A stretch of 64,000 nucleotides of DNA, from positions 25,018 to 89,017 of the forward strand of contig JACPPG010000055.1 of assembly GCA_016191115.1 (NCBI GenBank). The letters are read 5' to 3'. Positions 1 to 64,000 of the stretch are shown here, one piece after another; positions within the stretch are counted from its first letter, which is position 1, and the number at the start of each line of letters is the position of its first letter. The position numbers and the translations under genes were made by a program. Under the pieces are notes generated by a model. That model had not been told where the DNA came from and searched no databases. It saw only the letters and a list, made by a program, of their open reading frames with translations. The stretch is from Planctomycetia bacterium (GTDB lineage Bacteria; Planctomycetota; Planctomycetia; Pirellulales; JACPPG01).

Positions 1-58
1 CCGCAGTGCGAGAGGCGGCGTTGCAGACGGCGGATTCGGTCGAAACGGGGCGGGGGCA

Positions 59-271
59 TCACTCATGCGCCACCCCTTGCCGCGTGTTGCGGCGTCCCCG
101 CATGCGTACCCGCACGCCAAGCTCGTCCAACTCGTCTCTTGCACGGGCCGCTTCTGCAAAATCGTTCGTGACCCAGGCGTGAATCAGCACAGAGAAGAGC
201 GCAACGATTCGCGCCGCGTGATCCCGGTCGGGATCGGAGAGTCTCGCGGTCATATCCGCTCCTTTCGTCAA
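59..271 (-). CDS. hypothetical small helical protein
   Basis: 70-aa ORF (MTKGADMTARLSDPDRDHAARIVALFSVLIHAW...) with no recognisable motif. It shares a strand with the following ORFan genes and may be spurious in GC-rich DNA. Confidence 0.25.
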   Translation of the reverse strand: MTKGADMTARLSDPDRDHAARIVALFSVLIHAWVTNDFAEAARARDELDELGVRVRMRGRRNTRQGVAHE

Positions 272-380
272 AGAAGACGAAGGACAGGCCGCGTTGCGTG
301 AGCGTTGCGTTGCGTAGCGTAGAAATGCCCGCTTTTCCCGTGTCGGACGCGAATCAGCGTTGCGTTGCGGGTTGCGTTTC

Positions 381-1832
381 TTAGGTCTGGCAATCTTGAC
401 AGACCGGAGCCGTGCCGACCTTGTCGGGCGTCACTTTCATTGGCTCGCCGCATTCCGCGCAGTATTCCCGCACGTACTTTGACCCCGGAATCGGATGCCC
501 ACGATCCGATTGATCGTCGCCCGCATCCGGCGGGGCGACCGCATCAACATCCCGCGAACCGGAGTCGGCACTGACTGTGACGTGCCCTCGCGGCAAATCA
601 GTTTTGTTGCCGCGGGCGAACGCTGCTGCGGTTTGGTACTCCCGGCTTCGCGATAATCGGGACTTGTGTTTACCGACACGGCGGGCGATTTCGGCGTCTG
701 GCCAATCGGGGTGCTCCCGGACAAGGATCATGGCTTCAGCCAACCACTTAGCTTTCGTCGCGTTCTTGGCTTCCCCGGACGTGCCAGGCCGGTCATTGGC
801 GCCCTGGACCGTCGCGCCCTGGACCGTCACGTCAGGCGCCGTCGCGCCCGCGGACTGTCGTGCCTGACCCGCCAGCCAATCACACACAGCCGCGTATTGC
901 TCCGATCGCCGCCGCCATTCGTCGGGATCGGTGGCACCGATTGCCCCTTCGTTTTGCCATCGGAGAGCATGGGGGTTCAGAGGGGCGTCAGGGCTCTCGG
1001 CAACGGCCGATACGATGAGTGCCCATGTTCTCGCCCACTGGCCCTCGGCATCAGCCGTATTCATGGTTTCGGCTGGCCAAGGCAAATCGGCGTCGATCCG
1101 TAGACGACCACTATCGACCGCACGCTTGAACGCGCGGGCCGCCTCGATGCACGTATCGCGGAGCAGCAACGGGGAATCGGCCCGTCGGAACCGTGCTGCG
1201 AGCGACATGAACTCGTGTCTTGTGGGATTCTCGGCAGGCGTGCGGCTGTGCTGGCCTCCACCGCGATTGGCGTCCGGCTCGGTACGCCGCGATCGAATGC
1301 CTTCGGCGATTTGCCCCTCGCGTGCGATCAATGCGATGAACTGCTGCCCATCGAACCGATCGAGCTTTCGCAGACGCATCTGAACCAACTCTTTCCAGTT
1401 CGAGACACGCCCATAGGGAGGCAACCGCACGTGAGTTTTACCGATGGCGGGATTGAACCCGACCAGCGAAGTCGATCCCACCGCTTCGCCAATCTCGTGG
1501 AGAATCCGCTCGGCAACTCGCCACGCAAGCGCGTGATAGCTCGCGGCGCTCAGGCCCATCATGGATTTGATATTCGCGGGCATCGCCTCCGCGAATTCCC
1601 GGACGGCATCCGGCGTATCCTTCTGACCGGCGTATGATTGACATAGCACCTCGATCAAGAACGCCGGGTCGGATGGCGAGTGCTCAGGCGACATAGGGTC
1701 GGGCAGACCGTGCGCCCAGTCGATGAGCTTGGCCGCGTAACCCGCAATGTCTTGTGCCGCGCGGCTGAGGTCTGAAATGTCCGCGTCGCCAGTTCGATCC
1801 AGAAGATCGGCCGGCGGGGAAGAATCCGCCAT
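381..1832 (-). CDS. hypothetical protein with HTH-like segment and C-terminal CxxC..CxxC zinc ribbon
   Basis: Long ORF. Start chosen at the internal ATG (MADSSPPADLL, 1832); the track ORF extends to 1937. The C-terminus reads ...YCAECGEPMKVTPDKVGTAPVCQDCQT (four-Cys ribbon), preceded by WLAEAMILVREHPDWPDAEIARRVGKHKSRLSRS (HTH-like). Contains a perfect 15-nt tandem duplication at 799-828 (GATVQ GATVQ). Confidence 0.5.
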   Translation of the reverse strand: MADSSPPADLLDRTGDADISDLSRAAQDIAGYAAKLIDWAHGLPDPMSPEHSPSDPAFLIEVLCQSYAGQKDTPDAVREFAEAMPANIKSMMGLSAASYHALAWRVAERILHEIGEAVGSTSLVGFNPAIGKTHVRLPPYGRVSNWKELVQMRLRKLDRFDGQQFIALIAREGQIAEGIRSRRTEPDANRGGGQHSRTPAENPTRHEFMSLAARFRRADSPLLLRDTCIEAARAFKRAVDSGRLRIDADLPWPAETMNTADAEGQWARTWALIVSAVAESPDAPLNPHALRWQNEGAIGATDPDEWRRRSEQYAAVCDWLAGQARQSAGATAPDVTVQGATVQGANDRPGTSGEAKNATKAKWLAEAMILVREHPDWPDAEIARRVGKHKSRLSRSREYQTAAAFARGNKTDLPRGHVTVSADSGSRDVDAVAPPDAGDDQSDRGHPIPGSKYVREYCAECGEPMKVTPDKVGTAPVCQDCQT

Positions 1833-1960
1833 GAAAGGGCTCCATTTGGATCGGGCCAGCCCAGGCGCGCGGCGGCCAAATGGAGAAACCGGACCGCGCC
1901 CCAGGGCTGCGTGGCGGCCGGTTTGCAACCCGGCCATGCCGTCCCGGTGCTCGTACTTTA

Positions 1961-2479
1961 TCAGCTTTTGGCCATGCGCGCGGCAAGTAGCTTTGCAATG
2001 GCCGGGTCAAACCCAAGTCCGCTCCCCAGGGTGCCAAGCAGTCGCTCTGCCTGATGCGCCTCTTGGCAACTTCGATAGGTCAAGCCGTGGCACGTCCGGC
2101 AGCCGAAGTACCGCGCGCCGGGTGGCAGATAGACCTTGCCGACGCGCCGGTTGCAGGGGAAACCGCCCACGATCAACGGACAAGTGAACCACCACCGCTC
2201 GCCATTGAAATTCGTTGCGGTAGTCTGTAGGCGTATCGGGACCCGGACATCCTCTTGGTCGCGCCAGCGGTAGTGCAGCGTGAGGATCGGCCAGCCGGCA
2301 GGCCCCTCGACCACGTAGCCCGCAGAAGACTGGCGGCCGCCTGCCCACGTCCAGGTGATGATGCCCGAAGCCCCTGGAAACAATCGGCCGCGGAATTCGC
2401 CGACCGCCACGGCCGCCGATTCCTCGACGGTCGACTTGCTGTCGTACCGATGCCAGTCGCCGCTACCGATCCCGCCCAT
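1961..2479 (-). CDS. conserved-looking hypothetical Cys-rich protein
   Basis: 172-aa ORF whose composition looks like a real protein. Cys motifs WWFTCP...FPCNRRVGKVY...FGCRTCHGLTY suggest a zinc-ribbon fold. No function recognised. Confidence 0.55.
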   Translation of the reverse strand: MGGIGSGDWHRYDSKSTVEESAAVAVGEFRGRLFPGASGIITWTWAGGRQSSAGYVVEGPAGWPILTLHYRWRDQEDVRVPIRLQTTATNFNGERWWFTCPLIVGGFPCNRRVGKVYLPPGARYFGCRTCHGLTYRSCQEAHQAERLLGTLGSGLGFDPAIAKLLAARMAKS

Positions 2480-2877
2480 TACTGCCCCCGAGCCCCCCTG
2501 GGGTTATTGCCAAAATCAATTGGGAATGTTCGGTGGGGGCAAGCGCAGCCCCACAGAATTTGCGGCCCCGGCGCAAAGGCCCCACCAGCCTCCCAGGCGT
2601 TTCGGGACGTTCTGGCATCCGACGGCCCCACTGCCCACTATGCCGTGATTCTACCACAAGGGCGCCAACTCCGTCTGCCGCGTCGCTCGCAGGTTGCGGA
2701 CGGCCAAAGTGGACGGACCGCGCCTCCCACAGCAACGTAGGCCACAATCCGTCAAATTCTGGTTGCGACGGATTGCGATTCGCTGCGAATACGCGCGTGG
2801 ACGCATAGGCGCGGGCAACGTAAAGGCTGGCTACGACACTCTGGGCGTGACGGGCGTAAGGCGCCGTCCTGCATGCC

Positions 2878-3603
2878 TCATCGCGGCCGTTGGTAGGCGA
2901 TCTCGCGGAGCAGCTCTCGCTGCTCGCGGACATCCTCTGCTACGTCAATGGCGAGCTGGATGAGTTCGGCAATAGCAAAGCAGGATACGGCCCACGCCGC
3001 TCCAAAGAACAGCCCTATTCCGACTAGCTGCGCATCGGGTCTGCGCCCTTCGAGCAACGGATACGCCACAAATACAAGTAACGTCACAATGACCACCAGC
3101 GTCGCCGATATGCGGAAAATTGAAGCAACGATGTGCAGCGCGCGAAACCGTGGGCTTCGCTGTCGCGCGACGGTGGCGACGCGGCTGGCGTCACTCGTAT
3201 CGGCTGTCGATTTATTTGAGACAGGGCCTTCATGGGCTTGGCCGACTGCTACTGGCGCTGGCCCACGGTTCGTGCGATCGCGTTCGCTTCCAGGCAATGG
3301 CGGTGGTAGGGACGGCTTGCCGTCCAGGGCCGGCGCGACCGCCATGACCGCCGATCGTTTGGCGTCGTTGACCTGCGGTTTGGCCGGCACGACCGCTGCC
3401 GATATCTCGTGGGCTGCGATCGGCTGAGTAGCCTTGACGACTAAACCCTGCACCTGCGACGCGCTGACCCATTTGCCTTCGGCGCTCCTGCGGATCAACG
3501 TGTCCGGGCCGATGGTCCCCCTCTCAGCTTTTGCCTTGAGTTCGGCAGCCGACACCGGTCCGACCATTTCGCCCATGACTTGGAAATACCACTCGCTGGC
3601 CAT
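2878..3603 (-). CDS. GYF_2 (DUF4339)-type domain membrane protein
   Basis: The N-terminus WYFQVMGEMVGPVSAAELKAKAERGTIGPDTLIRRSAEGKWVSASQVQGL matches the GYF_2 pattern (W-Y/F..x..GP.s..eL......G.i..dtlvw..g...W..a..v..L). The C-terminal part has two hydrophobic helices (ATLVVIVTLLVFVAYPLL, GIGLFFGAAWAVSCFAIAELI). Confidence 0.7.
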   Translation of the reverse strand: MASEWYFQVMGEMVGPVSAAELKAKAERGTIGPDTLIRRSAEGKWVSASQVQGLVVKATQPIAAHEISAAVVPAKPQVNDAKRSAVMAVAPALDGKPSLPPPLPGSERDRTNRGPAPVAVGQAHEGPVSNKSTADTSDASRVATVARQRSPRFRALHIVASIFRISATLVVIVTLLVFVAYPLLEGRRPDAQLVGIGLFFGAAWAVSCFAIAELIQLAIDVAEDVREQRELLREIAYQRPR

Positions 3604-3762
3604 TGGTCTCGCCCTCCACAGCTTGCCGTGCGGATTGCAGCACTACGAGTATCGACAGCGGTAAGCGCGATATCAAGCAACCCCTATCGCGTGCCACGCC
3701 GGGCGCCGCACGATTGTTTTGACTGCCGGCTTGTTGTAGGATCGCACGCAAACGCGGTCACG

Positions 3763-4473
3763 ATGGCCAACCCTGCGACGGTCTCTCTCCGTTTTGACAG
3801 AATGTGCATCCGCCTTCGTACTTGCGCCGCGACCGGTTTTGTCCTGATGACGCTCTCGCTCTCTGGTTGCTCGGGCTGCACGCAGAAGTCCGATCCGCGG
3901 ACTCCTGAGCCAGAGCCGCGGCCCAGCGCCTCGACCACCGCTGAGCCCGTTGAGAAGCCAATCGAGCAACCGAAGGGGCAGGATGAAGCAGTCGCCCAGG
4001 ATACCAGCGGATCACCGCCAGGCGATTCCAGCGACGCGGCCCAGCAGGACGACGCGGGTGAGGCAGGAAGCGCGACCGAAGAGAGCGGTAATGCTCGGCC
4101 TGCGCGATCGACCGAATCCGGCAAATCGTCGGGGGTGGCGTCGATTCCAGTCGATGCCAATGACAATTCGGGGGGTGGCGGTGAGCCCGCAACCGGCAAG
4201 TCCCCACCGGGCGGCCCGAAAGACGCTGCGACAGCGCGCCGGCAGGCGACAAAGGCGCTTGACCGTGCCGAGAAGGCAGCAGGCTCCGGAGATTTCGGTC
4301 GTGCGTTTCAGGAAAGTGTCACAGCCTGGCGAAGTGTTTTGCCCTTTCGTGCTGACCCCCAGTGCAAGTCGCTCGCCTCTTCAGCCGAGCAGAAGATGAA
4401 ACAATATGCGGAAGCTGCAAATTCTGCGGTTCCCGAAACGCCGAGCAGCGCCAAGCCGCTCTCGGTGAAATGA
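3763..4473 (+). CDS. putative lipoprotein, low-complexity acidic/Pro-rich with helical C-terminus
   Basis: Internal ATG at 3763 (alternative at 3802). Signal peptide plus lipobox FVLMTLSLSGC, then a Pro/Glu/Ser/Asp-rich linker and a helical C-terminal segment. The upstream part of the track ORF (from 3580) overlaps the start of the minus-strand gene. Confidence 0.5.
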   Translation: MANPATVSLRFDRMCIRLRTCAATGFVLMTLSLSGCSGCTQKSDPRTPEPEPRPSASTTAEPVEKPIEQPKGQDEAVAQDTSGSPPGDSSDAAQQDDAGEAGSATEESGNARPARSTESGKSSGVASIPVDANDNSGGGGEPATGKSPPGGPKDAATARRQATKALDRAEKAAGSGDFGRAFQESVTAWRSVLPFRADPQCKSLASSAEQKMKQYAEAANSAVPETPSSAKPLSVK

Positions 4474-4543
4474 CGCCGTCTTTTTCCGCTGGGATTCCCC
4501 GAAAAGTCGCCGCTATGTGGGGCTGCCCCGTGCGGCAAAATGC

Positions 4544-4571
4544 TTGAACCGCGCCCTCAAGCAAGTAGGAT
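4544..4571 (+). promoter_or_regulatory. candidate sigma70-like promoter for the GTPase operon
   Basis: TTGAAC (4544-4549), 16 nt, TAGGAT (4566-4571) in the 218-bp gap upstream of the operon. Weak match to consensus. Confidence 0.2.
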
Positions 4572-4598
4572 AGAGGGGCTCTTTTCCACCTTATCCAT

Positions 4599-4618
4599 CT
4601 GTATTGTCCTGTATTGTC
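4599..4618 (+). repeat. perfect tandem 10-bp direct repeat CTGTATTGTC x2, possible operator
   Basis: CTGTATTGTC at 4599-4608 and again at 4609-4618, read directly. It lies between the candidate promoter and the first ATG (4692) of the operon. Confidence 0.9.
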
Positions 4619-4691
4619 AGGCGGGCTCATTCAGATCGCGGGACGCAGCGATGCGATAGTGGACGACGCGGGCCGACTCCCAACGGAGAGC

Positions 4692-6065
4692 ATGATGGGC
4701 CAGGGGATGAATCGCTCTTCGATTCCCATTCAGTTGCGCGTCACGTGCCCGCATTGCTGGAGCCGCTTTGCGGCCGAAGACGCGCTATGGATTTCGCAGC
4801 ATCCGGACCTTGTTGGCGATCCGCGTCTTGGGACCGATCAGCAGCAGCGATTCCTTCCCACACGCTTCACCGTCGAAGGTGCAGCGATCGACTCCCGCGG
4901 GTTTGCCTGCCACGGATTGGCCTGTCCCAAGTGTCACCTGACCGTGCCTCGGGCGCTCTTCGAGATGGAGCCTCTCTTCATCTCGATTCTGGGCGCGCCC
5001 TCGTGCGGCAAGTCGTACTTTCTTGCCGCCATGTCGTGGCAGCTCCGCAAGACGCTCCCACACTCGTTCTGTATGGCCTTCAGCGACGCCGACCCGGCCA
5101 TGAACCATTACCTCAACGAGTACGAAGAGATTCAGTTCCTCAACCCGAATCAGGACCAGCTCGTCGCCATACGCAAGACCGAAGAGCAAGGCGACCTGTA
5201 CGACACCGTTTTGTACGGCGAGCAGGCGATCCGCTTCCCGCGCCCGTTCATCTTCGCGCTCCGTCCGTTGGAAGGTCACGTGAATTACGGTTCGTCAGCG
5301 CGAATCTCCAAGGGACTCGCGCTCTACGACAATGCGGGCGAAAGCTTCCTGCCGGGCAGCGACACCGCGGCCAGCCCTGTCACGCGACACCTGGCCCTCT
5401 CCCGTGCGCTGATGTTCCTGTTCGATCCGACGCAGGACCGCAGGTTCCGCGAAGCGTGCCGTGGCAAGACAGACGACCCGCAAATGCAGGAGCGATCCGC
5501 CCGGCTTGACCGCGAGCGGCCCGTTCGCCAGGACACGATTCTGCTGGAGGCAGCCGATCGCGTTCGCCGCTATGCCGGGCTGGCCCAAGCGGCCAAGCAC
5601 TCGCGACCCTTGATCGTTGTGGTGACCAAATACGACTGCTGGGCGTCGCTATTGGACAATGAACCGCTCGACGATCCGTGGGTACAAGGCAAACGCCGAC
5701 CCTCATGTGCTCTGGACAAGGAAGTGATTCAGGAGCGATCGCAAAAGCTTCGCAAAGTGCTCTGGCAACTGACGCCCGAAATCGTCGCCGCGGCCGAGGG
5801 GTTTGCTCAGCAGGTGATCTACATCCCAGTCAGCGCCATCGGACGCAGCCCCGAGAGCGACCCGCAAACCGGCGCGCTCGGTATCCGGCCGCGCGACATT
5901 CATCCCCGCTGGGCCGAAGTGCCGCTTCTGTACTTCCTGGCTCATTGGTGTGAGGGAATGATCCCCTACCGCAAGCCGAAGACGCACCGCATTGGGCCTG
6001 ACGATGACAACGACACGGGCACGGTGCCCTTCGGTGCGGCACGGAATCGCCGAGAGACGGCGTGA
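4692..6065 (+). CDS. zinc-ribbon + P-loop GTPase (TRAFAC-like), operon gene A
   Basis: CPHC (4746-4757) and CPKC (4923-4934) form a ribbon. G1/Walker A is GAPSCGKS (4992-5015), G3 is DNAG in LYDNAGE (5328-5339), G4 is TKYD in VVVTKYD (5625-5636), and there is a G5-like PVSAIG. No TM segment. Start is uncertain: TTG 4614, or ATG 4692/4695/4707. Confidence 0.8.
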   Translation: MMGQGMNRSSIPIQLRVTCPHCWSRFAAEDALWISQHPDLVGDPRLGTDQQQRFLPTRFTVEGAAIDSRGFACHGLACPKCHLTVPRALFEMEPLFISILGAPSCGKSYFLAAMSWQLRKTLPHSFCMAFSDADPAMNHYLNEYEEIQFLNPNQDQLVAIRKTEEQGDLYDTVLYGEQAIRFPRPFIFALRPLEGHVNYGSSARISKGLALYDNAGESFLPGSDTAASPVTRHLALSRALMFLFDPTQDRRFREACRGKTDDPQMQERSARLDRERPVRQDTILLEAADRVRRYAGLAQAAKHSRPLIVVVTKYDCWASLLDNEPLDDPWVQGKRRPSCALDKEVIQERSQKLRKVLWQLTPEIVAAAEGFAQQVIYIPVSAIGRSPESDPQTGALGIRPRDIHPRWAEVPLLYFLAHWCEGMIPYRKPKTHRIGPDDDNDTGTVPFGAARNRRETA

Positions 6066-9000
6066 CGATGATCCAGGAAATCTACTACACGTCCGCCCCC
6101 CGCGGTCTAAAGGCTGGCAGCCGAGGGTTCTGCACGGTCGTCAGCACGGCGGGCATGGCCAAGAACCTGGCCGACCGGCTGGAATCGCTTAGCGGATACC
6201 GTCACCTCTTCGGCCCGCAGGACCCGCAGGCGCCGCTGAATCCGGTCGTCTACTCGCACCTGCGGCTGGCAGTGGGAGGACGGCAGTACCACGTCCTCTC
6301 GCGCATCTGCGACGCGGGGCTCGACTATACGCAGCGGACCAACAAGTTTGCTCACCATGTCGTCCTAGATACTGCTGATCTGCCGGCCGGAGGTCCCGCG
6401 TGGCTCTTGTCCTTGCCCGGCTTCGTGCAGGCGACGTGGGACGGCGAGACCCGCACGCTGCCGGGCGGCCGGCGTCCGCCGTCGGGCGACGCACAGGCCG
6501 GAGTGTGCCGCGCTTGGCAACAATTGACCGGCGATGCCGGGTGGGGAGGGGCGCTTGCGGAAACAGCGCTGCCTGGATCGAACCGTCGGGCGGTCGTGGT
6601 CTTCGCACCAGGCATGGACATGTTGCAGTTGGTTGCCGAGGCCCTCGCCCTTCTATCGCCGGAGCAGCGCTGGGAGGTCACGTTCTCCACATATTTCACG
6701 AAGCTGCCGCCGGGCATCGATTGCAAATGGCGGTTCGTGGTCGAAGGTTCGCCGGAGGCCGCTGCCGCCCGGCCGACGCCACAAACGCTGGTCATCAACC
6801 TCTGCTCCAAGCAATCCGCCCCAGCGGCTAGCGCGCTAGCGGTGGCGGCCAGAACGGGCGTTGCACCGAAGTTGTCGGCCGCTCCGGTTTCCGGGTTTCC
6901 CGGCGACGAGCATCCAATGCCTGCCGAGCTTGGCGGCGATACCATCGACGAAGCCGATGAACTCGGGCTTGCGCTACGGCCAGGCGAGAGCCGTAGCGTT
7001 CGTGCACCGGCTGCGGCCAATGTCGGATCGGCGGGCAGTCGCGGGTATGACGTGGGACCCCCGCCGCTGCCGGGCGTGCAACTGGATCGGCTTGGCGCGC
7101 CAACTTCGCGACGCCGATTCGAGAAAAAAAGACCGTGGGGCCTCATTACCGCAGTCGTTGCCCTCTTCGCGGCGGTGGCTGGTGCCGGAATCACGGGTGC
7201 CGTGCTCCTCAGCAAAGGGGCACCTGAGCTTACGAGAAGCAATGAACAGGCCACTCCGGCATCCGCCGGACGTGGAACGCCGAAGGGCGCAGACGTTACG
7301 GACATTGTTCTCACGATTACACCGGTCGCAACACCGATTAACGCTGCCAACGCGATCGGCGCGTCGGCAAGCGGCACAGCCGAGCCTGGCGCCAGCGTCA
7401 GTGTCACGTGCACCGACGACGCAAATCAAAAGACCGACCCCTGCGTCGCGACGGCCGACTCATCTGGCAAATGGACCGCAACCGCTATCGATCTAAGGAG
7501 CCTCAAGGACGGTATGATCACTTTCACCGCTGCTGCTAAAAATGCAGCCGGAAACACTGCTCAGACTAGCGCGACCGCGACCAAGGACGCCGCAGCCCCG
7601 ACAATCTCCATCGCGCCGCTCGCACATCCGATCAATAGGGAGAATGCCGCAAGTGTGTCAGTAAGCGGCACGGCCGAGGCAAACGCAAGTATTTCGTTGA
7701 TAGCCACCGACACCGCAAGTCACAAGAGCGGGCCAAGCACTACTATGGTGGACTCGTCGGGCAAGTGGCACGTGGCCAACGTTAATCTGAACAGTCTCGA
7801 CGACGGGAAGATCACCTTCATGGCTACGGCCGCCGATGCCGCTGGAAACAAGAAGGCGGACAGCATTGAAGCGACCAAGGACACCACACTCCCAACCGTC
7901 GAGATCGCCACGGTTACAACAATCATCAGCGCAGCAAATGCCAAGAACGCGGCCGCTTCCGGCACAACGGAGCCGGGCGCAAGCATCACGATCGTGGCCA
8001 GTGACAGCGAAAATGCACAAAGCCCAATGCGCACGGCGACCGTCGACTCAGGCAACTGGTCAGTGGATGGCATCGACGTGAGCAGTCTCGCCGATGGCGA
8101 AATCAGTTTCGCGGCTACGGCCACAGATAGTGCCGGAAACCATGCCACCGCGACGCGCGCGGTTAAAAAGGCGGGCAATCCGTTCGTTGGTCTACCCGAT
8201 GCTCTTCCGATTCCTCCTTTCGCGAGCAAGAATGACTGTCAAATCCACAACGTCATGGTCTCAGAGAGTCAATTGTCATTGACCATTGATGGTCAAGGGA
8301 TCGTTCAAGATCGGCTAAGCATCTATTGCAAGCGCGACTCACACACAGAGCGCCCGACATGGGGTGTGTACTTTTCTGGGAAAGAAGGAAATGTGGGCGT
8401 GCTTGGTGATGACCCAACCAGAATTGCTCGTTTTGTATTAGACGCAGGAACGCTGAGCTTCTCTTGGGACGCCCGCGTCACGCCCGAGTTCGATTTGCGG
8501 AATTGCGTTCTGATTCTGAGCAGCGAGGGGAACACCTATCCCCTACAACTTCGGTCGGCGGAGTCAAGGTCGGCGCTTTCTGTCCAAAATCTGAAGGATG
8601 ACAACGTCGCTGCGGAAATTGCGCTCGATTCCATGCCGCCCTTTCAGCGGCTAAGGATTCGAGTCAATGGCGTTCGATCGAATGCCAGTGAGCCACTTCA
8701 GGGGCAGACGAAGTCGACAGCGCGGCCGGATCGGGCCGCGGTGGTGGTTCGTTACTCGCTGCAAGACGTACTACAGACGGTTGACGGTATTCGTGCCGCT
8801 CCTCCACCGAAGGAACTGAGACCGCAGACACGCGACGCTTTTGCAGATCGGCTCATGGATGAAATCCGCAAATCCTTCGCCGAGTATGAGCAGTCGGTTG
8901 TGCTGCTCCTGGAACTAGGGCAGGCAAAGAACCGACCGTCGGTTGTTCAGGTGAGGATGCGTTTTGGCAAGGTCACGGGTCGGGCTGTCGATGCCATTTC

Positions 9001-9322
9001 GGACGAAACTATTGACCAGATGTCCAACATCGGTTTTCAGCGGTTACAACCACAAGAAATTAACAAAAGGGCCGGTGCGTTGGCGAGTGAGGTGCTCGGC
9101 GCAGTGCTGAGAATCGATCAGGAAGCAAAAACACGGGACAAATTGCCGGTTTTTCATGACGCGCTTCTAAAAAAAGCGGCCCGCGGTGTGCATGCGCATG
9201 CGCTCCTCGTACTCGTCGACAAGCTCATTGCCTCGCTGGTCGACTATGAGGTGTACATGCCTTTCGAGGAATCGAAGAGTCGCGTGGTATTGGTCCGAAG
9301 CGACGTGAAGAGTGAGTTGTAA
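6062..9322 (+). CDS. bitopic membrane protein: GAP1-N-like cytoplasmic domain, TM, 3 Ig-like repeats, unknown C-terminal domain (operon gene B)
   Basis: The GTG start overlaps the gene A stop (GTGA); an alternative ATG is at 6068. The N-terminus MTMIQEIYYTSAPRGLKAGSRGFCTVVSTAGM follows the (Q)xxYTS..GL..G..GF....S.G opening I associate with GTPase-associated protein 1 N-domains. Next come a Pro/Ala linker, one TM (RPWGLITAVVALFAAVAGAGITGAVLLS, ~7129-7212), three ~96-aa repeats and a ~380-aa C-terminal region. Confidence 0.8.
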   Translation: MTMIQEIYYTSAPRGLKAGSRGFCTVVSTAGMAKNLADRLESLSGYRHLFGPQDPQAPLNPVVYSHLRLAVGGRQYHVLSRICDAGLDYTQRTNKFAHHVVLDTADLPAGGPAWLLSLPGFVQATWDGETRTLPGGRRPPSGDAQAGVCRAWQQLTGDAGWGGALAETALPGSNRRAVVVFAPGMDMLQLVAEALALLSPEQRWEVTFSTYFTKLPPGIDCKWRFVVEGSPEAAAARPTPQTLVINLCSKQSAPAASALAVAARTGVAPKLSAAPVSGFPGDEHPMPAELGGDTIDEADELGLALRPGESRSVRAPAAANVGSAGSRGYDVGPPPLPGVQLDRLGAPTSRRRFEKKRPWGLITAVVALFAAVAGAGITGAVLLSKGAPELTRSNEQATPASAGRGTPKGADVTDIVLTITPVATPINAANAIGASASGTAEPGASVSVTCTDDANQKTDPCVATADSSGKWTATAIDLRSLKDGMITFTAAAKNAAGNTAQTSATATKDAAAPTISIAPLAHPINRENAASVSVSGTAEANASISLIATDTASHKSGPSTTMVDSSGKWHVANVNLNSLDDGKITFMATAADAAGNKKADSIEATKDTTLPTVEIATVTTIISAANAKNAAASGTTEPGASITIVASDSENAQSPMRTATVDSGNWSVDGIDVSSLADGEISFAATATDSAGNHATATRAVKKAGNPFVGLPDALPIPPFASKNDCQIHNVMVSESQLSLTIDGQGIVQDRLSIYCKRDSHTERPTWGVYFSGKEGNVGVLGDDPTRIARFVLDAGTLSFSWDARVTPEFDLRNCVLILSSEGNTYPLQLRSAESRSALSVQNLKDDNVAAEIALDSMPPFQRLRIRVNGVRSNASEPLQGQTKSTARPDRAAVVVRYSLQDVLQTVDGIRAAPPPKELRPQTRDAFADRLMDEIRKSFAEYEQSVVLLLELGQAKNRPSVVQVRMRFGKVTGRAVDAISDETIDQMSNIGFQRLQPQEINKRAGALASEVLGAVLRIDQEAKTRDKLPVFHDALLKKAARGVHAHALLVLVDKLIASLVDYEVYMPFEESKSRVVLVRSDVKSEL
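7316..8182 (+). repeat. three tandem ~96-aa Ig-like coding repeats inside gene B
   Basis: Units at 7316-7603, 7604-7897 and 7898-8182. Shared pattern: I.....PI...NA...s.SGTAEpgAS.......d.........t..aDSSGkW......l.SL.DG.ItF.A.A.DaAGN.a....a.KD...PT. Confidence 0.85.
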
Positions 9323-9325
9323 GCG

Positions 9326-12283
9326 ATGCTCGACCATCAAAGAATTGTTGACGACATCCGCAGCGCCATGTACTCGGTGACGCCCGAGTCGTTGGACATG
9401 CTGCGCTTGGCCGTCGCAGATTATTCGGTCGCATGTGATGAGACGAACGAGCGGTTGCGGCAATGCAATTCGCTCCTCAAGCAGGGACTGCGGAGTGAGG
9501 CGATCCAGGCGTGCGAGGTCGAGCCGAACCTGCTCGACGTAGTGGCAACGCTTGACTTTGCTGAGCGCGACCAACTGGTGGCTATTACCCAGCAAAATGG
9601 CCTCGCGGTTCCGCCAGGATTGTCGATGGAGGTGGCGTCGGAACTCAATGAGGCGTACGCGATCCAGGCGCCCCTCGAATCGCTGTTGCGTCAGCACCGT
9701 CTGCTGGCAATCGCGCGCGGGCCGCTGGCCCCGAGGCTCAAGACGCTGCGGTCGATCGCGCGTCTCGACAAGCACAACTTCGTCTGGCAGGACGATGTCC
9801 GGCTCTTTGAAAAGGAACGTCTCAAGGAGATTCAGCGCGAGGCGAATCAGGCGGCAAAGGCGGGCGAAGTGGCCGTGCTCGACTCTCTGGCCGAGGAGTT
9901 GGCCGACAAGCAGTGGCAGCAAAAACCTCCGAAGGAGCTAGTCCAGGGAGTCGGTGAAATCGCGCATAGGGTCCGCCACAAGCAGACACGCAAGGAGCTT
10001 GAGGAGTTGGAGCCCGCGCTCAACAGCGCCTTTGCTGCATTCGATGTCGAGGAGGGGCGACGCTTGCGCGGGCGATGGAACGAATGCGTCGAGATTCTCC
10101 CACTCGAAGGCGACCCGCTCGCCGACCGTGTCGCGCCGGCGCTCGACTGGCTGCGCGAACAAGACGAGCAGGAAGAGCGATTGGGGAATCATGAGGCGTG
10201 CGTGGGCGCTTTGGAGTTTGCGCTTGATCGCCATGACCACACCATCGCCGAGCTGGAGCGCTTGTACCATGCGGCCGTGCGTCACGGCCACGATCTGTCG
10301 TCGTTCCTGGAGCGGCGCTATCAGGCCAAGATCAAGGGGTTGGAGTTTGCGGCGCGGCGGCGATCGGTGCTCATCATCACGTCGGTAGTGAGTGTCGTTG
10401 TGCTAGTCGCCGGCGTGCTGGCTGCAATGGCCTGGATGCATCACCGCTCCAATGAACTCGCCGGTCACGTGGCCGCGCTCTCTCAGTTGATTACCGACGG
10501 GAAGCTGCACGAATCGCAAAAGTACGCCGACGAATTGACTCAGTCGTCACCGCGGATCGCACACAGCCCAGAAATCGAGAAACTGGTGGTTCGACTCGAC
10601 GAGGATGTGAAGAAGGAACAGTCGCGGCAAGAGCAGTTCCAGCATGCGATTGCGCGGGTGAAGGCCGCCGGTTTTGACGAGCCGGATCACGATGCCCTGA
10701 AACGCGCCGAAGAGTCGGCTAAGACTCCGGCGGAGCGCACCGAGGTGGCCGAAGCGAAGGAGAGCATCGCCAAAGCGTTGCGAGAGAGGCAGGCAGAACG
10801 GGACAAGGCATTTTTGGCGGACATTGACGGCCTGGCCGACAAGGTCAAACAACTGGAAGGGGAGTTAGAGAAGTCCGGCGCGGACGATGATGCAGCGAGC
10901 GTGCAGCACTTTGCTCAGCTTCGAGCCGAGCTATCGGCGTTGAACGCCCGCGGGGAGCTGGTGACGCCGGCGGTGCGAAATCAGTTGAAACCATTGTCGA
11001 CGCGCCTGTCGGCATTGGAGGAAATGGTTTCACGCCATGCGAAGGCACAGGCGGCGCTCAATCAACTGATGAAGGCTGTTGGCGACCCCCAGGCGTACCA
11101 GATGGCCCTGCAAGATTACGTCAAACAACATCCCGAAAGTCCCCACGCCGCGTCCTTTCAGCATGTGAGCGCCGAAGCGCCGTTGTGGGAAGGCATGCAA
11201 CGGTGGGATGCTTTCGCCGTTGACTTGGGAAAAGCGGCCCGCGACGGCCTGACGCCCGCCGAAGGGAAAACGCTTCAAGACGGGGCTGACAAGCTGTTGA
11301 AGGAACTCGGCCAGTTTCCGCAGGCCGGGACGCTGCGAACCGCGCTTCCGCATCTGAAATCCGTTGTCGCCCGAATCGGCAGCGACGGCCCGCTCCACAA
11401 GCCGCTTGTGACGCTCTTCAACGATCGGCTGATTCATAACGTTCAGATGATTGAACACAAGGACGGAAGGCGCTGGTACACGGACAAGGAGCCAAGTGTT
11501 CGCGCGGACGGCGTGGACATCGAATTCCTGGCCGGGTTCGACTACTCGCATAAGCACAAGCCTCTTACATCTGGTGAAATCGCCAGTCGAGATCGAGCGC
11601 CGCAAGCGGTCGTCGCCGACAAGGTTCTTGCGGAACTCGGAAAGCTGGACGCAGCCACGCGCGAGGGAGAGTGGGAGCAGCACTTCGCCAACATCTTGGT
11701 TGCAATTTGCGAAGAACAGCGCATGGAACCGATCCTCAAGATTGCCCTGTTGAAGCGAGTAGTCCCAGTCGCCTGCGAGGGGTCCGACGTGTTGCGCTTG
11801 GCGCTGGCGAAACATCAGGAGGCACTGGAAGGCTCGGCCGTCAACGCGCTAGCGCCTTGGATGCTGCCGGAGTTTCCGGAGAAGGACAAAGATGCCAGGA
11901 AGGCCGTCCTTGAAGAGCGAGGACGCGCCAAGGGCGAACTGGAGGCCCTCGCCGACCTGCCCACTACTGTTCAGGTCGCGGCGAAAAAGCCCCCGCCCGT
12001 TCTCCGGCTGAACGAATATCGGTGGATCGGTCTGCTGGTCAAAGACTCCAAGGGCGGATGGACATGCATGATCCGTCCTAATGCTACGACCTCTCCAGGT
12101 GCCTTGTATGTCGTCGAGCAGCCAGCGGGACAGAAGCCCGTGAACATCTCGCCTATCGGCCACCTCGAAGACGGGAAGCCGCACCTTGATTCATTCAAGC
12201 CGGCCCTCCTCATGGAAGGGCGTCCGATCTATTTGCTGATGACTGCCGGCAAGGACCAGCAGGCCGCAGCGGTTCATCGATAG
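9326..12283 (+). CDS. 985-aa all-helical bitopic membrane protein with extensive coiled coil (operon gene C)
   Basis: ATG lies 3 nt after the gene B stop. About 345 aa of helical cytoplasmic region, then a positive-inside TM (ARRRSVLIITSVVSVVVLVAGVLAAMAWM), then ~600 aa with charged heptad-like stretches (EDVKKEQSRQEQFQHAIARVKAA, ADKVKQLEGELEKSG...). No enzymatic motif seen. Confidence 0.75.
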   Translation: MLDHQRIVDDIRSAMYSVTPESLDMLRLAVADYSVACDETNERLRQCNSLLKQGLRSEAIQACEVEPNLLDVVATLDFAERDQLVAITQQNGLAVPPGLSMEVASELNEAYAIQAPLESLLRQHRLLAIARGPLAPRLKTLRSIARLDKHNFVWQDDVRLFEKERLKEIQREANQAAKAGEVAVLDSLAEELADKQWQQKPPKELVQGVGEIAHRVRHKQTRKELEELEPALNSAFAAFDVEEGRRLRGRWNECVEILPLEGDPLADRVAPALDWLREQDEQEERLGNHEACVGALEFALDRHDHTIAELERLYHAAVRHGHDLSSFLERRYQAKIKGLEFAARRRSVLIITSVVSVVVLVAGVLAAMAWMHHRSNELAGHVAALSQLITDGKLHESQKYADELTQSSPRIAHSPEIEKLVVRLDEDVKKEQSRQEQFQHAIARVKAAGFDEPDHDALKRAEESAKTPAERTEVAEAKESIAKALRERQAERDKAFLADIDGLADKVKQLEGELEKSGADDDAASVQHFAQLRAELSALNARGELVTPAVRNQLKPLSTRLSALEEMVSRHAKAQAALNQLMKAVGDPQAYQMALQDYVKQHPESPHAASFQHVSAEAPLWEGMQRWDAFAVDLGKAARDGLTPAEGKTLQDGADKLLKELGQFPQAGTLRTALPHLKSVVARIGSDGPLHKPLVTLFNDRLIHNVQMIEHKDGRRWYTDKEPSVRADGVDIEFLAGFDYSHKHKPLTSGEIASRDRAPQAVVADKVLAELGKLDAATREGEWEQHFANILVAICEEQRMEPILKIALLKRVVPVACEGSDVLRLALAKHQEALEGSAVNALAPWMLPEFPEKDKDARKAVLEERGRAKGELEALADLPTTVQVAAKKPPPVLRLNEYRWIGLLVKDSKGGWTCMIRPNATTSPGALYVVEQPAGQKPVNISPIGHLEDGKPHLDSFKPALLMEGRPIYLLMTAGKDQQAAAVHR

Positions 12284-12306
12284 TGCGCAACGCAGGATCG
12301 ATCAAA

Positions 12307-13212
12307 ATGGCAGACCAGTTGTACATTCGGGTTCGCGGCCGCGTGCTCGGCCCGTACGATCGAGACAAGCTCCAATCGCTGGTCAAGCGCGGCCAACTTG
12401 GGCGCCTTCACGAGGTCTCTGAGGACGGCGTCGCTTGGGTGCGGGCAACGAACTTCCCTGAGATATTCGTGATGCCCTCGGTCGCGGTAGCCGGCCCCTC
12501 GGTGAAGGCACCACCCGCTGCCAGTGAAGTCCCTGGGTACGCGATCGAGCCAGACACGTCCGCGGCGGCTCCGACGGGCCAGACCTGGTACTACACGAGC
12601 GGCGGTGCCCAGCTTGGGCCAGTCGATTTCGCGTTTCTGCAAAAGCTGGCTGCGACGGGTCAACTTGGTCCATCCAATTTGGTGTGGACCGAAGGCATGG
12701 CCGAGTGGGCCGCACCTGGCGCCGTGCCCGGCTTGAACGCGCCGCCCGCCACGGGCCGGTCTGCTACGGCTAACGTTGCCACCGAGTCAGGGAACGCCGT
12801 CACGCCTGGTGTGTGTCGGGCGCTCGCCGGATCGCGGCGCTGGATTCTCTTTCTCGCCATCGTGACGTTTGTCTACTGCGGATTCTATGCCGTCTTGGGG
12901 GTCTGGGCGGTCGTATTCGGCTTTTCGTCGGACATTGCGGCTATCGTAGGTGAGGGTCTCTTCTTCCTCTCGACCGCTGCGGTCGGTGCCGCTGCCGGAG
13001 TGCTGCTGCTCTTCTATGCCAATCGGATTGGGGTCCTACAGTTCCGCCGCGATTTCCAGCAGTTGGAATCGACGCTTGAGGCGGCGCGCTGGTTTTGGGT
13101 ATATGCGGGCATCATCCAGATTGCCTTCCTGATATTCCTGTCGGCGTTGAGCGTCTGGGCGATGGCCGTCGGCGGCGCAACGGTGCGGGCGAGCGCCCGA
13201 TCGCTGTTCTGA
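12307..13212 (+). CDS. double GYF_2-domain polytopic membrane protein (operon gene D)
   Basis: ATG at 12307; the track ORF starts at a GTG at 12283 overlapping the gene C stop. Two GYF_2-like modules (LYIRVRGRVLGPYDRDKLQSLVKRGQLGRLHEVSEDGVAWVRATNF and TWYYTSGGAQLGPVDFAFLQKLAATGQLGPSNLVWTEGMAEWAAPGAVPGL) are followed by ~4 hydrophobic helices. Confidence 0.75.
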   Translation: MADQLYIRVRGRVLGPYDRDKLQSLVKRGQLGRLHEVSEDGVAWVRATNFPEIFVMPSVAVAGPSVKAPPAASEVPGYAIEPDTSAAAPTGQTWYYTSGGAQLGPVDFAFLQKLAATGQLGPSNLVWTEGMAEWAAPGAVPGLNAPPATGRSATANVATESGNAVTPGVCRALAGSRRWILFLAIVTFVYCGFYAVLGVWAVVFGFSSDIAAIVGEGLFFLSTAAVGAAAGVLLLFYANRIGVLQFRRDFQQLESTLEAARWFWVYAGIIQIAFLIFLSALSVWAMAVGGATVRASARSLF

Positions 13213-13236
13213 GGGATCGTTCGGAGCTAGCGCACA

Positions 13237-14103
13237 ATGCCTCAGGATGCAACGCCCCCGAACAACGACGTACCACTCGCCTGGGCACGTGGCGACATCG
13301 AGCAGCGCCTTGGCTTCCACGGCGGGCGCTATACGCGCGTCAATACGCTGCTTTCGTTTCTGATTGGTGCTGGATTGACGGTCCTATTTTTCGGCGCCTT
13401 GTTCCCCTTCCGAGGAACGAACGTTGCCGCGACCTTCATGGACCGAGGGCCGACACCTTACGTGACCATGCTGCTGGCGTGGTGGTCGGTGGCGATCCTG
13501 TTCTTGAAGTCGCGCAAGCTCGCGTTTCAGCAACGGGCGCTGGCGTACCAGGTTGTGCCGGAGAGTCACGATTTCGTGCTGTCCGCCGCGACCGCCGACC
13601 AGGTGCTGGAGCGAATCTACGCCACGGTAGACGACCCGAAGAAGTTCGTGCTCTTTAACCGAATCGTCATTGCGCTCTCGAACTTGAGGAACCTCGGCCG
13701 GGTGTCCGACGTGGACGACATCCTCCGTTCGCAGGGGGACGGTGAAGAATCGTCGATGGAGACCAGCTATTCGATCGTGCAGGGGTTTGTTTGGGCGATC
13801 CCGGTGCTGGGCTTCATTGGCACGGTATTGGGCTTGTCCGAAGCCATCGGGGCATTCGCGAGTGTGCTTGGTTCGGCATCGGAGGTGTCGGAAATCGCGG
13901 GTGCATTGCGCGGCGTCACCGCCGGCCTCTATACCGCCTTCGACACGACGCTCGTGGCGCTTGTTGCCGCGCTCATCATTCAGATCGTTCTCACGTTCTT
14001 GAAAAAAAACGAAGAGGAATTCCTTGATGCTTGCGCGGAGTATTGCGTCCGCAACGTGGTTGGGCGTTTGCGGGTGATGCCCTTCGAGACTGAGGTGGAA
14101 TAG
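13237..14103 (+). CDS. MotA/TolQ/ExbB-family proton channel subunit (operon gene E)
   Basis: Four predicted TMs. The C-terminal half, FVWAIPVLGFIGTVLGLSEAIGAF...LRGVTAGLYTAFDTTLVALVAALIIQIVLTFL, matches the conserved GxxGTVxGxxxAF ... TTxxGLxVA core of MotA_ExbB proteins. Confidence 0.85.
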   Translation: MPQDATPPNNDVPLAWARGDIEQRLGFHGGRYTRVNTLLSFLIGAGLTVLFFGALFPFRGTNVAATFMDRGPTPYVTMLLAWWSVAILFLKSRKLAFQQRALAYQVVPESHDFVLSAATADQVLERIYATVDDPKKFVLFNRIVIALSNLRNLGRVSDVDDILRSQGDGEESSMETSYSIVQGFVWAIPVLGFIGTVLGLSEAIGAFASVLGSASEVSEIAGALRGVTAGLYTAFDTTLVALVAALIIQIVLTFLKKNEEEFLDACAEYCVRNVVGRLRVMPFETEVE

Positions 14104-14105
14104 AA

Positions 14106-14927
14106 ATGGCCAGACGCCACCGATCCTCGCCCTTCTCGCTATTCAGCTTTCAGGACATCATCACGTCCGTCACTGGCATCATCATCCTTCTGACGCTCAT
14201 CTTGGCCTTGGAGCTGGTGACTCGCAAACCGTCTGCACAGGGGGGCAGCTCTCCTGACAATTCCGAACAGTTGAGGGAAAGCATCGCGGAAGCCGCCGCA
14301 GAGAGCGCGCAGCTCGAAGAAGCGCTTGAGAAGCGAACTGCTAGGGTGCAAGAACTGGCGGCCGCCTCTCCACAGCAGCTTGCCCGCGAGAAACGCGACG
14401 TTGAACAGGAAGTACAGCGTCTTGAAGCGGAGGTCCAGCAACTCGTGCGGCAGGCAGAAACCACCTCGCGCGAGAAAAAAGAGGCCGTCGCAAAAAGTGA
14501 GGATCGCGAACTCGACCGTAAGGAACTGAAGCAGCGTGAGGCGACATTGCGATCCTTGGCCGAAAAACTCAAGGACTTGAAGCGCAAAGATCACCTCATC
14601 TACAACCTCAGTCGCGACGCGGGGAAGCGGGCTTGGCTGGTCGATGTCTCGCCAGACAAGTTGGCCGCGGCGCCGCTCGGTGAGGCAGTGCCACCTACTG
14701 TATTTGAGGAGTCGTCGGCTTTCGCGCGGGCTCGCTCGTTCATCGATTTCACCAAGCGGCGAGACCCAAAGACCGAGTATTTTGTCTTCCTTATCAGACC
14801 GGCTGCCGTCGAGACGTTTGCCGACATTCGCTTGAAGCTTGAGGGTTCGGGCTTTGATATCGGGTTTGATGTTATCGGTTCGGGCCAGACCGTTCTTGAC
14901 CCAAAGACGGGGGCTTCGATCCGATGA
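14106..14927 (+). CDS. ExbD/TolR-like single-pass subunit with long coiled-coil insert (operon gene F)
   Basis: Basic N-terminus MARRHR, then FSLFSFQD(17)IITSVTGIIILLTLILAL, with the Asp preceding the TM as in ExbD D25/TolR D23. About 130 aa of coiled coil follow (QLEEALEKRTARVQELAA...VQRLEAEVQQLVRQ). The C-terminal YFVFLIRPAAVETFADIRLKLEGSGFDIGFDVI resembles the ExbD periplasmic beta-alpha-beta unit. Confidence 0.65.
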   Translation: MARRHRSSPFSLFSFQDIITSVTGIIILLTLILALELVTRKPSAQGGSSPDNSEQLRESIAEAAAESAQLEEALEKRTARVQELAAASPQQLAREKRDVEQEVQRLEAEVQQLVRQAETTSREKKEAVAKSEDRELDRKELKQREATLRSLAEKLKDLKRKDHLIYNLSRDAGKRAWLVDVSPDKLAAAPLGEAVPPTVFEESSAFARARSFIDFTKRRDPKTEYFVFLIRPAAVETFADIRLKLEGSGFDIGFDVIGSGQTVLDPKTGASIR

Positions 14928-15835
14928 GTAGACGCAAGCGCCAACCCGAAAGCAGTCTGGAGCTGCTGCTGGACACGATTTGCAACACGTTCGGTGGCAT
15001 CCTCTTCTTGTCGATCTTGATCGTCGTCCTGTTGCAGATGACGGGCGGTGCACGATCGAAGACGGCCGAGCCGACCTTGTCGGCTGCTGAGTTGGCGGAT
15101 TTGCGTCGGCAGCACGCCGAGGCACTCCGGCATTTGGAGACAGTGCAGGCTGCGATTGACAAGCAGCGAGACCTGCTCGACCAGTTCGCGACTGCGGAGA
15201 ATGTGGACCTGCTCCGGGAGCTGCAAGCCCTGGAGCAAACGCGGGAGTCGCTGCGGTCGCACCGTGCGGCGACCATCTCCCAAATCGCCGAAGCACAGGC
15301 CAGCGTCGATGCCGTTGAGAGTGACCTCGCCGAACTTGACCAGCATCAGAAGGAACTGGAGCAGCAAGTCGCCGTCGCCGAACGATTGCTTCAGGCCGAG
15401 GTTGCGTCTCGGACCACCGCAGCCCGCCTGCCTCGTCAGCACGCTACCGGGAAACAAGAAGTCGGGGTCTTGGTCCGTTACGGCCGGCTGTACCTTTGGC
15501 ACAAATACGATTCCCACGGGCTTCGGCTCGGTCTTAATTTCGACGACATGGTGGTCGTCAAAGAACATGGGACGCGACTGGAAACTGCGCCGAAGCCGTT
15601 TGCCGGCGTGGTCTTGGAGAAGGGAGTCGACGCCGAGCGACGAATCCGGGAGAAGCTCTCCGGCTTCGATCCACGCACGATGTATGTAGCAGTGGTCATT
15701 TGGGAAGACTCGTTTGCGCAGTTCCAGATTCTAAAGAACGTGCTGGTCGAGCGCGGATTAGAGTATCGTCTCATGCCGACCGAAGAAGGCACCGAGATCA
15801 GCGACCACGGCGGCACCGGCAGCCGCGTCCAGTGA
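14924..15835 (+). CDS. second ExbD/TolR-like single-pass subunit with coiled-coil insert, paralog of gene F (operon gene G)
   Basis: ATGA overlap with gene F. MSRRKR...SLELLLD(17)TICNTFGGILFLSILIVVLLQM, then coiled coil (LRHLETVQAAIDKQRDLLDQ...ELDQHQKELEQQVAVAERLLQ). The C-terminal MYVAVVIWEDSFAQFQILKNVLVERGLEYRLMP is ExbD-like. Confidence 0.65.
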   Translation: MSRRKRQPESSLELLLDTICNTFGGILFLSILIVVLLQMTGGARSKTAEPTLSAAELADLRRQHAEALRHLETVQAAIDKQRDLLDQFATAENVDLLRELQALEQTRESLRSHRAATISQIAEAQASVDAVESDLAELDQHQKELEQQVAVAERLLQAEVASRTTAARLPRQHATGKQEVGVLVRYGRLYLWHKYDSHGLRLGLNFDDMVVVKEHGTRLETAPKPFAGVVLEKGVDAERRIREKLSGFDPRTMYVAVVIWEDSFAQFQILKNVLVERGLEYRLMPTEEGTEISDHGGTGSRVQ

Positions 15836-15950
15836 CGGGAACGCGATTCGGGAAGGCGAGGACGCCCTCAAAGCCGAAGGGCACAAAAACGCCAAGCAAG
15901 AGGCCCGCCGGATCGAAGCCGAGCCGCTGGACACGGCCTACCTGGACCAG

Positions 15951-16178
15951 TTGGCGATCCGCGACCACAACCGGCAAGCCGCCAAGGAAGCGGCTGCGGA
16001 GGCTCGGCGGACGTACCGGCCACTCTCACCGCGGGAGCAATTGGAAATGCTGATGCTCGCCCAGCCGATCGGCAGCCCAGAGCGGGCCGCGCTTCAAAGG
16101 CAACTTGACCGGATGGCGAAAAAGAAGCCCCCGAAGGATCGGCCCAGGGCATCCGTCCACGCTGCCGCTCGCCGTTAG
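15951..16178 (+). CDS. hypothetical charged helical peptide (doubtful)
   Basis: 75-aa ORF from TTG. The same frame is open from 15762 and reads as plausible protein (…DALKAEGHKNAKQEARRIEAEPLDTAYLDQLAIRDHNRQAAKE…), but no ATG/GTG/TTG occurs before 15951. Confidence 0.2.
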   Translation: MAIRDHNRQAAKEAAAEARRTYRPLSPREQLEMLMLAQPIGSPERAALQRQLDRMAKKKPPKDRPRASVHAAARR

Positions 16179-16291
16179 CGGGGAATCAATTCGCCAAAAA
16201 ATGTGTGCGATAAGCGAACGGTCTACGGCCCACAGATGCCAGAGATTCGACCCGCCCTCCCCGGTCTTGTCCCGCTTACGGCCGGTAGCCC

Positions 16292-16531
16292 CTACGCCTC
16301 ACCCGCCGCGTCAATCAGCGCCAGGATGGCCCGCCGCATGGGTTCTGGCAGGCGGGGCCAAGCGGCCACCACTCGGGCCAGGTCCGGGTCGGCCGGGGCG
16401 TTTTGTGCGCCAAGTGCGCCGGATTCTGCGCCGCTTTGGTTGCGAACCGTAGATTTTCCCGTAGAATCCGCCTGTTGTTCGACTCCCCGTGGGGTACTAG
16501 GGCACTCGCGCGGCATTGGCATCGCCAGCAT
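16292..16531 (-). CDS. hypothetical protein / gene fragment
   Basis: 79-aa ORF ending ...DPDLARVVAAWPRLPEPMRRAILALIDAAGEA. From memory, this kind of C-terminal tail occurs next to recombinase/mobile genes in planctomycete genomes. Not verifiable here. Confidence 0.3.
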   Translation of the reverse strand: MLAMPMPRECPSTPRGVEQQADSTGKSTVRNQSGAESGALGAQNAPADPDLARVVAAWPRLPEPMRRAILALIDAAGEA

Positions 16532-16802
16532 GGCCCGGTAGGGGCCGCTCGCGTCGGCGACTTTGCTTTAGCGATCAGCCGCTGGCCGCCAGAGGGTGGC
16601 AGCGCGATGCGCTCGTCACAACCGACGGCTTGTCCGCTCGATCATGGCGTCGGCCGCTTCGGCCAACGGCGTATGCCCATCGCGGCGGGTCTGCACGGCA
16701 TCCGGCACCAGCCGCGACTCCACGCGGCTAGGGCCCTCGCGGTGTTCGGGGCGGTTGACCAGGCCGGGGATTGACCTAGAGTTCTCCTAAGGGGGAATTG
16801 CC

Positions 16803-17027
16803 ATGTCAAACGTCAATCAACTGACTGTGACGCAACGGTCTTGGATCACCAGCAGAATCGGCTGGCTCAGCCTGTGCATCATCGCCGCCGCATGGGGCAA
16901 CCGGCTGTTGCCTAGCGAGTGGCAAAACGTTTGGGGCATCGTGGGCGCGTTTGGATTGGCGGCGGCGCTGGGTCTGGCCTCCATTGCGACGGCACGACAG
17001 CGCGGTACCGGGACAGGCCGCAACTAG
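16803..17027 (+). CDS. small two-TM membrane protein
   Basis: ATG preceded by AAGGGGG (16789-16795). Two hydrophobic helices (IGWLSLCIIAAAWG and VWGIVGAFGLAAALGLASIA). Confidence 0.45.
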   Translation: MSNVNQLTVTQRSWITSRIGWLSLCIIAAAWGNRLLPSEWQNVWGIVGAFGLAAALGLASIATARQRGTGTGRN

Positions 17028-17314
17028 TAGCCGATCGACGCTACGGTCAGGGCCGTTGAAGGAGCGCCACACGCAAACGCGCCCTGCGTCCTCCGCGAGG
17101 AGGAACAGAATCTTTCCGTCGGTCGTCGGTCGTCGTTCGCCGCAGCCGTGCGGCGCAGACCGCGGACCGGTCGAGCGGCGGCACGAACCTTGGCCTGGTC
17201 ATAGGCGGCGTGCTCTTCGGCAAGCCGCCCAAGCATGGCTGCAATCGCGGCCGTGTCGGAGTCGTTCGCAGGGCGAATCATGCCGACCTCGAGCCGCGCC
17301 GCGCGAGCCGACAA
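17024..17314 (-). pseudogene. truncated/frameshifted GNAT acetyltransferase N-terminal fragment
   Basis: MIRPANDSDTAAIAAMLGRLAEEHAAYDQAK is a typical GNAT N-terminus. The continuation is split across two other frames (…RFVPPLDRSAV… and …VWRSFNGPDRS…) and ends near 17030 without the acetyl-CoA-binding core. Confidence 0.4.
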
Positions 17315-17344
17315 GCCGAAATGCCGCGCCTCGCCGCCATCTCC

Positions 17345-18484
17345 TCACCGCTCCGGCTTCACCAGCGCGGCGTGCTTCTCGCGGATCTTGCACACCTTCG
17401 GCATCGCGTGAAACTGGACGTACGGCTGGTGGGGGTTGCGGGCCGCGTAGTCCTGATGGTACTGCTCGGCCGGGTAGAACGCCGCGAGCGGCTCGAGCGT
17501 CGTCACGATCGGCCGCGAGAACGCCTTCTTGTCGGCCAGCTCTTGGATCTTCGCCGCGGCCGCCTGCTGCTGCGCCTCGTCCGCGTAGAAGATGGCCGAG
17601 CGGTACTGCGTGCCGACGTCCGCCCCCTGGCGGTTGAGCTGCGTGGGATCGTGCGCGTCGAAGAACACGTCCAATAGCCGCCCAAAGTCGATTTGCCGCG
17701 GGTCGTACGTGATGCGGATGGCCTCGGCATGGCCTGTCGTGCCGGTACACACGTCTTCGTAGTTGGCGGTGCGCGCATCGCCACCGGCGTAGCCGCTTTC
17801 GACGTGCAGGACGCCCTTGAGCTGGGCAAACGCCGCCTCCGTGCACCAGAAACAACCCCCGGCGAATACGGCCGTAGCCTTCGGGTCGGCGGCCGGATCG
17901 GCGAGCGAAGCCAACTGGTCGGCAGGCGTGAAGTTGAGCGAGGCAGAGTTCAAGCAATACCGCAAACCGGTCGGCCGCGGCCCGTCGTCGAACACGTGTC
18001 CCAGATGGCCGCCGCAGCGGGCGCACAGGATCTCGGTGCGGACCATTCCGTAGCCGCGGTCCGGCAGTTCCTCGATATTGCCGGGGGCGATCGGCTGAAA
18101 AAAGCTGGGCCAACCCGTGCCGGAGTGGAACTTGGCCGCCGACGAGAACAGCGGCAAGCCACAACCGACGCACGTGTACACGCCCTCTTGCTTGTTGTCC
18201 AGGAGCGTGCCGCAGAACGGGCGCTCGGTCCCCTTGCCGCGCGACACTTCATACTGCTCGGGAGTCAAACGGCGCTGCCACTCGTCATCGCTCAGCACCA
18301 GGCGCGGCGACTCGACCGGCCCGACAAACTCGCCTTGACGATTGAACACATGGACCTTGGGCATGCGAGGATCCTCCGGCCTAAAAGCGATGTGACGTGG
18401 CGACAAGCCGGCGCGCGCCGCGATGATTGTCACCGCGCAGGCGGCCAGGGCCGCGATCAGAAAGGTTGTTGAAGACTGCCGCAC
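17345..18484 (-). CDS. msrAB: bifunctional methionine sulfoxide reductase MsrB-MsrA with N-terminal signal/anchor
   Basis: MsrB motifs: [43 protein letters not shown]. MsrA motifs: [33 protein letters not shown]. The N-terminus [20 protein letters not shown] is hydrophobic. Confidence 0.9.
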
Positions 18485-18707
18485 GCGCGTCCTCCCGAGG
18501 ACTTGGCAGGTGGACGTTCGTCACGTTGACACAAAACAGCCCGAGACGCAACTCATCCATGCAGGGTTTGTGATGCCGTTGCCGACTTTGGCCCGGCGAC
18601 GCAACGCCGAGAACGCGGAAGATCTCATGCGGCCTCTGCTTGCCGCGAAAACGAGCAGCGACGTTCGGTCGATACTTGATTCCATCGGCTACCGGACCGC
18701 TTCCGCG

Positions 18708-19835
18708 CTAGCGGCGCTTTGCTCCGCGATCGCCGCAGATCCGTCGGCGCGGGCTCCAGCGGTCCCGGCGAGGTTTCGCGTTATCCTTGTGTGCCGCCAC
18801 GCACACCTCCTGCCGGCTGTGCTGCAATTGCCGGGCGGCGACCTGTGGAAAGCCCCACGAGCGGACGCGGTCCATGTAGTGCGGTAGCTCGTCGGCCAGG
18901 CCCCAGTCGAACAGTTTCAGCGTCATAATGACGCCATTGATGCGCACTTCCCGGTGCGCGACGATCGCCTCGACCGCGTCCAGCGTGTACTGCGGGGCCA
19001 CGTTCATGTCGGCCACCAGCCAGCGGGTGTCGCGGAATTCGCGCCGCCGCACGTCGCCCGCGCGCTTCCTGACGTGCGTGAAGCTCGGGTCGGCTAGCAC
19101 CGCGGGATCGACCTCCGCCGGGTCGATGCCCGTCACCACAAAGCCCCGGGCCAGAAGCGCCTGGCAACTGCCACCCGGCGCGCAGCCCAGTTCCACGACG
19201 CGGTCGCCGTGGCGAATGGGCATTTGCGACCAATCGAGGGCCTCTTCCATTTTCAGGTAAGCCCGCGACACTGCCGCGGCCGGCAGGGCAATCTCTAGGA
19301 AACCGCCAGCGCGACAGGATGCGGGGTTGTGCGCCCGATGATAGCCCAGCCACCACTCGCTCGGGCTGACGAGAACGCAATCGAGCACGAGCTCGCCGGG
19401 CCGGGCTTCGGGGGCGGCGGCAACGATGGTAGTGAATTCCGGCGGCGCGGCTTCAGCCAGCGCGGCACGCGCGGCGACGGCCGGCGCCGAAAGCCCCGGC
19501 TCGTACCCGAACTTGCCCGGCTCGCGCTGGTCGCGCTGCCAGACGTGCAGTCGCGTTGCCGGCACATGGGCCGCGAGCGCCCACGCCGCGCGGGCGAGGT
19601 CTTCCTCCGTCGCGCCGGTGACCTTGCCCAACGTGAAGCCGTACGCGCGGGCGAAAACACCCGCCAGATCGAAGTCGTCCGCCAGTCCATGGTCGGCCGG
19701 CAACTTGAAAGTGAGAAATCCTGGCCGCGAATAGGCGAAGCGAACACCCGGCCAGCACCTGGCGATCTCGTGCTTAACCGCTGTCTCGGCGCCCACCTGG
19801 CAGGTGATGAAAATGAACGGCGCCGGCTGAGGCAT
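18708..19835 (-). CDS. rlmM: RlmM-like SAM-dependent rRNA 2'-O-methyltransferase
   Basis: Aligns by eye to E. coli RlmM landmarks: SRAYLKMEEAL (SRSTLKLEEAF), ELGCAPGGSCQALLARG (DLGACPGGWTYQLVKR), VADMNVAP (VCDMVEKP), MTLKLF (FNLKLP), RQLQHSRQEVCV (RQLYHDREEVTV). Confidence 0.75.
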   Translation of the reverse strand: MPQPAPFIFITCQVGAETAVKHEIARCWPGVRFAYSRPGFLTFKLPADHGLADDFDLAGVFARAYGFTLGKVTGATEEDLARAAWALAAHVPATRLHVWQRDQREPGKFGYEPGLSAPAVAARAALAEAAPPEFTTIVAAAPEARPGELVLDCVLVSPSEWWLGYHRAHNPASCRAGGFLEIALPAAAVSRAYLKMEEALDWSQMPIRHGDRVVELGCAPGGSCQALLARGFVVTGIDPAEVDPAVLADPSFTHVRKRAGDVRRREFRDTRWLVADMNVAPQYTLDAVEAIVAHREVRINGVIMTLKLFDWGLADELPHYMDRVRSWGFPQVAARQLQHSRQEVCVAAHKDNAKPRRDRWSPRRRICGDRGAKRR

Positions 19836-19960
19836 CGGGCAACCGCCTACGCGAGAAGCGGAAACAAGGTCGAATCCGAAAATGGCGCGTCGCGCGGACG
19901 CCGTACTGCTGGACAGGCCGGCAGCACCTGCGCTACGCCTTCCGAGATTCTACCCGTTTG

Positions 19961-20680
19961 CTACTTCTTTCGCCGCAGGCGGGCGACGCCGAGAAGGCCC
20001 AATCCGAGACCAAACAGCGTCACCGTGGCCGGCTCGGGAATCGGCGGCGCGGGAGACTGCACGAAGGTCTGCGTGAAGAACGACATCGTCGGCACGCCCC
20101 CGTGCTCGCCGGCCGAGAACGCCAGGATGTCCTTCTGCACGTGCAACGTGCGGAAACCGTGGGCAAACGTTATGGCGTCGGTCGGCTTGGTAAGGCCAGG
20201 CTTGATGTCGAAAATCGACAGGGAATGCGCATCGTCGGGTAGGAACGTCTCGGTGAGGCTGATGGCCCCGTCACCTCCGAGCACCGCGGGATTGCCCGAC
20301 AACGTGGCGCCGGTGATGACCTTGTCGTCGTTCATGACCGTGACCGTGAAGTCCAAGAGCGCGTCGGAGCCGCCGCCACCGATGAAGTCCAAAAAGGCGC
20401 CCTGGAACAGCAGGCCGAAGTTGCCGGCGCCGTCCGTGTACGGCACGACATTGACGGCCGAGGCGTCGGGCATGTCGCCGGTCTTGAGGTACGAGAAATC
20501 GCTAAAGAGCTTGTCGCCGACTTGCATTGTGCCGTGCTCGCCTATGAGCGTCGACAAGGCGGCGGCCTTGACTGGCGCCGCGAGCACGGCCACAGCGAGT
20601 GCCGCGGCAAACGCCGATGCACCGCCTCGCGCCCACCAAGACGTGCGTGACACTTGATGTTTGATCTGCTGGCTGTCCAT
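19961..20680 (-). CDS. PEP-CTERM sorting-domain secreted protein
   Basis: The C-terminus PIPEPATVTLFGLGLGLLGVARLRRKK is a PEP motif plus TM plus basic tail. The N-terminal signal is WWARGGASAFAAALAVAVLAAPVKA. Start taken at ATG 20680; the track ORF starts at 20734. Confidence 0.8.
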   Translation of the reverse strand: MDSQQIKHQVSRTSWWARGGASAFAAALAVAVLAAPVKAAALSTLIGEHGTMQVGDKLFSDFSYLKTGDMPDASAVNVVPYTDGAGNFGLLFQGAFLDFIGGGGSDALLDFTVTVMNDDKVITGATLSGNPAVLGGDGAISLTETFLPDDAHSLSIFDIKPGLTKPTDAITFAHGFRTLHVQKDILAFSAGEHGGVPTMSFFTQTFVQSPAPPIPEPATVTLFGLGLGLLGVARLRRKK

Positions 20681-21260
20681 CCGAGTCCCCTGTGTCGAAA
20701 GTCGGTTTTCCGCGTCGTTTGTTGGCTTCGTCAAAGTTGCGTGGACGGTTGCTTTGCTTGAGTCCGTGCGATCGTGGGCCGCGTGCTGGCGATATGCCGC
20801 ATGGGATGCGACGCATCGCGAGATCGCGGGAACGAATCGGTAGGCCGGCGTTTCGAAAGTGCTGGGCGGCTGCTTCGGCGCGTGCGGTGCGGCGTAAGAA
20901 GCGCGCAGGTCGCAAGCCGCGGGTCAACCCAGTGGGACGAGTGCCGGATGAGAGTCGCTAGATGGCGTTCGAGCTGGAATCACCGCTGCGCCGACAAAAT
21001 CGGCGCGCTCTCGGAACGCTCAACTCTCACTCACCTGACATTAGCAGCACTCAAATAGATAGATTGGGGAACACATTGCCGCCCGACTTATGCTTCCCAC
21101 CTATATTAACAACGACGCAACCATATTGGACCACCTATTTTTACAGATTTATCCAAATATTCTGAATTATCGAGATTGGGGCCCAGAGCGCAACTGTTCC
21201 TCTGCCACGGATTCGGACGTAACTCTCTTGGATATCGACAGATAAGATAAATGGCGCTGA

Positions 21261-22172
21261 CTAGACAGCCGCCATCAGCACTTCGAACAGCCGGTCCACT
21301 TCGGCCCGGGTTTCCCCGTCCAGGATGAAGGCAACCGGCCCGCGGACCAGGGTATTTCGAAAGATGCCCTGCCGAACCAAGAGGTGCTTCTCGATGGCCA
21401 GAAAGCCGTCCAGCCCGCTCTCGAGCGACACCAGCGCCGCCAGGGGCATGGCGATCGCGCCGGCCCGCCGCTCGTCGCCGGCCACGAGCGCCCGCCACAA
21501 TGCCACAAAGACGTCGATCAGATCGGCGCCCGGCATCGTGCCCACGATGCCGCGGCGGAAACTATCCCCAAGCGCGATGCCGCCGGACCCTTCAAAGATC
21601 CGGGCCTTCCCGCCGGTGGCGTCGCGCAGCGCGGAGAGGCGCGGGCCGATCGGCGCCGCCTCCGGCTTGAACATCACGCGGTCCCCAAGCTCCGCGTGCA
21701 TCCGCGCCTGGGCTTCGATCGATATCGGCCGGCCCACATAGCCCCCGGCATCTTGCACAATCACCGGCAGGCCCGTGGCCCGCACGATCCGCTCGTAGTA
21801 TCGCAGCAGCTCGTCCTCGCCGATCGCCACCGACACCGGCGGGATGGCCATCACCGCCGCGGCGCCCGACGTCTCGGCATGCCGGGTATAGAGCTCCGCG
21901 GCGCGGCTGCTCTCGGCCCCTACGCTGATCACCACCGGCCCACGACCGGCCGCGAAGCGACAAGCATGCTCCGCCAGCGACCGCCGCTCGTCACTCGTCA
22001 AGCGCAGGGTTTCCGACACCATGGCCATCACGATGCCGTCGGCGCCGCGGTCAAATAGCCAATCGATCTCGCCCTTCAAAGTGTCGAAGTCGATCGACTC
22101 GTCATCGTGATAGGGCGTTTGAAAGACCGGCAAGACACCGGCCACGCCGCGGGTTGGTGGGATGCTATTCAT
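21261..22172 (-). CDS. dihydrodipicolinate synthase/N-acetylneuraminate lyase family aldolase
   Basis: 303 aa. ...PVFQTPYHDDESIDFDTLKGEIDWLFDRGADGIVMAMVSETLRLTSDERRSL... and ...AVMAIPP... match the DapA-family layout. Substrate unknown. Confidence 0.8.
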   Translation of the reverse strand: MNSIPPTRGVAGVLPVFQTPYHDDESIDFDTLKGEIDWLFDRGADGIVMAMVSETLRLTSDERRSLAEHACRFAAGRGPVVISVGAESSRAAELYTRHAETSGAAAVMAIPPVSVAIGEDELLRYYERIVRATGLPVIVQDAGGYVGRPISIEAQARMHAELGDRVMFKPEAAPIGPRLSALRDATGGKARIFEGSGGIALGDSFRRGIVGTMPGADLIDVFVALWRALVAGDERRAGAIAMPLAALVSLESGLDGFLAIEKHLLVRQGIFRNTLVRGPVAFILDGETRAEVDRLFEVLMAAV

Positions 22173-23575
22173 TGCTGGCTGGCCGCCTCGACGTCGTCCG
22201 GCCCCTCAGTCCGCCAGAACATACGCTTCAACTTGGGGAAGAGCTTGAGCGCGTTGTCGCGCATCACCTGCCGGCCGATTCGCATGGCGTGGTCCTCACG
22301 CAGCTCACCCCGCTCGACCTTCTCGGCCAGTGCCTCGGCCAGGCACTGCCGCGTGAATTCGGTCGCCGCGTAGATGCCCTCGGCCTGCACCGTGTCGGCC
22401 CCCCACATGATCCGGTCCGACGGCATGGCTTCCAGCCATTCCTGGTAAGCCCGTTTCGCCACCGTGTAACTCAGAGTCGGCAGCCAGCAACTGTCGATCC
22501 ACACGTTGCGGCGCTTCATCCCGATGACCGCCGTCTCGCCCACCCACGGGTAGCCGCCGTGGAAGAGGATGAACTTTGTCTGCGGGTTGGCGTCGATCAG
22601 GTCAACAAGCAACATCGGGTTCGATCCCTGGATTCGCGCCTGACCGGTGTGAATCTGAAAAGGCAGGTTGTATTTCGCGCTCAGGCCCGCGATGTGCCAG
22701 AACATGAAATCCTCGAACGCCTTGAATTCCGCGGGCCCCAGCTCGTCGGCCTTTTTGCCGAAGGCAGCCGCGGCCCGCTCCTTCGGCACCCGGTCGTATT
22801 GCAGCGTCCGCTGGTAGGCCTGCGTCGACTTGAGGCATGCCGTGTCGGCCGCCACGGCCTGCGTGAAGATCATGTCCAGCACGCCCAGGTAGTCGTCCAG
22901 CGACTCGATCTTCTTCCCCTGTCGCTCGGCGAACACAAACGGGCTGTCGAGCGGATTCGCAAACTGGCTGGCATGCGTGCCGCTGATGAGCATCGTCACA
23001 TTGAGCACGGGCACCGAGAACTTGTACGCCCGTTCGAACTGCAGTCGCGCCCAATACGGGTCGATGAGCATCAGTTCGATATTGGCGCGGCGCGTGATCA
23101 CGTCCATGAGCCACGCGTCGTCCTTGTAGTTGGTGGCGATCTTCGCGTCGAGCTCGCGGGCCTGCTCGTCGGTGATCGTGTCGAAGTCGATGCCGTACAA
23201 GTCGCGGAAGGCCGGCAGCAGATAGCGATAGAAGCTCACCGCCCGCGTGTCGCGAAAGTCATTGCGCGCCGTGGCCCACCATTCGTCGAACGGTTTGCCG
23301 GCGGGCCACGGCGTCAGGCGGTGGATGCCTGGGAAGTAGCTACCGGCAAAGATGCTGTGCAGCGTCATGCGGGTGCCGCGATCGGTCTCGTCCTTGTTGG
23401 GGATCTGATCGAAAGGGCGCAAGTGATCGTGAGTGTCGATCGCCGGAACGGCGTCGATCGCGGCCTTGATCCGGCCGTAGAGTGGCGATTTCTTGATGTC
23501 GCCGGCCGACGTCCGCGCGGCGAGCGCCAAGGCGCAAGCGGCGCCGGCCGCTACGTTCGCGAAAATTCTCCACAT
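22169..23575 (-). CDS. amidohydrolase-superfamily (Amidohydro_2/uronate-isomerase-like) protein with signal peptide
   Basis: AIDTHDHL metal-binding motif near the N-terminus, then ...FQIHTG..., FHGGYPW..., ...MWGADT.... 4-nt overlap with the downstream aldolase gene. Start taken at MWRIFANVAAGAACALALA (23575). Confidence 0.7.
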   Translation of the reverse strand: MWRIFANVAAGAACALALAARTSAGDIKKSPLYGRIKAAIDAVPAIDTHDHLRPFDQIPNKDETDRGTRMTLHSIFAGSYFPGIHRLTPWPAGKPFDEWWATARNDFRDTRAVSFYRYLLPAFRDLYGIDFDTITDEQARELDAKIATNYKDDAWLMDVITRRANIELMLIDPYWARLQFERAYKFSVPVLNVTMLISGTHASQFANPLDSPFVFAERQGKKIESLDDYLGVLDMIFTQAVAADTACLKSTQAYQRTLQYDRVPKERAAAAFGKKADELGPAEFKAFEDFMFWHIAGLSAKYNLPFQIHTGQARIQGSNPMLLVDLIDANPQTKFILFHGGYPWVGETAVIGMKRRNVWIDSCWLPTLSYTVAKRAYQEWLEAMPSDRIMWGADTVQAEGIYAATEFTRQCLAEALAEKVERGELREDHAMRIGRQVMRDNALKLFPKLKRMFWRTEGPDDVEAASQQ

Positions 23576-23661
23576 GACGTGTCTCCTTCGACGGTTGTGG
23601 ACTGACACCGCCGCGCAGGACATCTTGTTTTTAAATATTCAAAAAATCGCCCGATCGGGAA

Positions 23662-23687
23662 GACCGCCGGGGTAAACCCGGCGGCTC
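23662..23687. terminator. conserved GC hairpin (family copy 1)
   Basis: GACCGCCGGGGTAAACCCGGCGGCTC: 8-bp stem CCGCCGGG/CCCGGCGG with loop GTAAA, just downstream of the epimerase gene. A near-identical copy in inverse orientation lies at 33461-33488. Confidence 0.45.
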
Positions 23688-23717
23688 GCAAATATCCACT
23701 GCCACCGCTCCCACCGC

Positions 23718-24656
23718 CTACTTCCTACTGCCTTCCGCCTGCTCCGGCAATTCCGCCAGCACTGCCGGCAGTCCGGCGTCGAACGTTGCGTATCGCGGCT
23801 GCCAGCCGAGTTCGCGGCGGGCCTTGTCGCAACGCAGACGCAAGCCGGACTCGACCGCCTCGATCGTTGGATAGCCGAGGAACAGTCCCATCAGCCAGCC
23901 GGGAGCGCGGCCGACGTGTGGCCGAGCAAGCGCGTCGGCCAGTCGATCGAGAACCTCGCGCCGCCGGAGCGGAGCTTCGTCCCCCAGGAAGTAGCCCTCG
24001 CCCGCGCGGCCGTGCGCGAGTGCCAGCGGGTAGGCTTCGCCCACGTCGTCGACGTGGACCATCGTCCAATAGTTGTCGCCGCGGCCGACCATGCGATAGC
24101 GGCCGGCGCGCACCAGCTCGACCATCATCTTCATGAAGCCGCCGGCGCCATACACAAAGCCGGGGCTGATCACCTGCACGTGCAGGCCGTTCCTGCGATG
24201 CAACTGGGCCAGCTCGTCGACCATCTCCGCATGTCCACGGGCCAAAAGGCAAGGGCATTGCGGCAGCGTCTCGTCGATCCAGTCGTCGCCATAGCGGGCG
24301 TGGGTCAGCGCGCCGCTCGTGTAGATAAACGGTTTTGCTTGCGCGGCGCAGGCCTGGGCGAGCGTGCGAGTCATCAGCGCATCGGAGCGGTGCATGTCGG
24401 CGATCTGCCGGCGGTTCCAACGCCCGTTCGACACCTGCTGGGCGGCGTGAACCACAGCTTCGACCTGGGCGACAAGCGGTTGGTATGTCTCCGGCTGCCA
24501 CATGTTCCCGATGGCCATGTCGGCGCCGGTATCAACGAGGGCGCGTCCTTTTCCGGCATCGCGCACAAGGCCCAGCACCTTATGCCCATGGCGAAGCAAT
24601 GCGCGGACGATGGCCGAGCCGACGAAACCCGTTGCACCTGTGACCAAGACTCGCAT
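23718..24656 (-). CDS. NAD(P)-dependent epimerase/dehydratase family protein
   Basis: N-terminal Rossmann motif MRVLVTGATGFVGSAIVRALLRHGH. 312 aa, SDR-extended layout. Confidence 0.85.
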   Translation of the reverse strand: MRVLVTGATGFVGSAIVRALLRHGHKVLGLVRDAGKGRALVDTGADMAIGNMWQPETYQPLVAQVEAVVHAAQQVSNGRWNRRQIADMHRSDALMTRTLAQACAAQAKPFIYTSGALTHARYGDDWIDETLPQCPCLLARGHAEMVDELAQLHRRNGLHVQVISPGFVYGAGGFMKMMVELVRAGRYRMVGRGDNYWTMVHVDDVGEAYPLALAHGRAGEGYFLGDEAPLRRREVLDRLADALARPHVGRAPGWLMGLFLGYPTIEAVESGLRLRCDKARRELGWQPRYATFDAGLPAVLAELPEQAEGSRK

Positions 24657-24660
24657 GTCT

Positions 24661-25074
24661 CTACCACGGCTCGTAGCAGTCGTAGTTGCGCTGCGCCACG
24701 ATGCGCCCGTCGCGGAATTCGAGAAAGATAGCCAGGTAAGCCTTCAACTCGCTGCCGGCTGTTAGCTCGCCGAACGCCGCGGCCAGCTTGCCCGTCCACA
24801 CGACCTCCAAGGCCACGTGATCGCCGCGGGCGACGGCGTTGCGGACCTCGTACCGCTGCGCGGAGAGAACGTGCGGTGCGCGGCGGGCGCCTTCGAGCAT
24901 CGCCGCCAGGCCGCGCTTTTGGCCACGCGTCACGAGTCGATTGGGAAATTCATGCTGCTCGATGGCCGGATCGAGAAACGGGCGAATCGCTTCCGGCGGA
25001 TCGAAGCGCTCGAGCGCTTCGAGGAAGCGATGCGCGGTGGCCAGGTTCTGTTGTTCGACAGACGGCGAGGACAT
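24661..25074 (-). CDS. NTF2/SnoaL-like small protein
   Basis: 137 aa. ...ATAHRFLEALERFDP...VVWTGKL...AIFLEFRDGRIVAQRNYDCYEPW is a typical SnoaL-like cone-fold pattern. 4 nt upstream of the epimerase gene. Confidence 0.6.
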   Translation of the reverse strand: MSSPSVEQQNLATAHRFLEALERFDPPEAIRPFLDPAIEQHEFPNRLVTRGQKRGLAAMLEGARRAPHVLSAQRYEVRNAVARGDHVALEVVWTGKLAAAFGELTAGSELKAYLAIFLEFRDGRIVAQRNYDCYEPW

Positions 25075-25129
25075 AGGACACTGTTTTCCGTTCGCCCAAA
25101 GGAGAAATCAAGCGTCCAAATGCGATGGC

Positions 25130-25286
25130 CAGGGCCGTTCACAGATTCAAGCTTGCCGGCGGCGCACCGGCGGGAAAGTGGGACAGGCACCAAGACGCAA
25201 CGTTGGTCTGAAAGGACTTGCGCTGTTTATGCTCGGAGCCAGTCCCATTTTCCCGCATCGCCATTTTGAAAAACAGAATGGCCCTG
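25130..25286 (+). mobile_element. MITE-like element copy 1 (157 bp)
   Basis: Termini CAGGGCCGTTC ... GAATGGCCCTG (11-bp TIR). Flanked by a perfect 10-bp direct repeat ATGCGATGGC (25120-25129 and 25287-25296). Internal inverted repeat GGCGGGAAAGTGGGACAGGC / GCCAGTCCCATTTTCCCGC. Confidence 0.85.
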
Positions 25287-25379
25287 ATGCGATGGCGCGG
25301 CCGCTTTCAGAAACGTCGTCCACCGCGCTTGCGAAGCCCAGGACCGGCGCCCCCTGGCAGCACGGGGGCACGAAACGAA

Positions 25380-26879
25380 TCAGGTCAAACCCGGAATCGG
25401 GTCGCCGCTATAGATCTGGTGCGGGCGATCGACTTCGTCGTGCCACGCCGCCGTGGCCGGGATGCCCAAGGCCTGATAGATCGTGGCCGCCATGTTGTCC
25501 GGCTTTTGCGGCGCGGTTGCCGGGTGGCCGCCCGAGCGATCCGACGAGCCAATGACCGTCCCGCCGTGGACGCCGCCGCCGGCGAAGAACACCGTCTGCA
25601 CGGCACCCCAATGGTCCCGGCCCGGCTGCTTCGCGCCGGGCAGCGTGGAAATCTTCGGCGTCCGGCCAAACTCGCCGGCCATGACGATCAAGGTGCTGTC
25701 GAGCAAGCCTTCCGCTTCAAGGTCGTCGAGCAACGCCGAGAGCGCCCGATCGGTCGGTGGAAAGAGATAGTCCTTGAGGATCGGGAACATGCTCTGGTGC
25801 GTGTCCCATGTTTCGTTGTTGCCCAAGTTGACCTGCACCAGGTTCACGCCGGAGGTCACCAGCCGCTTGGCCATCAATAGCGACCAGCCGAAGACGTTGC
25901 GGCCGTAGCGGTCCTGCACGTCGGGTTCGGCGTTCGTAACGTCGAACGCGCGATACACGCGCGGATCGGCCAAGAGCGAGATCGCGTCTTGCCGGTAGCG
26001 GTCGAACTTCTCGTTCGTGGCCAGCCGCTCGAGCCCCTCCTGCTGGCAGCCCACTTGCTCGAGGAGTTGCAACCGGCGCTGAAAACGGTCGCCGGCCAGT
26101 CCCTCGGGCAGCGCCAAGTTGGGCGCCTGGAAGACGTATCCCTGCGGGTTCTCGCCACCGCGCTCGAAGTGGAAACCGTACCGCGGCCAGGCCCCGTAGG
26201 AGTTGGCGTTGAAGCGGCAAGCCTCGACGAACCACGGGTCGCGCTGCACCCCCATCAGGCCGCCGAACTGCCCCGGGATCACGCGGCCGGTGCGATGGAT
26301 CAACTGCTCGGGCAGGACGACCGCGGGCGGCAGGTTGTCGCGGCGCGGCGTGGCGGCGCCGGCCACGGCCGCGATCGACGGCCAGTCGGACGGCTTGGGC
26401 TTCGCGGAATCGAAGCCCTGCGGAATCGCCGACCGTCCGGTGAGCATCATCATGTGCCCGACCGAGTGGTCGTTCGACGGATGGGTCAACGACCGGACCA
26501 GCGCCCACAGGTGGCTGCGTTTGGCCAATTCGGGCAGGTGTTCGCTGATGTGGATTCCGGGAGTCCGCGTGGCGATGGGGCGAAACTCGCCGCGAATTCC
26601 GTCCGGAGCGTCGGGCTTCAGGTCGAAGCTCTCTTGCTGCGACAGCCCGCCGGACAGAAAGATATAGATGACGCGGGCGGCCTTGGGTGTTGCGCGAGGC
26701 GTCGCGGTATCCGCGGGCTGGGCGCCTGGGATATTTGCCCCGGCAGCCCGCGCGCCAAGCGCCCGCAGCGCCGCCAGATGATTCATACCCAACCCCAACA
26801 GCCCGATCGCGCCGGCTTGAATGGCGGCGCGGCGGCCGAGGCGTGGATGCTCTGGGACGGATGCCGGCCCGTGGTTCAT
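25380..26879 (-). CDS. DUF1501 (sulfatase-like) protein with Tat-type signal
   Basis: RLGRRAAIQAGAIGLLGL signal, then ...VIYIFLSGGLSQQESFDLKPDAP..., ...GEFGRTP..., ...GRDHW.... Start taken at MNHGPAS (26879); the longer track ORF runs into the upstream gene. Confidence 0.85.
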   Translation of the reverse strand: MNHGPASVPEHPRLGRRAAIQAGAIGLLGLGMNHLAALRALGARAAGANIPGAQPADTATPRATPKAARVIYIFLSGGLSQQESFDLKPDAPDGIRGEFRPIATRTPGIHISEHLPELAKRSHLWALVRSLTHPSNDHSVGHMMMLTGRSAIPQGFDSAKPKPSDWPSIAAVAGAATPRRDNLPPAVVLPEQLIHRTGRVIPGQFGGLMGVQRDPWFVEACRFNANSYGAWPRYGFHFERGGENPQGYVFQAPNLALPEGLAGDRFQRRLQLLEQVGCQQEGLERLATNEKFDRYRQDAISLLADPRVYRAFDVTNAEPDVQDRYGRNVFGWSLLMAKRLVTSGVNLVQVNLGNNETWDTHQSMFPILKDYLFPPTDRALSALLDDLEAEGLLDSTLIVMAGEFGRTPKISTLPGAKQPGRDHWGAVQTVFFAGGGVHGGTVIGSSDRSGGHPATAPQKPDNMAATIYQALGIPATAAWHDEVDRPHQIYSGDPIPGLT

Positions 26880-26968
26880 GTGCCGACCTCGTGGCATGGC
26901 GGGGGACGCAGGCGGGATACGCCACCACGCTAACAAATGGGCGGCCGCGGTGCAAGAAAACCAGGCGG

Positions 26969-27694
26969 CTACACCGCCACGCCGACCACGTGCCGCGCGA
27001 TGTCGAGCGCCGTCGTGTACAGCATCAAGCCTGCCAGGCACAGCCAGCCGGTGATGGCCAGTGGGTAGTGCAGCCGGGTGGCGCGCGGGTGCAGCTTTTC
27101 CAGGAGCGAGAGGACGATCTTGCCGCCATCCAGCGGCGGCAGTGGGAGGAGATTCAAGATCGCCAGGTTGAGGCTGATGATGATCGCGAATCGCGCCAGC
27201 CCGAGCGCGCCCGCCTGGGCGAATTCACCGCCGATCGCCACGATCCCGACCATGCCGCTGAGTTGATCCGGATGGCTGAACGCGCGCGGTAGCGAGGCAA
27301 GGAGCGTGGCCGTGATATTCGCCGTCTGGATCCACGGTTTGACGAACAGCCCGGAAAGCGTGGCGCCATCGACCGCCGCGTTCATCGCCGCGTAGAGCAC
27401 TACCGGCAAGAGCAGGTTGGCCACCGGTCCCCCGAGCGCGAACAGAATCCGCCCGGCGACCGGCAAGCGAAAATAGTCTTCCTCATTCTCGATGGCCGGC
27501 AGCACGTAGCCGCCGAGCGGAACCGGTGCGATCCAGTATTCCGTCCGGCCGATCTTCTTCCCCCACAGCTTCGGCCCGAAGCCAATCGAGAAGCGGGCCA
27601 CCGGGATGCCGGCGATCCACGCCGCCACCAGGTGCCCAAGCTCGTGGATCAAGATCAACCCGCCGATCAAGAGTGCGATGAGGAGGTAGTTCAT
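26969..27694 (-). CDS. M50 site-2 protease family membrane metalloprotease (no PDZ)
   Basis: LILIHELGHLVAAWIAGIPVARFSIGFGP (HExxH within TM1), polytopic, with LNLLPLPPLDGG near the C-terminus. Confidence 0.8.
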   Translation of the reverse strand: MNYLLIALLIGGLILIHELGHLVAAWIAGIPVARFSIGFGPKLWGKKIGRTEYWIAPVPLGGYVLPAIENEEDYFRLPVAGRILFALGGPVANLLLPVVLYAAMNAAVDGATLSGLFVKPWIQTANITATLLASLPRAFSHPDQLSGMVGIVAIGGEFAQAGALGLARFAIIISLNLAILNLLPLPPLDGGKIVLSLLEKLHPRATRLHYPLAITGWLCLAGLMLYTTALDIARHVVGVAV

Positions 27695-27842
27695 GGGGGC
27701 AGCAATTAGCAATTAGCGATTGGCCGGAGGGAACCGGACGTTCGACGCGGTGCGCGAAGAGCACCCTACCTACTGTGCACTGTCGGTGATTCGCTGTCCA
27801 CTGCAACTGGCCAGTCGCGGGAGACTCGGCTAAACTGGGCCG

Positions 27843-29759
27843 GTGATGAAACGAGCTTCGATGCCCAGAATCGCGACCCGTTTGGCGGCACTCGCGGTAG
27901 CATGCGCGCTCGTGCAACCCACGGCGATGCTGGCCGACGACGCAAGCGGCGCCGCCGAGACGAGCGACCTTTGGTCGTTGGCCCCGGTCGTGAAGCCCAA
28001 GGTCCCTGACGTCCAGCGCGCGGACTGGTGTGCGACGCCGATCGATCGGTTCATTCTTGCCCGGCTCGAGGCCGATCACATGGAGCCGGCGCCCCCGCTG
28101 GCCCGCGATCGGCTGATCCGCCGCCTCTATTTCGACCTGTGGGGCCTGCCCCCTTCGCCCGAGGACGTGCAGGCGTTCGTGGCCGACCAGGCGCCGGACG
28201 CCTACGAGCGGCTGGTCGATCGGCTGCTGGCCAGTCCCCGCCACGGCGAGCGGTGGGCCCGCTACTGGCTCGACGTGGTCCGCTTCGCCGAGACCAACGG
28301 GTACGAGCGCGACGCCGAGAAACCCTCCGCCTGGCGTTACCGCGACTGGGTGATCAGCGCGCTCAACGACGACATGCCGTACGACCGGTTCGTGCTCGAA
28401 CAACTGGCCGGCGACGAGCTGCCGGACGCCACTGAAGAGACCCTGGTGGCCACGGGACTTCTGCGCGTCGGCACATTCGACGACGAGCCGAATGACCCCT
28501 TGGCCTACAAGTACGAGCAGCTCGACGACCTGGTGAACGCCACGGCCACCTCGTTTCTGGCGCTTACGTTGCGGTGCGCCCGCTGCCACGACCACAAATT
28601 CGACCCGATCCTGCAAACCGACTACTACGCCTATTTGAACTTTTTTACCGCCGGCAAAGCAGCCGAAGGCGGCGTGCTGGGCTACACCGACAGCGGACGC
28701 GACGCTCCGGAAGTGAAGCTCCTGGGCGGCGGCGACCCACGCCGGGAAGGGGACGTCGTGCCGGCGCGGTTCTTGTCGTTCTTGCCGAAGCTCGCGCGAC
28801 CGGTCGAGCCGCCACCGGCCGACGCCAAGACGACGCACCGCCGCACGCAGCTTGCCCGTTGGATCGCCGATGGGGCGAACCCTCTCACGCCGCGCGTGGC
28901 GATGAATCGTCTGTGGCTGCATCATTTCGGCGAAGGACTGTGCCGGACGCCGGACAATTTTGGCGTGATGGGAACGGCGCCCACGCACCCGGAGCTCCTG
29001 GACTGGCTGGCGGCCAACTTCGTCGAGCACGGCTGGCGCGCCAAGCGGCTGCACAAAATGATCCTCTTGTCCAGCACGTACCGCATGGATTCGATGCATC
29101 CGCGGCAGGAAGAGTACGGCCAGCGCGACTTCGCCAACGAGCACTGGTACCGCGCTAACCGCCGCCGGCTGGAGGCCGAGCCATTGCGCGACGCCATGCT
29201 GGCCGCGAGCGGGCAGTTGAACCTCAAGGCGGGCGGGCCCGGCTTCTACCCCAAGGCCAGTAAGGAAGCACTCGAAGGGCTCTCGAAAAAAGGGGCCGAG
29301 TGGAAGGAATCCCCGCCCGACGAGCTGCGCCGGCGCAGCATCTACACGTTCACCAAACGGTCGCTCCTGTTGCCGCTTTTGACCGTGTTCGACTTTTCCG
29401 ACACAACGGCGCCGTGCGCCCAGCGTAACGTGACGACTGTCGCGCCGCAGGCCTTGGCACTGCTGAATAACGCGTTCGTACACGAACAAAGCGAGGCGGC
29501 GGCCCGACGCGTCGCCGCCGACGCCGGTGCGGATGTGCCAGCCCGCGTCGACCGCGCCTGGTGGCTGGCGCTATCGCGAGCGCCGACGGCGGCCGAGCGC
29601 GAGACGGCCGAGGCCCACCTGGCCGCGCAGCGCGAGCGGTTCGCGGCTAAGGCCGCGGCGGGTGGGTCGGTGCCGCATGGGGGTGACCCTGATCACATGG
29701 CGCTTGTTTCGCTCTGTCACGTGCTTCTGAACCTCAACGAGTTCGTCTACGTCGATTGA
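27843..29759 (+). CDS. DUF1549/DUF1553 (PSCyt2/PSD1) protein
   Basis: IDRFILARLEADHMEPAPPLARDRLIRRLYFDLWGLPPSPEDVQAFV...SPRHGERWARYWLDVVRFAETNGYE, CARCHDHKFDPI, and a C-terminal ...LLNLNEFVYVD. Confidence 0.88.
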   Translation: MMKRASMPRIATRLAALAVACALVQPTAMLADDASGAAETSDLWSLAPVVKPKVPDVQRADWCATPIDRFILARLEADHMEPAPPLARDRLIRRLYFDLWGLPPSPEDVQAFVADQAPDAYERLVDRLLASPRHGERWARYWLDVVRFAETNGYERDAEKPSAWRYRDWVISALNDDMPYDRFVLEQLAGDELPDATEETLVATGLLRVGTFDDEPNDPLAYKYEQLDDLVNATATSFLALTLRCARCHDHKFDPILQTDYYAYLNFFTAGKAAEGGVLGYTDSGRDAPEVKLLGGGDPRREGDVVPARFLSFLPKLARPVEPPPADAKTTHRRTQLARWIADGANPLTPRVAMNRLWLHHFGEGLCRTPDNFGVMGTAPTHPELLDWLAANFVEHGWRAKRLHKMILLSSTYRMDSMHPRQEEYGQRDFANEHWYRANRRRLEAEPLRDAMLAASGQLNLKAGGPGFYPKASKEALEGLSKKGAEWKESPPDELRRRSIYTFTKRSLLLPLLTVFDFSDTTAPCAQRNVTTVAPQALALLNNAFVHEQSEAAARRVAADAGADVPARVDRAWWLALSRAPTAAERETAEAHLAAQRERFAAKAAAGGSVPHGGDPDHMALVSLCHVLLNLNEFVYVD

Positions 29760-29772
29760 ACGGTCTCGGACC

Positions 29773-31257
29773 ATGACGCAATCCCACCAAAAGCGACTGT
29801 TCCCCTGCGGCGTCACCCGCCGCGAGTTCGTGTGGGAGATGGGGGCCGGCTTCGCGGGGCTAGCGCTGGCCAGCTTGCTCGACGGCGACGGCTTCTTTGC
29901 GAGGCACGCCCGCGGCGGCGAAGCGAGCGCAGCCACCGGCGCCGCAGCCGGTCCGCTCGCCCCGAAGCCGCCGCACTTCAAGACACCGGCCAAGAGCTGC
30001 ATCTTCCTGATGATGAACGGCGGGCCGAGTCACGTCGACACGTTCGATTACAAGCCCGGCTTGAAGAAGTACGCCGGCCAGTCGCTCCCCGCGGACAAGA
30101 AGTTCACGAATTCCGGCAATCGCAAGATGGGCTTCCTGACCCCGGCCTGGCGCGAGTTCCAACCCGGCGGCACAAGCGGCTTGATGATCTCGGACTATTT
30201 CCCCCGCGTCCGCGAGCATGCCGATCGCCTGGCGCTGATCCGCTCGTGCCACACCGACAGCCACGCGCACGGCTCGGCGCTCGTGGCCATGAACACGGGC
30301 AGCACGTTCATCGGCAAGCCGTCTCTGGGGAGTTGGGCCGTCTACGGGCTGGGGACCGAAAACCAGAACCTGCCCGGCTACGTGGTGATCCTCGACAAGC
30401 GTGGCGGTCCGATCAGCGGTCAGCCGAACTGGGCGGCCGGCTACATGCCCGCTTCGTACCAGGGGACGCTGTTCCGCCCGGTGGGGGACCCGGTGCTCGA
30501 CCTGCGCGGCCCCGCGCACATCGACCGCGCCATCCAACGCGAGCAGTTGGACGTGCTTGCCAAGCTGAACCAGCAGCACCTGGACGAGCGCAAAGGTGCT
30601 AGCGACCTGGCGGCACGGATCGCCAGCTACGAATTGGCCTTCCGCATGCAGTCGGAAGTGCCCGAGGCGGTCGACCTGAAGCAAGAAACGCAGGAGACGC
30701 TTGATCTGTACGGCGTCGGCCGCCAGCCGACCGACGAGTTCGGCCGCAACTGCCTGGTCGCGCGGCGGCTGGTCGAGCGCGGCGTCCGCTTCGTCCAGCT
30801 TTACTCCGGCGGCGGGCACCTGGAGGAAACGTGGGACGCGCATGAAAGTGTCGAGAAGAACCATGGCCGGCACGCCGCCGAAGTCGATCAGCCGATCGCG
30901 GCGCTCTTGTCCGATTTGGAGCGCCGCGGCCTGTTGCAAAGCACGCTGATCCTGTGGGGCGGCGAGTTCGGCCGCATGCCGTTTGCCGAAGGAGAAGGCG
31001 CGCCGGGCCGCAACCACAATCCCTACGGTTTCACCATGTGGCTGGCCGGGGCCGGCGTCCGCGGCGGCACGTCCTACGGCGAAACCGACGAGTTCGGTTT
31101 CGAGGCCGTCGCCGACAAAGTCCACCTGCACGACGTCCACGCCACGCTCCTGGCCTTGATGGGCCTGGACCACGAGCGATTGACGTACTTTCATCAGGGC
31201 CGCGACGAACGAATGACCGATGTCTACGGCCGGGTCGTGAAAGAAGTCATCGCGTAG
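29773..31257 (+). CDS. DUF1501 protein
   Basis: TRREFVWEMGAGFAGLAL signal, then ...CIFLMMNGGPSHVDTFDYKP..., ...GGEFGRMP..., ...GRNHN.... 13 nt downstream of the DUF1549/1553 gene. Confidence 0.9.
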   Translation: MTQSHQKRLFPCGVTRREFVWEMGAGFAGLALASLLDGDGFFARHARGGEASAATGAAAGPLAPKPPHFKTPAKSCIFLMMNGGPSHVDTFDYKPGLKKYAGQSLPADKKFTNSGNRKMGFLTPAWREFQPGGTSGLMISDYFPRVREHADRLALIRSCHTDSHAHGSALVAMNTGSTFIGKPSLGSWAVYGLGTENQNLPGYVVILDKRGGPISGQPNWAAGYMPASYQGTLFRPVGDPVLDLRGPAHIDRAIQREQLDVLAKLNQQHLDERKGASDLAARIASYELAFRMQSEVPEAVDLKQETQETLDLYGVGRQPTDEFGRNCLVARRLVERGVRFVQLYSGGGHLEETWDAHESVEKNHGRHAAEVDQPIAALLSDLERRGLLQSTLILWGGEFGRMPFAEGEGAPGRNHNPYGFTMWLAGAGVRGGTSYGETDEFGFEAVADKVHLHDVHATLLALMGLDHERLTYFHQGRDERMTDVYGRVVKEVIA

Positions 31258-31361
31258 GGTGCCCTGCGAGCACCGACGCCAAGCCGAGTCGTCGAGAGCG
31301 GACTGCGATGTCCGCTTAGCGAAGCCCAGGGGTGGCAACCCCTGGGGAAACGGACTGTCCG

Positions 31362-32630
31362 ATGGGAGACCGACATACCCAGCAACGAAGCGCGGACTTC
31401 GACCGTCGCGCGTTTCTACGCCGTTCAACGGCGGCGCTCGCTGCCAGCGGCATTTGGGCTAGCGAGTCGTTCGATCGGCAGCGCGTCGCGGCCGCCGACG
31501 CTGACATGCCGTCAGCCGGCGATCTGATCGCCGGCAAAGACCCGCGGCTCATTGTGCACGGCACGGAGCCGGCCGAGTTGGAGACGCCGCTGGCGCTACT
31601 GGCCGAGCATCGCGTCACGCCCACGTCGCTCCTCTTCGTGCGCAACAACCAGTCGCTCGCCGGCGCGGCGAACTTGAAACCGGCGGCGGCCGACGGCTGG
31701 ACCGTCGAGATCGGTGGGCTCGTCAGCCGGCCGGCCACGGTCGCCGTAGCGGATCTTGCCCGAATGGCGCACGTCGAGCATGAGCTAGTGCTGCAATGTT
31801 CCGGCAATGGCCGCGCCATGTTCTCCGCGGCCGCGCCAGCCAAAGGCGCCCCGTGGCAGTGCGGCGCGATGGGCAATGTCCGCTTCGCCGGCGTGCCGCT
31901 GGCGAAGGTCCTCGACCGGCTGGGCGTGAAGCCGAACGTTGGTGCGCGATTCTTGACGGCCGAGGGGCGCGACGCGCCGGCAAAAAGCGGCGAACCGGAC
32001 TTCGAGCACAGCATTCCGCTGGCCGACGCGCTCGAGCGGTCGATCCTGGCCCTGTCGCTCAATGGCGAGCCGATCCCCGCGGCCCACGGCGGGCCGGTCC
32101 GCCTCGTCACGCCGGGCTACTACGCCACGATGAACGTCAAGTGGCTCGGCCGACTGCGCCTGGAAGGCCAGGAAACAACCAACTACCACCAGGTCCGCCG
32201 CTACCGCACGCCCAAGGAGCCCATCCGCCCGGGCAGCGAGTTCACGTATGACCTGGCGAATAGCGACGCGAACTGGCGGATGCGCACGAAGAGCATTATC
32301 TTCGCGCCGCTCGATGGCCAGCGCGTAAAGTCCGGTCCGGTGGGAATTCGCGGCGTAGCTTGGAACGACGGCGCGGCGCCGATCGAGACCGTGCTCCTGG
32401 CGACCAGTCCGTCAGGAGCCTGGCAGCCGGCCAAGATCGAGCTGTCCAAGAGCCCCTACGCCTGGCAACATTGGACGGCCGAAGTCACGCTGGCGGCCGG
32501 CGACCAGACAATCATGGCCCGGGCGATCGACGGGCTAGGCCGCTCGCAACCAATTGCGGCCGCCGCACACTGGAACCCCGCCGGGTACGCCTTCAACGGT
32601 GTGCACACCGTCAAGGTACTGGTCGAATAG
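31362..32630 (+). CDS. sulfite-oxidase-family molybdopterin oxidoreductase (Tat-exported)
   Basis: Twin-arginine signal DRRAFLRRSTAALAASGIWA. LFVRNNQ..., ...LQCSGNGR..., ...GGPVRLVTPGYYATMNVKWL... are typical of the Oxidored_molyb domain. The C-terminal domain looks like the dimerisation domain. Confidence 0.78.
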   Translation: MGDRHTQQRSADFDRRAFLRRSTAALAASGIWASESFDRQRVAAADADMPSAGDLIAGKDPRLIVHGTEPAELETPLALLAEHRVTPTSLLFVRNNQSLAGAANLKPAAADGWTVEIGGLVSRPATVAVADLARMAHVEHELVLQCSGNGRAMFSAAAPAKGAPWQCGAMGNVRFAGVPLAKVLDRLGVKPNVGARFLTAEGRDAPAKSGEPDFEHSIPLADALERSILALSLNGEPIPAAHGGPVRLVTPGYYATMNVKWLGRLRLEGQETTNYHQVRRYRTPKEPIRPGSEFTYDLANSDANWRMRTKSIIFAPLDGQRVKSGPVGIRGVAWNDGAAPIETVLLATSPSGAWQPAKIELSKSPYAWQHWTAEVTLAAGDQTIMARAIDGLGRSQPIAAAAHWNPAGYAFNGVHTVKVLVE

Positions 32631-32650
32631 GCAGAGAGTAGGAAGAATAA

Positions 32651-32795
32651 CCACGGAGGCGCGCGGAAATGACGAATGTCGAAATCCAAATGTCTAAAGA
32701 AATCTGAAGCACAAAATCTGAAACGCTTCGAACTTTAACGTTCGTGCTTCTCTACCTACGGGCTTCGACATGCGTCATTTCGCGCATCTCCGCGG
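32651..32795. repeat. large imperfect palindrome with AT-rich core
   Basis: Arms CCACGGAGGCGCGCGGAAATGACGAATGTCGAA (32651-32683) and TTCGACATGCGTCATTTCGCGCATCTCCGCGG (32764-32795), ~85% complementary. Nested hairpin GAAGCAC...GTGCTTC (32706-32750). Confidence 0.8.
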
Positions 32796-32797
32796 TT

Positions 32798-32900
32798 AGG
32801 ATCGACCGGAAAATAACTTCTCCTCAATACCCTCGCCCCTTGCGGGAGAGGGCACCCGTGAGGGGTCGGAGAATCAGGAAGTTATTTTTCGGTCGATCCT
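32798..32900. repeat. second palindromic element (23-bp arms)
   Basis: AGGATCGACCGGAAAATAACTTC (32798-32820) and GAAGTTATTTTTCGGTCGATCCT (32878-32900) flank a GC-rich 57-bp core (CCCTCGCCCCTTGCGGGAGAGGGCACCCGTGAGGGG). Confidence 0.8.
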
Positions 32901-32926
32901 TAGTGCCCGATTTCCCGAGGTGCCCT

Positions 32927-33442
32927 ATGATTCGCAGAATTCTCGAGGGGCGCATCACCGCGGCCGAGAAGTACCTCGGCGCGCCGTGCGACTATATGCG
33001 GTACATGCTGCGGACGTCGCTACCGGCTTTTTTCAAGTTTGCCCGGTTCGCTCCGTTGGCCGGTTACAGGAGAGCCGCGCCAGTGATTCCGCTCAACGTG
33101 GCGCGGATCGTCGCCACGCGGAGCGAGGACTGCGGGCCGTGCGTGCAGATCGCGCTCAACCAGGCCAAGCGGGATCGCGTGCCGGACGACGTGCTCTCGG
33201 CCGTGCTCGCCGATCGGCCTGACGACCTTTCGGACGAGCTGGCCGACGTCTACCGCTTCACCGTGGCGGTGTGCGAGCGAAGCGGGATGGAGGGCGAATA
33301 TCGTGAGCGCATCCGCGAGCGCTACGGTGACGAGGCCCTGATCGAGATGGCCATGGCCATCGCCTTTTGCCGCGTCTTTCCGGTGACAAAGCGGGCCCTT
33401 GGCTACGCCACGAGCTGCTCGGCGGTGAAGCTGCGCGTATAA
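32927..33442 (+). CDS. AhpD/carboxymuconolactone-decarboxylase-like protein
   Basis: Start at ATG 32927; the upstream part of the track ORF is the palindromic repeat region. ...VATRSEDCGPCVQIALNQAK... is a CxxC in a helical context, as in AhpD-like proteins. Confidence 0.5.
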   Translation: MIRRILEGRITAAEKYLGAPCDYMRYMLRTSLPAFFKFARFAPLAGYRRAAPVIPLNVARIVATRSEDCGPCVQIALNQAKRDRVPDDVLSAVLADRPDDLSDELADVYRFTVAVCERSGMEGEYRERIRERYGDEALIEMAMAIAFCRVFPVTKRALGYATSCSAVKLRV

Positions 33443-33460
33443 CGCCGACGCGCGAATGGC

Positions 33461-33488
33461 GAGCCGCCAGGTTTACCCCGGCGGTCTT
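33461..33488. terminator. conserved GC hairpin (family copy 2), between convergent genes
   Basis: GAGCCGCCAGGTTTACCCCGGCGGTCTT. Its reverse complement matches 23662-23687 apart from one base in the stem and a few unaligned flanking bases. Confidence 0.5.
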
Positions 33489-33489
33489 G

Positions 33490-33786
33490 CTACCGCGCGG
33501 GAGAGGCCGCATCGGCCGGTTGCTTCGCCGGCGTTTTGTCGACCGGCTTTTCGCCGCGGATGATCTCCCCCGGATCGCGCTCCAGTTGCGGTAGCGGATA
33601 CGGTTCGCCGGCCCCGGGCAGTTCGGCCTGATCGTAGATCACGTGTCCCAGATCAGCCGGACGAACGCTTGGTTCGCAGCCTGTTGTCAAGAGCAAGGCC
33701 ACCGCGATCGTGCCGCGCAGCCAGCCCGCCGCACGGCATCCGGCCGCGGTCATCGTGGCGGGCGGCGCGGAATGGTTCGAGTGCAT
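33490..33786 (-). CDS. small putative lipoprotein
   Basis: MHSNHSAPPATMTAAGCRAAGWLRGTIAVALLLTTGCEPS (signal plus Cys), followed by a Pro/charged tail. Start uncertain (33786 or 33753). Confidence 0.4.
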   Translation of the reverse strand: MHSNHSAPPATMTAAGCRAAGWLRGTIAVALLLTTGCEPSVRPADLGHVIYDQAELPGAGEPYPLPQLERDPGEIIRGEKPVDKTPAKQPADAASPAR

Positions 33787-33920
33787 GCAATGGGTCCTTT
33801 TTGACGGCGGCGCCCGCCGCAAGCCTACACCGGCGTTTCGCGTCTTTTCAGCTCGCGCGGTCCATGATACCCTAAGCGACCGGGCAAAAAGAAGCGACGT
33901 TGCCAAAGAGGAGTCGAGGC

Positions 33921-34019
33921 ATGGCCAAACCCCACCGCCGCCTGAAGAAGGCTAATCACGGAGCCCGCCCCGCCAATAGCAAGGCGCGGCGACTGAAGCG
34001 CAAGGACATCCGGACGTGA
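33921..34019 (+). CDS. 32-aa highly basic small protein (absent from the supplied ORF track; its shortest entry is 60 aa)
   Basis: ATG 33921 is preceded by AAAGAGGAG (33905-33913, 7-nt spacer). Encodes MAKPHRRLKKANHGARPANSKARRLKRKDIRT, stop TGA 34017-34019. Confidence 0.4.
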   Translation: MAKPHRRLKKANHGARPANSKARRLKRKDIRT

Positions 34020-34207
34020 GCCGAGGGCGATCGGTTCCGTGGCGCGGTGCGGCGGCAATCACGCTGCGCTGAACGCAAGGGGGCGAGCTCCGGGCCGACG
34101 GGGTAAAGCCGGCTCGCCCGCTCACGGCTGGTCCGTTCCTCCCGATAGATCATTGCAGTGTGGATTCGACGCCCGCGTTGGGCCGGTTTGCATCGAGGAG
34201 CCGATTC

Positions 34208-34732
34208 ATGCCCGGAAAGGACTTGATTCTCGACTTCGCCCAGTACGATCTCGACCATTGCGTGGCCGACATCGAAGAGATCCGCCGCTACAACCTGCAG
34301 CGGTACCAGATGGAGCAACTCACGCGGATCGTTTATGAGGACGCGTCGCGGCAGGTCTGCGTAGGGTACAAGGACTACGGCCCCGACGAGTTTTGGATAC
34401 GCGGTCACATGCCGGGCATGCCCGTGCTGCCCGGAGTGCTGATGTGCGAGGCGGCCGCGCAACTGTGCTCTTACTACGCACGGAAGCACAACCTGCTGGG
34501 CGACAACGGCGTATTGGGTTTCGGGGGGCTGGACGAGGTGCGGTTCCGCGACGTGGTCACGCCGGGCGACCGGCTGGTGATCGTCTCGGCGCTCGTGAAG
34601 GTTCGCCCCGGTGCGATGATCGTCTCGCACTTTCAGGGTTTTGTCCGGCAATCGATGGTGTGCGAGGGGAAGATTCGCGGCGTGCCATTGCCCGCCACCC
34701 GCCTGGCCAGCTCACCCGCCGCCAGCCCCTAA
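34208..34732 (+). CDS. FabA/FabZ-like hot-dog dehydratase
   Basis: ...FWIRGHMPGMPVLPGVLMCEAAAQLCSYY...GFGGLDEVRFRDVVTPGDRLVI... matches the catalytic His and PGVL..E motif of beta-hydroxyacyl-ACP dehydratases. Start uncertain (34160 or 34208). Confidence 0.72.
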   Translation: MPGKDLILDFAQYDLDHCVADIEEIRRYNLQRYQMEQLTRIVYEDASRQVCVGYKDYGPDEFWIRGHMPGMPVLPGVLMCEAAAQLCSYYARKHNLLGDNGVLGFGGLDEVRFRDVVTPGDRLVIVSALVKVRPGAMIVSHFQGFVRQSMVCEGKIRGVPLPATRLASSPAASP

Positions 34733-34756
34733 AGCCGTTGACACCCCGGGAAATGA

Positions 34757-34912
34757 CGGGCCATTCTGTTTTTCAAAATGGCGAGGCGGGAAAATGGGAC
34801 TGGCTCCGAGCATAAACAGCGCAAGTCCTTTCAGACCAACGTTGCGTCTCGGTGCCTGTCCCACCTTCCCGCCGGTGCGCCGCCGGCAAGCTTGAAGCTG
34901 TGAATGGCCCTG
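34757..34912 (-). mobile_element. MITE-like element copy 2 (156 bp, inverted orientation)
   Basis: CGGGCCATTC...GAATGGCCCTG. Perfect 10-bp flanking direct repeat CGGGAAATGA (34747-34756 and 34913-34922). Confidence 0.85.
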
Positions 34913-35034
34913 CGGGAAATGACGGGCGGCTTGTCCCATCGTCTCATTTCGTGGACGATCACGGGTAGCGGGCGCGCGCGTGCGATCCCTCGGAACGGAC
35001 CTTGAACGCCTTCCCTGAGCTAGCGGCTCGGACG

Positions 35035-35850
35035 ATGATCTTTCCCCTGCGAGACGACGTAGCCAGCCATCGGACGCCGTTCGTTACGTATTTGATCATT
35101 GCCGCGAACGTGCTCGCGCTCTTGTGGTTGACAACGATGCCTCCGGCGGCGCAGAGCGACGCGGTCTACGAGCACGGCTTCATCCCGTTGCGGATCGCGC
35201 AGTTGAACAATCCACAGCCCGTGCTGTTGCAGGTGCCTGTTCCGGCGGCGCGCGGCTTTCCTCCGCAAATCGAGCAGCATCTTCTGGAGCCGGCCAAGAG
35301 CCAGATCTACTTGTCGCTGGTCACGGCCATGTTCCTGCACGGCGGATGGCTGCACCTGATCGGCAACATGTGGTTCCTGTGGGTCTTTGGCGACAACGTC
35401 GAGAGCCGCCTGGGGCATCTTGGCTACGCCGCGCTGTACCTGGTGGGCGGCATCCTCGCCAGCCTGTGCCATTGGTTCATGCAGCCCGACAGCGCCACGC
35501 CGGTGATCGGCGCATCGGGCGCGGTGGCCGCGGTGCTGGGGGCGTACGTGGTGACTTGGCCGTTCGCGCGGATTCACTCGTTCGTGTTCCTGGTCGTGTT
35601 TTTTACGGTGATCGAGCTGCCGGCGCTCGTGGTGTTGGGTTATTGGTTCCTGGTGCAAGTGGTCGAGGCGCGAGCAGTTTCGCATCGGATGGCGACCGAG
35701 GGGGTGGCCTGGTGGGCGCACGTGGGCGGTTTTCTGGCCGGCATGATCTTGATGCAGGTGCTGACGTGGAACGCGCCAGAGCCCACGCGGCCCACCCATC
35801 TACACGACGCGCTGGACGAGAACGAAGGCCACGTGTTTTCAGACGATTGA
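35035..35850 (+). CDS. rhomboid-family intramembrane serine protease
   Basis: HGGWLHLIGNMWFLWVFGDNVE, catalytic GASGAVAAVLGAY, and later WWAHVGGFLAG (His). Confidence 0.85.
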   Translation: MIFPLRDDVASHRTPFVTYLIIAANVLALLWLTTMPPAAQSDAVYEHGFIPLRIAQLNNPQPVLLQVPVPAARGFPPQIEQHLLEPAKSQIYLSLVTAMFLHGGWLHLIGNMWFLWVFGDNVESRLGHLGYAALYLVGGILASLCHWFMQPDSATPVIGASGAVAAVLGAYVVTWPFARIHSFVFLVVFFTVIELPALVVLGYWFLVQVVEARAVSHRMATEGVAWWAHVGGFLAGMILMQVLTWNAPEPTRPTHLHDALDENEGHVFSDD

Positions 35851-35853
35851 CCG

Positions 35854-36498
35854 ATGGGACGGCGCGCGCTGCGAAAGATCGATCCGGCGATTCAGTACGC
35901 CGCATGGCTCCTTGGGCCCGAGCAACTGCCACGGCCGTGGAACGATTCGGCGGTGTTTCCCGCCGCAGGCCCGCTCGAGATGGAGCTGGGTACCGGCAAG
36001 GGGCTCTTTCTGGCGCAGGCGGCGCAGGCCCATCCGGACCGCAATTACCTGGGAATCGAGGTATCGCGCAAATACGCACACTATGCGGCCGCCCGGTTGG
36101 CGCGGCTGGAATTGGTCAATGCCCGGGTTGTTCACGGCGAAGGCATGCGAATCTTCCATGAAGTATTGCCTAGCGACGGTCTAGCGGCGGTGCACGTTTA
36201 CTTCCCCGACCCCTGGTGGAAGGCGCGGCACAAGAAGCGTCGCGTGATGAACGAAGCGTTCCTGCGCGACGTCGAACGAACGCTCGCGGCCGGCGGCAGC
36301 CTGCACTTCTGGACCGACGTCGAGGAGTATTTCGACGCCACGGTCCAGCTTGTCGCCGCCGCGACGAAGCTCGCGGGTCCGGTCGCGGTCGCCGAAAAGC
36401 CGCCCGAGCACGACCTCGACTATCGTACGCACTTCGAGCGCCGCACCCGTTTGCACGGCGACCGCGTGTACCGCGCCGTGTTCCGCAAGCGGTCGTGA
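35854..36498 (+). CDS. trmB: tRNA (guanine46-N7)-methyltransferase
   Basis: LEMELGTGKGLFL (SAM motif), YLGIEV, YFPDPWWKARHKKRR, ...HFWTD.... Confidence 0.85.
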   Translation: MGRRALRKIDPAIQYAAWLLGPEQLPRPWNDSAVFPAAGPLEMELGTGKGLFLAQAAQAHPDRNYLGIEVSRKYAHYAAARLARLELVNARVVHGEGMRIFHEVLPSDGLAAVHVYFPDPWWKARHKKRRVMNEAFLRDVERTLAAGGSLHFWTDVEEYFDATVQLVAAATKLAGPVAVAEKPPEHDLDYRTHFERRTRLHGDRVYRAVFRKRS

Positions 36499-36629
36499 AT
36501 GCACGCTAGCATGCGGTGCGCCACGTCAGAATTGCCGTCCGCGCGTTCAACGCGGTCGTGCTACACTTGAAAGCCTCGCCGGACGTGTCCGTTTCAAGTT
36601 GTTGAGAGCCGTCAAGCGGCGGACCCCTC

Positions 36630-37556
36630 ATGCGGGCATTTACTCCCTCAATCGCAGCCCTCGGCGCCATCATCGCGCTCGCGGTATTCTCCCCTGGAAC
36701 CGTGGCGAGGGCGGCTGACGCTGCATTTGCTTCGAGCGAGCAGTCGCTTTCCGAGCTGATCAGAACCACGATCGTCGACAGCCTGCCGAGGGAGTTTACG
36801 GGCCAGGACAAGTGGGGCGAGAAGAAAGCGATTGCCAGCGGGCTGAAATTCTCCACGCACGGCGGCCGCCTCAAGATCGATCAACGCACCAAGGAAGTCA
36901 ATCACGGGCTGTGGACGCAATACAAGGCGACGCTGATCGATCCCGAACGGCACCTGCGCGTCCGCCTGTCGGGCCTGCGGCGGACGGCGCCCGGACGCTT
37001 GGCGTTCCAGCTCGCGCTCGCGGCACGGGTTGACGGTGAAGCCCGCGTCGAGCGGTGGCGCCGCGGCGTCAAGATGCTGAACTTCAAGGCCGTGGCGGGC
37101 AGCGTCGTCGAGGCCGTGCTCGATTGTGAAGTCGGGATCCGCACCGAAGCAACCAACTTTATGCCGGAGCTGGTCGTGGAGCCGCATGTCGACCGCGTGC
37201 GGCTGACGTTGGTCGACATCGACCTGAAGCGCGTGAGCAAGATCGGCGGGGACGCGGCTGAGGAGCTCGGCGATCAATTGCGCCACACGCTGGAGAACGA
37301 ACTGCAAGCCCGCGAGGCGAAAGTCGCCAGCAAGCTCAACGAGGCGCTTGTTAAGCATCCAGAGAAGTTGCGCTTCTCGGCGGCGCGGCTGGTGTCGAGT
37401 GGATGGACTAAGGCGCAATCACTGCTCTCCGCGGCCGGAAAGGCGTCAACGGCGGTGACGCCGGAACCCGCGAATAGGGCGCCCGCGGCGCCTGTCTCGC
37501 CCTCTCTGCCTGCCACTCCCGCTGCGCCACCCAAACGGGCTCCCATCCGTCTCTAA
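36630..37556 (+). CDS. secreted hypothetical protein
   Basis: Signal peptide MRAFTPSIAALGAIIALAVFSPGTVARA, then 280 aa with protein-like composition and no recognised motif. Confidence 0.55.
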   Translation: MRAFTPSIAALGAIIALAVFSPGTVARAADAAFASSEQSLSELIRTTIVDSLPREFTGQDKWGEKKAIASGLKFSTHGGRLKIDQRTKEVNHGLWTQYKATLIDPERHLRVRLSGLRRTAPGRLAFQLALAARVDGEARVERWRRGVKMLNFKAVAGSVVEAVLDCEVGIRTEATNFMPELVVEPHVDRVRLTLVDIDLKRVSKIGGDAAEELGDQLRHTLENELQAREAKVASKLNEALVKHPEKLRFSAARLVSSGWTKAQSLLSAAGKASTAVTPEPANRAPAAPVSPSLPATPAAPPKRAPIRL

Positions 37557-37790
37557 GGGCGGCGGGATCGGCCGTTTTTGCGCGGGTGATCGGCAGAATC
37601 CGCGCGACGGCGCTAGCCCCACTCGAGCTGCTAGCGTCCGCCGGCGCCGAAGCATCGCGGCGCGCAAGCCTTGGACGGATGGCATCTTGGACGGCCCCGC
37701 GCGGCGCCTTCCGAAGGCTCTACCGCCGTTTGGCGCGCGGCGTGCTTATAACAGGCGGCCCCCGTTCAAGCGCTACTTCGAGCATCCACG

Positions 37791-38660
37791 ATGTCGAGCA
37801 CCGCACCACCGAAAAAGCTGTTTCCTGACTCGTTTCGACCGACCCATGCGCCGCGCGTCTCACGCGGCGGGTGCGTGCTTCTGGCGCTTGTGCTCGCGGC
37901 GTGCGGCTGTCGAGCGATCCGGCCCACCGGCGCCGACGTCTGGTCGCCGGACCAGGCCATCCTGTCGCAGGCCGACATCCAAGGCGATCAAATCACCGTC
38001 CACAACATTCGCAACTGCGAGTACCGCACGACCGACGACTACACGGTGCGGTACTACGACAAAACGTTCGACTTACGGCAGCTTAAGACGGTCGATTTCA
38101 TCATGGTCCCCTTCCCCGAGATGCCGAGCCTGGCCCACACCATGCTCAGCTTCGGTTTTGACAATCGCGACTACCTGGCCGTGTCGGTCGAGGTTCGCAG
38201 GCAGAAAGGGGAGACGTACGATCCGGTCAAGGGCCTGGTACCGCACTTCGAGCTGATGTACGTGCTGGGAGACGAGCGCGACCTGATCGGCCTGCGGGCC
38301 AACCACCGGCTGAACGACGTGTACCTGTACCACGGCAAGTCGACGCCCGACCAGGCCCGCCGCCTGTTTGTCGACGTCATGCAAAGGGTCAACAAGCTCC
38401 ACGACCAGCCGGAGTATTACAACACCCTCACCAACAACTGCACCACGAACCTCGCCCGGCACATCAACGACATCTCGCCCAACCGCATCCGCTACGACTA
38501 CCGCGTGCTGCTGCCTGGCTATTCCGACCGGTTGGCCTACGAACTAGGGCTGATCGACACGGCGCTGCCATTCGCCCAAGCGCGCGAGCAGGCCCGCGTC
38601 AATAAGGTGGCGTACGTCTATCGCGACAGCCCAGCCTTCTCGCAGAGCATCCGGCGGTAG
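37791..38660 (+). CDS. DUF4105-like lipoprotein
   Basis: Lipobox VLLALVLAACGC. ...FIMVPFPEMPSLAHTMLSFGF...YLYHGKSTPDQARRLFVDVMQRVNKLHDQPEYYNTLTNNCTTNL resembles the DUF4105 (Lnb N-terminal) signature ending NCTT. Confidence 0.68.
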   Translation: MSSTAPPKKLFPDSFRPTHAPRVSRGGCVLLALVLAACGCRAIRPTGADVWSPDQAILSQADIQGDQITVHNIRNCEYRTTDDYTVRYYDKTFDLRQLKTVDFIMVPFPEMPSLAHTMLSFGFDNRDYLAVSVEVRRQKGETYDPVKGLVPHFELMYVLGDERDLIGLRANHRLNDVYLYHGKSTPDQARRLFVDVMQRVNKLHDQPEYYNTLTNNCTTNLARHINDISPNRIRYDYRVLLPGYSDRLAYELGLIDTALPFAQAREQARVNKVAYVYRDSPAFSQSIRR

Positions 38661-38734
38661 GAAGTGGGCGCGAGCAGCGGGGCCGTTCGGCGAGATGGAG
38701 TGCTTGCTGCCCGCCGCCTGCTGGACCGCTGCGC

Positions 38735-40945
38735 TCATTCGACGTACACAAACTCGTTGGCGTTCATGAGGGCCAGGCAGAAATCCACGAGCGCCGCGGT
38801 GGCGAACGGGTCGGTGGAAGGTTCGCAGCCGGCCGGCTGCGCCAAGCGAGCTGTCTCGCGCGCTTCATGGCGAAGCCGCTCGGCTTGCCGAGTCAGAAAC
38901 TCCGCGCCGATCTTCGCCTCTTCGCCGCTCGGGCGGCGGCCAAAAACTCGCAGATAGGCGTCTTCGATCCGCCGCGCATCGTCGGTCGGCTGCGCGCGCG
39001 GCAACGCGCCCGCGAGATATCGGGCGCAGTCCAGACTGAACTGGGAGTTGAACAGCACCAACGACTGCGTGGCCGTCGTCGACTCGTGCCGTCGCGGGCA
39101 GCTCGCGTTGGCATCCGGCCGATCGAAGACGTCGAAGAGCGGATAACGCAGGTTCCGGCGGACGAACAAATAGATGCTGCGGCGGCGATGGTCTTCGGCG
39201 TTTTCGGTGACGCGCCATTGATCCTTCAAAAGCGTGCCGGTCACTTCCGGCGGCAACGGTGGTCGGACACCTGGGCCTCCGTGGCGCGGCGACAGCCGGT
39301 CGCAAGCGGCGAGCATCGCGTCGCGGATCGCTTCGCCCGAGAGCCGCGTCCGCCGCCTCCGCCATAGAAGCTCATCTTCTGGATCGTTCGCCGCGGCGGC
39401 GTTCCATGTCGCGCGGGCCGCTTGTGCCCGCTCGGCCGGCCAATCGGCGTCGAAGGCGCTCGCCGCCAGTTGATACGTCTCGGACGTCACCAGCAGCTTG
39501 TGCATCTTTTTCATGCTCCAGCCGTCGGCGACGAAGCGCTCGGCCAGCCAATCCAGCAGCTCCGGATGCGTCGGCCGGTTGCCCATCACGCCAAAATCGC
39601 TCGCGCTGGCGACCAAGCCTGCGCCGAAGTGCCACTGCCAGATGCGATTCACGATAACGCGGGTCGCCAGCGGATGGTCGGGCCGCGTCAGCCACGCGGC
39701 CAGCGCGGCGCGAGGCCGATTCGCCGCGGCCGTCGGCTGGCTGTCGCCCTCCGCCACCACGCGCGGGAAGCCGCATGACACCACTGGCCCCTTCTGCCGG
39801 AAATCGCCCCGCACGTACAGATAGCTGTCGCGTGGCTGGCCGTCGCGCATCACCCGCGCTAGCGGCACTTCGGGCAGTTTCGGCAGCGCCTTCACGGCTT
39901 CGACCAGGGCAGCGTGCTCTTTTCGCTCGTCGTCGGTCAGTCGGGCGAGCTGATCCTTGAGCGACGGCTGCACGTCCGGATTCTCGTCGCGAAAGCGGCT
40001 CGCCCCCAATTCCTCGAGCTCGCGGAGGCGCTCGGCGCGCTGCCGATCTTCCACCGGTAGCGCGTCCTCGGCCGCCTGACGCGCGGCCAGCTCGGCGACG
40101 CTTGGGATCGGGTGATCGCGGAAACAATCGGCCGAATCGAGAAACGCACGCAGCCGATAGAAATCGTGCTGCGAGATCGGGTCGTACTTGTGGTCGTGGC
40201 ACTGCGCGCAGCCGACTTGCAGCCCCAACAGCGCCGAGCCGACCGTGGCCGTCATCTCGTTCAGCACGTTGTGCCGCCGCTCTTCCGGCAGATTCAAGTC
40301 GGGCATGTCCGGCCCGCACAAGAGAAAGCCCGTCGCCACGGCCGCGTCGGGATCGCCGGGCACCAGCTCGTCGCCGGCGATCTGCAGCCGGACAAACTCG
40401 TCATAGGGCATGTCGCGCGCCAGGGCGCCGATGACCCAATCGCGATACCGCCAGGCGTTCGGGCGGAGCAGGTCGTGCTCGAAGCCGTCGGTCTCGGCGA
40501 ACCGCGCCAGATCGAGCCAGTGCTGGGCGAACCGCTCGCCGTACGCCGGTGAGGCGAGCAGCCGGTCGACCAACTTTTCGTACGCGTCGGGCGATTCATC
40601 GTTTTCGAACGCGGCGAGCGCTTGCGGCGTGGGCGGCAAACCCGTCAGATCGAACGATAGCCGCCGCAAGAGGGTCGCCTTGCCGGCCCGCGGCACGGGC
40701 TCGATGCGGCGTTGTTCGAGCGCCGCCTTCACAAAACGGTCGACAGGACTACGGCTCCACCGCGGATCGGCCACCGTCGGAACGGCCGGCGACGAGAGCG
40801 GTCGATACGCCCAGTGGGCCCGATCGGAATCGGTGATCGGCGGTTCGGCGGGAGCTGCCGGCGACGCATCGGCCCCGGCGGCCCGCAGGCACGCGACTGC
40901 CACCAGCAGGAACACGGACAGCAGAGCCAGCCGAAGACCCGTCAC
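38735..40945 (-). CDS. DUF1549/DUF1553 (PSCyt2/PSD1) protein
   Basis: VDRFVKAALEQRRIEPVP...LLRRLSFDLTGLPPTPQALAAF...SPAYGERFAQHWLDLARFAETDGFE, CAQCHDHKYDPI, and a C-terminal LMNANEFVYVE. Confidence 0.88.
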   Translation of the reverse strand: MTGLRLALLSVFLLVAVACLRAAGADASPAAPAEPPITDSDRAHWAYRPLSSPAVPTVADPRWSRSPVDRFVKAALEQRRIEPVPRAGKATLLRRLSFDLTGLPPTPQALAAFENDESPDAYEKLVDRLLASPAYGERFAQHWLDLARFAETDGFEHDLLRPNAWRYRDWVIGALARDMPYDEFVRLQIAGDELVPGDPDAAVATGFLLCGPDMPDLNLPEERRHNVLNEMTATVGSALLGLQVGCAQCHDHKYDPISQHDFYRLRAFLDSADCFRDHPIPSVAELAARQAAEDALPVEDRQRAERLRELEELGASRFRDENPDVQPSLKDQLARLTDDERKEHAALVEAVKALPKLPEVPLARVMRDGQPRDSYLYVRGDFRQKGPVVSCGFPRVVAEGDSQPTAAANRPRAALAAWLTRPDHPLATRVIVNRIWQWHFGAGLVASASDFGVMGNRPTHPELLDWLAERFVADGWSMKKMHKLLVTSETYQLAASAFDADWPAERAQAARATWNAAAANDPEDELLWRRRRTRLSGEAIRDAMLAACDRLSPRHGGPGVRPPLPPEVTGTLLKDQWRVTENAEDHRRRSIYLFVRRNLRYPLFDVFDRPDANASCPRRHESTTATQSLVLFNSQFSLDCARYLAGALPRAQPTDDARRIEDAYLRVFGRRPSGEEAKIGAEFLTRQAERLRHEARETARLAQPAGCEPSTDPFATAALVDFCLALMNANEFVYVE

Positions 40946-42408
40946 GCCAGGATCTCCTTCACCACCCGGCCGGCCACGTCGGTCAGCCGTTCATCGCGCC
41001 CGTTGTGGTGGAACGTGAGCCCTTCGTGGTCCAGGCCCAACAGGTGCAGGATCGTGGCGTGCAGGTCGTGAACGTGAACCTTGTCCTCGACCGCCCGCAG
41101 GCCGAACGGGTCGGTCGCCCCGTAGGCGAAGCCGCCGCGGACCCGCGCGCCGGCCAGCCATACGGTGTAGCCCCACGGGTTGTGGTCGCGTCCCTTGGTC
41201 TGCTCGCTCATCGGCATGCGTCCGAACTCACCACCCCAGATCACCAGCGTCTCGTCCAACAGTCCGCGGGCCCGCAGGTCGCGCAAGAGGCCGGCGACCG
41301 GCTTGTCGGTCCGCTGGCAATAGATGCCGTGGTTCTTGGCGACGTTCTCGTGGGCGTCCCAACCGTTCGTGTCGCCGGAGTAAAGCTGCACGAAGCGGAC
41401 GCCGCGCTCGATCAGTCGCCGGGCCAAAAGGCAGCGGCGTCCGAACTCGTCCGTCTCTTTCTCGCCGATGCCATAGAGCGCGAGCGTCGACGCCGTCTCG
41501 TCGGCGAAATCCACCGCTGCCGGCGCGGCCGCCTGCATACGAAACGCCAGCTCGTAGGCCGCGATCCGCGCCTCCAGCTCGCCGTCGCCGCCGCGCTCGC
41601 TCGCATGCCGCCGGTTGAGCGCGCGGATGAAATCGAGCGTCCCTTGCTGCTCACCGGCGCCGATCGACGGTTGCGGCCGTAAGTCGACGATGGGCGTCGC
41701 GCCTGGCCGAAGGGTTGTGCCTTGGTATGTCGCCGGCAGGTAACCGTTTCCCCAGGCAGGCGGGCCACCCTTCACGCCGCCGCCGGGATCGGGAAGCACA
41801 AGAAAGGCCGGCAGGCTCTCGTTCTCGGTCCCGAGCCCGTAGCTCACCCAACTGCCGAGGCTGGGACGGCCCATCAGAATGCTGCCGGTATTCATCTGAT
41901 AGACCGACTGCGGATGGTTGACGCTGTCGCCGTGGCAACCGCGGAGCACGCACAGCTCGTCGGCCAACTCGCCGATGTGCGGCAGTAGCTCGCTCACCGG
42001 CAGGCCCGACTTTCCCCGCGGCTGAAATGGCGCCACGGGCGGCAGAAGCGGATTGTGCGCCACCTTGCGACGCGTCGCCACCGGGCCGATGCTCTCCGGC
42101 AGCGGCTGGCCGGCGCAGCGGATCAGTTCGGGCTTAGGATCAAGGAGATCGACGTGGCTGGGCCCGCCGTGCATGAAGAGATAGATGACGCGTTTCGCCC
42201 GCGGCGCGAAATGCGGGGGCTTGGGCGCGAGCGGATGGGCCGTGTCGTGCGTGGCCGCGTGCAACCGGCCATCTTGATCCAAGAGTGAGGCGAGCGCGAC
42301 CATGCCCAGGCCGCCGCCGGCCTGCTGGAGGAACCAGCGTCGCCCGCCGGCCGGCGCGCGAGCGGGCAGCGGCGAGGCGGGCAGCGACCCGGTCAGATTG
42401 TGACCCAT
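40942..42408 (-). CDS. DUF1501 protein
   Basis: RRWFLQQAGGGLGMVALASLL signal, then ...VIYLFMHGGPSHVDLLDPKP..., GGEFGRMP, GRDHN. Its stop overlaps the start of the downstream DUF1549/1553 gene by 4 nt. Confidence 0.9.
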   Translation of the reverse strand: MGHNLTGSLPASPLPARAPAGGRRWFLQQAGGGLGMVALASLLDQDGRLHAATHDTAHPLAPKPPHFAPRAKRVIYLFMHGGPSHVDLLDPKPELIRCAGQPLPESIGPVATRRKVAHNPLLPPVAPFQPRGKSGLPVSELLPHIGELADELCVLRGCHGDSVNHPQSVYQMNTGSILMGRPSLGSWVSYGLGTENESLPAFLVLPDPGGGVKGGPPAWGNGYLPATYQGTTLRPGATPIVDLRPQPSIGAGEQQGTLDFIRALNRRHASERGGDGELEARIAAYELAFRMQAAAPAAVDFADETASTLALYGIGEKETDEFGRRCLLARRLIERGVRFVQLYSGDTNGWDAHENVAKNHGIYCQRTDKPVAGLLRDLRARGLLDETLVIWGGEFGRMPMSEQTKGRDHNPWGYTVWLAGARVRGGFAYGATDPFGLRAVEDKVHVHDLHATILHLLGLDHEGLTFHHNGRDERLTDVAGRVVKEILA

Positions 42409-42535
42409 GACGAGCCCTCGCGCAAAGCCAGACGCACACAGAGGAACCGCCATCCAGGCTATCGCCCCGCGGCGGGAATCTCAAGGAGATTCGACAACGT
42501 GGGTCGCCGTGCGCGGCTGCAAACCGCGGCTTCGT

Positions 42536-44935
42536 TCAGCCGCGCACCGAGCGCGAGGCCGGGCGGCCGCGGCGAAGTTGCGCGGCCGACAGTGCCGCGA
42601 CAACGCCGTGGTCGGAGCCGTCGAGATCGTCGCCGGCGAACAGGGCATCGAGCGCCCGATGGTGTGCCGCGTCGCTCCGTCCGTGGCCGGCGGCGATGCC
42701 GGAAAGCGTGCCCTTGTCGCCAGCGATGGTCGACGAGGCGGTCGCCTCCGCCGTAACGGGCGAACGGGTCGCGACCGACGCCGCCACGACCGGCTCGATC
42801 GCAAGCGGAGCGGCCGCCGCGCCTGCTCCGCCACCCACCCCGGCGCCCGATCCCGGCAGCGCCGTGAGCCACTTGGCCGCGACCAGTTGAATTTCGCTGA
42901 TGTCGACGAGGCCGTCACCGTTGCCGTCGTGCAGCGGATCACCTTGCAGCCAGCTCAAGGCTATCTGCTGAATGTCGGAGATGTTGACGGAGCTATCTTG
43001 ATTAAAGTCACCGGGCAGAACGCGGAATTGGAAATCGAGATTGCCCCCCTTGGTGCCGTTGCCCGATGGGTAGTTGGTCAATCCGCTGGTCCACTCCCCG
43101 TCGAGCAGGTTGCCGACCAGGTCGCGCACGCCGGCCGCGGAAGCGCCGTCCAAGTGGAGCGTCACGTTGTCGCGGTCGATCGGCGCCGCCAAGGTCCAGA
43201 TGCCGGTACGGTTTTCGGCGTCGTAGCTGAAGCTGCTGAAATCATAGAGCGGCACGTTCGCGCCCTGCACCACCAGGTCCTCCGCCTGCACGCTGACGTC
43301 CTCGCTGAACTGGATGACGATCTGATTGAGATTGCTCCAGGGCAGGGTCTTAAGCTGGTTGGCGCCGCCAGGCACTTCATAACCGTCGGCCGAGCCCAGG
43401 TTGGCGGCCGTCAACTGGTTGCGGAACGCGTTTCGCCATTGCGTGCTGCCGACCTGGACGCTCGTGACGCGGGGCGCGACCACGTCGAAATAGCCCAGAG
43501 GATACTGGATCGCCTGAAACGTGAAGTTCGTGCGTAGCGAGCTCAATAGCGGCGGCGGCAGGTTGAGGCTGGGGATCGGGTCCATGGGTCCGAGCGTGCC
43601 GCCGCCCGTGTACGGGTTCACGTACTTCCAGACCTGGGTGCCGTCCTGCGTTACTTCGATGAATGTCCCGTTGACCCCAAAGTCCACGAGCGTGTTGCCG
43701 TTGGGAAGCCGCTGCGCGCCGCTGATGATCGGCGAGAAGTTCTCGAGCGGGGCGTTGTACGTCCACGTCGTGGTTGCCGGGCCGTACGCCTGGCCCGCGG
43801 TCAAGGGATAGTTGCCGTTGGCGTCGGGGGTGGGCGTGGTGATTTCCTCGACCGAGGTGTAGTCCGTGCCCGGCCGGCCGAAGCCGTTGTTGAACACAGT
43901 GATGTCGCCGGCGCCCGGCACGCCATCGGGGATCCACTGGGGATCGTGCTGGAAATACAGCATGCGATCGTTGGCGGTTCCCCGATTGTAGGCCTGCGGA
44001 TTGCCCCAGCGATACAACAGGTCGCCGCCGCGGCCCGAACGGCCGCCCGTGTGGCTGGCGGCCTGGGCCGTGGTGGTGCTGTGATCGATGATCCAGAACT
44101 CGCTGAACTCGCGGCTCGACAGCACGATCTGGTCGAGGTCCGCGTTGTAGTCGATGCCGTTGGCGTGCGTCCAATCCTCGGGCGCGCCTCCGCCGTTGGC
44201 CGGGTCCGAGACATAGTTGAGGTTGATCAGCTCGGGATGATCCGCGACGCCGGTGGGGCCGTACCAGTTCGACTTCGTCGCGTCGAACTGCTGCACGAGG
44301 TGGTCCCAGATGTGCCACTCCCAGACGATCGTGCCGCCGCCGTTGACGTAATCGGGCTGCACTTCGACGATGCTGTCCGGGTACAGGTAGCCAGGTCCTG
44401 GCAGGTTCGGGTCGCGCCCGGCCAGCGTCGCCTGGGCCTCTGATTTCAGCTCCCAGGCAATCAGCAGGATGTTGCCGTTGGGCATGATCTTGAAATCGTG
44501 GTGCGCCAGGTACGTCGGGCTGTCGTAGGCGAACTGCCAGGTCTTCGTGCCGTTCCAATCGATGCGCTCCAACAGCCCGCCGGCGCCCGCCGCGTTAATG
44601 GAGCCGTTGCCCCCTTGCCCGTGCGGCGCCGCGTCGCGAATGATGCTGCCGTCGGGCAAGAGATAACCCAATAGCCCCGGCGAATAGGCCGATTGCCACT
44701 GGTTGACGACGCCGCCATCCCGGCCGATCAGATACGTTGTGGTGGCGGTGTTCGGTGAGAACAGAACGTACCCGGGTTCCGTGCCAGGATTGTTGAAGAA
44801 GAGCCCGGTCGTCTGGGCGAGCATGCGGCGGTCTTCGAGCGTCTCGCCAAACAGTCTGCGCGTGCGAAGCGGTGCGCGGCGGCGCGCGGTTGCGCGTCCG
44901 GCGTGCGATGAACGCAGTCGAGGCGTGCGCATCAT
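42536..44935 (-). CDS. secreted arylsulfotransferase-like beta-propeller protein with C-terminal dockerin-type repeats
   Basis: N-terminal ...LEDRRMLA secretion-type motif. ...YLAHHDFKIMPNGNILLIAWE... resembles ASST family. C-terminal GDFNQDSSVNISDIQQIALSWL and DGNGDGLVDISEIQLVAAKWL are dockerin/EF-hand-like Ca-binding repeats. Confidence 0.65.
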   Translation of the reverse strand: MMRTPRLRSSHAGRATARRRAPLRTRRLFGETLEDRRMLAQTTGLFFNNPGTEPGYVLFSPNTATTTYLIGRDGGVVNQWQSAYSPGLLGYLLPDGSIIRDAAPHGQGGNGSINAAGAGGLLERIDWNGTKTWQFAYDSPTYLAHHDFKIMPNGNILLIAWELKSEAQATLAGRDPNLPGPGYLYPDSIVEVQPDYVNGGGTIVWEWHIWDHLVQQFDATKSNWYGPTGVADHPELINLNYVSDPANGGGAPEDWTHANGIDYNADLDQIVLSSREFSEFWIIDHSTTTAQAASHTGGRSGRGGDLLYRWGNPQAYNRGTANDRMLYFQHDPQWIPDGVPGAGDITVFNNGFGRPGTDYTSVEEITTPTPDANGNYPLTAGQAYGPATTTWTYNAPLENFSPIISGAQRLPNGNTLVDFGVNGTFIEVTQDGTQVWKYVNPYTGGGTLGPMDPIPSLNLPPPLLSSLRTNFTFQAIQYPLGYFDVVAPRVTSVQVGSTQWRNAFRNQLTAANLGSADGYEVPGGANQLKTLPWSNLNQIVIQFSEDVSVQAEDLVVQGANVPLYDFSSFSYDAENRTGIWTLAAPIDRDNVTLHLDGASAAGVRDLVGNLLDGEWTSGLTNYPSGNGTKGGNLDFQFRVLPGDFNQDSSVNISDIQQIALSWLQGDPLHDGNGDGLVDISEIQLVAAKWLTALPGSGAGVGGGAGAAAAPLAIEPVVAASVATRSPVTAEATASSTIAGDKGTLSGIAAGHGRSDAAHHRALDALFAGDDLDGSDHGVVAALSAAQLRRGRPASRSVRG

Positions 44936-45192
44936 GGTTCCTCAGTTGGGCTGCAAGTTTGGCCGAGCAACGGGTGACAACCCGGGTCCGCCCCCAAGTC
45001 CCTCGAAGGCCGCGGCCTACAGGCTATCCCCTGCGATGAGGAATCACAAGGAAAAAGTGGCTCGGCTCATGGAGCGGGTGCGCCGCGGGCTTTGCCGGCG
45101 CTTACCGCGCGTGCCACGGCCTGGCCGACCGGGGCAAGCCGTGCTGCGCCGAAGGACCTCCGCCATTGTGATCGACGTCCGTCAGCGCCGCG

Positions 45193-45213
45193 CACTGCTT
45201 CCGCGAAGCAGTG
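45193..45213 (-). terminator. hairpin downstream of purF
   Basis: CACTGCTTC-CGC-GAAGCAGTG, a perfect 9-bp stem 66 nt past the purF stop. No U-tract. Confidence 0.3.
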
Positions 45214-45278
45214 GCACACGGCGCGCCCTTGCAAAGCCTTGGGCACACAATTGGCCCGTGCGACGGCAACTGGCCGCG

Positions 45279-46856
45279 TCACACCTTCGCCTTGGCGCTC
45301 TCGTAGGTGCGCGTCGAGATGTTCGCCTTCGCGTTCGCCAGTGCGATCTGGTACAGCTCCTGGCCGCAGGGCGTCGGGTAGCGTCCCGTGATGCACGCCT
45401 GGCACAGTTGATCGCTGTCGAAGCCGATCGCGCGGGCGATCGAGTCGACCGGCAGGTAGCGGAGCGAATCGGCCCCCAGTTGGGCGGCCATACGGGCCTG
45501 CGCCGCCTCGGTCAGCACGCCGTTCTCCAGAAACCGCGGGGCGAAAAGCTCGTTGATCGTCGACATGTCGATCCCGTAGAAGCACGGCGCGACGATCGGC
45601 GGGCAGGCCACGCGGACGTGAATCTCGCGGGCCTGACCCAGCTCGCGGATGCGGTGCAGCAAAACCTTCATCGTGGTCGAGCGGACGATCGAATCCTCGA
45701 CCAATAGCACCCGTTTGCCTTCGAGCACTTCGCGCAACGGCGTGTACTTGCTTTCCGCTTTCTGTTTGCGGTCCCCCGACCCCTCGATGAACGTGCGGCC
45801 GGAGTACCGATTGCGGATCAATCCCTCGCGCGACGGCACGCCCAGCCGATAGGCCATGGCGTCGGCCGCGGCCTTGCTCGTGTCGGGCACCGGGACGACG
45901 ATCGTGTCCTCGTCGATTGTGACGGTCTCCAGCCGGGCCAGCTCCTCGCCCAGCGCCGTCCGCGACAGGTACACGCTTCGGGAGTCCATCGTGCTGGCGA
46001 CGTTGGCGAAATAGATCCATTCGAAGAAGCAGTGGGCGCGGCGGGGGCTGGCGGCAAACCGCTGCACCTCGAACCGGCCGTCGACGATCGTGATGGCCTG
46101 CCCGGGCAACAGCGATTTCACGTTCTCCGGCGAAAAGCCCAGGTTCAGGAGCGCCACGCTCTCGCTCGCCGCGGCAAACAACGGTCCCTCCAGGGCGTAG
46201 CACAATGGCTTGATCCCCAGCGGGTCGCGAACCACCAGCATGTCCCCCAGTGCATTGAGAAACACGAGGCTATAGGCCCCGTCCAACCGCTGGTCGACAT
46301 TGCGCCACAGTTCGACCAGCGACGGGTTGCGGTCGCCCGACAGCTCCCGGCTGATCTCGTGCATGATGATTTCGGTGTCGGTTTCGCGGGCGAGATGGTT
46401 GTCGCCGTCGACCAACAGGTCGCGCCGCAGCTTCTGATAGTTGGCCAATTGACCGTTGAAGCCGAAGCTGAACCACTTGTGCTTTTGCAGGTGGTGCCGC
46501 TCGAAGGGCTGAGCGTAACTGCGGTCCTCGGCGCCGCACGTTGCGTAGCGGACGTGGCCGATCGCCGCCCGGCCGCAATACTCCGACATCAGGCTCTCGT
46601 ACTTGCCGCGGTGGCTGAGGCGGAAGACCTCGCTGACGCCGCCCAGCTCCTTGTGGGTGTCGATAAGCTGGTTGCGCTCGGGATTGAAGCTCGTCATGCC
46701 GGCTGAGAGCTGGCCGCGATTCTGGATGTCCAAGAGCATCCGCGGCAGCAGACGCGACGCCTGCTCCGGCCCCTGCGGGGGGCAAAGCGGACTGGCGGCC
46801 CGGCCCGGCAGGTGATAGATCGCCGCGACGCCGCACTCGTGAAAGATGTCGCTCAT
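45279..46856 (-). CDS. purF: amidophosphoribosyltransferase
   Basis: [14 protein letters not shown] (short propeptide before the catalytic Cys), ...[10 protein letters not shown]..., ...RYSGRTFI..., PRPP motif [13 protein letters not shown]. Confidence 0.9.
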
Positions 46857-46963
46857 CGTGCGCCGGTTGGCCGCTCTTTTCTTTCTTGGTGGCTGGGAAC
46901 CGCGAACGGGCAATCCATTGTACGCCGTGGCGCCGTATTCTCAAAGGAGGCGGCGCCGTCCGC

Positions 46964-47120
46964 CAGGGCTGTTCACAGATTCAAGCTTGCCGGCGGCGCA
47001 CCGGCGGGAAAGTGGGACAGGCGCCGAGACGCAGCGTTGGTATGAAAGGGCTTGCGCTGTTTGTGCTCGGAGCCAGTCCCATTTTCCCGCCTCGCCATTT
47101 TGAAAAACAGAATGGCCCTG
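46964..47120 (+). mobile_element. MITE-like element copy 3 (157 bp)
   Basis: CAGGGCTGTTC...GAATGGCCCTG. Flanking 10-mers CGCCGTCCGC (46954-46963) and CGCCGTGCGC (47121-47130), 9/10 identical. Confidence 0.8.
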
Positions 47121-47517
47121 CGCCGTGCGCAGGAGAACTGCCAAGTCCTGGGAGAGGGGGTCAGGCACATTTTTCGGCCGAAGGTCCTTCGGAAGAATTG
47201 AGAACCGCATGTGCCGAAAAATGAGCCAGACCCCGGACTTTGCCGTGCTCCTGGCGCCGTGCGGCGGGCAACGGCGAAGCATTTGTAGGAGGTGTCTCCC
47301 GACGCCGACCGCGTCATCGCGAGGCGGCGAACCAACTTCTGGCCGGTCGGCGTCGGGAAGTCGCCTCCTACAATCATGCAGTGCGATCCGCACAAGCCGG
47401 CCGCCGAGATCGGGCGGTTCTTTTTCGATCGGGGGCGTGATAGAATCCGCGCGCCAACGTGCTTGGCGCCGCCTGCCCGCGCCTCGCTTCAACCCTTTTC
47501 CACAAGGAATCTCAACC

Positions 47518-48009
47518 ATGAACGCGAAAGATGTCATCCGCAAGAGCATCAACTCGACGGACATGATCGTCGACGGCTATCTCGAGGACTTGACCGATGC
47601 GGAACTGTTGGTTCGCCCGGTGCCGGGCGCGAATCACATCGCCTGGCAACTCGGCCATCTGATCAACTCGGAGCATGATCTGGTCGAGGGCATCGCCCCC
47701 GGCTCAATGCCCAAGCTACCGGGCGGCTTCAAGGAGAAATACGCAAAGGAAACGGCTGCCAGCGACGACCCCAAGGCCTTCCACACAAAGACCGAATACC
47801 GGCGGCTGTTGAAGGAGCAGCGGGCCGGGACGTTTGCGGCCCTCGAGAAGACGCCCGAGGGAGAGTTGGACAAGCCGGCGCCGGAGGAGTTCCGCTCGTA
47901 CTGCCCAACCGTGGCGGACGTGTTCCTGCTGCAAGGCACGCACGTGATGATGCACGCCGGACAGTGGGCCGTGACGCGTCGCAAGCTCGGCCGCAAACCG
48001 CTCTTCTAA
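47518..48009 (+). CDS. DinB-family protein
   Basis: Start at ATG 47518; the upstream part of the track ORF covers MITE and intergenic DNA. ...LTDAELLVRPVPGANHIAWQLGHLINSEH...THVMMHAGQWAVTRRKLG fits the DinB four-helix His pattern. Confidence 0.72.
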   Translation: MNAKDVIRKSINSTDMIVDGYLEDLTDAELLVRPVPGANHIAWQLGHLINSEHDLVEGIAPGSMPKLPGGFKEKYAKETAASDDPKAFHTKTEYRRLLKEQRAGTFAALEKTPEGELDKPAPEEFRSYCPTVADVFLLQGTHVMMHAGQWAVTRRKLGRKPLF

Positions 48010-48121
48010 GAGCGCCGCGCTCTGAAGAGAGAATAGGAAAGGGCGCGGCTCGCGCCGCGCCGCCTTGGCGAGGTGCAGCGGCTCGGCAGTGGCCTCGCCC
48101 TCCCGTCGTCGCCAGACCGGC

Positions 48122-49864
48122 TCAACTCCCCTCGCCGCTGGTGCGTTGCCGGTAGTACTTCAGCCCAGGAAAAAAGAAGCAGCCGGCCGAGACGACGCCG
48201 AAGAGCGTCACGCCCAGGGGGATCTGCAGCCGCTGCAAGATGGCCATCGCCAGGGCCGTGACAAACAGCGCCGCCGCCTGCAAATAGAACTGCCCTGTGA
48301 GCATGCCCGCCTTCACCGCGAAGATCATGCTGCTTGTAAGCGCCAAGACCGGCGACAGCGTAAGCACCTCCAGCCCCAGAATCATCTCCACAACGAACAG
48401 ACCCGCGATGCTCATCATGCTGGCGGCCCACAGGTGGGCAATCTGCCGCTCGACGAACGTCACCGGCCCGGAGCGTCGGCGCAGCGTCCAGAAAATCACG
48501 GCCCACGTGCCCAGCCCCGCGATCCACAATCCCAAATAGGGCCACGGCGAGGTCTGGCCGCGCCACTGCAGGTAGTTGGTGGCCAGGCACGTCGCCAAGA
48601 GGGCCAGGCTGTGCCACATCCACAGCAGGCCCCAGTTCTCGAGGACCGTGGCATGATGCGTCTCGCGAAACGCCCGCGCGATCACCTGGCTGAACACACC
48701 GCTGCGGGCCGCCGTCGGCTCGTCGGCCAGGTAGGCATCGAGGTCGTCGGCCAGCGATTTCGCCGACTCGTAGCGCAGCTCCTGCGGCTTCTGCAGACAC
48801 TTAAGCGCGATCATTTCCAGCTCGCGATCGGCGCGTGGATTCACGAGCCTTGGCGGCAGCGGCTCCTGCTCCAACACCAAGAGCACCGTGTCGACCGGCG
48901 AGGCGGCTTGAAATGGCGGCCGCCCGGTGAGCATCTGGTAGAGGATTGTGCCCAGGCTGTAGACGTCGCTCGCCGGTCGCAGCTTGCCCCGCGTTCCGGC
49001 GGCTTGCTCGGGCGCGATGTAGGAAGGCGTGCCGAGGATGGCGCCGCTGAGGGTCAAATGCGAGTCTCCTTCGACGCGCTTCGCCAGCCCGAAGTCCGAG
49101 ACGTGCGGCCGCCCCTCGGCGTCGATCAGGATGTTCGACGGCTTCAAGTCGCGGTGCAGGAGGCCGCGGGTGTGCGCGAAATGCACGGCCCGGCACACCG
49201 GCGCCAGTAGCGCGGCCGCCTCGCGCGGGGCGAGCGGCCCTTCGGCCAGCCGCCGGGAGAGTGTCGTGCCCTCGACATATTTCATCGTGAAATAGGGGAC
49301 GCCCGCCAGCTCGCCTACGTCGTACACGGGCACGATTCCTGGATGGTCCAGCCGCGCGGCCGACTCGGCTTCGGAACGGAAGCGGGCCAGGTCCGCCGCG
49401 GTCGCCAGTTCGCCGCGCAGAATCATCTTCAGCGCCACGACGCGGTCCAGGCTGATCTGCCGGGCCTTGTAGACGATTCCCATCCCGCCCCGGCCGAGCA
49501 CGGCCAATAGTTCGTAGTCGCCGAACCGCCGCGGCGCATCGGGCGACAGGGCCTCTTCCACCGCGTCGATGGGAAGCGACTGGTCGTGCGTGGCATCGCC
49601 GAGTGGGCGCGCCGGCGCCGCTGGATCGGTTAGGCCGCTGGTGCCGGCCGCCACGCAATCGGTCACCAGCATCGCCGTCCATAGCGATCGCAACTCCTCG
49701 GCCAGGTCGGGATGCGCGACAAGCATCCCATCGATCTCGGGTTCCTTTCCCTGGCGGAGTTGTTCTGCAAGCTGATCCACGAGCGCGGCAAGCCGCTGGT
49801 CGCGATCGATATCGGGCGCGCCGGCGCGGTGCGAAGCGGCTGTTTCCCGGCTGCCGGCACTCAT
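48122..49864 (-). CDS. Ser/Thr protein kinase with C-terminal polytopic membrane domain
   Basis: GRGGMGIVYKA...VALK, HRDLKPSNILID, DFGLAK, GTPSYIAPE, followed by ~6 hydrophobic helices. Confidence 0.9.
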   Translation of the reverse strand: MSAGSRETAASHRAGAPDIDRDQRLAALVDQLAEQLRQGKEPEIDGMLVAHPDLAEELRSLWTAMLVTDCVAAGTSGLTDPAAPARPLGDATHDQSLPIDAVEEALSPDAPRRFGDYELLAVLGRGGMGIVYKARQISLDRVVALKMILRGELATAADLARFRSEAESAARLDHPGIVPVYDVGELAGVPYFTMKYVEGTTLSRRLAEGPLAPREAAALLAPVCRAVHFAHTRGLLHRDLKPSNILIDAEGRPHVSDFGLAKRVEGDSHLTLSGAILGTPSYIAPEQAAGTRGKLRPASDVYSLGTILYQMLTGRPPFQAASPVDTVLLVLEQEPLPPRLVNPRADRELEMIALKCLQKPQELRYESAKSLADDLDAYLADEPTAARSGVFSQVIARAFRETHHATVLENWGLLWMWHSLALLATCLATNYLQWRGQTSPWPYLGLWIAGLGTWAVIFWTLRRRSGPVTFVERQIAHLWAASMMSIAGLFVVEMILGLEVLTLSPVLALTSSMIFAVKAGMLTGQFYLQAAALFVTALAMAILQRLQIPLGVTLFGVVSAGCFFFPGLKYYRQRTSGEGS

Positions 49865-50499
49865 GGCGAACCCCTTTCGTCCGGCACTTCTTCCAAGAGG
49901 GCCCGCAGCCGGCGCATCGCCCGCAAATAACGCATGCCGGCCGCGGCCTCGCTGAGTTCCAGGGCCTGGGCGGTTTGCTGATTCGAAAGCTGCTCGAAGT
50001 GACGCATGAGGATGACTTCGCGATCGGTGTCGTCCAAGGTCTCGAGCGCTGCCTGGAAGCGGACCTCCAGCTCATGGTGCGTGGCCGCGGCGGCGGGCGT
50101 AAGCTGTCGATCGCGCACGAGCGCTGCCAGGTCCACGGCCGATTGATCGGCGAACGCCGGCGGCACAAGCGGCTGCTCGCGATCCAGGCTGCGCCGCGCC
50201 GCTCCGCGGTGGCGGCGATGGGCGTCGATCAGCCGGTCGCGCGCCAGGTGCCGCAACCAGGCGTGGAACGGCATCTTCGCCGCCCTTAAATAATCCGTAA
50301 GCCGCCGGTTCGCTTCGACCAGCACGTCTTGCACGATGTCGCTAGCATCCAGCCGCCTTTGCAGGGCGCGATCGAGCCGCAGCCCGACCAATCGGCGCAG
50401 AGCCTCGCGGTGCCGCTCCAAGAGCCGGTTGCGGGCCTCGGCGTCGCCACCGCGCGCACCGGCGAGGAGTTCTTGGGTTTCCGACGAATCAGGCCACAT
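49861..50499 (-). CDS. ECF-type sigma-70 factor (planctomycete STK-associated type)
   Basis: SSETQELLAGARGGDAEARNRLLERHREALRRLV..., region 2 DIVQDVLVEA, region 4 QTAQALELSEAAAGMRYLRAMRRL. ATGA overlap with the kinase gene. Confidence 0.85.
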   Translation of the reverse strand: MWPDSSETQELLAGARGGDAEARNRLLERHREALRRLVGLRLDRALQRRLDASDIVQDVLVEANRRLTDYLRAAKMPFHAWLRHLARDRLIDAHRRHRGAARRSLDREQPLVPPAFADQSAVDLAALVRDRQLTPAAAATHHELEVRFQAALETLDDTDREVILMRHFEQLSNQQTAQALELSEAAAGMRYLRAMRRLRALLEEVPDERGSP

Positions 50500-50566
50500 C
50501 GTAGCAAGTATACTGGAGAGGGCCGGTGGAGTCCGCCCATTCCTGCTCGTGGTAGTGCCGCGCCCT

Positions 50567-51706
50567 ATGCAATTGCAAGCCCGTTCAATCTTGTTGATCT
50601 TGCGGAAAGCGGTTGCCGGTTGCGCCGTCGCTTTCTGGATGCACGGCCCCGTCTCCGGTCAGGAAGGCGCCCGGATCACGATCGAGAATCATTGCCCGCA
50701 GGCGGTTTCCTGCCGCGTGGCCGCCCAAGGCCAGGAGACGCCCCGAACGATGGCGATCGCCGCCGGGGCGACCGAAACGCTCGACGCCGATGGCCGCCTC
50801 ATCTGCCAATACGAAAGCGGCGGGCGCCAGCAGCGCTACGATCTGGAGCCCGGCCGGCACTATCGGTTTCTGGCGGCCCGATCCGGGGGCGTCCAGCTTT
50901 GGTTGCTTTCCTCGCAGCACATGCCCGTTGACAAGATACCCAGCGATCCCGCGGCATCGCGCGAGATCAAAGTCCTGGTGGCGGGCGGGCGCGAGTATCG
51001 CGGATTCTACGTCAACTGGCAGGATCGCGCCATGCGGATCGTCGCCGCGGCGTCGCAGCGCCTCGACCGGCAATTTGGCATCCGCTTCAAGGTGGTCGGC
51101 TACCGCACGTGGGAATACAAGGTCGCGCCGCGCACGGCCTCGCAGGCCTTTCAACTGCTGCACGAGGTTCCGCCCGGCGACGCGGACCTGGTGATTGGCT
51201 TCACACTCGTGCCGTTCGACGGGGCGCGGGGCGAGGTCCGCGGGCTGACGCAGTATTTCAGCCAATTCGTGGTGATCCCCGACGCGTGGGCGCCCAACGG
51301 CGCCACGACCCGGCTGGTGCACGAGTTGTGCCACGTGTTCGGCGCGTTCCATATCGCCCAGGCGGACTCGGTGATGCAGCCCGCCTTCGAGGCGACGCCG
51401 CGGACGTACGTTTTCGGCGAGCCGGTCCACAAGGCGGTGGCGTTGGGGAAGGGCGTCGATCTGGCGCGCGGCGTCGAGAGCCTTACGGCCGAATCGCGCG
51501 ACGCCCTGCGCGAACTCTTCCGCGAGCACCATCATCCGATCGAGCGGCTGGACGAAGACCCTATCACGGTCGGCTACCGCTACCAGGCGCGTCGCGCCGA
51601 GCTGGCCGGCGACACGAAGCGCAGCCAGCAGATGCTGGAGGCGGCGAAACAATTGCCGCCATTGGGCCCGGCGCCGGCGAGTGCTGCGCCGCCGAGCGAT
51701 CACTAA
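50567..51706 (+). CDS. secreted metzincin-like zinc metalloprotease
   Basis: Start at ATG 50567 (signal MQLQARSILLILRKAVAGCAVAF). LVHELCHVFGAFH matches the HExxHxxGxxH zinc motif. Confidence 0.6.
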   Translation: MQLQARSILLILRKAVAGCAVAFWMHGPVSGQEGARITIENHCPQAVSCRVAAQGQETPRTMAIAAGATETLDADGRLICQYESGGRQQRYDLEPGRHYRFLAARSGGVQLWLLSSQHMPVDKIPSDPAASREIKVLVAGGREYRGFYVNWQDRAMRIVAAASQRLDRQFGIRFKVVGYRTWEYKVAPRTASQAFQLLHEVPPGDADLVIGFTLVPFDGARGEVRGLTQYFSQFVVIPDAWAPNGATTRLVHELCHVFGAFHIAQADSVMQPAFEATPRTYVFGEPVHKAVALGKGVDLARGVESLTAESRDALRELFREHHHPIERLDEDPITVGYRYQARRAELAGDTKRSQQMLEAAKQLPPLGPAPASAAPPSDH

Positions 51707-52233
51707 TCCCGCACCAGCGCGTACACCAGCTCGTCGGCCGTGCGGCCGTCTTTGGTGACGGCGCGGCGCAAGCGCGCCTCGAACGTGAAGCCGGCCTTTT
51801 CCAGCACGCGGGCGCTGGCCGGGTTCCAATCGAACACGCCCGCGTACAGCCGGCACAAATCGAACGTGGCGAAGGCGTAGTCGACGATCGCGCGGACGGC
51901 GTCGGTCGTGATGCCGCGGCCCCAGTGTTCTTCCGACAGCCAGTAGCCCAGCTCGGCGCTGCGGCGATAGACGTCGTCCTTCGGCACGATCCCGATGCCC
52001 CCCACCGGCTCGTCGCCAATGACGATGGCAAAGCTGGTCGGTGGATTGTTTCCCACGGCGGTGGGCAGCCACCGGTCGGCGTCCTCGGCCGTGTAGGGAT
52101 GCGGAAAGGCGTCGCGCAGGTTTTGCCAGATGTGGCGGTTGTTGGCGTGCCGCACCAGGGCGTCGGCATCGTCCAGCCGCCAGGGGCGCAAATGGCCCTG
52201 CGGGAGCTCGATCCGCATGTTGTGATGGCTCAT
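51703..52233 (-). CDS. GNAT family N-acetyltransferase (RimJ/RimL-like)
   Basis: ...LRPWRLDDADALVRHANN...IGYWLSEEHWGRGITTDAVRAIVDYAF...L.RLYAGVFDWNPASARVLEKAGF.... Confidence 0.85.
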   Translation of the reverse strand: MSHHNMRIELPQGHLRPWRLDDADALVRHANNRHIWQNLRDAFPHPYTAEDADRWLPTAVGNNPPTSFAIVIGDEPVGGIGIVPKDDVYRRSAELGYWLSEEHWGRGITTDAVRAIVDYAFATFDLCRLYAGVFDWNPASARVLEKAGFTFEARLRRAVTKDGRTADELVYALVRD

Positions 52234-52281
52234 ACGTTTCCGTTACACAGGACGCGCACGCGCTAGGTTCGCAAGCGCGCT

Positions 52282-52366
52282 TCGGGAGGGCGAGGCTCCC
52301 GCCGAGCCGGTGGCTTCGATGATGCCCCTACTCCTTGACACGGCTCGGCAGGAGCCTCGCCCTCCC
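52282..52366. repeat. REP-like GC palindrome, copy 1
   Basis: CGGGAGGGCGAGGCTCCCGCCGAGCCG (52282-52308) and CGGCTCGGCAGGAGCCTCGCCCTCCCG (52340-52366), with a 31-nt spacer. Confidence 0.85.
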
Positions 52367-52742
52367 GCATCAGATCGCCGGCGAGGCCCGGAAGGCATGC
52401 TAACAAGTCACAGCCTCTTGCGCTAGCAGTATGGGAGGACGAAACAGGAGCCACGAGCCATGCCAGACGGGAAAAGACACAGACGGCACAGCCCGAATCC
52501 CGCCCGCAGGGCCTGGTATGCCCGTCATCGGGCCCTCCGCTTCCAGCGCCGCTTTGGACTCGGGACGCAGGGCATCGGATAGTATGCGGCATCCTTTGAT
52601 GTCCTTAAGCGATCCTCGCTCTCCCAAGCCCGAAGCGCAAGAGCGCAAGCGAGGGTGGCGTAACGTCCCTCGCTCGCGCGTCTCGCGCGCCGGGCTTCAT
52701 GCTTCGGCGTGGCGCAGTCCTCGGGGGCCGGCGGTTTTCGCC

Positions 52743-52879
52743 CAGGGCCGTTCACAGATTTAAGCTGAAAGTGGGACAGGCACCGAGACGCAACGTTGGT
52801 CTGAAAGGACTTGCGCTGTTTATGCTCGGAGCCAGTCCCATTTTCCCGCCTCGCCATTTTGAAAAACAGAATGGCCCTG
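52743..52879 (+). mobile_element. MITE-like element copy 4 (137 bp, internal 20-bp deletion)
   Basis: CAGGGCCGTTC...GAATGGCCCTG. Perfect 10-bp flanking repeat GGTTTTCGCC (52733-52742 and 52880-52889). Lacks TGCCGGCGGCGCACCGGCGG relative to copy 1. Confidence 0.85.
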
Positions 52880-53019
52880 GGTTTTCGCCGATTCTTGCTG
52901 CACGTCCACGGCCGATTTGTTATCATCCACGGTCGTTGATCGGTTTCGGCCCCGCCTCGCGCCCCAGTCCGGCGCGAGACGCCCGGGTCGATGGCAGACA
53001 GCACGCGGAGACGCTGGCG

Positions 53020-54477
53020 ATGCTCACGATTCTCGGCCGGCCGCAGCGAGTATGCGGCGGCGTGACGCGAAGGCAGGTCCTACAGGCCGGCGGCGCGGGG
53101 CTCTTTGGCATGAGCCTGTCAAAGGTTTGGGCGGCCGAGGCTCAACAAGCCGCGTCCCCACAACGGACCGAGGCCCCCAAGGCGAAGTCCGTCATCTTCC
53201 TGTTCCTGTTCGGCGGGCCCAGCCAGCTTGAGACCTTCGACCTGAAGCCCGACGCGCCCAGCAAGATCCGCGGGCCGTTCAACCCGATCGCCTCGAAGAC
53301 GCCCGGTCTTTTGATCTGCGAACACCTGCCGCGGCTGGCCGCCGTGAGCGACAAGCTGTGCGTCGTCCGCACGATGACGCATCCCTACAACGACCACAGC
53401 ACGGCGGGCCATTACATCCAGACCGGACATCCGTGGCACGTGCCGATCGGCGGCGGCTTCAACGCCACTGAGAAGGATTGGCCGGCGATGGGCTCGGTCG
53501 TCGAGTACGTCGATCAGCATGCCGCGAGCGGCGCCGCGCGCGACATCCCCAGCTACGTCTACCTGCCCAATCGCCTGGGGCACATGGAGACGTACAGCAC
53601 GAAGCTAGACCGGCCGGGCCAGTACGCCGGTTGGCTGGGCCGTGGGTACGACGCGCTGGCGACCGACATCCGCAAGCGCGACGACAAGGACAACCCCTAC
53701 TTCCGCGACTGCACCGACGAGGAACTCGACTACCGCATCAAGGGACTGGCGGCCGACGAGGGCCTGTCGCTCGACCGCTTGAACCGGCGGCGGTCGCTAC
53801 TGGATCAGTTCGACGATCACCGGCGGCGGCTTGACCGCGACGCCTTCGCCACGCCTTACCAGCGATTTCAGGAGCGGGCGTTGTCGCTGGTCACCTCGGA
53901 AAAGACGCGGCAAGCGCTCGACGTGCGACAGGAGCCGGCCGCGATTCGCGATCGCTACGGCCGGCACCTGTTCGGCCAATCGGTGCTACTTGCGCGGCGG
54001 CTGGTCGAGGCCGGCGCGCGATTCGTCACCGTCGGCTGGGACGCGGTCGACGGCTATAGCTGGGATTCGCACGTGCACAGCGACGACGTGCAGAAGTACC
54101 TGTTGCCCGGCCTCGATTCGGCGCTGGGGGCGCTTGTGACCGATCTCGATGACCGCGGACTGTTGGACGAAACGCTCGTGGTGTGCGTTGGGGAGATGGG
54201 ACGCACCCCGGCCGCGACGCCCAAGTGGGGGCGCGGGCATTGGAGCACGCTCTTTCCCGCGGTGCTCGCCGGCGGCGGCATCCGGGGCGGCATCGTCTAC
54301 GGCCGATCCGATCGCGACGCCGCGCTCCCGCAATCGCATCCGACCAGCCCCGAGGAACTGGCCGCGACGATCTTCCACGCCATGGGAATCGACCCGGGAA
54401 TGCGGGTTCCCGACGCGCAAGGCCGGCCCACGCCCCTATTGGACACGGGCGCGCCGGTTTACGATCTATTCGGCTGA
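53020..54477 (+). CDS. DUF1501 protein
   Basis: Start at ATG 53020 (TRRQVLQAGGAGLFGMSL signal). ...VIFLFLFGGPSQLETFDLKPDAP..., VGEMGRTP, GRGHW. Confidence 0.9.
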   Translation: MLTILGRPQRVCGGVTRRQVLQAGGAGLFGMSLSKVWAAEAQQAASPQRTEAPKAKSVIFLFLFGGPSQLETFDLKPDAPSKIRGPFNPIASKTPGLLICEHLPRLAAVSDKLCVVRTMTHPYNDHSTAGHYIQTGHPWHVPIGGGFNATEKDWPAMGSVVEYVDQHAASGAARDIPSYVYLPNRLGHMETYSTKLDRPGQYAGWLGRGYDALATDIRKRDDKDNPYFRDCTDEELDYRIKGLAADEGLSLDRLNRRRSLLDQFDDHRRRLDRDAFATPYQRFQERALSLVTSEKTRQALDVRQEPAAIRDRYGRHLFGQSVLLARRLVEAGARFVTVGWDAVDGYSWDSHVHSDDVQKYLLPGLDSALGALVTDLDDRGLLDETLVVCVGEMGRTPAATPKWGRGHWSTLFPAVLAGGGIRGGIVYGRSDRDAALPQSHPTSPEELAATIFHAMGIDPGMRVPDAQGRPTPLLDTGAPVYDLFG

Positions 54478-54577
54478 TGCCGGTCTAGACTACCGGGCAA
54501 GAAGTAGGGTGCGCTAAGCGCACCGGAATTACGCGCGTCTTGGTCCCGGTGCTCGCAGAGCACCCTACACGGTCCGC

Positions 54578-54734
54578 CAGGGCCATTCTGTTTTTCAAAA
54601 TGGCGAGGCGGGAAAATGGGACTGGCTCCGAGCATAAACAGCGCAAGCCCTTTCAGACGAACGTTGCGTCTCGGTGCCTGTCCCACTTTCCCGCCGGTGC
54701 GCCGCCGGCAAGCTTAAATCTGTGAAAGGCCCTA
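54578..54734 (-). mobile_element. MITE-like element copy 5 (157 bp, inverted orientation)
   Basis: CAGGGCCATTC...GAAAGGCCCTA. Perfect 10-bp flanking repeat CACGGTCCGC (54568-54577 and 54735-54744). Confidence 0.85.
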
Positions 54735-54818
54735 CACGGTCCGCCGCGGTCGTTGACTGCAAAACGCCTGCGGCCGAAGATAGTTCCCATACGTTTCCTC
54801 CCGCCGGAATCCGCCTCG

Positions 54819-57800
54819 ATGCACGTCCCCCTCCCCGCCATCCTGTTCGCAATTGCCGCGTCAGCCACGCTCGGCTTGCGCGCCGCGGAGCCGGATGCGA
54901 AGGGCGTCGAGTTCTTCGAGAAGGAGGTGCGGCCGGTGCTGGTCGCCCGCTGTTACAAGTGCCACGCCCAGGACGCCGAGAAGCTGCGCGGCGGCCTGCT
55001 TTTGGACAGCCGCCAGGGCTGGACCACCGGCGGCGACTCAGGGCCGGCGATCGTGCCGGGCGATCCCGACGCCAGTCTCATCATCCAGGCGATCCGCTAC
55101 GACGGCGACGTGCAGATGCCACCCGACGGCAAGCTCGCGGAGAAGGACATCGCGGCACTCGTCGAGTGGGTGAAGCTCGGCGCGCCTGACCCGCGCGACG
55201 GCAAGCAGGGCAAGGAGGCCAAGCCAGCGCGCAAGGCGATCGACATCGAAGCGGGCCGCAAGCACTGGGCGTTTCAGCCGCTGGTGGCCGCCGCCCCGCC
55301 CGACGTCGCCGATGCGTGGTGCCGGACGCCGGTCGACCGGTTCATCATCGCCCAACTGGGCGCAGCGAAGATCGCTCCCAACCCAGCGGCCGATCCGCGC
55401 CGGCTGGTGCGCCGCGCCTACCTGGATCTGCTGGGTCTACCGCCGACGCCTGACGAGGTCGAGGCGTTCGTCGCCGATGCGTCGCCCGACGCCTGGGAGC
55501 GGCTCGTGGATCGGCTGCTCGCCAGCCCGCACTACGGCGAACGTTGGGCCCGGCACTGGCTCGACCTGGCGCGGTTCGCCGAAAGCCACGGCTTCGAGCA
55601 CGACTACGATCGGCCGACGGCCTACCACTATCGCGACTTCGTGATCAAAGCCCTCAACCAGGACCTGCCGTACGACACGTTCGTCCGCTGGCAGATCGCC
55701 GGCGACGAGTACGAGCCGGAGACCCCGCTCGCGCTTGCGGCCACGGGCTACCTGGCAGCCGGCGTACACAGCACGCAGATCACCAAGAACCAGGTCGAGA
55801 AGGAGCGCTACGACGAGCTGGACGACATCACGGCCACGATCGGCACGTCGCTCTTGGGGCTGACGATCGGCTGCGCCCGTTGCCACGACCATAAATACGA
55901 TCCAATTCCCACGAACGATTACTACCGGCTGCTTTCCACGTTCACCACCGCGGTCCGCAGCGAGATCGAGCTGAATCTAGACCGGGCGAACTACGAAGCG
56001 GCCGTGGCGGTGCACGAGCGCGACCACGCGCCGCTCGTCCAGACGCTTGCCCAGTACGAAGCCGAGCAACTGCCCGCGAAGTTCGACGCGTGGTTGGCGA
56101 GCCGGACAGGGCCGCCCCCAGCCGCCACATGGCAGATTCTCGACGTGGCGGAGGCCAAATCTGATGCGGGCGCGACACTCGCGCGGCTCGACGACGGCTC
56201 TTTCTTGGCCACAAGCAAGAACGCGGAATCGGACGCCTACACCTTCACCTGCCGCACGCATCAAACCGGCATCACGGCGGTGCGGCTCGAGGCCCTGGCC
56301 CACGAGTCGCTGCCCAAGCACGGCCCCGGCCGGGCGGACAACGGCAACTTCGCCCTATCGGACATCCGCGTGACCGCCGCGCCCTTGGCCGGTGGCGAGG
56401 CCGTGCCGGTGAAGATCGCCGCCGCGCGGGCCACCTTCGAGCAGAAGAAGCTGCCGGTTGCCGCCGCCTTCGACGACGATCCAAAATCCGCCTGGGCCGT
56501 CGATGGGCAAGTCGGCAAGGACCACGCCGCCGTGTTCGAGTTCGCTTCGCCCGTCGGGTTTGAGTCGGGCACGGCGCTCTCGATCACGTTAAAGTTCGCG
56601 ACCAATGCCGGGCACGCGATCGGCCGCCCGCGATTGGCGATCTCGACCGCCGCGCCGCCGGCACCCCTCGACGGTGACGCGGCGCCGCAAAACGCCGCTG
56701 AGATCGAGGCGATTGTCGCCCGCGCCGCCGGCCAGCCCAAGGCCGAAGATCGCCCGGCGCTAGTGGCCTGGTACCGCCCGCTCGACCCTGGCTGGCGCGA
56801 GCTGGACGCCAAAGTGCGCGACGACGCCAGAGCCGCGCCGCAGCCGACGTTGACCAAGGTCCTGATCACAAGCGAGGGGCTGCCTGCCGTCCGCCTGCAC
56901 ACGCAGGGGGACGATTTCTTGAAAGACACGCACTTCCTCGAACGCGGCGATCCGAATCGCAAAAAAGACGTCGCCACGCAGGGCTTCCTGCAAGTCCTCA
57001 TGACCGCGCCGGACGCGGAGAAGATATGGCAGACGCCGCCGCCCGATGGCTGGCGCACCTCCTACCGCCGCCGTGCCCTGGCCGAATGGGTCACCGACAC
57101 GAAATGCGGGGCCGGGCACCTCTTGGCGCGAGTCATCGTCAATCGGCTGTGGCAGCACCATCTGGGCCGCGGCATCGTCGCCACGCCCAGCGATTTTGGC
57201 ACGCAGGGGGACCGGCCCACGCACCCGGAATTGCTCGACTACCTGGCCGGCGAGCTGGTGCGCGAGGGCTGGCGGCTGAAGCCGATCCATCGCCTGATCA
57301 TGGCCAGCGCCGTCTACCGCGAAGGCTCGCCGACGGACGAAGCCCGCGCCAAGATCGATCCCGACAACAAGCTCTTGTGGCGCCACGTGCCGAAACGGTT
57401 GGAGTCCGAGGCGATCCGCGACTCGATGCTGGCCGCGGCGGGCATGCTGGACGAGACAATGTTCGGGCCCGGCACGCTCGACGAGGCGAGCAAGCGGCGG
57501 AGTATTTACTTCACCGTCAAGCGGAGCAAGCTGCTGCCGATGATGGTGCTCTTCGACGCGCCCGACGCCCTGCAGGGGATCGGCCAGCGGAGCACGACGA
57601 CGATCGCCCCGCAGGCGCTGCTGCTGTTGAACAACAAGCTCGTGCGGGAAGCAGCCCGCGGCTGCGCGGCCCGGGTGGCTGGTGCCTCGGAAGCGTCGCC
57701 GTCGGACTCCGTGCGTCAGGCGTACGCGCTATTGTTTTCGCGCCCCCCGACCGACGACGAGCTGTCCGACGGTTGCGCGTTCCTGGACGAGCAAACCCGC

Positions 57801-57899
57801 CTCTACGCCACCGAACCTCACGCCGAAAGCCGTCAACAGGCCCTGGCCGACTTCTGCCAGGCGCTTTTGAGCCTGAATGAGTTCGTGTACGTGGAGTGA
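54819..57899 (+). CDS. PSCyt1 (cytochrome-c-like) + DUF1549 + DUF1553 protein
   Basis: Start at ATG 54819 (signal MHVPLPAILFAIAASATLGLRA). FFEKEVRPVLVARCYKCHAQDAEKLRGGLLLDS (CxxCH). VDRFIIAQL...LPPTPDEVEAFV...SPHYGERWARHWLDLARFAESHGFE. CARCHDHKYDPI. C-terminal LLSLNEFVYVE. Confidence 0.9.
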   Translation: MHVPLPAILFAIAASATLGLRAAEPDAKGVEFFEKEVRPVLVARCYKCHAQDAEKLRGGLLLDSRQGWTTGGDSGPAIVPGDPDASLIIQAIRYDGDVQMPPDGKLAEKDIAALVEWVKLGAPDPRDGKQGKEAKPARKAIDIEAGRKHWAFQPLVAAAPPDVADAWCRTPVDRFIIAQLGAAKIAPNPAADPRRLVRRAYLDLLGLPPTPDEVEAFVADASPDAWERLVDRLLASPHYGERWARHWLDLARFAESHGFEHDYDRPTAYHYRDFVIKALNQDLPYDTFVRWQIAGDEYEPETPLALAATGYLAAGVHSTQITKNQVEKERYDELDDITATIGTSLLGLTIGCARCHDHKYDPIPTNDYYRLLSTFTTAVRSEIELNLDRANYEAAVAVHERDHAPLVQTLAQYEAEQLPAKFDAWLASRTGPPPAATWQILDVAEAKSDAGATLARLDDGSFLATSKNAESDAYTFTCRTHQTGITAVRLEALAHESLPKHGPGRADNGNFALSDIRVTAAPLAGGEAVPVKIAAARATFEQKKLPVAAAFDDDPKSAWAVDGQVGKDHAAVFEFASPVGFESGTALSITLKFATNAGHAIGRPRLAISTAAPPAPLDGDAAPQNAAEIEAIVARAAGQPKAEDRPALVAWYRPLDPGWRELDAKVRDDARAAPQPTLTKVLITSEGLPAVRLHTQGDDFLKDTHFLERGDPNRKKDVATQGFLQVLMTAPDAEKIWQTPPPDGWRTSYRRRALAEWVTDTKCGAGHLLARVIVNRLWQHHLGRGIVATPSDFGTQGDRPTHPELLDYLAGELVREGWRLKPIHRLIMASAVYREGSPTDEARAKIDPDNKLLWRHVPKRLESEAIRDSMLAAAGMLDETMFGPGTLDEASKRRSIYFTVKRSKLLPMMVLFDAPDALQGIGQRSTTTIAPQALLLLNNKLVREAARGCAARVAGASEASPSDSVRQAYALLFSRPPTDDELSDGCAFLDEQTRLYATEPHAESRQQALADFCQALLSLNEFVYVE

Positions 57900-58467
57900 G
57901 GAACGGGCGGGCCGCATCGCTTGCCCCGCGCCTACGCGCCCCCACGGCTCGCGAAAGATCGCCGAGCCACCACGATGCCTGCGAGAAGCAGCATCACGCC
58001 CATCGCCAGCAACAATATCCACGTGACGCCGCTGTCCGGCGATTCGAGACCCGTCTTCACGCCGTACGCGGCCATCGTGAGCTCACTCTTTGGAATGGCA
58101 CGGTGCTCGTACTTGGTAAATTCATGGGACTCGGCAGCGGCCTGGCGGCCGCCCGGGTGCTCGATCGCAAAGGTGGCTCATTGCGGCAGCGCGTCGCTAC
58201 CGTCCCTATACTCGGTTGATACAGTCATCGTGGCGCTTTCGCCGTTCGGGCTGTGGAGCTGCGCCTCGCGGCCTTTGACGCACCATCGCCGTGCAGGGTC
58301 GAGGAGCAACCATCCTCGGCGCAGGTAAATCGGATCGCTGGCGTTTTGAGGAGCGTACGAAAAAAACAACTTGGCGAGCGTATTTTCGCCTTCTTGCAGG
58401 CACACCTTCCAGGGCAAGAACCGGAACAGACCTTCTCAGGGGGGCTTCGTGGCCGTGGGCGAGAGGG

Positions 58468-58534
58468 CGGGAGGGCGAGGCTCCCGCCGAGCCGACAAAA
58501 CCGCGCGACGGCTCGGCGGGAGCCTCGCCCTCCC
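58468..58534. repeat. REP-like GC palindrome, copy 2
   Basis: CGGGAGGGCGAGGCTCCCGCCGAGCCG (58468-58494) and CGGCTCGGCGGGAGCCTCGCCCTCCC (58509-58534), with a 14-nt spacer. The left arm is identical to the left arm at 52282. Confidence 0.85.
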
Positions 58535-58621
58535 AGCTTTTCATTGCCAGCACGAATCCCGCCCGGTTATCATTTCCAGTGGCGTATTTACAGTCGGAAA
58601 GGGCAGCACAGGGCAAGAGGC

Positions 58622-59779
58622 ATGGGCATCTCGCGCTTGGCTGGATATTCCGTCGCCGTCCCGTTGTTGGTCGCCAGCTTCGCCGCTCCCGCGTTCTTGC
58701 CGGCTGCCGAGCCGGCGCCGGCGCAAGCGATCTTGGATACCGGCTGGGCGTCGCCGACCGAAGCCTTCGAGAGGGCCCGCGAGCAGTACGAAGCCTTGAA
58801 GCCCGCCTCGCGCGACGTTCGCGCCGCGTACGCGATGACGCTCGTGGCCATCCGCCACCACCGCGCCCGCGACGCGCGCCAGTACATTGACGCGGCACTC
58901 GCCGCCAGGCCGAACAATCTGCACCTGCGACAGGCGCGACTGTGGATCATGGCCTGGGGCAAAGATGTCAAAGGGACGCTCGCCGAATTGCCGGCGATCG
59001 CCAAGGACCTGACGACGGTCGCGCACGAGGCCGACGAAAAGGCGGCGGCCGAACACGACCAGGAAGCGCGCACGTTGGGCGAGATCGTCGCGTTTCTCGC
59101 CGGGCCGGCCGACTCGCGCATGCCCGAGGCGCAGCTCGCGGCCGTCGAAGAAAAAATCCGCGGGCAGCTTCGCCCACGAGCCCTCGAAGCGTTCTCGGCC
59201 GGCCACGATGCGGTGACGGAACGGTATAAAACGCTCGACGAGCAATGGAAGAAGGCCCGCGCCGACCTGGCAGCCACCAAACAAGTCGATCGGGACCTGG
59301 CCCGTGAGAAACGCACGCGCCAGCGCGGTCAACTGGCCAAGGCGGCCGATCAGGGAGTGCCCGCCGCCTACCGTCAAAAGGTGCAAGAGCTGCAGACGAA
59401 ACGCAACCGTTTGCAAGCGGAGCTGACCAACCTGCCGGTCGTGCTCGAAGGTCAGCCCAACAACCTCCGGGACCGCAATCACCAGAGGCGGGAGCACCTC
59501 ACGAAGGAAATCGGTCGGGTCGACGTCGACCTGGCCAACCTGCCGGCCCAAGCCGAGCAGGCGCTCTCACGACTCGGCGCCGCGGATGATCACGCCGCCC
59601 GGCGGATCGCCCGGCTCGACAAGCTTTCCGAGAAGGCCGCGGACGACAAGGCGGACGACGACGCCAAGACGCTCGCCATGCGAGCCAAGATCGTCATGCT
59701 CGCGACGTACTGCGAATTCCCGCTCGAAGCGGAGCGCGAGCGGCTGCTGAAGACGGTCGCGGGTTCGGTGCCCAAGTAG
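58622..59779 (+). CDS. secreted helical (TPR-like/coiled-coil) hypothetical protein
   Basis: Start at ATG 58622 (signal MGISRLAGYSVAVPLLVASFAAPAFLPAAEP). Helical repeats and a charged coiled-coil segment (KARADLAATKQVDRDLAREKRTRQRGQLAKAADQ...). Confidence 0.5.
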   Translation: MGISRLAGYSVAVPLLVASFAAPAFLPAAEPAPAQAILDTGWASPTEAFERAREQYEALKPASRDVRAAYAMTLVAIRHHRARDARQYIDAALAARPNNLHLRQARLWIMAWGKDVKGTLAELPAIAKDLTTVAHEADEKAAAEHDQEARTLGEIVAFLAGPADSRMPEAQLAAVEEKIRGQLRPRALEAFSAGHDAVTERYKTLDEQWKKARADLAATKQVDRDLAREKRTRQRGQLAKAADQGVPAAYRQKVQELQTKRNRLQAELTNLPVVLEGQPNNLRDRNHQRREHLTKEIGRVDVDLANLPAQAEQALSRLGAADDHAARRIARLDKLSEKAADDKADDDAKTLAMRAKIVMLATYCEFPLEAERERLLKTVAGSVPK

Positions 59780-59821
59780 GCATGGCGCCATACATTCGTG
59801 CGGATACGAATGTCTCATGCC
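59779..59821. terminator. hairpin between convergent genes
   Basis: ACATTCGT-GCGGAT-ACGAATGT (59792-59813), extended by GGCATG/CATGCC (59779-59784 and 59816-59821). Confidence 0.4.
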
Positions 59822-60067
59822 AGCCAATCTGCGACCCGCAGCTTCGGCACGCGCTGGAAGTGGCTCAAGTCGTGCGTGACGAGGGTCAGGTCGTGCACGA
59901 TTGCGGTGGCTGCGATGAGCAGATCGAACCCAGGCACCGTGATCCCGGCCTCGGCGACGACAATCCGCGAGGTGTGGAGACGACCCGTGCTGCACGAATC
60001 TCGCGAACAGGCGCCGCCGATCCTTCAAGTGCGCCGAGCAGATGTTCGTGTCGAGCAGAAAGCTCAC
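59815..60067 (-). pseudogene. degraded PIN-domain toxin (VapC-like)
   Basis: GTG start. The N-terminus MSFLLDTNICSAHLKDRRRLFARFVQH is a typical PIN opening with the first acidic residue. After a 1-nt frame change the sequence reads TGRLHTSRIVVAE and then jumps directly to AGITVPGFDLLIAATAIVHDLTLVTHDLSHFQRVPKLRVADWLA*. Total length is ~84 codons versus ~130 for intact VapC. Confidence 0.6.
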
Positions 60068-60351
60068 CGCGCATGGCCTTCGGGATGGCGAATCTCATCT
60101 AGCTCGCGCAGTGTCTGGTCCAGCGTTTCATCCTCGTCTGCCAGCGCCCCCGCGGAGCGACGAATGCCTTCCCCCGGAATCAGCCAGCGGGCGACGCGCT
60201 CGACGCGCAGCTCGATGCCAATCGCGTCGCTCAGTTGTTCCACGTTGCCGCGCAATAGATCGGCGCTGACGCGCTTCGCAACGCTCTCATCGAAGCCACG
60301 CGAGATAAGGTCGGGCGCTGTCAATTTGCACAAGTCGAGCTTGTCGAACAC
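60064..60351 (-). CDS. putative cognate antitoxin-like protein
   Basis: 95-aa ORF whose stop overlaps the PIN start by 4 nt (GTGA). Acidic C-terminus ...ADEDETLDQTLRELDEIRH. No family recognised. Confidence 0.35.
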   Translation of the reverse strand: MFDKLDLCKLTAPDLISRGFDESVAKRVSADLLRGNVEQLSDAIGIELRVERVARWLIPGEGIRRSAGALADEDETLDQTLRELDEIRHPEGHAR

Positions 60352-60390
60352 GTTGAGGACAAACGGAGCGCCGCAGGTGGGCCGTCGCTT

Positions 60391-60536
60391 CAGGGCCGTT
60401 CACAGATTCAAGCTGGACGGCGGCGCACCGGCGGGAAAGTGGGACAGGCACCGAGACGCAGCGTTGGTATGAAAGGGCTTGCGCTGTTTGTGCTCGGAGC
60501 CAGTCCCATTTTCCCGCCTCGCCATTTTGAAAAACA
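60391..60536 (+). mobile_element. MITE-like element copy 6 (right end truncated)
   Basis: Starts CAGGGCCGTTCACAGATTCAAGCTGGACGGCGG... and matches the family through ...CGCCATTTTGAAAAACA. It then diverges (TCTAGCG), so the right TIR and the second TSD copy are missing. Confidence 0.75.
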
Positions 60537-60691
60537 TCTAGCGTGAAGGCAGTGTCCGAGACTACCGCACAATGACCGGGCTTCAAGCGGGCCGCTGTCC
60601 CGTCCGTTGCTCGGCGAACTGTTAGCGCGGGACCAGCGCAATGTCCGCCCTCACCCCGGCCTTCTCCCGTCGAGGGAGAGGGAGACACGGC

Positions 60692-62134
60692 TCAGCCAAA
60701 GGTTTCCATCGCGTCAAAGAGCCACGGCTGCGTCCAGGGGTTCCACGTCGGGTAGCTCGCGGACAGGACCGACAGGCACAGAAGTATGGCCGCCAGAATC
60801 TGCGTCCAGCGGCGGCGGCCGGCCGCGTCGGCGGCGGGCAACATCGCCAACAGCCACACGGGCGCCATCCAAAACGCCCAGCGGAAGCCGCTCGCCATGC
60901 CGCCGTAGTTCCGATCGTCGAGCGGTCGAAAGATGTAGAACGCTATGCACGCGACCGAGACCGCCAGGATCAGCCAGCCCCACACGCGCAAGCCACGGTC
61001 CTGGGCCGCGCACAGCATGCCCAGGCCCACCACGCTTAACAGCCACACCGGCGTAAGTGAAAAAATGCCGTGGTGGCCGAATAACACGTGCCACGCATAG
61101 CGCGGCACCGATTCCTCGCCCTGGTCGATCTTGCTGCGTGCCTCGCGGTCGGCCCAGTAGCTGGTGCGCTCCTTGCCGTCGCGGACGTACTTGAAATCGT
61201 ACCAGTTGTCGCCCGGCTGCCGGTGGGCGTAGGGGGGCCGCCACGAGTGATGCGCGGCGTAGTTCGTCCCGAGCGCGGCCGCGGCCACAACCAGGCTGGC
61301 CGGCACGTAGGCCAACAGCGTCTTGCGCGGCGCCTTCCACGCGAGCAGTGCCGTTAGCGCCGCGAAGAGCGACAGCGCCGGCAGCTCGTCCGAGGCCGTC
61401 AGCGCGGCGAAAAACCCAGCCACGGCAAAGAATCGCAGCCGCCGCTCGCCGTCGAGCGTGATCCGCATGCATGCGCACAGAGCGACGAGCGCCGTCACGG
61501 CGGCTGGCAGGTGGTTGTTGATCGACACCGCGAAGGTAGTCAGGAACGTGCCCAGGGTCGCGCAGGCCATCGTGAAGATGCGTCCCCAATCGGTCGTGCC
61601 GATCCGTTCGGCGACGCAGCCCCAAAGTACGAAATACACCACAAGCGGCAGCACGTTGAAGGTAACCAACATCACGCGGCCAATCGTGTACGGGTGCGTC
61701 GCGAGCGTCCAACCGGTGAGCTTGTGAATCAGCCAATACTCGCCCGCCATGAACGTGGATAGGAGCGGCGGTTTGCTCGAATAGAGGTGCCCCTCGTCCA
61801 CCACCGCCGGCGCCTCGCGCCCCAGCTCGTCGTGCTTGACCATGTCGATCGTGTCCCAGCCCGGCTGGGCGACGATCTCATCGATGGCGAAGGTGCCGTG
61901 CTCGACCAGCGCCCGGGCGGTGGCCCAGCGGCTGCGGTCGTTAGCGCTCAGAAAGGGGCGCGACTTGTGCCAATCCTTGCGGCCCTGCTGCTTCAGATGC
62001 TGCTCGAGACGCAGGTAATCGACCGAGTTGACCGCCATGATCCGGCCCAGCATTCCGCCCGTGGCGATCGCGATGAGGATCGTGTAGATGCCCCAGCGGA
62101 GCCGGGCCGAGCCGTCAGGAGGCGCTTCGTTCAT
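60692..62134 (-). CDS. polytopic membrane protein, possible GT-C-type glycosyltransferase
   Basis: 480 aa with ~11 hydrophobic helices and a long first loop (…SANDRSRWATARALVEHGTFAIDE…). Overlaps the upstream GT2 gene by 20 nt. The assignment rests mainly on context. Confidence 0.5.
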   Translation of the reverse strand: MNEAPPDGSARLRWGIYTILIAIATGGMLGRIMAVNSVDYLRLEQHLKQQGRKDWHKSRPFLSANDRSRWATARALVEHGTFAIDEIVAQPGWDTIDMVKHDELGREAPAVVDEGHLYSSKPPLLSTFMAGEYWLIHKLTGWTLATHPYTIGRVMLVTFNVLPLVVYFVLWGCVAERIGTTDWGRIFTMACATLGTFLTTFAVSINNHLPAAVTALVALCACMRITLDGERRLRFFAVAGFFAALTASDELPALSLFAALTALLAWKAPRKTLLAYVPASLVVAAAALGTNYAAHHSWRPPYAHRQPGDNWYDFKYVRDGKERTSYWADREARSKIDQGEESVPRYAWHVLFGHHGIFSLTPVWLLSVVGLGMLCAAQDRGLRVWGWLILAVSVACIAFYIFRPLDDRNYGGMASGFRWAFWMAPVWLLAMLPAADAAGRRRWTQILAAILLCLSVLSASYPTWNPWTQPWLFDAMETFG

Positions 62135-63110
62135 GCACTGTTTTTCCAGCCGGGCGGAGAGCGGGGGGAGTTTCCTCGGCGATGGAATAAGTGTCGGCGT
62201 CGCGCCCCTGGTAGGCGGTGATCAGTTCGGCCAGAAAGCCGATCGACATCAATTGCCCGCCCAACAGCAGCGCGCCCAGAGAGTAGAGCGTAATGGGCCG
62301 CTGGTGCAAGGGCGCCAGTCCCAGCTCGGGGTGCAGTTGCGTGCGGACCCAGTAGATCGCCGAATAAGTCAGCCCGGCGAGGCCGATCACGAAGCTCAAC
62401 AGCCCCAGCGTTCCCAGCAAGTGTTGCGGACGCTGCCCGAAGCCGGTCAGGAACTTAACGGTCAACAGGTCCAAGAACCCCTTTATGAAGCGGTGGACGC
62501 CGTACTTTGACCGCCCGAACCGCCGCGGCCGGTGACCCACCACCAGTTCGCCGACTTTGAAGCCGCGGGCGTGCGCCAGCACCGGGACGAAGCGGTGCAA
62601 CTCGCCGTACAGTCGGACCTCGCGAAAGATCTCCCGGCGGTACGATTTCAAGCCACAATTGTGGTCGTGCAGGCGGACGCCGGTTACGGCGCTGACCATC
62701 CAATTGAAGACGCGCGAGGGGAGGACTTTGTGCCAGGGATCGTGCCGCGTGAGCTTCCAGCCGCTCACCACGTCGTATCCGCGGTCCATCTCGGCCATGA
62801 AGCGGGGAATCTCGTGCGGGTCGTCCTGCAGGTCGGCGTCCAGGGTAACGATTCGCTCGCCGGCCGCGGCGTTGAATCCGGCCGAAAGGGCGGCCGCCTT
62901 GCCGAAGTTGCGTCGGAAGCGGATGCCGTGGACGCGCGGGTCTTCGGCCGCGAGCCGCGCGATTGTGTCCCACGAGCCATCGGTCGACCCGTCGTCGACG
63001 AAGATCATCTCCAGCTCGAGCCGCTCGGCCCCGGCGACGTCGGCCAACTCCTGGTGCAAAAGCGCAAGGCTTTCGACTTCGTTGAACACCGGAATGACCG
63101 TGGAAATCAT
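62115..63110 (-). CDS. family-2 glycosyltransferase (polyprenyl-phosphate sugar synthase-like, with C-terminal TMs)
   Basis: Start at ATG 63110. MISTVIPVFNEVESL...IFVDDGSTDGS...RFRRNFGKAAALSAGF...VTLDADLQDDP..., followed by two C-terminal helices. Confidence 0.85.
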   Translation of the reverse strand: MISTVIPVFNEVESLALLHQELADVAGAERLELEMIFVDDGSTDGSWDTIARLAAEDPRVHGIRFRRNFGKAAALSAGFNAAAGERIVTLDADLQDDPHEIPRFMAEMDRGYDVVSGWKLTRHDPWHKVLPSRVFNWMVSAVTGVRLHDHNCGLKSYRREIFREVRLYGELHRFVPVLAHARGFKVGELVVGHRPRRFGRSKYGVHRFIKGFLDLLTVKFLTGFGQRPQHLLGTLGLLSFVIGLAGLTYSAIYWVRTQLHPELGLAPLHQRPITLYSLGALLLGGQLMSIGFLAELITAYQGRDADTYSIAEETPPALRPAGKTVHERSAS

Positions 63111-63162
63111 ACAGGCACTTTTCGCGTTCGATCGGACGCCGCCGATGCTCCGCCACGACACT

Positions 63163-64000
63163 TCAGGGTGTCGCGTCGACACCGGACGAGGTGGGTCTGA
63201 CAGAGAAATATAGGATAGTCGAAATCGCCGCTTCCGACACGAGCCACACGAGCCGAACGACGAGCGCACAGACGAGCGCCTTGCCGGTGCCGACCTCGGG
63301 GGCCAAAAGTTCCAGCATCACCGCATCGCGCACCACCAGGCCGCCGGGAATAAACGACACGAAGCCGGCCACGACCGAGAGCCCTCCGGCGGCCGTGGCC
63401 AGGGCCCACAGCGCAAGCCGGCCGCCAGGCGGCGCCGGTTCGATCGCCAAGAGCCCGGCAACGACGCTTGCGCCGATCAGACACCATCCGGCGGCGATGG
63501 TCGCCCACGCGCGCACAAGCGTGGCTGGTCCAAGATGATCGAGTTTGTCGATTGTGCCAGGCGCGGCGCGTTCGATGCCCGCCCACTTCGCCAGGCGTTT
63601 GAAGATGGCGGGCACGGTGGGCGCGCCGGCGACAAGCATGAGCCCGCCGGCCATGGCGGCCAGTTGCCAGCGGTCGCGATAGGCCACCACCAGAATTCCA
63701 CCGGCCAGGAACGCCCCGACGGCCATCGTCGTCAACGTCTCGAAGAAGATCGTGGCCGTGGCAACGGCGATCCCCACGCCGGCCCGCCGCAATAGCGCCG
63801 TCCGCAGCACGATCACGGTTGCCTTGCCAGGCACGTACTTGCCGATGCTGCCGACGTACCAGGCCCGCACGGCGGCGAGCGCCGGCGCCGGGGCATCGAG
63901 CGTCGCCAGGAGCCGCCGCCAGAAGAGGCTCGACGGCAACTGCCCGGCCAGGTACGCCACGCCCGAAACGACAAGCCAACCGACGCGGAGTTCGCTCGGG
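63163..64000 (-). CDS. UPF0104/lysylphosphatidylglycerol-synthase-TM-region (flippase-like) membrane protein, 5' end outside window
   Basis: Polytopic. ...FWRRLLATLDAP...VGSIGKYVPGKATVIVLRTALL...FIPGGLVVRDAVMLELL... is typical of the family. The reading frame stays open to position 64000, so the gene is partial. Confidence 0.65.
   Translation of the reverse strand, partial: PSELRVGWLVVSGVAYLAGQLPSSLFWRRLLATLDAPAPALAAVRAWYVGSIGKYVPGKATVIVLRTALLRRAGVGIAVATATIFFETLTTMAVGAFLAGGILVVAYRDRWQLAAMAGGLMLVAGAPTVPAIFKRLAKWAGIERAAPGTIDKLDHLGPATLVRAWATIAAGWCLIGASVVAGLLAIEPAPPGGRLALWALATAAGGLSVVAGFVSFIPGGLVVRDAVMLELLAPEVGTGKALVCALVVRLVWLVSEAAISTILYFSVRPTSSGVDATP

What the first reader, a model, noticed from the sequence alone, without database searches (positions are those of the whole stretch)
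4614..15835. Seven-gene GTPase / GAP1-N-like / GYF / MotA-ExbD-like envelope operon with no named counterpart known to me
Seven co-directional genes are packed with overlaps or tiny gaps: GTGA at 6062-6065, a 3-nt gap at 9322/9326, 12283/12307, a 24-nt gap at 13212/13237, a 2-nt gap at 14103/14106, and ATGA at 14924-14927. This argues for one translationally coupled unit.

Components:
- (A) Soluble Zn-ribbon + GTPase with complete G1/G3/G4 motifs.
- (B) 1086-aa bitopic protein with a cytoplasmic N-domain opening ...IQEIYYTS..RGL..GSRGF, one TM, and an external part of three Ig-like repeats plus an unknown ~380-aa domain.
- (C) 985-aa all-helical bitopic coiled-coil protein.
- (D) Double-GYF polytopic protein.
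- (E) MotA/TolQ/ExbB-type channel.
- (F, G) Two paralogous ExbD/TolR-like subunits with long coiled-coil inserts.

No TonB, Pal, TolA/B, OmpA-type peptidoglycan-binding domain, flagellar gene or nuclease/effector domain was seen in the cluster.

Two analogies, both inference:
1. PMF-motor-based anti-phage systems such as Zorya (a MotAB-like stator used as an envelope sensor), combined with the GTPase-centred conflict systems containing GAP1-type proteins described by comparative genomics. The accessory-looking context favours this.
2. The Myxococcus Agl-Glt gliding/focal-adhesion machinery, which as far as I recall uses one TolQ-like plus two different TolR-like subunits (AglR/Q/S), a small GTPase (MglA), and a bitopic protein (GltJ) carrying zinc-ribbon and GYF modules. 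The same parts list appears here in a different domain arrangement.

Either way, this looks like an energised, GTPase-gated trans-envelope machine that is not a textbook Tol, Ton, Mot or Zorya locus.
Basis: partly seen in the sequence, partly recalled or inferred. Interest (0 to 1): 0.92.

Follow-up and report, generated by a model that had tools for sequence, protein, structure and literature searches.

The report
GTPase-switched membrane motor cluster in Planctomycetes
A tightly packed planctomycete gene cluster joins a predicted GTPase "conflict-system" switch to a flagellar-stator-like ion-driven membrane motor with a previously undescribed pair of partner subunits; the switch half was already described by comparative genomics, the motor half apparently was not.

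Summary
The seven genes are real, at the stated coordinates, tightly coupled, and syntenic in dozens of planctomycete loci. A, B and D are not unnamed. They form the GAP1-N2-type DO-GTPase system of Kaur et al. (eLife 2020), which already notes a planctomycete variant with a double-GYF, TM-rich protein.

What I found beyond that paper:
- C is a large unannotated family, with over 2,000 clusters at 50% identity.
- An eighth upstream lipoprotein gene is conserved in about half of the loci.
- E is a MotA/ExbB-family channel that keeps the pore threonines.
- F and G are true paralogs with an invariant TM aspartate and stalk lengths that vary together. They are not ExbD/TolR members by any sequence or fold test that could be run.
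- E-F-G is a swappable cassette. In 3 of 7 C-seeded loci, the same A-B-C-D core instead carries GYF-TM-trypsin, a PLD lipoprotein or other periplasmic modules.
- B's ectodomain is unalignable even between close relatives.
- The region has atypically low GC3.

Best reading: a GTPase-gated envelope surveillance (conflict-type) system whose output here is an ion-driven 5:2-type motor acting in the periplasm. An Agl-Glt-like force machine remains a serious rival. This is a new variant of a known kind, with no experimental data.

The parts
3580..4473 (+). Gene 0: predicted lipoprotein, not in the original finding. It has a signal peptide ending ...LSLSGC (the likely start is an internal ATG near 3763-3799), a disordered S/P/E/G-rich linker and a conserved C-terminal helical motif of about 70 aa.
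   Evidence: An ORF with a lipobox-like Cys and the same C-terminal motif lies directly upstream of A in L006, L007, L008, L069, L065, L034, L060, L027, L022, L052 and L091. No Pfam hit.
4692..6065 (+). A: soluble zinc-ribbon plus TRAFAC GTPase of the DO-GTPase2 type. The ORF opens at TTG 4614; the likely start is ATG 4692.
   Evidence: Pfam DO-GTPase2 E 1e-4, below the cut-off. All 21 family members hit DO-GTPase2, best E 4.4e-7. Invariant residues: C19/C22/C78/C81, G101-x-P-x2-GK107, Y212-DNAGE217 and K313-x-D315.
6062..9322 (+). B: GAP1-type protein. Layout: cytoplasmic GAP1-N2 (aa 3-134) and GAP1-M (aa 150-247); Pro-rich linker with PPPLPG at aa 333; one TM (aa 365-383); three Ig-like repeats (about aa 415-715); unknown C-terminal region (aa 721-1086).
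   Evidence: Pfam results. GAP1-N2 is found in 24/24 homologs and GAP1-M in 22/24. No region beyond aa 260 is aligned by BLASTP except a weak hit to the linker/TM segment (aa 261-400) in the closest relative L006; the ectodomain (aa 401-1086) has no hit in any of 23 homologs.
9326..12283 (+). C: 985-aa bitopic protein of a large unannotated family. It has a conserved helical cytoplasmic N-domain (aa 1-349), a TM (about aa 348-372), and periplasmic helical repeats with two beta subdomains.
   Evidence: No Pfam or NCBIfam hit. AF2 model has mean pLDDT 86.7. Foldseek against PDB gives nothing significant. The family has 3,432 representatives at E<=1e-3 and 2,074 at E<=1e-30. Conservation is concentrated in aa 1-170.
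12307..13212 (+). D: two cytoplasmic GYF domains followed by a polytopic TM region (annotated DUF4190 in homologs).
   Evidence: Pfam GYF_2, two stretches, E 4e-23. TMs. Present in 55/61 loci. Matches the component described in PMC7159879.
13237..14103 (+). E: MotA/TolQ/ExbB-family channel subunit of 288 aa, with apparently four TM segments (three reach the hydropathy threshold) and a conserved cytoplasmic loop. It is the most conserved protein of the cluster.
   Evidence: Pfam MotA_ExbB scores 43 bits against a cut-off of 22.9. Median identity to homologs is 58%. hhalign to E. coli TolQ/ExbB gives E 2.2e-5, with T196 aligned to TolQ T145 and T238 to TolQ T178. T196, T237 and T238 are invariant.
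14106..14927 (+). F: bitopic partner subunit. Layout: short basic N-terminus; TM helix opening with the invariant FQD17I motif; helical stalk of about 110 aa; C-terminal alpha/beta domain.
   Evidence: Alignment A1 shows invariant L12, F13, F15, Q16, D17 and I18. In the AF2 model the C-domain has pLDDT above 90. No ExbD/TolR/MotB signal.
14924..15835 (+). G: paralog of F with the same architecture. Asp17 and Thr18 are invariant.
   Evidence: F and G families align by hhalign at 99.2% probability, E 8.6e-20, over 263 columns. Conservation. F and G stalk lengths covary across 47 loci, Pearson 0.92.
2878..3603 (-). Divergent neighbour: single GYF domain, disordered linker and two C-terminal TMs. 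It is possibly an accessory GYF adaptor; the association is not established.
   Evidence: Pfam GYF_2 E 4e-13. It shares the low GC3 of the island. Extra GYF proteins lie near several other loci.

Best explanation
Shown. The cluster is a planctomycete elaboration of the GAP1-N2-type DO-GTPase system. Its conserved core has four proteins:
- A, a cytosolic zinc-ribbon GTPase.
- B, with GAP1-N2/M domains inside the cell, one TM, and an ectodomain that changes completely between relatives.
- C, a large bitopic helical scaffold whose cytoplasmic N-domain is its most conserved part.
- D, with two cytoplasmic GYF adaptors on a polytopic membrane anchor.
Downstream of this core sits an exchangeable output cassette. 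In this window the cassette is E-F-G.

Inferred assembly. E forms the pentameric ion channel of a 5:2-type motor. F and G insert their Asp-bearing N-terminal helices into its pore as a heterodimer. Their paired helical stalks of about 110 residues, capped by alpha/beta domains, project into the periplasm.

Inferred working cycle.
1. B's variable ectodomain detects a periplasmic or surface cue.
2. That changes how B's GAP1 domains hold A, and so sets A's GTP state.
3. The GYF domains dock Pro-rich linkers, such as PPPLPG in B, to bring the output module to the core.
4. The switched complex gates ion flow through E. This either turns the F/G stalk to do mechanical work in the periplasm or simply drains the membrane potential.

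Most likely role. It is an envelope-level surveillance or conflict system (anti-phage or anti-invader), with E-F-G in the effector slot. About 0.55 overall: high for the architecture, moderate for the biological role.
For: Family assignment:
- B matches GAP1-N2 and GAP1-M strongly, in 24/24 and 22/24 homologs.
- All 21 A-family members hit DO-GTPase2, and the Walker B Glu that defines the family is invariant.
- Kaur et al. describe planctomycete GAP1-N2 systems coupled to a double-GYF protein fused to trypsin or to a TM-rich region.

One unit:
- Gene order and strand are conserved in 23/25 to 55/61 loci per gene, while the flanks are unrelated: 95 Pfam families among 107 flanking ORFs.

Motor:
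- E scores above the Pfam cut-off for MotA_ExbB.
- E's invariant T196 and T238 align to TolQ T145 and T178.
- F and G are paralogs with an invariant Asp at the start of the TM helix.
- Their stalk lengths covary, r = 0.92 over 47 loci.

Exchangeable output cassette:
- Seven loci were found by searching with C. L091, L092, L094 and L097 carry E-F-G.
- L095 carries GYF-TM-trypsin plus a lipoprotein PLD.
- L096 carries GYF-TM-trypsin plus a TM Laminin_G_3 protein.
- L093 carries a CarboxypepD_reg-repeat protein.
- A in L093 and L095 is 65-67% identical to the window's A, closer than in most loci that carry E.

Conflict-type signatures:
- No BLASTP hit to B's ectodomain (aa 401-1086) in any of 23 homologs, although its cytoplasmic part is 53-77% identical to the best-matching homologs.
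- GC3 is 0.62-0.79 across window positions 381-15835, against 0.78-0.87 in the rest of the window.
- Serine recombinases, a transposase, AIPR or Mrr_cat lie within 10 kb in L006, L007, L008, L091 and L092.
Against: - There is no experimental evidence for any component. The conflict role of DO-GTPase/GAP1 systems is itself only a computational prediction.
- PADLOC finds no known defence system.
- No relative was found on viral contigs.
- Many flanks are housekeeping genes.
- E is under strong purifying selection and gene order is extremely stable, which also fits a constitutive envelope machine.
- F and G could not be linked to ExbD, TolR or MotB by sequence or fold.
- No multimer model could be run, so the 5:2 assembly is inferred.
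- The GYF-to-PRS pairing is only suggestive: PPxP-type motifs occur in the linker of 15 of 24 B proteins.
- Low GC3 might partly reflect amino-acid composition or expression level.
- The stalk-length correlation is inflated by shared ancestry.
Confidence: 0.55

Rival explanations
1. Agl-Glt-like trans-envelope force machine for adhesion, gliding or surface interaction. The E-F/G motor pulls on periplasmic or outer-membrane partners: C's periplasmic part, the lipoprotein and the optional VWA proteins. The GTPase sets where and when the complex assembles, as MglA does through GltJ's ZnR-linker-GYF switch.
For: The parts lists run in parallel:
- One TolQ-like subunit plus two different Asp-bearing partners.
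- A GTPase, GYF and zinc-ribbon modules, a large helical scaffold and a lipoprotein.
- In 16 of 76 loci an extra gene sits between E and F, encoding GYF-TM-VWA or a related protein. VWA adhesins and VWA 'force transducers' next to TolQ-like motors are described in PMC12204202.
- GltJ's GYF domain binds a Pro-rich sequence and its linker binds MglA-GTP.
- The window's B carries adhesin-type Ig repeats: Big_13 and Ca_tandemer.
- E is strongly conserved.
Against: - A is a DO-GTPase2, not an MglA-type small GTPase.
- D scores 24.5 bits against a cut-off of 450 for GltJ.
- No Glt outer-membrane components or TonB_C domains were found.
- E-F-G can be replaced by periplasmic protease or PLD cassettes on the same core, which is hard to reconcile with a dedicated motility engine.
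- The region has island-like composition.
- Gliding is not a known trait of most Pirellulales (my own knowledge).
Confidence: 0.22
2. Non-conflict envelope signalling or remodelling system, for example cell-cell contact, kin recognition or aggregate (rosette) behaviour. A variable receptor (B) reports through a GTPase to periplasm-acting modules.
For: - Kaur et al. report a strong statistical link between GAP1-N2 systems and multicellular or aggregating lifestyles, planctomycete rosettes included.
- A hypervariable ectodomain is also typical of self/non-self recognition proteins.
- All output modules act in the periplasm.
Against: No direct evidence. The same features fit the conflict reading equally well. 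A periplasmic PLD-type enzyme and trypsin-like proteases look more like effectors than signalling parts.
Confidence: 0.13
3. Ton/Tol-like energiser for uptake across the outer membrane or for outer-membrane tethering, with C acting as a TonB/TolA-like transducer.
For: - C is bitopic with a long periplasmic part.
- E is related to TolQ/ExbB.
- A lipoprotein gene lies upstream.
- Planctomycetes take up polymers into an enlarged periplasm (my own knowledge).
Against: - No TonB_C, TolA, TolB, Pal or TonB-dependent receptor domain was found.
- C's TM is not conserved and lacks an SHLS-type motif.
- The TolQ equivalog model scores 13.6 bits against a cut-off of 221.
- The GTPase/GAP1 core and the exchangeable cassettes have no counterpart in Ton or Tol.
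Confidence: 0.07

Closest known systems
GAP1-N2-type DO-GTPase ('GTPase-centric') systems, Kaur, Burroughs, Iyer & Aravind, eLife 2020 (PMC7159879)
   Same: - A TRAFAC GTPase with a zinc ribbon and a Walker B Glu, immediately followed by a GAP1-N2 + GAP1-M protein carrying a C-terminal TM and extracellular repeats.
- The planctomycete variant with a double-GYF protein fused to a TM-rich region or to trypsin is explicitly mentioned.
- The systems are described as mobile, membrane-proximal neighbourhoods with variable components.
   Different: - The paper's text, legends and the one held supplement never mention MotA, ExbB, TolQ or ExbD.
- The E-F-G cassette, the C family and the upstream lipoprotein are not described there.
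- No separate FNIII-repeat protein and no GAP1-C domain were detected here.
Zorya anti-phage systems (ZorAB stator-like unit)
   Same: A MotA/ExbB-family channel with an Asp-bearing partner is used outside motility, in a system that plausibly guards the envelope. E gives weak ZorA hits (E 1e-4) and the N-terminus of F a very weak ZorB hit (E 0.013).
   Different: - E is 288 aa and lacks the long ZorA cytoplasmic tail.
- F and G have no peptidoglycan-binding domain, and their long stalk is periplasmic.
- There is no ZorC, D, E, F or G.
- Here the motor sits in the exchangeable output slot, downstream of a GTPase switch, rather than being the sensor.
Myxococcus Agl-Glt focal-adhesion gliding machinery (AglRQS, MglA, GltJ)
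   Same: One TolQ-like subunit with two different TolR-like subunits, control by a GTPase, and GYF and zinc-ribbon modules on membrane proteins. GYF binding to a Pro-rich sequence is shown for GltJ (PMC11135422).
   Different: - The GTPase family is different.
- The domains are distributed differently: the zinc ribbon is on the GTPase and the GYF domains are on a polytopic protein.
- The GltJ model is far below its cut-off.
- There are no Glt outer-membrane proteins.
TolQ-like motors with heterologous pairs of Asp-bearing 'transpore helix' proteins and vWA transducers (Mol Biol Evol 2025, PMC12204202)
   Same: A TolQ-like channel lies next to a heterologous pair of bitopic proteins whose TM helix carries the conserved Asp. 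VWA proteins with TM-linker-globular topology are encoded beside the motor in some loci.
   Different: - The partner proteins there carry vWA domains, or are TolR-like and accompanied by a TPR gene.
- No GTPase, GAP1 or GYF core is reported, and the gene order differs.
GldLM/PorLM gliding and type IX secretion motor (my own knowledge; not tested here)
   Same: A membrane ion-driven unit whose dimeric single-TM partner extends a long periplasmic shaft. This is the nearest mechanical analogy for an F/G stalk.
   Different: No sequence relationship was detected. GldM is a homodimer of beta-rich domains, whereas F and G are a heterologous helical pair.

Membership tests
GAP1-N2-type DO-GTPase system (PMC7159879) | TRAFAC GTPase of the DO-GTPase family with a conserved Glu in Walker B, often with N-terminal zinc ribbon(s) | tested here: met
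   DO-GTPase2 is hit by 21/21 family members, best E 4.4e-7. The window protein itself scores 22.5 bits, below the cut-off of 27. YDNAGE is invariant and the CPxC...CPxC motif is invariant.
GAP1-N2-type DO-GTPase system (PMC7159879) | GAP1 protein with GAP1-N2 and GAP1-M domains encoded directly downstream of the GTPase | tested here: met
   GAP1-N2 E 1e-28 and GAP1-M E 1.6e-16, found in 24/24 and 22/24 homologs. The A/B junction is a 4-nt overlap or 2-nt gap.
GAP1-N2-type DO-GTPase system (PMC7159879) | GAP1-C domain | tested here: not met
   No Pfam hit after GAP1-M. A disordered Pro-rich linker and a TM follow instead. The paper notes that GAP1 is often fused to C-terminal TMs and extracellular domains.
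GAP1-N2-type DO-GTPase system (PMC7159879) | Separate protein with rapidly evolving FNIII repeats | tested here: not met
   No FNIII protein is present in the cluster. The rapidly evolving part is B's own ectodomain, which has Ig-like repeats in this window only.
GAP1-N2-type DO-GTPase system (PMC7159879) | [quoted passage not shown] | tested here: met
   D has two GYF_2 domains plus TMs. GYF-TM-trypsin is seen in L095 and L096.
MotA/TolQ/ExbB channel family (E) | Match to the family profile above the curated cut-off, with conserved pore threonines | tested here: met
   PF01618 scores 43 bits against 22.9. T196 and T238 align to TolQ T145 and T178 and are invariant.
MotA/TolQ/ExbB channel family (E) | Assembly as a 5:2 complex with Asp-bearing partners | not testable with these tools
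   No multimer prediction was available. The assembly is inferred from adjacency, the invariant Asp17 in F and G, and stalk-length covariation.
ExbD/TolR (PF02472) or MotB family (F, G) | Sequence or profile similarity to ExbD, TolR or MotB | tested here: not met
   - No Pfam ExbD hit at E<=1 for the full proteins.
- No hit at E<=10 for 92 isolated C-terminal domains.
- Profile searches of PDB returned no ExbD or TolR.
- hhalign against E. coli TolR+ExbD gave E 0.25-0.3.
ExbD/TolR (PF02472) or MotB family (F, G) | Periplasmic domain with the ExbD/TolR fold | tested here: inconclusive
ExbD/TolR (PF02472) or MotB family (F, G) | Single N-terminal TM helix with a conserved Asp near its cytoplasmic end | tested here: met
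   D17 is invariant in 46 F sequences and 50 G sequences. The TM helix is placed at aa 17-35 in F and 19-37 in G.
Zorya | ZorA with a long C-terminal tail, ZorB with a PG-binding domain, plus ZorC/D or ZorE/F/G | tested here: not met
   PADLOC gives only weak domain-level ZorA (E 1e-4) and ZorB (E 0.013) hits, and no other Zor protein. E is 288 aa.
Agl-Glt gliding machinery | GltJ equivalog, MglA-type GTPase and Glt outer-membrane proteins | tested here: not met
   gliding_GltJ scores 24.5 bits against a cut-off of 450, on the GYF region only. A belongs to DO-GTPase2. No Glt families were found in the cluster.
Tol-Pal / Ton | TolQ or ExbB equivalog plus TolA/TolB/Pal or TonB | tested here: not met
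   The tolQ equivalog scores 13.6 bits against 221. No TolA, TolB, Pal or TonB hits.

The most novel reading that the evidence does not exclude
E-F-G is a previously unrecognised class of 5:2-type ion-driven motor. Its 'B' subunits form a heterodimeric pair of a new protein family that carries a periplasmic helical shaft. The motor is gated by a TRAFAC GTPase/GAP1 switch and is used as an interchangeable output, equivalent to protease or nuclease effectors, in an envelope-surveillance system that is widespread and highly diversified in Planctomycetota. That would be the first GTPase-controlled stator-like motor, and a second route to a motor-based immune system, independent of Zorya.
Probability: 0.4. 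Interest if true: 0.85.

Novelty: new variant of a known kind. Interest (0 to 1): 0.72.

Why it matters
- DO-GTPase/GAP1 systems are known only from one comparative-genomics paper and have never been tested. This variant gives them a concrete, assayable output: an ion-driven channel or motor.
- It would extend the list of jobs done by MotA/ExbB-type 5:2 motors, currently flagella, Ton, Tol, gliding and Zorya, to a GTPase-gated module.
- It defines two large unannotated protein families: C, with over 2,000 clusters at 50% identity, and the F/G pair.
- The finding that the motor is interchangeable with periplasmic protease and PLD cassettes on the same core gives a natural experiment for working out what the core senses.
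- The cluster occurs in cultured strains (Bremerella sp. P1, Posidoniimonas corsicana), so genetics is feasible.

Tried and rejected

Tests of F and G against ExbD/TolR:
- Profile searches against PDB found only coiled-coil noise or nothing relevant.
- hhalign against E. coli TolR+ExbD was not significant.
- Pfam on 92 isolated C-terminal domains gave no ExbD hit.
- I therefore rejected filing F and G as ExbD/TolR members.

Other negatives:
- Foldseek of the confident C model gave only generic helical-repeat hits with TM-scores of 0.14 or less.
- The promoter and terminator scan was at chance level.
- No tandem DNA repeats underlie the Ig repeats.
- No tRNA lies at the island edge.
- The window's flanking genes have no relatives next to other copies of the cluster.
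- There is no second copy in the window and no viral-contig relatives.

Readings rejected: Tol-Pal, Ton, flagellar stator, Zorya and Agl-Glt membership, and chance adjacency of unrelated genes.

Literature: searches found no paper linking DO-GTPase/GAP1 to MotA/ExbB.

Full report
**Observation.** The window carries seven co-directional ORFs exactly where reported.
- The junctions are as described: GTGA at 6062-6065, a 3-nt gap at 9322/9326, a 24-nt gap at 13212/13237, a 2-nt gap at 14103/14106 and ATGA at 14924-14927.
- There are small start-site corrections. A probably starts at ATG 4692, preceded by GGAGAG. D probably starts at ATG 12307. B may start at ATG 6068.
- The source is a Planctomycetia MAG: F and C are 100% identical to NCBI proteins HYX69_17895 and HYX69_17880 on a 114.7-kb contig.
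- The rest of the window is ordinary planctomycete chromosome, with DUF1501 and PSCyt2/PSD1 gene pairs.

**Domain content.** Pfam, NCBIfam and PADLOC give the following.
- A has a weak DO-GTPase2 match (E 1e-4).
- B has GAP1-N2 (E 1e-28), GAP1-M (E 1.6e-16) and three Ig-like repeats.
- C has nothing.
- D has two GYF_2 domains (E 4e-23).
- E matches MotA_ExbB at 43 bits against a cut-off of 22.9.
- F and G give only coiled-coil noise.
- No known defence system is called by PADLOC.

A's assignment firms up at family level. All 21 homologs hit DO-GTPase2, best E 4.4e-7. The CPxC...CPxC ribbon, GxPxxGK, YDNAGE (with the Walker B Glu that defines DO-GTPases) and TKxD are invariant.

**What was already known.** Kaur, Burroughs, Iyer and Aravind (eLife 2020, PMC7159879) defined GTPase-centric systems built on a DO-GTPase plus a downstream GAP1 protein.
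- They describe GAP1-N2 systems as membrane-proximal, with GAP1 often fused to a TM and extracellular domains.
- So A, B and D do have a named counterpart.
- The words MotA, ExbB, TolQ, ExbD and 'proton' do not occur in that paper or in its one held supplement.
- Five further full-text searches found no paper linking these systems to a MotA/ExbB channel.

**Conservation of the cluster.**
- E has more than 2,900 relatives at E<=1e-5. The best 120 are 63-99% identical, and every one that carries an organism name comes from Planctomycetota.
- I collected 5 annotated contexts, 3 loci from the genome scan and 80 metagenome loci.
- tblastn of the window's proteins, with a tally that accounts for available room, finds the same order and strand for A in 23/25, B 26/26, C 35/39, D 55/61, F 51/53 and G 39/41 loci.
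- Median identities to the window are E 58%, A 49%, B (N-terminal part) 44%, D 35%, G 32%, F 30% and C 27%.
- The flanks are unrelated from locus to locus: 95 Pfam families among 107 flanking ORFs, mostly housekeeping. None resembles the window's own flanks.
- The cluster occurs in cultured Posidoniimonas corsicana and Bremerella sp. P1.
- A profile of C finds 3,432 representatives at 50% identity (2,074 at E<=1e-30), nearly all 950-1,000 aa. This is a very large, unannotated family.

**An eighth gene.** The ORF at 3580-4473 encodes a signal peptide ending LSLSGC, a disordered linker and a C-terminal helical motif of about 70 aa. ORFs with a lipobox-like Cys and the same motif sit directly upstream of A in at least 11 other loci.

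**The motor.**
- E aligns to E. coli TolQ/ExbB (hhalign E 2.2e-5). Its invariant T196 falls on TolQ T145 and its invariant T238 on TolQ T178, the pore threonines.
- F and G are genuine paralogs over their whole length (hhalign 99.2%, E 8.6e-20). Pairwise BLASTP alone is weak (E 2e-4).
- Both have an invariant Asp17 at the start of their single TM helix: FQD17I in F and LLD17T in G.
- The AF2 model of F has mean pLDDT 76.6. It shows the TM helix, two long helices (aa 51-83 and 89-160) and a confident alpha/beta C-domain.
- Across 47 loci, the distance from Asp17 to the C-domain covaries between F and G (Pearson 0.92, Spearman 0.77), with several distinct length classes. That is what paired stalks would predict, although shared ancestry inflates the statistic.
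- F and G cannot be placed in ExbD, TolR or MotB:
  - no Pfam hit, even for 92 isolated C-domains at E<=10;
  - no PDB profile hit;
  - hhalign to TolR+ExbD gives E of about 0.3;
  - no ExbD or TolR among the top 50 Foldseek hits.
- The 5:2 assembly is therefore an inference. It rests on adjacency, the TM Asp, the conserved pore threonines and the stalk covariation.

**B and C.**
- All B homologs share a single TM at about aa 340-380. Fifteen of 24 have PPxP-type motifs in the cytoplasmic linker; here it is PPPLPG at aa 333. These are plausible GYF ligands by analogy with GltJ-AglZ.
- B's cytoplasmic 260 aa are 53-77% identical to the best-matching homologs listed.
- No BLASTP hit was found to B's ectodomain (aa 401-1086) in any of 23 homologs. 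That includes L006, whose A is 82% and E 87% identical.
- The ectodomains are nearly all mutually unalignable. Ig-like domains occur only in the window's copy.
- C models confidently (mean pLDDT 86.7) as a helical cytoplasmic domain, a TM, and periplasmic helical repeats with two beta subdomains. It has no significant structural neighbour.
- C's conservation is concentrated in the first ~170 residues, and its TM is not conserved.

**E-F-G is a cassette.** Loci seeded with E necessarily contain it, so I sampled seven loci found through C instead.
- Four carry A-B-C-D-E-F-G: L091, L092, L094 and L097.
- L095 carries GYF-TM-trypsin between C and D, followed by a ZnR/Pro-rich/TM protein and a lipoprotein PLDc_2 enzyme.
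- L096 carries D, then GYF-TM-trypsin, then a TM Laminin_G_3 protein.
- L093 carries D followed by a 939-aa CarboxypepD_reg-repeat protein.
- None of these last three has E, F or G.
- A in L093 and L095 is 65-67% identical to the window's A, closer than in most loci that carry E. So the cassettes are exchanged among close relatives.
- In 16 of 76 E-bearing loci, one or two extra genes lie between E and F. They encode (GYF)-TM-linker-VWA, or a beta-domain with a faint DUF2135 match.
- A pattern recurs in several modules: a cytoplasmic GYF handle, one or more TM segments and a periplasmic working domain.

**Context.**
- Cluster genes, and the genes upstream of them back to the window edge, have GC3 of 0.62-0.79. 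The fifteen confident genes tested from 17345 onward have 0.78-0.87. This marks a compositional island of at least 16 kb.
- Serine recombinases, transposases, AIPR or Mrr_cat lie within 10 kb in five of the annotated contexts.
- No relative was found on viral contigs.

**Interpretation.**
- Shown: the locus is a GAP1-N2-type DO-GTPase system with a conserved A-B-C-D core and an exchangeable periplasm-acting output. Here that output is a MotA/ExbB-family channel with a new paralogous pair of Asp-bearing partners.
- Inferred: E5:F:G is a 5:2-type motor whose F/G stalk reaches into the periplasm. B's variable ectodomain is the sensor. A and B form the switch. GYF and Pro-rich contacts recruit the outputs.
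- Several features favour a conflict or surveillance role: cassettes exchangeable with protease and PLD modules, the hypervariable ectodomain, the island composition, and the family's predicted role.
- The strong conservation of E, the stable gene order, the optional VWA genes and the Agl-Glt-like parts list keep a force-transducing envelope machine alive as a rival.
- Nothing here is experimentally tested.

**Novelty.** This is a new variant of a known kind. The GTPase/GAP1/GYF part was published in 2020. I found no description in the searched literature of the link to a MotA/ExbB motor, the F/G family, the C family, the lipoprotein or the cassette logic.

Noticed in passing
window 3580-4473 (+): A predicted lipoprotein gene lies directly upstream of A. 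It has an LSLSGC lipobox, a disordered linker and a conserved C-terminal helical motif, and it is conserved upstream of A in at least 11 other loci. It is probably an eighth member of the cluster. A terminator-like hairpin at 4463-4478 overlaps its stop codon, but such sites were at chance frequency in the scan.
   Followed up: yes
window 381-16000 versus 17345-64000: GC3 is 0.62-0.79 for the cluster and for the three genes upstream of it, against 0.78-0.87 for the fifteen confident genes tested from 17345 onward. This marks a compositional island whose left edge lies beyond the window start. No tRNA or repeat was found at the right edge.
   Followed up: partly
window 2878-3603 (-): A divergently transcribed gene encodes a protein with a GYF domain, a disordered linker and two TMs. 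It resembles a one-GYF version of D. Extra GYF proteins also flank the cluster in L007, L095 and other loci.
   Followed up: partly
window 381-1937 (-) and 1961-2479 (-): Two low-GC3 ORFs of 518 aa and 172 aa have no family assignment. The first ends in a Cys-rich zinc-ribbon-like tail with a weak HVO_0758 hit; the second has CxxC-type motifs. Neither has relatives next to other copies of the cluster.
   Followed up: partly
L001:10877-13356, L002:10846-11925, L047:10855-11844 and 13 other loci: Sixteen of 76 loci have one or two extra genes between E and F. They encode (GYF)-TM-Gly/Ser-rich linker-VWA, or a beta-domain with the motif GDVQISLxWNNxNDLDLHV..P.GE...GGELDVDMN, which gives a faint DUF2135 hit (E 0.075).
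   Followed up: partly
L093:13045-15864; L095:11851-13257 and 15438-16190; L096:12830-16713: On the same A-B-C-D core, alternative cassettes replace E-F-G: GYF-TM-trypsin, a lipoprotein PLDc_2 with an Ada-type Zn domain, a TM Laminin_G_3 protein with a weak DnaJ-like N-terminus, and a CarboxypepD_reg-repeat protein.
   Followed up: partly
F = P0121 (window 14106-14927): The precomputed annotation of the identical NCBI protein lists PF28019.1, and a homolog (P0228) lists PF28006.1. Neither accession gave a hit in the local Pfam scans, so their names and origin could not be checked. They may reflect a very recent curation of this family.
   Followed up: no
window 25380-31257, 38735-42453, 52699-57899: The window holds repeated pairs of DUF1501 and PSCyt2/PSD1 (DUF1549/DUF1553, in one case with PSCyt1) genes. 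These paralog families are typical of planctomycetes and are consistent with the taxonomic assignment.
   Followed up: no
L095:6354-8840 and L093:6122-8946: In two loci that lack E-F-G, the B gene is called as two or three separate ORFs: GAP1-N2, GAP1-M and a 494-605-aa remainder. I did not resolve whether these are real splits or assembly frameshifts.
   Followed up: no

Follow-up and report, generated by a model that had tools for sequence, protein, structure and literature searches.

What kind of switch is encoded by a gene that joins a zinc ribbon to a GTPase domain, and what machinery might such a switch serve? A gene of this architecture lies in the 64-kb stretch of planctomycete DNA analyzed here (hereafter the window; Table 1). 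Judging from its sequence, the product is most likely a DO-GTPase of the GAP1-N2-associated type: a guanine-specific TRAFAC enzyme with an N-terminal four-Cys ribbon. It is encoded by the first gene of a seven-gene operon that further comprises GAP1, p985, GYF-TM, MotA/ExbB, cc273 and cc303.

The longest open reading frame over the GTPase gene begins with TTG at 4614; the ATG start used here is preceded by GGAGAG (4685-4690), and the NCBI copy (HYX69_17870) is 452 aa long. An initial annotation of the window had read CPHC, CPKC, GAPSCGKS, LYDNAGE, TKYD and SAIG from the translation, and all six were recovered at the expected positions.

Table 1. Coordinates of the GTPase, its operon and neighboring features in the window
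Feature	Position	Strand	Details
Divergent GYF_2 + 2-TM protein	2878..3603	-	241 aa; PPPLPG at 3289-3306
Low-complexity ORF	3580..4473	+	297 aa; terminator-like hairpin 4463-4478
ZnR-GTPase gene (operon gene 1)	4692..6065	+	457 aa; most likely DO-GTPase family; ATG start
N-terminal beta-rich zinc-ribbon domain	4737..4961	+	residues 16-90
Knuckle CPHC	4746-4757	+	C19, C22
Knuckle CPKC	4923-4934	+	C78, C81
G1 / P-loop GAPSCGKS	4992..5015	+	residues 101-108
Thr163, candidate G2 / switch-I Thr	5178..5180	+	loop preceding strand 170-175; 268/270
G3 / Walker B LYDNAGE	5322..5342	+	E217, family-typical Glu
Arg-rich insert, beta4-beta5	5424..5528	+	residues 245-279; DPTQDxRFR...DPQM...RxRQ; conserved; pLDDT 62-77
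G4 TKYD	5625..5636	+	K313 and D315 invariant; first position variable
G5 SAIG	5832..5843	+	motif read in translation
GAP1 partner gene	6062..9322	+	1086 aa; start overlaps GTPase stop by 4 bp (GTGA)
GAP1-N2	6068-6463	+	cytoplasmic; E 1.1e-28
GAP1-M	6509-6802	+	cytoplasmic; E 1.6e-16
PPPLPG in GAP1 Pro-rich linker	7058-7075	+	motif
GAP1 single TM helix	7154-7210	+	predicted
GAP1 three Ig-like repeats	about 7370-8161	+	Big_13, Big_6 (Pfam)
p985, bitopic protein	9326..12283	+	985 aa; conserved, family unassigned
GYF-TM protein	12283..13212	+	309 aa; 2 x GYF_2 (E 4e-23), C-terminal TM-rich hydrophobic region
MotA/TolQ/ExbB-family proton-channel protein	13237..14103	+	288 aa; MotA_ExbB Pfam, E 4.7e-11
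cc273, single-TM coiled-coil protein	14106..14927	+	273 aa; conserved Asp17, cytoplasmic end of TM helix
cc303, single-TM coiled-coil protein (last operon gene)	14924..15835	+	303 aa; Asp17 invariant in 51 homologues

Family placement of the GTPase

The DO-GTPases and their GAP1 partners are a family predicted computationally (Kaur, Burroughs, Iyer & Aravind 2020, eLife 9:e52696, PMC7159879), and a literature search found no follow-up paper on either, experimental tests included. Their hallmark is a Glu in Walker B (DxxGE); 60% carry one or two N-terminal ribbons, GAP1-N2 systems usually two, and the planctomycete GAP1-N2 systems are coupled to a 2xGYF+TM protein.PMC7159879 Two paralogous GTPase genes (the "double" arrangement) occur in 38% of the systems and hence are not obligatory. 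A surveillance or conflict role has been proposed for these systems, in neighborhoods described as mobile.PMC7159879

Among the TRAFAC clades that the initial annotation had listed as candidates, the DO-GTPase option proved right. The Pfam models of these systems are PF19993 (DO-GTPase2), PF20013 and PF20014. The window GTPase scored 22.7 bits against PF19993 (E 8.7e-5), under the gathering score of 27 bits, but 51/54 close homologues matched this model at E<=0.01, as did 40/59 long representatives at E<=1e-4 (best E 9.9e-10). One relative (P0130) exceeded the cutoff at 31.4 bits, and several others come with PF19993 already annotated. The window GTPase also has the Walker-B Glu (DNAGE; E217 in 269/271 homologues), and its gene is immediately followed by a GAP1-N2/GAP1-M gene. 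Furthermore, GTPase and GAP1 are fused in a single gene in one relative (P0126), and GYF_2 is fused to the ribbon-GTPase in 15 of the 59 long representatives, N-terminal to the GTPase in P0143. There is one GTPase copy in the window and one per locus in related loci, which rules out a "double GTPase" reading of this locus.

The AlphaFold2 (AF2) model of the GTPase (pLDDT 86, pTM 0.87) led to the same superfamily: all Foldseek matches in the PDB at E<=1e-3 were TRAFAC GTPases (EF-Tu/eEF1A, Gtr1, Rac/Rho, eIF5B) and none was an ATPase, while a profile built from the GTPase family matched no PDB sequence. The other candidate clades fared poorly, with no fold-level or profile similarity to septins, paraseptins or dynamin-like proteins and no MglA among the best 50 Foldseek matches listed. 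The Ras/Rho-type matches appear generic, with a TM-score of about 0.5 normalized to the small GTPase.

Operon structure and distribution

Conservation of the seven-gene operon extends over the Planctomycetia, and the operon seems to have been passed on mostly vertically. GAP1 follows the GTPase in 70/77 eligible loci and a GYF gene was found in 47/52, whereas the GTPase lacks any partner in its flanks in 6 of the 82 loci first analyzed. The motor genes are less constant: of the 48 loci whose downstream sequence extends for 9.9 kb or more, 22 carried MotA and 15 the complete set of seven genes, so that motor genes are missing within 10 kb in half of the loci. Conversely, in the MotA-anchored metagenome scan all four close MotA relatives with sufficient upstream flank had the system upstream (4/4), a small test of linkage because the scan gave just 6 loci.

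At least 581 species genomes bear the system. They belong to the Pirellulales, Planctomycetales, Gemmatales and Isosphaerales, plus one Tepidisphaerales MAG, and include the cultured genera Rhodopirellula, Stieleria, Singulisphaera and Botrimarina. Gene order is fixed in related loci, identity across relatives is 50-70% for the GTPase and about 50-70% for MotA, and a neighbor-joining (NJ) tree of the GTPase largely tracks family-level taxonomy.

The operon flanks look housekeeping in the window (e.g., msrAB and a DapA-like ORF, read from translations). The C-terminal 70-200 aa of the 297-aa ORF are found again in 8 other loci, each time immediately before the GTPase. Promoter and terminator scans of the window stayed at background level, and Rfam gave no matches in it.

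Envelope partners

The ectodomain of the GAP1 partner is hypervariable. Its C-terminal ~390 aa found no counterpart in any of the 75 other loci with a GAP1 match, none of which matched past about residue 400, and in the closest relative the tail is 66% identical while neighboring genes reach 84-99%. No DNA tandem repeats underlie the three Ig-like repeats. Kaur et al. describe a fast-evolving repeat component of FNIII type in GAP1-N2 systems; there is no fn3 Pfam match in the window, and one fused relative does have fn3. In a Fuerstiella-type clade, GAP1 is about 370 aa long and lacks the ectodomain, so an external sensor cannot be a general feature.

The proline-rich linker of GAP1 may explain how the GYF protein is recruited. 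Of 65 GAP1 linkers, 35 contain PPP motifs, versus 13.4 +/- 3.1 in shuffles, a contrast that is not a probability because the linker sequences are mutually related. PPPLPG itself occurs twice in the whole window, both times in proteins of the GTPase locus, and the GYF domains may bind the linker copy.

Transmembrane helices are predicted in 6/7 operon products. In p985, residues 1-345 form an all-alpha N-terminal domain, which is followed by a TM helix (348-366), then a long coiled coil and finally an alpha/beta C-terminus. The protein gave no Pfam match, and none of the 120 homologues listed carried a precomputed Pfam domain; its profile search of PDB sequences returned coiled-coil noise alone, and in Foldseek its confident AF2 model (pLDDT 86.7) matched generic helical repeats.

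The MotA-family protein is accompanied by two proteins, cc273 and cc303, that could be its channel partners. Family HMMs against E. coli TolR were negative, Pfam at E<=10 was negative for ExbD/TolR, and 51 homologues searched against Pfam, together with a profile search of the PDB, revealed no link to ExbD, TolR or MotB. Since all homology tests were negative, we retain the architectural argument alone: cc273 is ExbD/TolR-like in architecture only.

Housekeeping, conflict or gliding

Surveillance or conflict, as proposed by Kaur et al., and envelope housekeeping are about equally open as roles for this system. In the housekeeping alternative, the operon would encode a vertically inherited, envelope-spanning apparatus of Planctomycetia powered by the proton motive force (pmf), comparable to Tol-Pal or Agl-Glt, with the GTPase as a spatial or temporal regulator and no immune function. 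Its wide presence across orders and cultured genera, the taxonomy-like GTPase tree, the strong conservation of GTPase and MotA, the fixed gene order and the housekeeping look of the window flanks are all consistent with such a role. So is the PADLOC-DB v2 search, in which no defense model matched the GTPase, GAP1, p985 or GYF-TM; all that appeared was weak ZorA matches to the MotA domain (E 1e-4) and coiled-coil noise. However, the hypervariable GAP1 ectodomain, the effector-like fusions and neighbors (FGE-sulfatase, trypsin, kinase) and the absence of nearby motor genes from half of the loci argue against it, as does one locus (L001) with a transposase and an integrase in its flanks. In that locus a GYF+trypsin protein replaces GYF-TM. 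We regard the housekeeping reading as possible, though on balance doubtful.

We are similarly tentative about its fullest form, in which the planctomycete DO-GTPase/GAP1-N2 operon would not be a mobile immune system but a lineage-wide, vertically inherited envelope machine: GTP-gated and pmf-powered, controlled by the ribbon-GTPase, held together by GYF-PPPLPG contacts and driven by MotA/ExbB with two new ExbD-like coiled-coil subunits. If true, planctomycetes would have in this machine their own equivalent of Tol-Pal or Agl-Glt, with a GTPase from a family without a characterized member at its core.

A more specific alternative, a gliding or focal-adhesion system of the Agl-Glt type in which the ribbon has been swapped from a GltJ-like partner to the GTPase, is quite unlikely. 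The channel protein with two single-TM partners does recall AglR with AglQ and AglS, the GYF membrane protein has a weak NCBIfam GltJ match (E 1.3e-5) confined to the GYF domain, and ZnR and GYF domains often co-occur in bacteria, planctomycetes included.PMC11135422 Nevertheless, no Glt or Agl NCBIfam model matched at its cutoff, and a 457-aa DO-GTPase is unlike MglA. In addition, GltJ binds MglA-GTP by its linker rather than its ribbon,PMC11135422 so a ribbon that docks the GTPase is not known Agl-Glt logic. The "domain swap" that the initial annotation had proposed is an analogy only, since an N-terminal ribbon is the normal architecture of DO-GTPases. The parallel with GltJ and AglRQS is thus best read as a resemblance of parts rather than as homology of systems.

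The zinc ribbon as a proposed docking module

The ribbon Cys pairs are near-invariant in an alignment of 271 GTPase homologues, which underlies the GTPase conservation counts given here (denominators vary by position): C19 and C22 in 256/256, C78 and C81 in 266/267. The 55 residues between C22 and C78 form a conserved insert (R53 and F54 in 265/265, D67 in 266/266) in which C73 (93%) and H37 (90%), along with H82 (94%), might be further ligands. There is no second full ribbon in the window GTPase, which has one four-Cys site. Residues 31-50 of the insert are a candidate partner-binding segment because they are modeled with low confidence.

Zinc ribbons of many proteins bind nucleic acids, and the ribbon could by that precedent make the protein a GTP-regulated DNA or RNA factor, as the initial annotation had entertained. 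We consider this very unlikely and reject it as our principal interpretation, given a ribbon without net charge (8 K/R versus 8 D/E in residues 16-91) and six other operon products that are all membrane proteins. The operon also lacks any nuclease, helicase or HTH protein, and the fusion partners that recur (GYF, FHA, kinase and GAP1 domains) are protein-interaction or signaling modules. Docking to a protein partner may instead be the task of this domain.

The nucleotide-binding core

The set of GTPase motifs is far above chance expectation, and its key residues are near-invariant: in the P-loop G101 (268/268), G106 and K107 (268/269); in G3 D213 and G216 (271/271); in G4 K313 and D315 (269/270); and in G5 S381 (257/268). 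The sole loose position is the first of [NT]KxD, with T in 179 homologues, S in 34, N in 19, P in 16 and A in 14. A long insert between G3 and G4, flagged early on as unusual, is indeed present: ~35 extra residues (245-279) lie between beta4 and beta5 of the AF2 model and are strongly conserved (D245 in 271/271, Q280 in 269/271). A second insert of similar size separates G4 from G5, which are ~66 residues apart, and partly forms helices 343-371.

The loose first position of [NT]KxD and the Glu at the position of Ras Gln61 might suggest an ATPase, or a pseudo-GTPase that serves as an inactive scaffold. Either is extremely unlikely, because this motif invariance is the pattern expected of an active guanine-specific enzyme and because no ATPase appeared among the fold matches. 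The initial annotation's reading of a zinc ribbon fused to a GTPase holds, the Cys pairs and G1-G5 being conserved. It also holds on the points that it had named as decisive against itself: there was no placement in an ATPase family, TKYD keeps an invariant K and D, and the Cys pairs are invariant.

Proposed mechanism and significance

The GTPase probably acts as a GTP-dependent conformational switch at the cytoplasmic face of an inner-membrane or envelope-spanning complex. The fold, the conservation of the motifs and of gene order, the family assignment and the fusions of the GTPase to GAP1 and to GYF are direct results; its binding partners, the direction of signaling and the biological role we infer as follows. 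The GTPase would bind the cytoplasmic GAP1-N2/GAP1-M region of the translationally coupled downstream protein, which would span the membrane once and expose its hypervariable Ig-repeat ectodomain, with the ribbon and its conserved 55-residue insert serving as docking module. The GYF domains encoded by gene 4 would join this complex, probably through the PPPLPG-type motif in the juxtamembrane linker of GAP1. GTP binding and hydrolysis could then set the membrane outputs. One would be GYF-TM; the other, encoded in roughly half of the loci, the one in the window among them, would be a MotA/ExbB-type proton channel together with two single-TM coiled-coil partners that each bear an Asp.

To our knowledge, planctomycete envelope and division machinery is poorly understood. 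The fusion of ribbon and GTPase is no new kind of protein, and alone it adds little because the architecture was catalogued in 2020; its usefulness lies in opening a way into DO-GTPase systems, which are known from computational prediction. The planctomycete version suits a first test, given its strongly conserved GTPase and MotA, fixed gene order and occurrence in cultured genera, and it offers concrete handles in the four Cys, K107, E217, D315, PPPLPG and the TM Asp17. Whether or not the GTPase is shown to gate a proton-driven envelope module, the answer would either broaden the "conflict system" model or uncover new planctomycete cell biology.

Comparison with known systems

Classical TRAFAC GTPases (EF-Tu/eEF1A, Gtr1/Rag, Rho/Rac/Ras) share the core fold and G1-G5 order with the window GTPase and are its best structural matches (Foldseek E about 1e-4), but at 10-16% identity and a TM-score of about 0.25 normalized to the query. 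The window GTPase differs from them in its large G1-G2, G3-G4 and G4-G5 inserts, its N-terminal ribbon and the Glu at the Gln61 position.

The ExbB-ExbD, TolQ-TolR, MotA-MotB and ZorA-ZorB stators resemble the downstream half of the operon in the MotA_ExbB domain of the channel protein and in the single N-terminal TM helix with a conserved or invariant Asp that cc273 and cc303 share with ExbD, TolR and MotB. Unlike those subunits, with which they have no detectable sequence similarity, cc273 and cc303 bear a coiled coil of about 120 residues, and the window operon is without ZorC/ZorD, TonB, TolA or peptidoglycan-binding domains.

The Myxococcus MglA/GltJ/AglRQS machinery (Attia et al. 2024, PMC11135422) likewise combines a cytoplasmic GTPase switch, zinc-ribbon involvement, a membrane protein whose cytosolic GYF domain(s) bind a proline-rich partner, and a channel of TolQ/MotA type that has two distinct single-TM proteins as partners. 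However, MglA is a Ras-like protein of about 195 aa that works with GltJ, MglB, RomRX and AglZ, whereas the window GTPase is of another family, is 2.3 times larger and carries a ribbon of its own as well as three inserts. Homologues of Glt, AglZ, MglB and RomRX went undetected, the similarity to GltJ being that of the GYF domain.

The closest likeness is to the DO-GTPase systems of Kaur et al. The window locus differs in having one GTPase instead of two, a single four-Cys ribbon (containing a 55-residue insert) in place of two ribbons, Ig-like repeats (Big_13/Big_6) on GAP1 itself and no GAP1-C match in the window; the planctomycete operon also looks mostly vertical, in contrast to the mobile neighborhoods of that paper. 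The 985-aa bitopic protein, MotA/ExbB and the two Asp-TM coiled-coil genes go unmentioned in its text, where MotA, ExbB, TolQ and "proton" occur 0 times each (figures may show these genes unlabeled); MotA, ExbB, TolQ, GYF, Rhodopirellula and Singulisphaera are all absent from the text of one supplementary file. The seven-gene operon, its Planctomycetia-wide conservation and PPPLPG as a candidate GYF ligand thus go beyond the text of Kaur et al. The shared features are a TRAFAC GTPase with Glu following the Walker-B Gly, an N-terminal zinc ribbon and a membrane-proximal setting; a GAP1-N2 + GAP1-M protein directly downstream, with a C-terminal TM helix and variable beta-sandwich repeats; a planctomycete version tied to a 2xGYF + TM-rich protein; and fusions to GAP1, the FGE-sulfatase (FGS) domain and a kinase.

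GTPase motifs, structure and family

The first gene of the operon encodes a protein in which two zinc knuckles precede a set of GTPase motifs, all of which the initial annotation had read and every coordinate of which was verified by translation (see table); the opposite strand carries many stop codons. Homologues number more than 2,000 in a 90%-identity database, 652 clusters are matched (E<=1e-30) at 50% clustering, and the identical NCBI entry is an unnamed hypothetical protein from a Planctomycetia MAG. In a MAFFT alignment of 271 homologues, the four cysteines and the G1-G5 residues are near-invariant: C19 and C22 are kept in 256/256 sequences, C78 and C81 in 266/267, G101 in 268/268, G106 and K107 in 268/269, T163 in 268/270, D213 and G216 in 271/271, E217 in 269/271, K313 and D315 in 269/270 and S381 in 257/268, and [NT]KxD drifts at its first position only (T, S, N, P or A). 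Judged from this conservation, the motif set is under selection and a chance pattern is ruled out.

The AlphaFold2 model of the GTPase, built on a 54-sequence alignment (pLDDT 86, pTM 0.87), places a beta-rich domain at residues 16-90, with each CxxC between short strands in a zinc-knuckle-like manner. The zinc site is predicted from conservation and secondary structure. The ribbon segment between the knuckles combines strong conservation (invariant R53, F54 and D67) with a low-confidence stretch in the model (residues 31-50), a pattern typical of partner-binding segments. The long G3-G4 insert recognized in the initial annotation corresponds to ~35 residues (245-279), Arg-rich, conserved and extra relative to Ras-like proteins, between beta4 and beta5; a second insert of similar size, partly forming helices at 343-371, lies between G4 and G5. 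No sequence-level similarity to any solved structure was found. When the model was compared with the PDB by Foldseek, each of the 36 matches at E<=1e-3 was a TRAFAC GTPase (including EF-Tu/eEF1A, Gtr1, Rac/Rho and eIF5B, with low query-normalised TM-scores) and none an ATPase.

Within TRAFAC, the DO-GTPases, one of the candidate clades named initially, proved to be the right one. The window GTPase scores 22.7 bits against Pfam DO-GTPase2 (PF19993), just under the 27-bit cutoff, but we assign it to this family because DO-GTPase2 is matched by 51/54 close homologues and, at E<=1e-4, by 40/59 long family representatives (best E 9.9e-10), and because one relative exceeds the cutoff; the next gene, furthermore, matches GAP1-N2 and GAP1-M. 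The pairing of a DO-GTPase gene with a following GAP1 gene was defined by Kaur, Burroughs, Iyer and Aravind (eLife 2020; PMC7159879), who found one or two N-terminal zinc ribbons in 60% of DO-GTPases. A ribbon on the GTPase is thus the norm of the family. The initial observation is confirmed and its interpretation supported in part: the calls of a GTPase and of a ribbon hold, but the earlier suggestions of a domain swap relative to the Myxococcus Agl-Glt gliding machinery and of nucleic-acid docking by the ribbon find no support.

Operon and its distribution

The GTPase gene is followed by six others on the same strand, and between neighbours among the seven genes (4692-15835) the spacing is -4 to +23 bp; the GTPase gene shares its last 4 bp with the start of GAP1.

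Coordinates of the GTPase motifs, operon genes, proline motifs and trypsin-domain genes (window positions unless a locus of a related genome is named)
Feature	Position	Strand	Basis or description
GTPase (operon gene 1)	4692-6065	+	ORF, 457 aa; stop-free translation; longest form from TTG 4614
CPHC (zinc knuckle)	4746-4757	+	translation
CPKC (zinc knuckle)	4923-4934	+	translation; 55 residues between C22 and C78
GAPSCGKS	4992-5015	+	translation
LYDNAGE	5322-5342	+	translation
TKYD	5625-5636	+	translation
SAIG	5832-5843	+	translation
GAP1 (operon gene 2)	6062-9322	+	GAP1-N2 E 1e-28, GAP1-M E 1.6e-16
p985 (operon gene 3)	9326-12283	+	985 aa, bitopic
GYF-TM (operon gene 4)	12283-13212	+	two GYF_2 stretches (E 4e-23), then hydrophobic TM-rich region
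MotA/ExbB-family protein (operon gene 5)	13237-14103, after GYF-TM	+	E 4.7e-11
cc273 (operon gene 6)	14106-14927	+	273 aa, single TM, coiled coil
cc303 (operon gene 7)	14924-15835	+	303 aa, single TM, coiled coil
PPPLPG copy 1	7058-7075	+	GAP1 cytoplasmic linker
PPPLPG copy 2	3289-3306	-	divergent upstream GYF_2+2TM protein
GYF_2+trypsin protein	L001 8693-9805	-	divergently upstream of system
Trypsin_2 protein	L084 20298-21383	+	downstream of system

The analysis covered 80 genomic loci taken from species-representative genomes, of which at least 581 encode a relative. All informative taxon labels are Planctomycetota (Pirellulales, Planctomycetales, Gemmatales, Isosphaerales and one Tepidisphaerales MAG), and cultured carriers include Rhodopirellula baltica, Stieleria, Singulisphaera, Botrimarina and Allorhodopirellula. 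Among the 48 loci with >=9.9 kb downstream, GAP1, p985 and GYF occur in the same order in 43, with MotA in addition in 22, and the complete seven-gene set is present in 15; a Pirellulales relative (L084) has all seven genes in the same order as here. Four of four close metagenomic MotA relatives with enough upstream sequence have the system upstream.

Other arrangements also occur. Fuerstiella-type loci (L059, L066, L072, L073, L076, L078 and L080) carry a compact variant, in which GAP1 (~364-407 aa) ends just past its TM helix, without an ectodomain, and the p985 match covers the N-terminal domain only, with the GYF gene immediately next. At L045, L063, L067, L071, L079 and L081, close GTPase orthologues (51-55% identity) have no GAP1, p985, GYF-TM or MotA up to 10 kb on each side, and may be paralogues in another setting; at L067, the upstream 914-aa protein carries a Big_13 domain. 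A 59%-identical orthologue on a 1.8-kb contig labelled as a Betaproteobacteria MAG (L024) is probably the product of faulty binning and not of horizontal transfer. In other genomes, genes for trypsin-domain proteins lie beside the system (see table); neither position is occupied by a trypsin gene in the window.

Upstream of the operon, a low-complexity ORF (3580-4473, +, 297 aa) has counterparts to its C-terminal 70-200 residues immediately 5' of the GTPase gene in eight other loci (L002, L008, L010, L040, L052, L064, L084 and L089), and may be a loosely conserved eighth part of the system. An uncharacterized 518-aa protein (381-1937, -) ends in a CxxC...CxxC ribbon (CAEC...CQDC) and weakly matches the HVO_0758 zinc mu-protein family (E 8e-4). 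The ~1.5 kb past the operon (15836-17345) contain short overlapping ORFs only, none convincing, and no Rfam matches. Farther downstream are a fused MsrB-MsrA methionine sulfoxide reductase (17345-18484, -) and a protein with a PEP-CTERM-like sorting signal at its C-terminus (PEPATV...RLRRKK; 19961-20734, -), both read from translation, and a single tRNA-Ser(GCT) (45843-45920, +; ARAGORN).

Partner proteins and a proposed mechanism

The bitopic protein p985 was found in 53/58 eligible loci, and no Pfam domain appears among the 120 homologues listed. In its confident AlphaFold2 model (pLDDT 86.7), a cytoplasmic domain made up entirely of alpha helices is followed by a single TM helix, a long coiled coil and an alpha/beta C-terminus, and the model has no meaningful structural neighbour in the PDB. 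The paralogue-like cc273 and cc303 each have a single, strongly conserved TM helix at the N-terminus, bearing an Asp on the cytoplasmic end, then a ~120-residue coiled coil and finally a small C-terminal domain; Asp17 in the TM helix is conserved in cc273, and D17, N21, G24 and G25 are invariant among 51 cc303 homologues. This arrangement beside a MotA/ExbB gene is that of ExbD/TolR/MotB. Profile and PDB searches detected no similarity to those proteins, and no family name exists; we infer that cc273 and cc303 are ExbD/TolR/MotB-like by architecture only.

Recurrent fusions to the ribbon-GTPase (represented by P0123, P0143, P0127 and P0126) may reveal its working partners. Among 59 long representatives of the family, FHA and GYF_2 each occur in 15 and a Ser/Thr kinase in 13; one relative is a GTPase-GAP1-N2/M fusion and one carries an FGE-sulfatase domain. 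In the two examples examined, P0143 (FHA-GYF) and P0123 (kinase), the extra domains are N-terminal to the ribbon-GTPase. The fusions speak for the GTPase cooperating directly with GAP1 and with GYF, and for phospho-signalling input.

GYF domains bind proline-rich sequences, as the GltJ GYF domain does in AglZ (PMC11135422), and polyproline motifs are enriched in the part of GAP1 that links GAP1-M to the TM helix and otherwise resists alignment. Of 65 such linkers, 35 contain PPP, versus 13.4 +/- 3.1 in composition-preserving shuffles, and 22 contain PPP[LMIV] or PP[LMIV]P, versus 5.7 +/- 2.2; as the linkers are related to each other, these contrasts serve as an indication and should not be read as probabilities. 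PPPLPG, which translation of the 64-kb window in all six frames yields exactly twice, is a candidate ligand of GYF domains. In the proposed mechanism, a GTP switch would use its ribbon to dock on GAP1-N2/M at the inner membrane face, the GYF-TM protein would be tied in through GYF-polyproline contacts, and nucleotide state would control membrane outputs, including a proton channel where present.

Biological role

Kaur et al. proposed a role in conflict or surveillance. Consistent with this, the GAP1 ectodomain is hypervariable: conservation is limited to the first ~250 residues, no match extends past ~residue 400 in any of 75 loci, and in the closest relative the tail is 66% identical versus 84-99% for neighbouring genes. 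Effector-like fusions and neighbours (trypsin, FGE-sulfatase) and one locus between a transposase and an integrase also favor this role. Alternatively, the system could about as well be a housekeeping envelope machine, a reading that we hold to be less likely than not; pointing that way are its wide spread in Planctomycetia, an NJ tree of the GTPase that mostly tracks family-level taxonomy, strong conservation of GTPase and MotA (50-72% identity across orders), fixed gene order, housekeeping-like flanking genes in the window (read from translations) and no PADLOC match.

Comparison with described systems

MotA, ExbB, TolQ and protons are not mentioned in the text of Kaur et al., and our literature search found no later papers on these families; judged from that text, neither the link to a motor nor p985 seems to have been described before. 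Three points go beyond it: the conserved bitopic p985, the MotA-type module in which two coiled-coil proteins with a TM Asp are the partners, and the lead on GYF and PPPLPG. The ribbon-GTPase finding alone is modest, and the operon is more valuable as an experimental entry point. The family is known, defined computationally and experimentally untouched. Since planctomycete GAP1-N2 systems with a 2xGYF + TM protein have been described (PMC7159879) and the window has GTPase, GAP1 and GYF-TM genes, it holds a member of that kind. Differences from the typical system are minor: a single GTPase gene instead of a pair, one four-Cys ribbon interrupted by a long insert where two ribbons would be usual, and Ig-like repeats (Big_13/Big_6) on GAP1 instead of on a separate FNIII protein.

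What the first reader, a model, noticed from the sequence alone, without database searches (positions are those of the whole stretch)
6062..9322. GAP1-N-like cytoplasmic head coupled through one TM to three Ig-like repeats; lower-GC exterior part
The N-terminal ~240 aa begin with a (Q)xxYYTS..GL..G..GF...(S/T).G signature. I associate this with the N-domains of GTPase-associated protein 1 (GAP1) of conflict systems. That is a memory-based call, not a search result. A single TM (~7129-7212) places three ~96-aa repeats (7316-8182) and a ~380-aa unknown domain outside the cytoplasm. This is the layout expected of a surface or periplasmic sensor that reports to a cytoplasmic GTPase.

The repeats are divergent copies with conserved SGTAEpgAS / DSSGkW / DG.ItF.A.A.DaAGN cores and variable residues elsewhere, as expected for binding modules.

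Hand counts of two 60-nt lines in the exterior-encoding part gave 52% GC (7501-7560) and 50% GC (8281-8340). A line from a DUF1501 gene (26221-26280) gave 73%. This suggests compositional heterogeneity or a foreign origin.
Basis: partly seen in the sequence, partly recalled or inferred. Interest (0 to 1): 0.7.

Follow-up and report, generated by a model that had tools for sequence, protein, structure and literature searches.

The report
Membrane-spanning partner protein of a GTPase switch
This gene encodes a membrane protein of a planctomycete whose conserved inner head pairs with a neighbouring GTPase and whose fast-evolving outer part sits on a three-repeat stalk; it belongs to a gene cassette predicted by computer in 2020 and, as far as the searched literature shows, never tested in the laboratory.

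Summary
ORF 6062-9322 (+) is real, with a likely start at ATG 6068. It carries GAP1-N2 (Pfam E 1.1e-28) and GAP1-M (1.6e-16), one TM helix (aa 359-384), three 96-aa repeats, a 380-aa C-terminal domain, and the lowest GC in the window.

It lies in a four-gene cassette found in all 13 related planctomycete loci examined:
- zinc-ribbon GTPase (DO-GTPase2-like)
- GAP1
- a 985-aa single-TM protein
- a double-GYF protein with a TM-rich tail

Kaur et al. (eLife 2020) described this subtype, so it is a new member of a known, experimentally untested kind.

- The repeats are Ca_tandemer/Big_13 units of giant adhesins. Only this protein among 114 relatives has them, so they look like an inserted stalk.
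- The "unknown" C-terminal domain is the family's own post-TM domain. It is 14-23% identical among relatives whose heads are 57-75% identical. Foldseek found no analogue in PDB or BFVD.
- Lower GC and GC3 in the post-TM part occur in all ten complete relatives, so they do not mark a one-off foreign insertion.
- The head model (pLDDT 95) most resembles TagF and the DENND1B DENN domain, a GTPase-regulator fold that paper does not mention.

Function remains inferred.

The parts
3763..4473 (+). Small conserved gene upstream of the GTPase (236 aa as called in the public record); no known domain
   Evidence: Called as a gene in the public contig (offset 3067 to window coordinates). 42.5% identical over 221 aa to the gene in the same position in L012/L013. 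No Pfam hit.
4695..6065 (+). Zinc-ribbon GTPase, a divergent DO-GTPase2; its stop codon overlaps the GTG at 6062
   Evidence: Invariant CPHC...CPxCH, GxPxxGK[ST], YDNAGE, TKxD and PVSA motifs in 11 orthologues. 10 of 11 orthologues hit PF19993 DO-GTPase2, best E 3.2e-10; the window copy scores 22.7 bits, below the cut-off of 27. Encoded upstream of the GAP1 gene in 12 of the 13 related loci; L006 begins too close to GAP1 to show it; directly adjacent in most, about 2 kb upstream in L003.
6068..9322 (+). GAP1 (GAP1-N2 type), a single-pass membrane protein of 1084 aa; this is the finding itself
6068..6463 (+). GAP1-N2 domain (aa 3-134): alpha+beta lobe with b-b-a-b-b-b-a order, cytoplasmic
   Evidence: Pfam PF20013 E 1.1e-28. 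AlphaFold model with pLDDT 95.
6509..6802 (+). GAP1-M domain (aa 150-247): alpha/beta lobe, cytoplasmic
   Evidence: Pfam PF20014 E 1.6e-16. Model. The two lobes together match TagF and DENND1B in Foldseek.
6803..7135 (+). Pro/Ala-rich cytoplasmic linker with a YDVGPPPLPG motif, ending in the polybasic RRRFEKKR just before the TM helix
   Evidence: PPP occurs within 70 aa before the TM in 59 of 107 homologues. PPPLPG occurs only twice in the six-frame translation of the window.
7136..7213 (+). Single transmembrane helix (aa 359-384), oriented N-in/C-out
   Evidence: KD 2.34. 104 of 114 homologues have exactly one TM at this position. Charge asymmetry is +4.5 before versus 0.0 after.
7316..8182 (+). 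Three tandem Ig-like repeats of about 96 aa, of Ca_tandemer/Big_13 type; an exterior stalk and a lineage-specific insertion
   Evidence: NF033510 Ca_tandemer E 4.8e-25, 87.7 bits against a cut-off of 50, in 3 stretches. Big_13 E 4e-16 in 3 stretches. Repeats are 48-51% identical to each other. 43-46% identical to repeats of giant repetitive proteins P0002-P0005. Absent from the other 113 GAP1-N2 relatives.
8183..9319 (+). Family-typical post-TM domain (aa 708-1086): beta-rich part, helical hairpin and a C-terminal beta-hairpin. It is hypervariable and holds the GC minimum of the window
   Evidence: A local iterative profile unites it with the post-TM region of 81 other homologues out of the 107 post-TM sequences searched; its own score against that profile is E 1.9e-34. 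14-23% identity to relatives. Only 2 weak hits among 1.84 billion representatives. AlphaFold model with pLDDT 78 and pTM 0.75. No Foldseek analogue in PDB or BFVD. GC 0.542.
9326..12283 (+). Third conserved component: a 985-aa protein with one TM helix (aa 348-366), a helical N-terminal part of about 345 aa and a coiled-coil-rich C-terminal part of about 620 aa; no known domain
   Evidence: Homologue directly downstream of GAP1 in all 13 related loci at 23-54% identity. TM. No Pfam, NCBIfam or PADLOC hit.
12283..13212 (+). Protein with two GYF domains and a C-terminal TM-rich region (probable start ATG 12307)
   Evidence: GYF_2 E 4e-23 in 2 stretches. At least 3 hydrophobic segments. Present after the 985-aa gene in 9 of the 13 related loci; three of the other four (L001, L008, L010) end within or just after that gene, and L011 showed no hit. 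Matches the planctomycete subtype described in PMC7159879.
13237..14103 (+). MotA/ExbB-like channel protein; linked to the cassette only in this lineage
   Evidence: PF01618 E 4.7e-11. Weak ZorA hits, E 1e-4. 87% identical and syntenic in L012/L013. Not found in L001-L011.
14106..15835 (+). Two paralogous proteins (273 and 303 aa), each with an N-terminal TM helix preceded by a conserved Asp and followed by coiled coil. Possible partners of the MotA/ExbB-like protein
   Evidence: TM segments and sequences. 57% and 63% identical, with identical lengths, in L012/L013. Only weak coiled-coil-type hits, ZorB1 E 0.013.
2878..3603 (-). Divergently transcribed protein with one GYF domain, a PPPLPG motif and two TM helices. 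Association with the cassette is uncertain
   Evidence: GYF_2 E 4.1e-13. Sequence, TM, motif. Present beside the cassette in the public contig. No positional homologue in the related loci.

Best explanation
The gene encodes the GAP1 component of a GAP1-N2-type, DO-GTPase-centred membrane cassette of Planctomycetota, in the subtype that carries a double-GYF/TM-rich protein.

The protein is a single-pass N-in/C-out membrane protein.
- **Cytoplasmic head.** The head (GAP1-N2 plus GAP1-M) is highly conserved and two-lobed. I infer that it binds and regulates the zinc-ribbon GTPase encoded just upstream.
- **Exterior part.** This is the family's own fast-evolving domain of about 380 aa. I infer that it is the specificity-determining, ligand-sensing part.
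- **Stalk.** In this organism alone, three Ca2+-adhesin-type Ig-like repeats have been inserted between membrane and ectodomain. I infer that they act as a rigid stalk that lifts the ectodomain further from the membrane.
- **Output.** I infer that engagement of the ectodomain changes the state or clustering of the head and so the nucleotide state or localisation of the GTPase. The GTPase would then act on the two other conserved membrane partners: the 985-aa single-TM protein and the double-GYF protein. The GYF domains plausibly dock on proline-rich motifs such as PPPLPG in the GAP1 linker.

Shown here: domain content, topology signals, synteny, the conservation contrast and the fold resemblance. 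Inferred: every step of signalling, and whether the purpose is defence or conflict as proposed by Kaur et al. 2020.
For: - **Family membership.** GAP1-N2 scores E 1.1e-28 and GAP1-M 1.6e-16, both far above the Pfam cut-offs. About 800 homologues were found, the named ones from Pirellulales, Gemmataceae and Isosphaeraceae.
- **GTPase partner.** The gene upstream overlaps by 4 nt. G1, G3, G4 and G5-like motifs and a four-Cys zinc ribbon are invariant. 10 of 11 orthologues match DO-GTPase2.
- **Cassette.** The order GTPase, GAP1, 985-aa protein, GYFx2-TM is kept, as far as each contig reaches, in 11 genome loci and in the 2 contigs of the closest relative. This fits the published description of the planctomycete subtype (PMC7159879).
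- **Topology.** One TM in 104 of 114 homologues. Net charge +4.5 before and 0.0 after the TM, with the same asymmetry in 104 of 107. The post-TM repeats are of the Ca_tandemer type.
- **Sensor-like contrast within one gene.** Against the closest relative, the GTPase is 82% identical, MotA 87%, the 985-aa protein 54% and the GAP1 N-terminal part 58-59% over about 400 aa. The ectodomain gives no BLAST match better than 24% over 74 aa. Across relatives, heads are 57-75% identical and ectodomains 14-23%.
- **Ectodomain homology.** It is nevertheless homologous across the family.
- **Head fold.** The model has pLDDT 95. Its best PDB matches are TagF (E 9.6e-4, prob 0.99, 246 columns) and the DENND1B DENN domain solved in complex with Rab35 (E 1.9e-3, prob 0.96). 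FLCN and a C9orf72-SMCR8 complex chain appear lower down.
- **Stalk insertion.** The repeats occur only in this protein among 114 GAP1-N2 relatives. The closest relative, P0006, has the same cassette without them.
Against: - No experiment exists for any GAP1 system in the searched literature. Only one paper mentions GAP1-N2.
- The window's own GTPase scores below the Pfam cut-off for DO-GTPase2 (22.7 against 27 bits).
- No GAP1-C domain and no FNIII-repeat partner were detected by sequence. The paper lists both for GAP1 and for GAP1-N2 systems in general.
- No recognisable toxin or effector domain is present, and no PADLOC defence model matches the four core proteins.
- The fold match of the head is moderate: TM-score 0.38-0.41, rmsd 6.5-9.7 A and E about 1e-3. 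No sequence-level link to any solved structure was found.
- Only the best 120 of about 800 homologues were inspected, so the uniqueness of the repeat insertion is relative to that sample.
Confidence: 0.6

Rival explanations
1. The cassette is a lineage-typical envelope or cell-biology signalling module of Planctomycetota, for example surface sensing, polarity, envelope remodelling or cell-cell contact. It is not a conflict or immunity system. The anatomy is the same, but the ectodomain reads a self or environmental cue.
For: - The four-gene order is kept across loci labelled Thermoguttaceae, Pirellulales, Gemmataceae and Gemmatales.
- No toxin, nuclease or protease domain is present, and no PADLOC hit was found for the core genes.
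- The head resembles regulators of trafficking GTPases and a T6SS assembly checkpoint protein, not immune sensors.
Against: - Extreme divergence is confined to the ectodomain while neighbouring genes stay 54-87% identical.
- Cassette genes have GC3 of 0.71-0.74, against 0.80 +/- 0.05 for 30 other likely genes of the window.
- In the closest relative the cassette sits between transposase, integrase and resolvase genes on one side and an Mrr-like nuclease gene on the other.
- The published analysis groups these systems with conflict systems because their components vary (PMC7159879).
Confidence: 0.25
2. The protein is mainly a membrane-anchored adhesin. The Ig-like repeats and C-terminal domain bind a surface, and the cytoplasmic head only anchors or positions it.
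For: The repeats match the Ca_tandemer model that NCBI uses for Ca2+-stabilised repeat adhesins. They are 43-46% identical to repeats of giant repetitive proteins.
Against: - There are only three repeats, and none in 113 relatives that keep the rest of the architecture.
- The head is the most conserved part and is tied by gene order to a GTPase across the related loci.
- No secretion signal is present, and the layout is a single N-in anchor.
Confidence: 0.07
3. The exterior-coding half is recently acquired foreign DNA spliced onto a native GAP1 head, which would explain the low GC.
For: - The lowest GC of the window lies in 8251-9250.
- The repeat block has no counterpart in relatives and resembles repeats of unrelated giant proteins.
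- The ectodomain has almost no detectable relatives: 2 weak hits in 1.84 billion.
Against: - The GC and GC3 drop after the TM helix is seen in all ten complete related genes. GC falls by 0.07-0.19; in L001 it falls from 0.641 to 0.450.
- The C-terminal domain is homologous to the post-TM domain of 81 other relatives and sits in the same position.
- The repeat block itself is intermediate (GC 0.597), not the most deviant part.
- Only the three-repeat insertion is a plausible separate acquisition.
Confidence: 0.08

Closest known systems
GAP1-N2-type GTPase-centric (DO-GTPase/GAP1) systems, planctomycete subtype with a double-GYF protein (Kaur, Burroughs, Iyer, Aravind, eLife 2020; PMC7159879)
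   Same: - GAP1-N2 and GAP1-M domains are present.
- The gene lies directly downstream of a zinc-ribbon GTPase.
- GAP1 carries a C-terminal TM helix and exterior beta-sandwich repeats; the paper notes cadherin domains in some members.
- A neighbouring gene has a pair of GYF domains fused to a TM-rich region.
- The host is a planctomycete.
   Different: - The exterior repeats are Ca_tandemer/Big_13, not cadherin.
- No GAP1-C and no FNIII-repeat protein are detectable by sequence.
- There is one GTPase gene, not two.
- A conserved 985-aa single-TM protein, a conserved post-TM domain, and in this lineage a MotA/ExbB-like trio accompany it. The passages of the paper that I read do not mention these.
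TagF (type VI secretion accessory protein; PDB 9t0n, 6iz8) and the eukaryotic DENN module (DENND1B-Rab35, PDB 3tw8)
   Same: Both have a two-lobed head: an alpha+beta lobe followed by an alpha/beta lobe. Foldseek gives prob 0.99 and 0.96 over 246-299 aligned columns. The N-lobe has b-b-a-b-b-b-a strand order; from my own knowledge this is the longin/roadblock order. DENN modules regulate small GTPases (PMC3521125).
   Different: - There is no sequence similarity, and TM-scores are only about 0.4.
- GAP1-M has three strands in the model, so it is at best a reduced core.
- TagF is not known to act on a GTPase.
- Neither the GAP1 paper nor the TagF preprint draws this link.

This is a resemblance of fold, not membership.
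Extender repeats of giant Ca2+-dependent repeat adhesins (NCBIfam NF033510 Ca_tandemer; Pfam Big_13)
   Same: Three tandem units of about 96 aa score above the curated cut-offs. They are 43-46% identical to repeats of 800-1900-aa repetitive proteins.
   Different: There are only three units. They are embedded in a signalling-type membrane protein between its TM helix and its own ectodomain, with no secretion signal of the kind giant adhesins use. That last point is from my own knowledge and was not tested.
MglA/MglB-type prokaryotic small-GTPase switches
   Same: A P-loop GTPase is encoded next to a dedicated partner with a roadblock/longin-like alpha+beta lobe (PMC3521125).
   Different: The GTPase family is different (DO-GTPase with a zinc ribbon). 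The partner is membrane-spanning with a large exterior part. No homology was shown.

Membership tests
GAP1 of DO-GTPase-centric systems (GAP1-N2 type) | GAP1-N2 N-terminal domain | tested here: met
   PF20013 E 1.1e-28, 100.5 bits against a cut-off of 24, aa 3-134 covering profile positions 1-134 of 139.
GAP1 of DO-GTPase-centric systems (GAP1-N2 type) | GAP1-M middle domain following GAP1-N | tested here: met
   PF20014 E 1.6e-16, 60.8 bits against a cut-off of 24, aa 150-247.
GAP1 of DO-GTPase-centric systems (GAP1-N2 type) | GAP1-C third globular domain (the paper describes GAP1 as N, M and C) | tested here: inconclusive
   No Pfam family other than GAP1-N2, GAP1-M and Ig-like repeats at E <= 0.1. 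After GAP1-M come a Pro/Ala-rich linker and the TM helix. I could not confirm that the library holds a GAP1-C model. The nine long relatives scanned and the precomputed annotations of the listed relatives also show only N2 and M.
GAP1 of DO-GTPase-centric systems (GAP1-N2 type) | Encoded directly downstream of a DO-GTPase gene | tested here: met
   The GTPase gene at 4695-6065 overlaps the GAP1 ORF. 10 of 11 orthologues hit DO-GTPase2 (best E 3.2e-10); the window copy is sub-threshold at 22.7 bits against 27. Synteny is kept in the related loci.
GAP1 of DO-GTPase-centric systems (GAP1-N2 type) | Companion protein with rapidly evolving FNIII repeats (stated for GAP1-N2 systems in general) | tested here: not met
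   No fn3-type Pfam hit in any of the cassette proteins scanned. A fold-level test of the 985-aa protein and of the beta-rich part of the ectodomain was not possible.
GAP1 of DO-GTPase-centric systems (GAP1-N2 type) | [quoted passage not shown] | tested here: met
   The 12283-13212 protein has GYF_2 E 4e-23 in 2 stretches plus at least 3 hydrophobic segments. Text of PMC7159879.
DENN module (longin + DENN + d-DENN) | Tripartite fold shared with solved DENN domains | tested here: inconclusive
DENN module (longin + DENN + d-DENN) | GEF or GAP activity on a cognate small GTPase | not testable with these tools
   Needs biochemistry, or at least a complex prediction.
Ca_tandemer / Big_13 Ig-like repeats | Tandem repeats of about 96 aa scoring above the curated cut-offs | tested here: met
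   NF033510 87.7 bits against 50, 3 stretches. PF19077 59.8 bits against 27, 3 stretches.
Known anti-phage defence systems (PADLOC-DB 2.0) | Match of any core protein to a defence-system model | tested here: not met
   No hit for GAP1, the 985-aa protein or the GYF protein. The GTPase gives only mad8 at E 0.025. The MotA-like neighbour gives weak generic ZorA hits at E 1e-4.

The most novel reading that the evidence does not exclude
The GAP1-N2/GAP1-M head is a bacterial counterpart of the DENN/longin class of small-GTPase regulators. The cassette would then be a receptor-to-GEF/GAP-to-GTPase relay across a bacterial membrane. A hypervariable exterior domain, here raised on an adhesin-type stalk, would set the nucleotide state of a zinc-ribbon GTPase through a DENN-like head. 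This would give the 'GTPase-associated protein' a concrete biochemical role and would place a DENN-like regulator with its GTPase in bacteria.
Probability: 0.3. Interest if true: 0.75.

Novelty: new member of a known kind. Interest (0 to 1): 0.45.

Why it matters
GAP1/DO-GTPase cassettes were found in roughly a thousand organisms (Table 1 of PMC7159879). In the searched literature they are known only from one comparative-genomics paper.

This locus is a clean example. It has a strongly conserved cytoplasmic head and a hypervariable exterior domain in the same polypeptide, so the specificity determinant can be swapped experimentally.

Three points go beyond the published description and make the system more testable:
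- the head's fold resemblance to TagF and DENN
- a family-wide post-TM domain for which Foldseek found no analogue in PDB or BFVD
- the family-wide drop in GC3 over that domain

If the head proves to be a GEF or GAP, this would be a bacterial outside-in small-GTPase pathway. Otherwise the locus is an ordinary member of an already catalogued family.

Tried and rejected
- **Word-index search with the C-terminal domain.** It found nothing, not even the identical protein P0001. I treat it as a failure of sensitivity, not as evidence. The exhaustive representative search and a local iterative profile replaced it.
- **Tandem Repeats Finder on 6000-9400.** The three repeats are too diverged at DNA level; only an 8-nt microrepeat was reported.
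- **PADLOC on the core proteins and neighbours.** No meaningful defence-system match.
- **Profile of the family against PDB sequences.** Only low-complexity and coiled-coil noise.
- **Foldseek of the ectodomain model against PDB and BFVD.** The best hits have TM-scores of 0.16 or less, so I take no analogue from them. The repeated adenovirus fibre-knob hits have prob <= 0.08 and I reject them as noise.
- **TagF as a recognised DENN homologue.** I recalled this from memory. Neither the 2012 DENN paper, the 2025 TagF preprint nor two literature searches support it, so the claim is dropped. Only the Foldseek result is used.
- **N-termini of P0121 and P0122.** I read them by eye as J-domain-like. 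Pfam gives no DnaJ hit at E <= 0.1, so this stays a guess.
- **Supplement of PMC7159879.** No occurrence of GYF or GAP1-N2 in the text held.
The one ORF I scanned over that position (25717-26955, minus strand) gave no Pfam hit. I did not pursue it. Only the GC value of that line was verified.
- **First local iteration script.** It timed out and was rerun.

Full report
**1. What is there**

ORF 6062-9322 on the + strand is the longest ORF of the region. An identical 1084-aa product starting at ATG 6068 is called on a public 21-kb contig (P0001). All homologue alignments start at that methionine, so 6068 is the likely start. The GTG at 6062 overlaps the stop of the upstream gene.

Pfam places four features:
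- GAP1-N2 on aa 3-134 (E 1.1e-28, 100.5 bits, cut-off 24)
- GAP1-M on aa 150-247 (E 1.6e-16)
- three Big_13 stretches (E 4e-16)
- Big_6

Other features confirmed:
- There is one strongly hydrophobic segment, aa 359-384 (KD 2.34).
- The three repeats (7316-8182) are 48-51% identical to each other with 29 invariant columns.
- The lowest 1-kb GC of the whole window (0.549, against mean 0.649 and sd 0.029) lies at 8251-9250 inside the gene.

**2. The surroundings**

The upstream gene (4695-6065) is a P-loop GTPase. In 11 orthologues the following are invariant: a CPHC...CPxCH zinc ribbon, GxPxxGK[ST], YDNAGE, TKxD and PVSA. The window copy scores just under the Pfam cut-off for DO-GTPase2 (22.7 against 27 bits), but 10 of 11 orthologues match it, with best E 3.2e-10.

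Downstream genes:
- a 985-aa protein with one TM helix at aa 348-366 and no known domain
- a protein with two GYF_2 domains (E 4e-23) and a TM-rich tail

tblastn of the window proteins against 11 planctomycete genome loci shows the order GTPase, GAP1, 985-aa protein, GYF protein wherever the contig reaches far enough. The loci are labelled Thermoguttaceae, Pirellulales, Gemmataceae, Gemmatales and 'Planctomycetia'.

In the closest relative (P0006, loci L012 and L013) eight genes are syntenic:

| Gene | Identity to window |
|---|---|
| small upstream gene | 42% |
| GTPase | 82% |
| GAP1 N-terminal part, aa 1-385 (head, linker, TM) | 59% |
| 985-aa protein | 54% |
| GYF protein | 46% |
| MotA/ExbB-like protein | 87% |
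| 273-aa TM/coiled-coil protein | 57% |
| 303-aa TM/coiled-coil protein | 63% |

The MotA/ExbB trio is not found in the more distant loci.

**3. Comparison with the literature**

The only paper in the searched library that mentions GAP1-N2 is Kaur, Burroughs, Iyer and Aravind, eLife 2020 (PMC7159879). It describes several matching points:
- GTPase-centric systems in which GAP1 is encoded downstream of a DO-GTPase
- the GAP1-N2 type in actinobacteria, firmicutes, planctomycetes and others
- GTPases with N-terminal zinc ribbons
[quoted passage not shown] The locus is thus a member of an already described, computationally predicted system. No experimental work on it was found.

**4. Topology**

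- 104 of 114 GAP1-N2 homologues have exactly one TM helix at aa 315-370, followed by 250-750 residues.
- The 17 residues before the helix carry a mean net charge of +4.5 and the 17 after it 0.0. The asymmetry holds in 104 of 107. In the window protein the preceding stretch is RRRFEKKR.
- With no signal peptide and a head tied to a cytoplasmic GTPase, the N-in/C-out reading is well supported, though not proven.

**5. The repeats**

NCBIfam assigns them to Ca_tandemer (NF033510, 'Ca2+-stabilized repeat-containing adhesin'): E 4.8e-25, 87.7 bits against a cut-off of 50, three stretches. Their best relatives are repeats of 800-1900-aa repetitive proteins, at 43-46% identity.

Among the 114 GAP1-N2 proteins inspected, only the window protein has them. 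Nine of the longest relatives show nothing but GAP1-N2 and GAP1-M. The closest relative, P0006, keeps the whole cassette without them.

I therefore read them as a lineage-specific insertion. In giant adhesins such units serve as extenders (my own knowledge, not tested here). On that basis, a stalk is a better reading than a set of binding modules.

**6. The C-terminal 380 aa**

Searches gave little:
- The word-index search returned nothing, not even self, and is discounted.
- The exhaustive search of 1.84 billion representatives gave two weak hits (E 3.4e-5 and 3.6e-4). Both are membrane proteins with other N-terminal parts that carry the same domain after their TM helix.

A local iterative profile settled the matter. 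It started from this domain and was run on the post-TM parts of the homologues. It converged on 82 of the 107 post-TM sequences searched, the window protein's own sequence among them, over nearly the full length. Shared motifs are LP..LPP, F.W, LRNC.L, LR.P and a C-terminal Y.VY...V.L hairpin.

So this is the clade's own post-TM domain. It is extremely divergent: 14-23% identity to the window copy, while the heads are 57-75% identical.

An AlphaFold model built on that alignment has pLDDT 78 and pTM 0.75. It shows a beta-rich part, helices, a long helical hairpin and a terminal beta-hairpin. Foldseek finds no analogue in the PDB (best E 0.022, TM 0.10) or among viral models. More sensitive libraries were unavailable.

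**7. The head**

The model of aa 3-273 has pLDDT 95 and pTM 0.92. It has two lobes:
- an alpha+beta lobe in b-b-a-b-b-b-a order (GAP1-N2)
- an alpha/beta lobe (GAP1-M)

The top PDB matches are as follows:

| Match | PDB | E-value | Prob | TMq | Columns |
|---|---|---|---|---|---|
| TagF, Acinetobacter baylyi | 9t0n | 9.6e-4 | 0.99 | 0.41 | 246 |
| DENND1B DENN domain, bound to Rab35 | 3tw8 | 1.9e-3 | 0.96 | 0.38 | 299 |
| TagF, Pseudomonas aeruginosa | 6iz8 | 7.6e-3 | 0.97 | 0.22 | 114 |

At lower probability, folliculin and a chain of the C9orf72-SMCR8 complex also appear.

Caveats and context:
- There is no sequence-level link.
- The GAP1 paper does not mention DENN, longin or TagF.
- The TagF preprint calls TagF's C-terminal domain unlike any characterised protein.
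- The 2012 DENN paper treats DENN/d-DENN as known only from the eukaryotic module, and derives longin domains from prokaryotic roadblock GAPs.

The resemblance is a lead, not a membership. It gives a concrete hypothesis for what the head does to the GTPase.

**8. Composition**

- The drop in GC and GC3 after the TM helix is present in all ten complete related genes. Examples are L001 (GC 0.641 to 0.450) and L004 (GC3 0.781 to 0.564).
- In the window, 30 likely genes have GC3 0.80 +/- 0.05. The four cassette genes have 0.66-0.74, and the ectodomain has 0.50-0.66 in 100-codon blocks.
- The repeat block is intermediate, at GC 0.597.

The heterogeneity is thus real but family-wide. It accompanies the fast-evolving part of the gene wherever the gene is found, and it does not mark a one-off foreign insertion here.

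The whole cassette is mildly atypical for its genome. In the closest relative it lies between transposase, integrase and resolvase genes on one side and an Mrr-like nuclease gene on the other. That would fit a mobile or conflict-type element.

**9. How it most likely works (inferred)**

- GAP1 spans the membrane once.
- The hypervariable ectodomain, here raised on three Ca2+-type Ig-like units, meets an exterior or periplasmic cue.
- The conserved two-lobed head transmits this to the zinc-ribbon GTPase, possibly as an exchange factor or activating protein.
- The GTPase acts with the 985-aa single-TM protein and the double-GYF/TM-rich protein.

One possible docking site is worth noting. The hexapeptide PPPLPG occurs only twice in the six-frame translation of the 64-kb window. 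One copy is in the GAP1 juxtamembrane linker. The other is in a divergently transcribed GYF/2-TM protein at 2878-3603. A [G/aliphatic]PPP motif precedes the TM helix in 53 of 107 homologues. This hints that GYF domains dock there. It is speculative.

Whether the output is defence, as the 2020 paper proposes, or envelope signalling cannot be decided. No effector domain and no PADLOC match were found.

**10. Verdict**

The locus is a new member of a known, purely predicted family, with a lineage-specific stalk insertion.

Beyond the passages of that paper I read, this analysis adds:
- the family post-TM domain, with no analogue found by Foldseek in PDB or BFVD
- the head's resemblance to TagF and DENN
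- the family-wide GC3 depression
- the linked MotA/ExbB-like trio

Noticed in passing
window 13237-15835 (+): A MotA/ExbB-like gene (PF01618 E 4.7e-11; weak ZorA hits) is followed by two paralogous genes of 273 and 303 aa. Each has an N-terminal TM helix preceded by an Asp (FQD-IITS..., LLD-TICN...) and then coiled coil. The trio looks like a stator or energiser module. It is syntenic with the cassette, with identical gene lengths, in the closest relative L012/L013, but absent after the cassette in L001-L011.
   Followed up: partly
window 2878-3603 (-): A divergently transcribed protein has one GYF_2 domain (E 4.1e-13), a PSLPPPLPG stretch and two TM helices. PPPLPG occurs only here and in the GAP1 linker (nt 7058) in all six frames of the window.
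   Followed up: partly
window 3763-4473 (+): A small gene (236 aa in the public call) lies just upstream of the GTPase. It is 42% identical to the gene in the same position in L012/L013 and has no Pfam match. It may be a fifth conserved component in this lineage. Its GC3 is not raised above GC1 and GC2, which is unusual for this genome.
   Followed up: partly
P0121 (aa 255-418) and P0122 (aa 332-641): The GAP1 post-TM domain also occurs behind a TM helix in two proteins with other N-terminal parts. P0122 begins with a Cys-rich zinc-ribbon-like stretch. Both have a 'DPY..WLGI....P..Y.LLG' segment that looks J-domain-like by eye but gets no Pfam hit. The domain may therefore be a module used with different cytoplasmic heads.
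   Followed up: partly
P0087 (aa 703-929): One GAP1-N2 homologue has a truncated ectodomain followed by a match (E 1.3e-34) to the first 230 aa of the 985-aa neighbour protein. A real fusion would put a presumably cytoplasmic segment outside the cell, so a frameshift, a deletion or a read-through gene call seems more likely.
   Followed up: no
L012 1-9000 and 19800-20700: In the closest relative the cassette is flanked by an rve-type transposase, a phage-integrase fragment and a resolvase-like gene on one side. On the other side are an Mrr_cat/NA-iREase1 nuclease gene and a dnstrm_HI1420 gene. This is a mobile-element or defence-island-like setting.
   Followed up: no
window 1-16000 versus 16001-64000: The first 16 kb of the window have lower GC (0.56-0.67 per kb, mostly 0.60-0.64) than the rest (mostly 0.64-0.70). 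The whole left end, not only the cassette, is compositionally distinct.
   Followed up: no
(tool behaviour): The word-index protein search with aa 708-1086 returned no hit at E <= 0.01. Yet the identical full-length protein P0001 is in that collection and was returned by the full-length query. Negative results from that tool for divergent domains should be read with care.
   Followed up: yes
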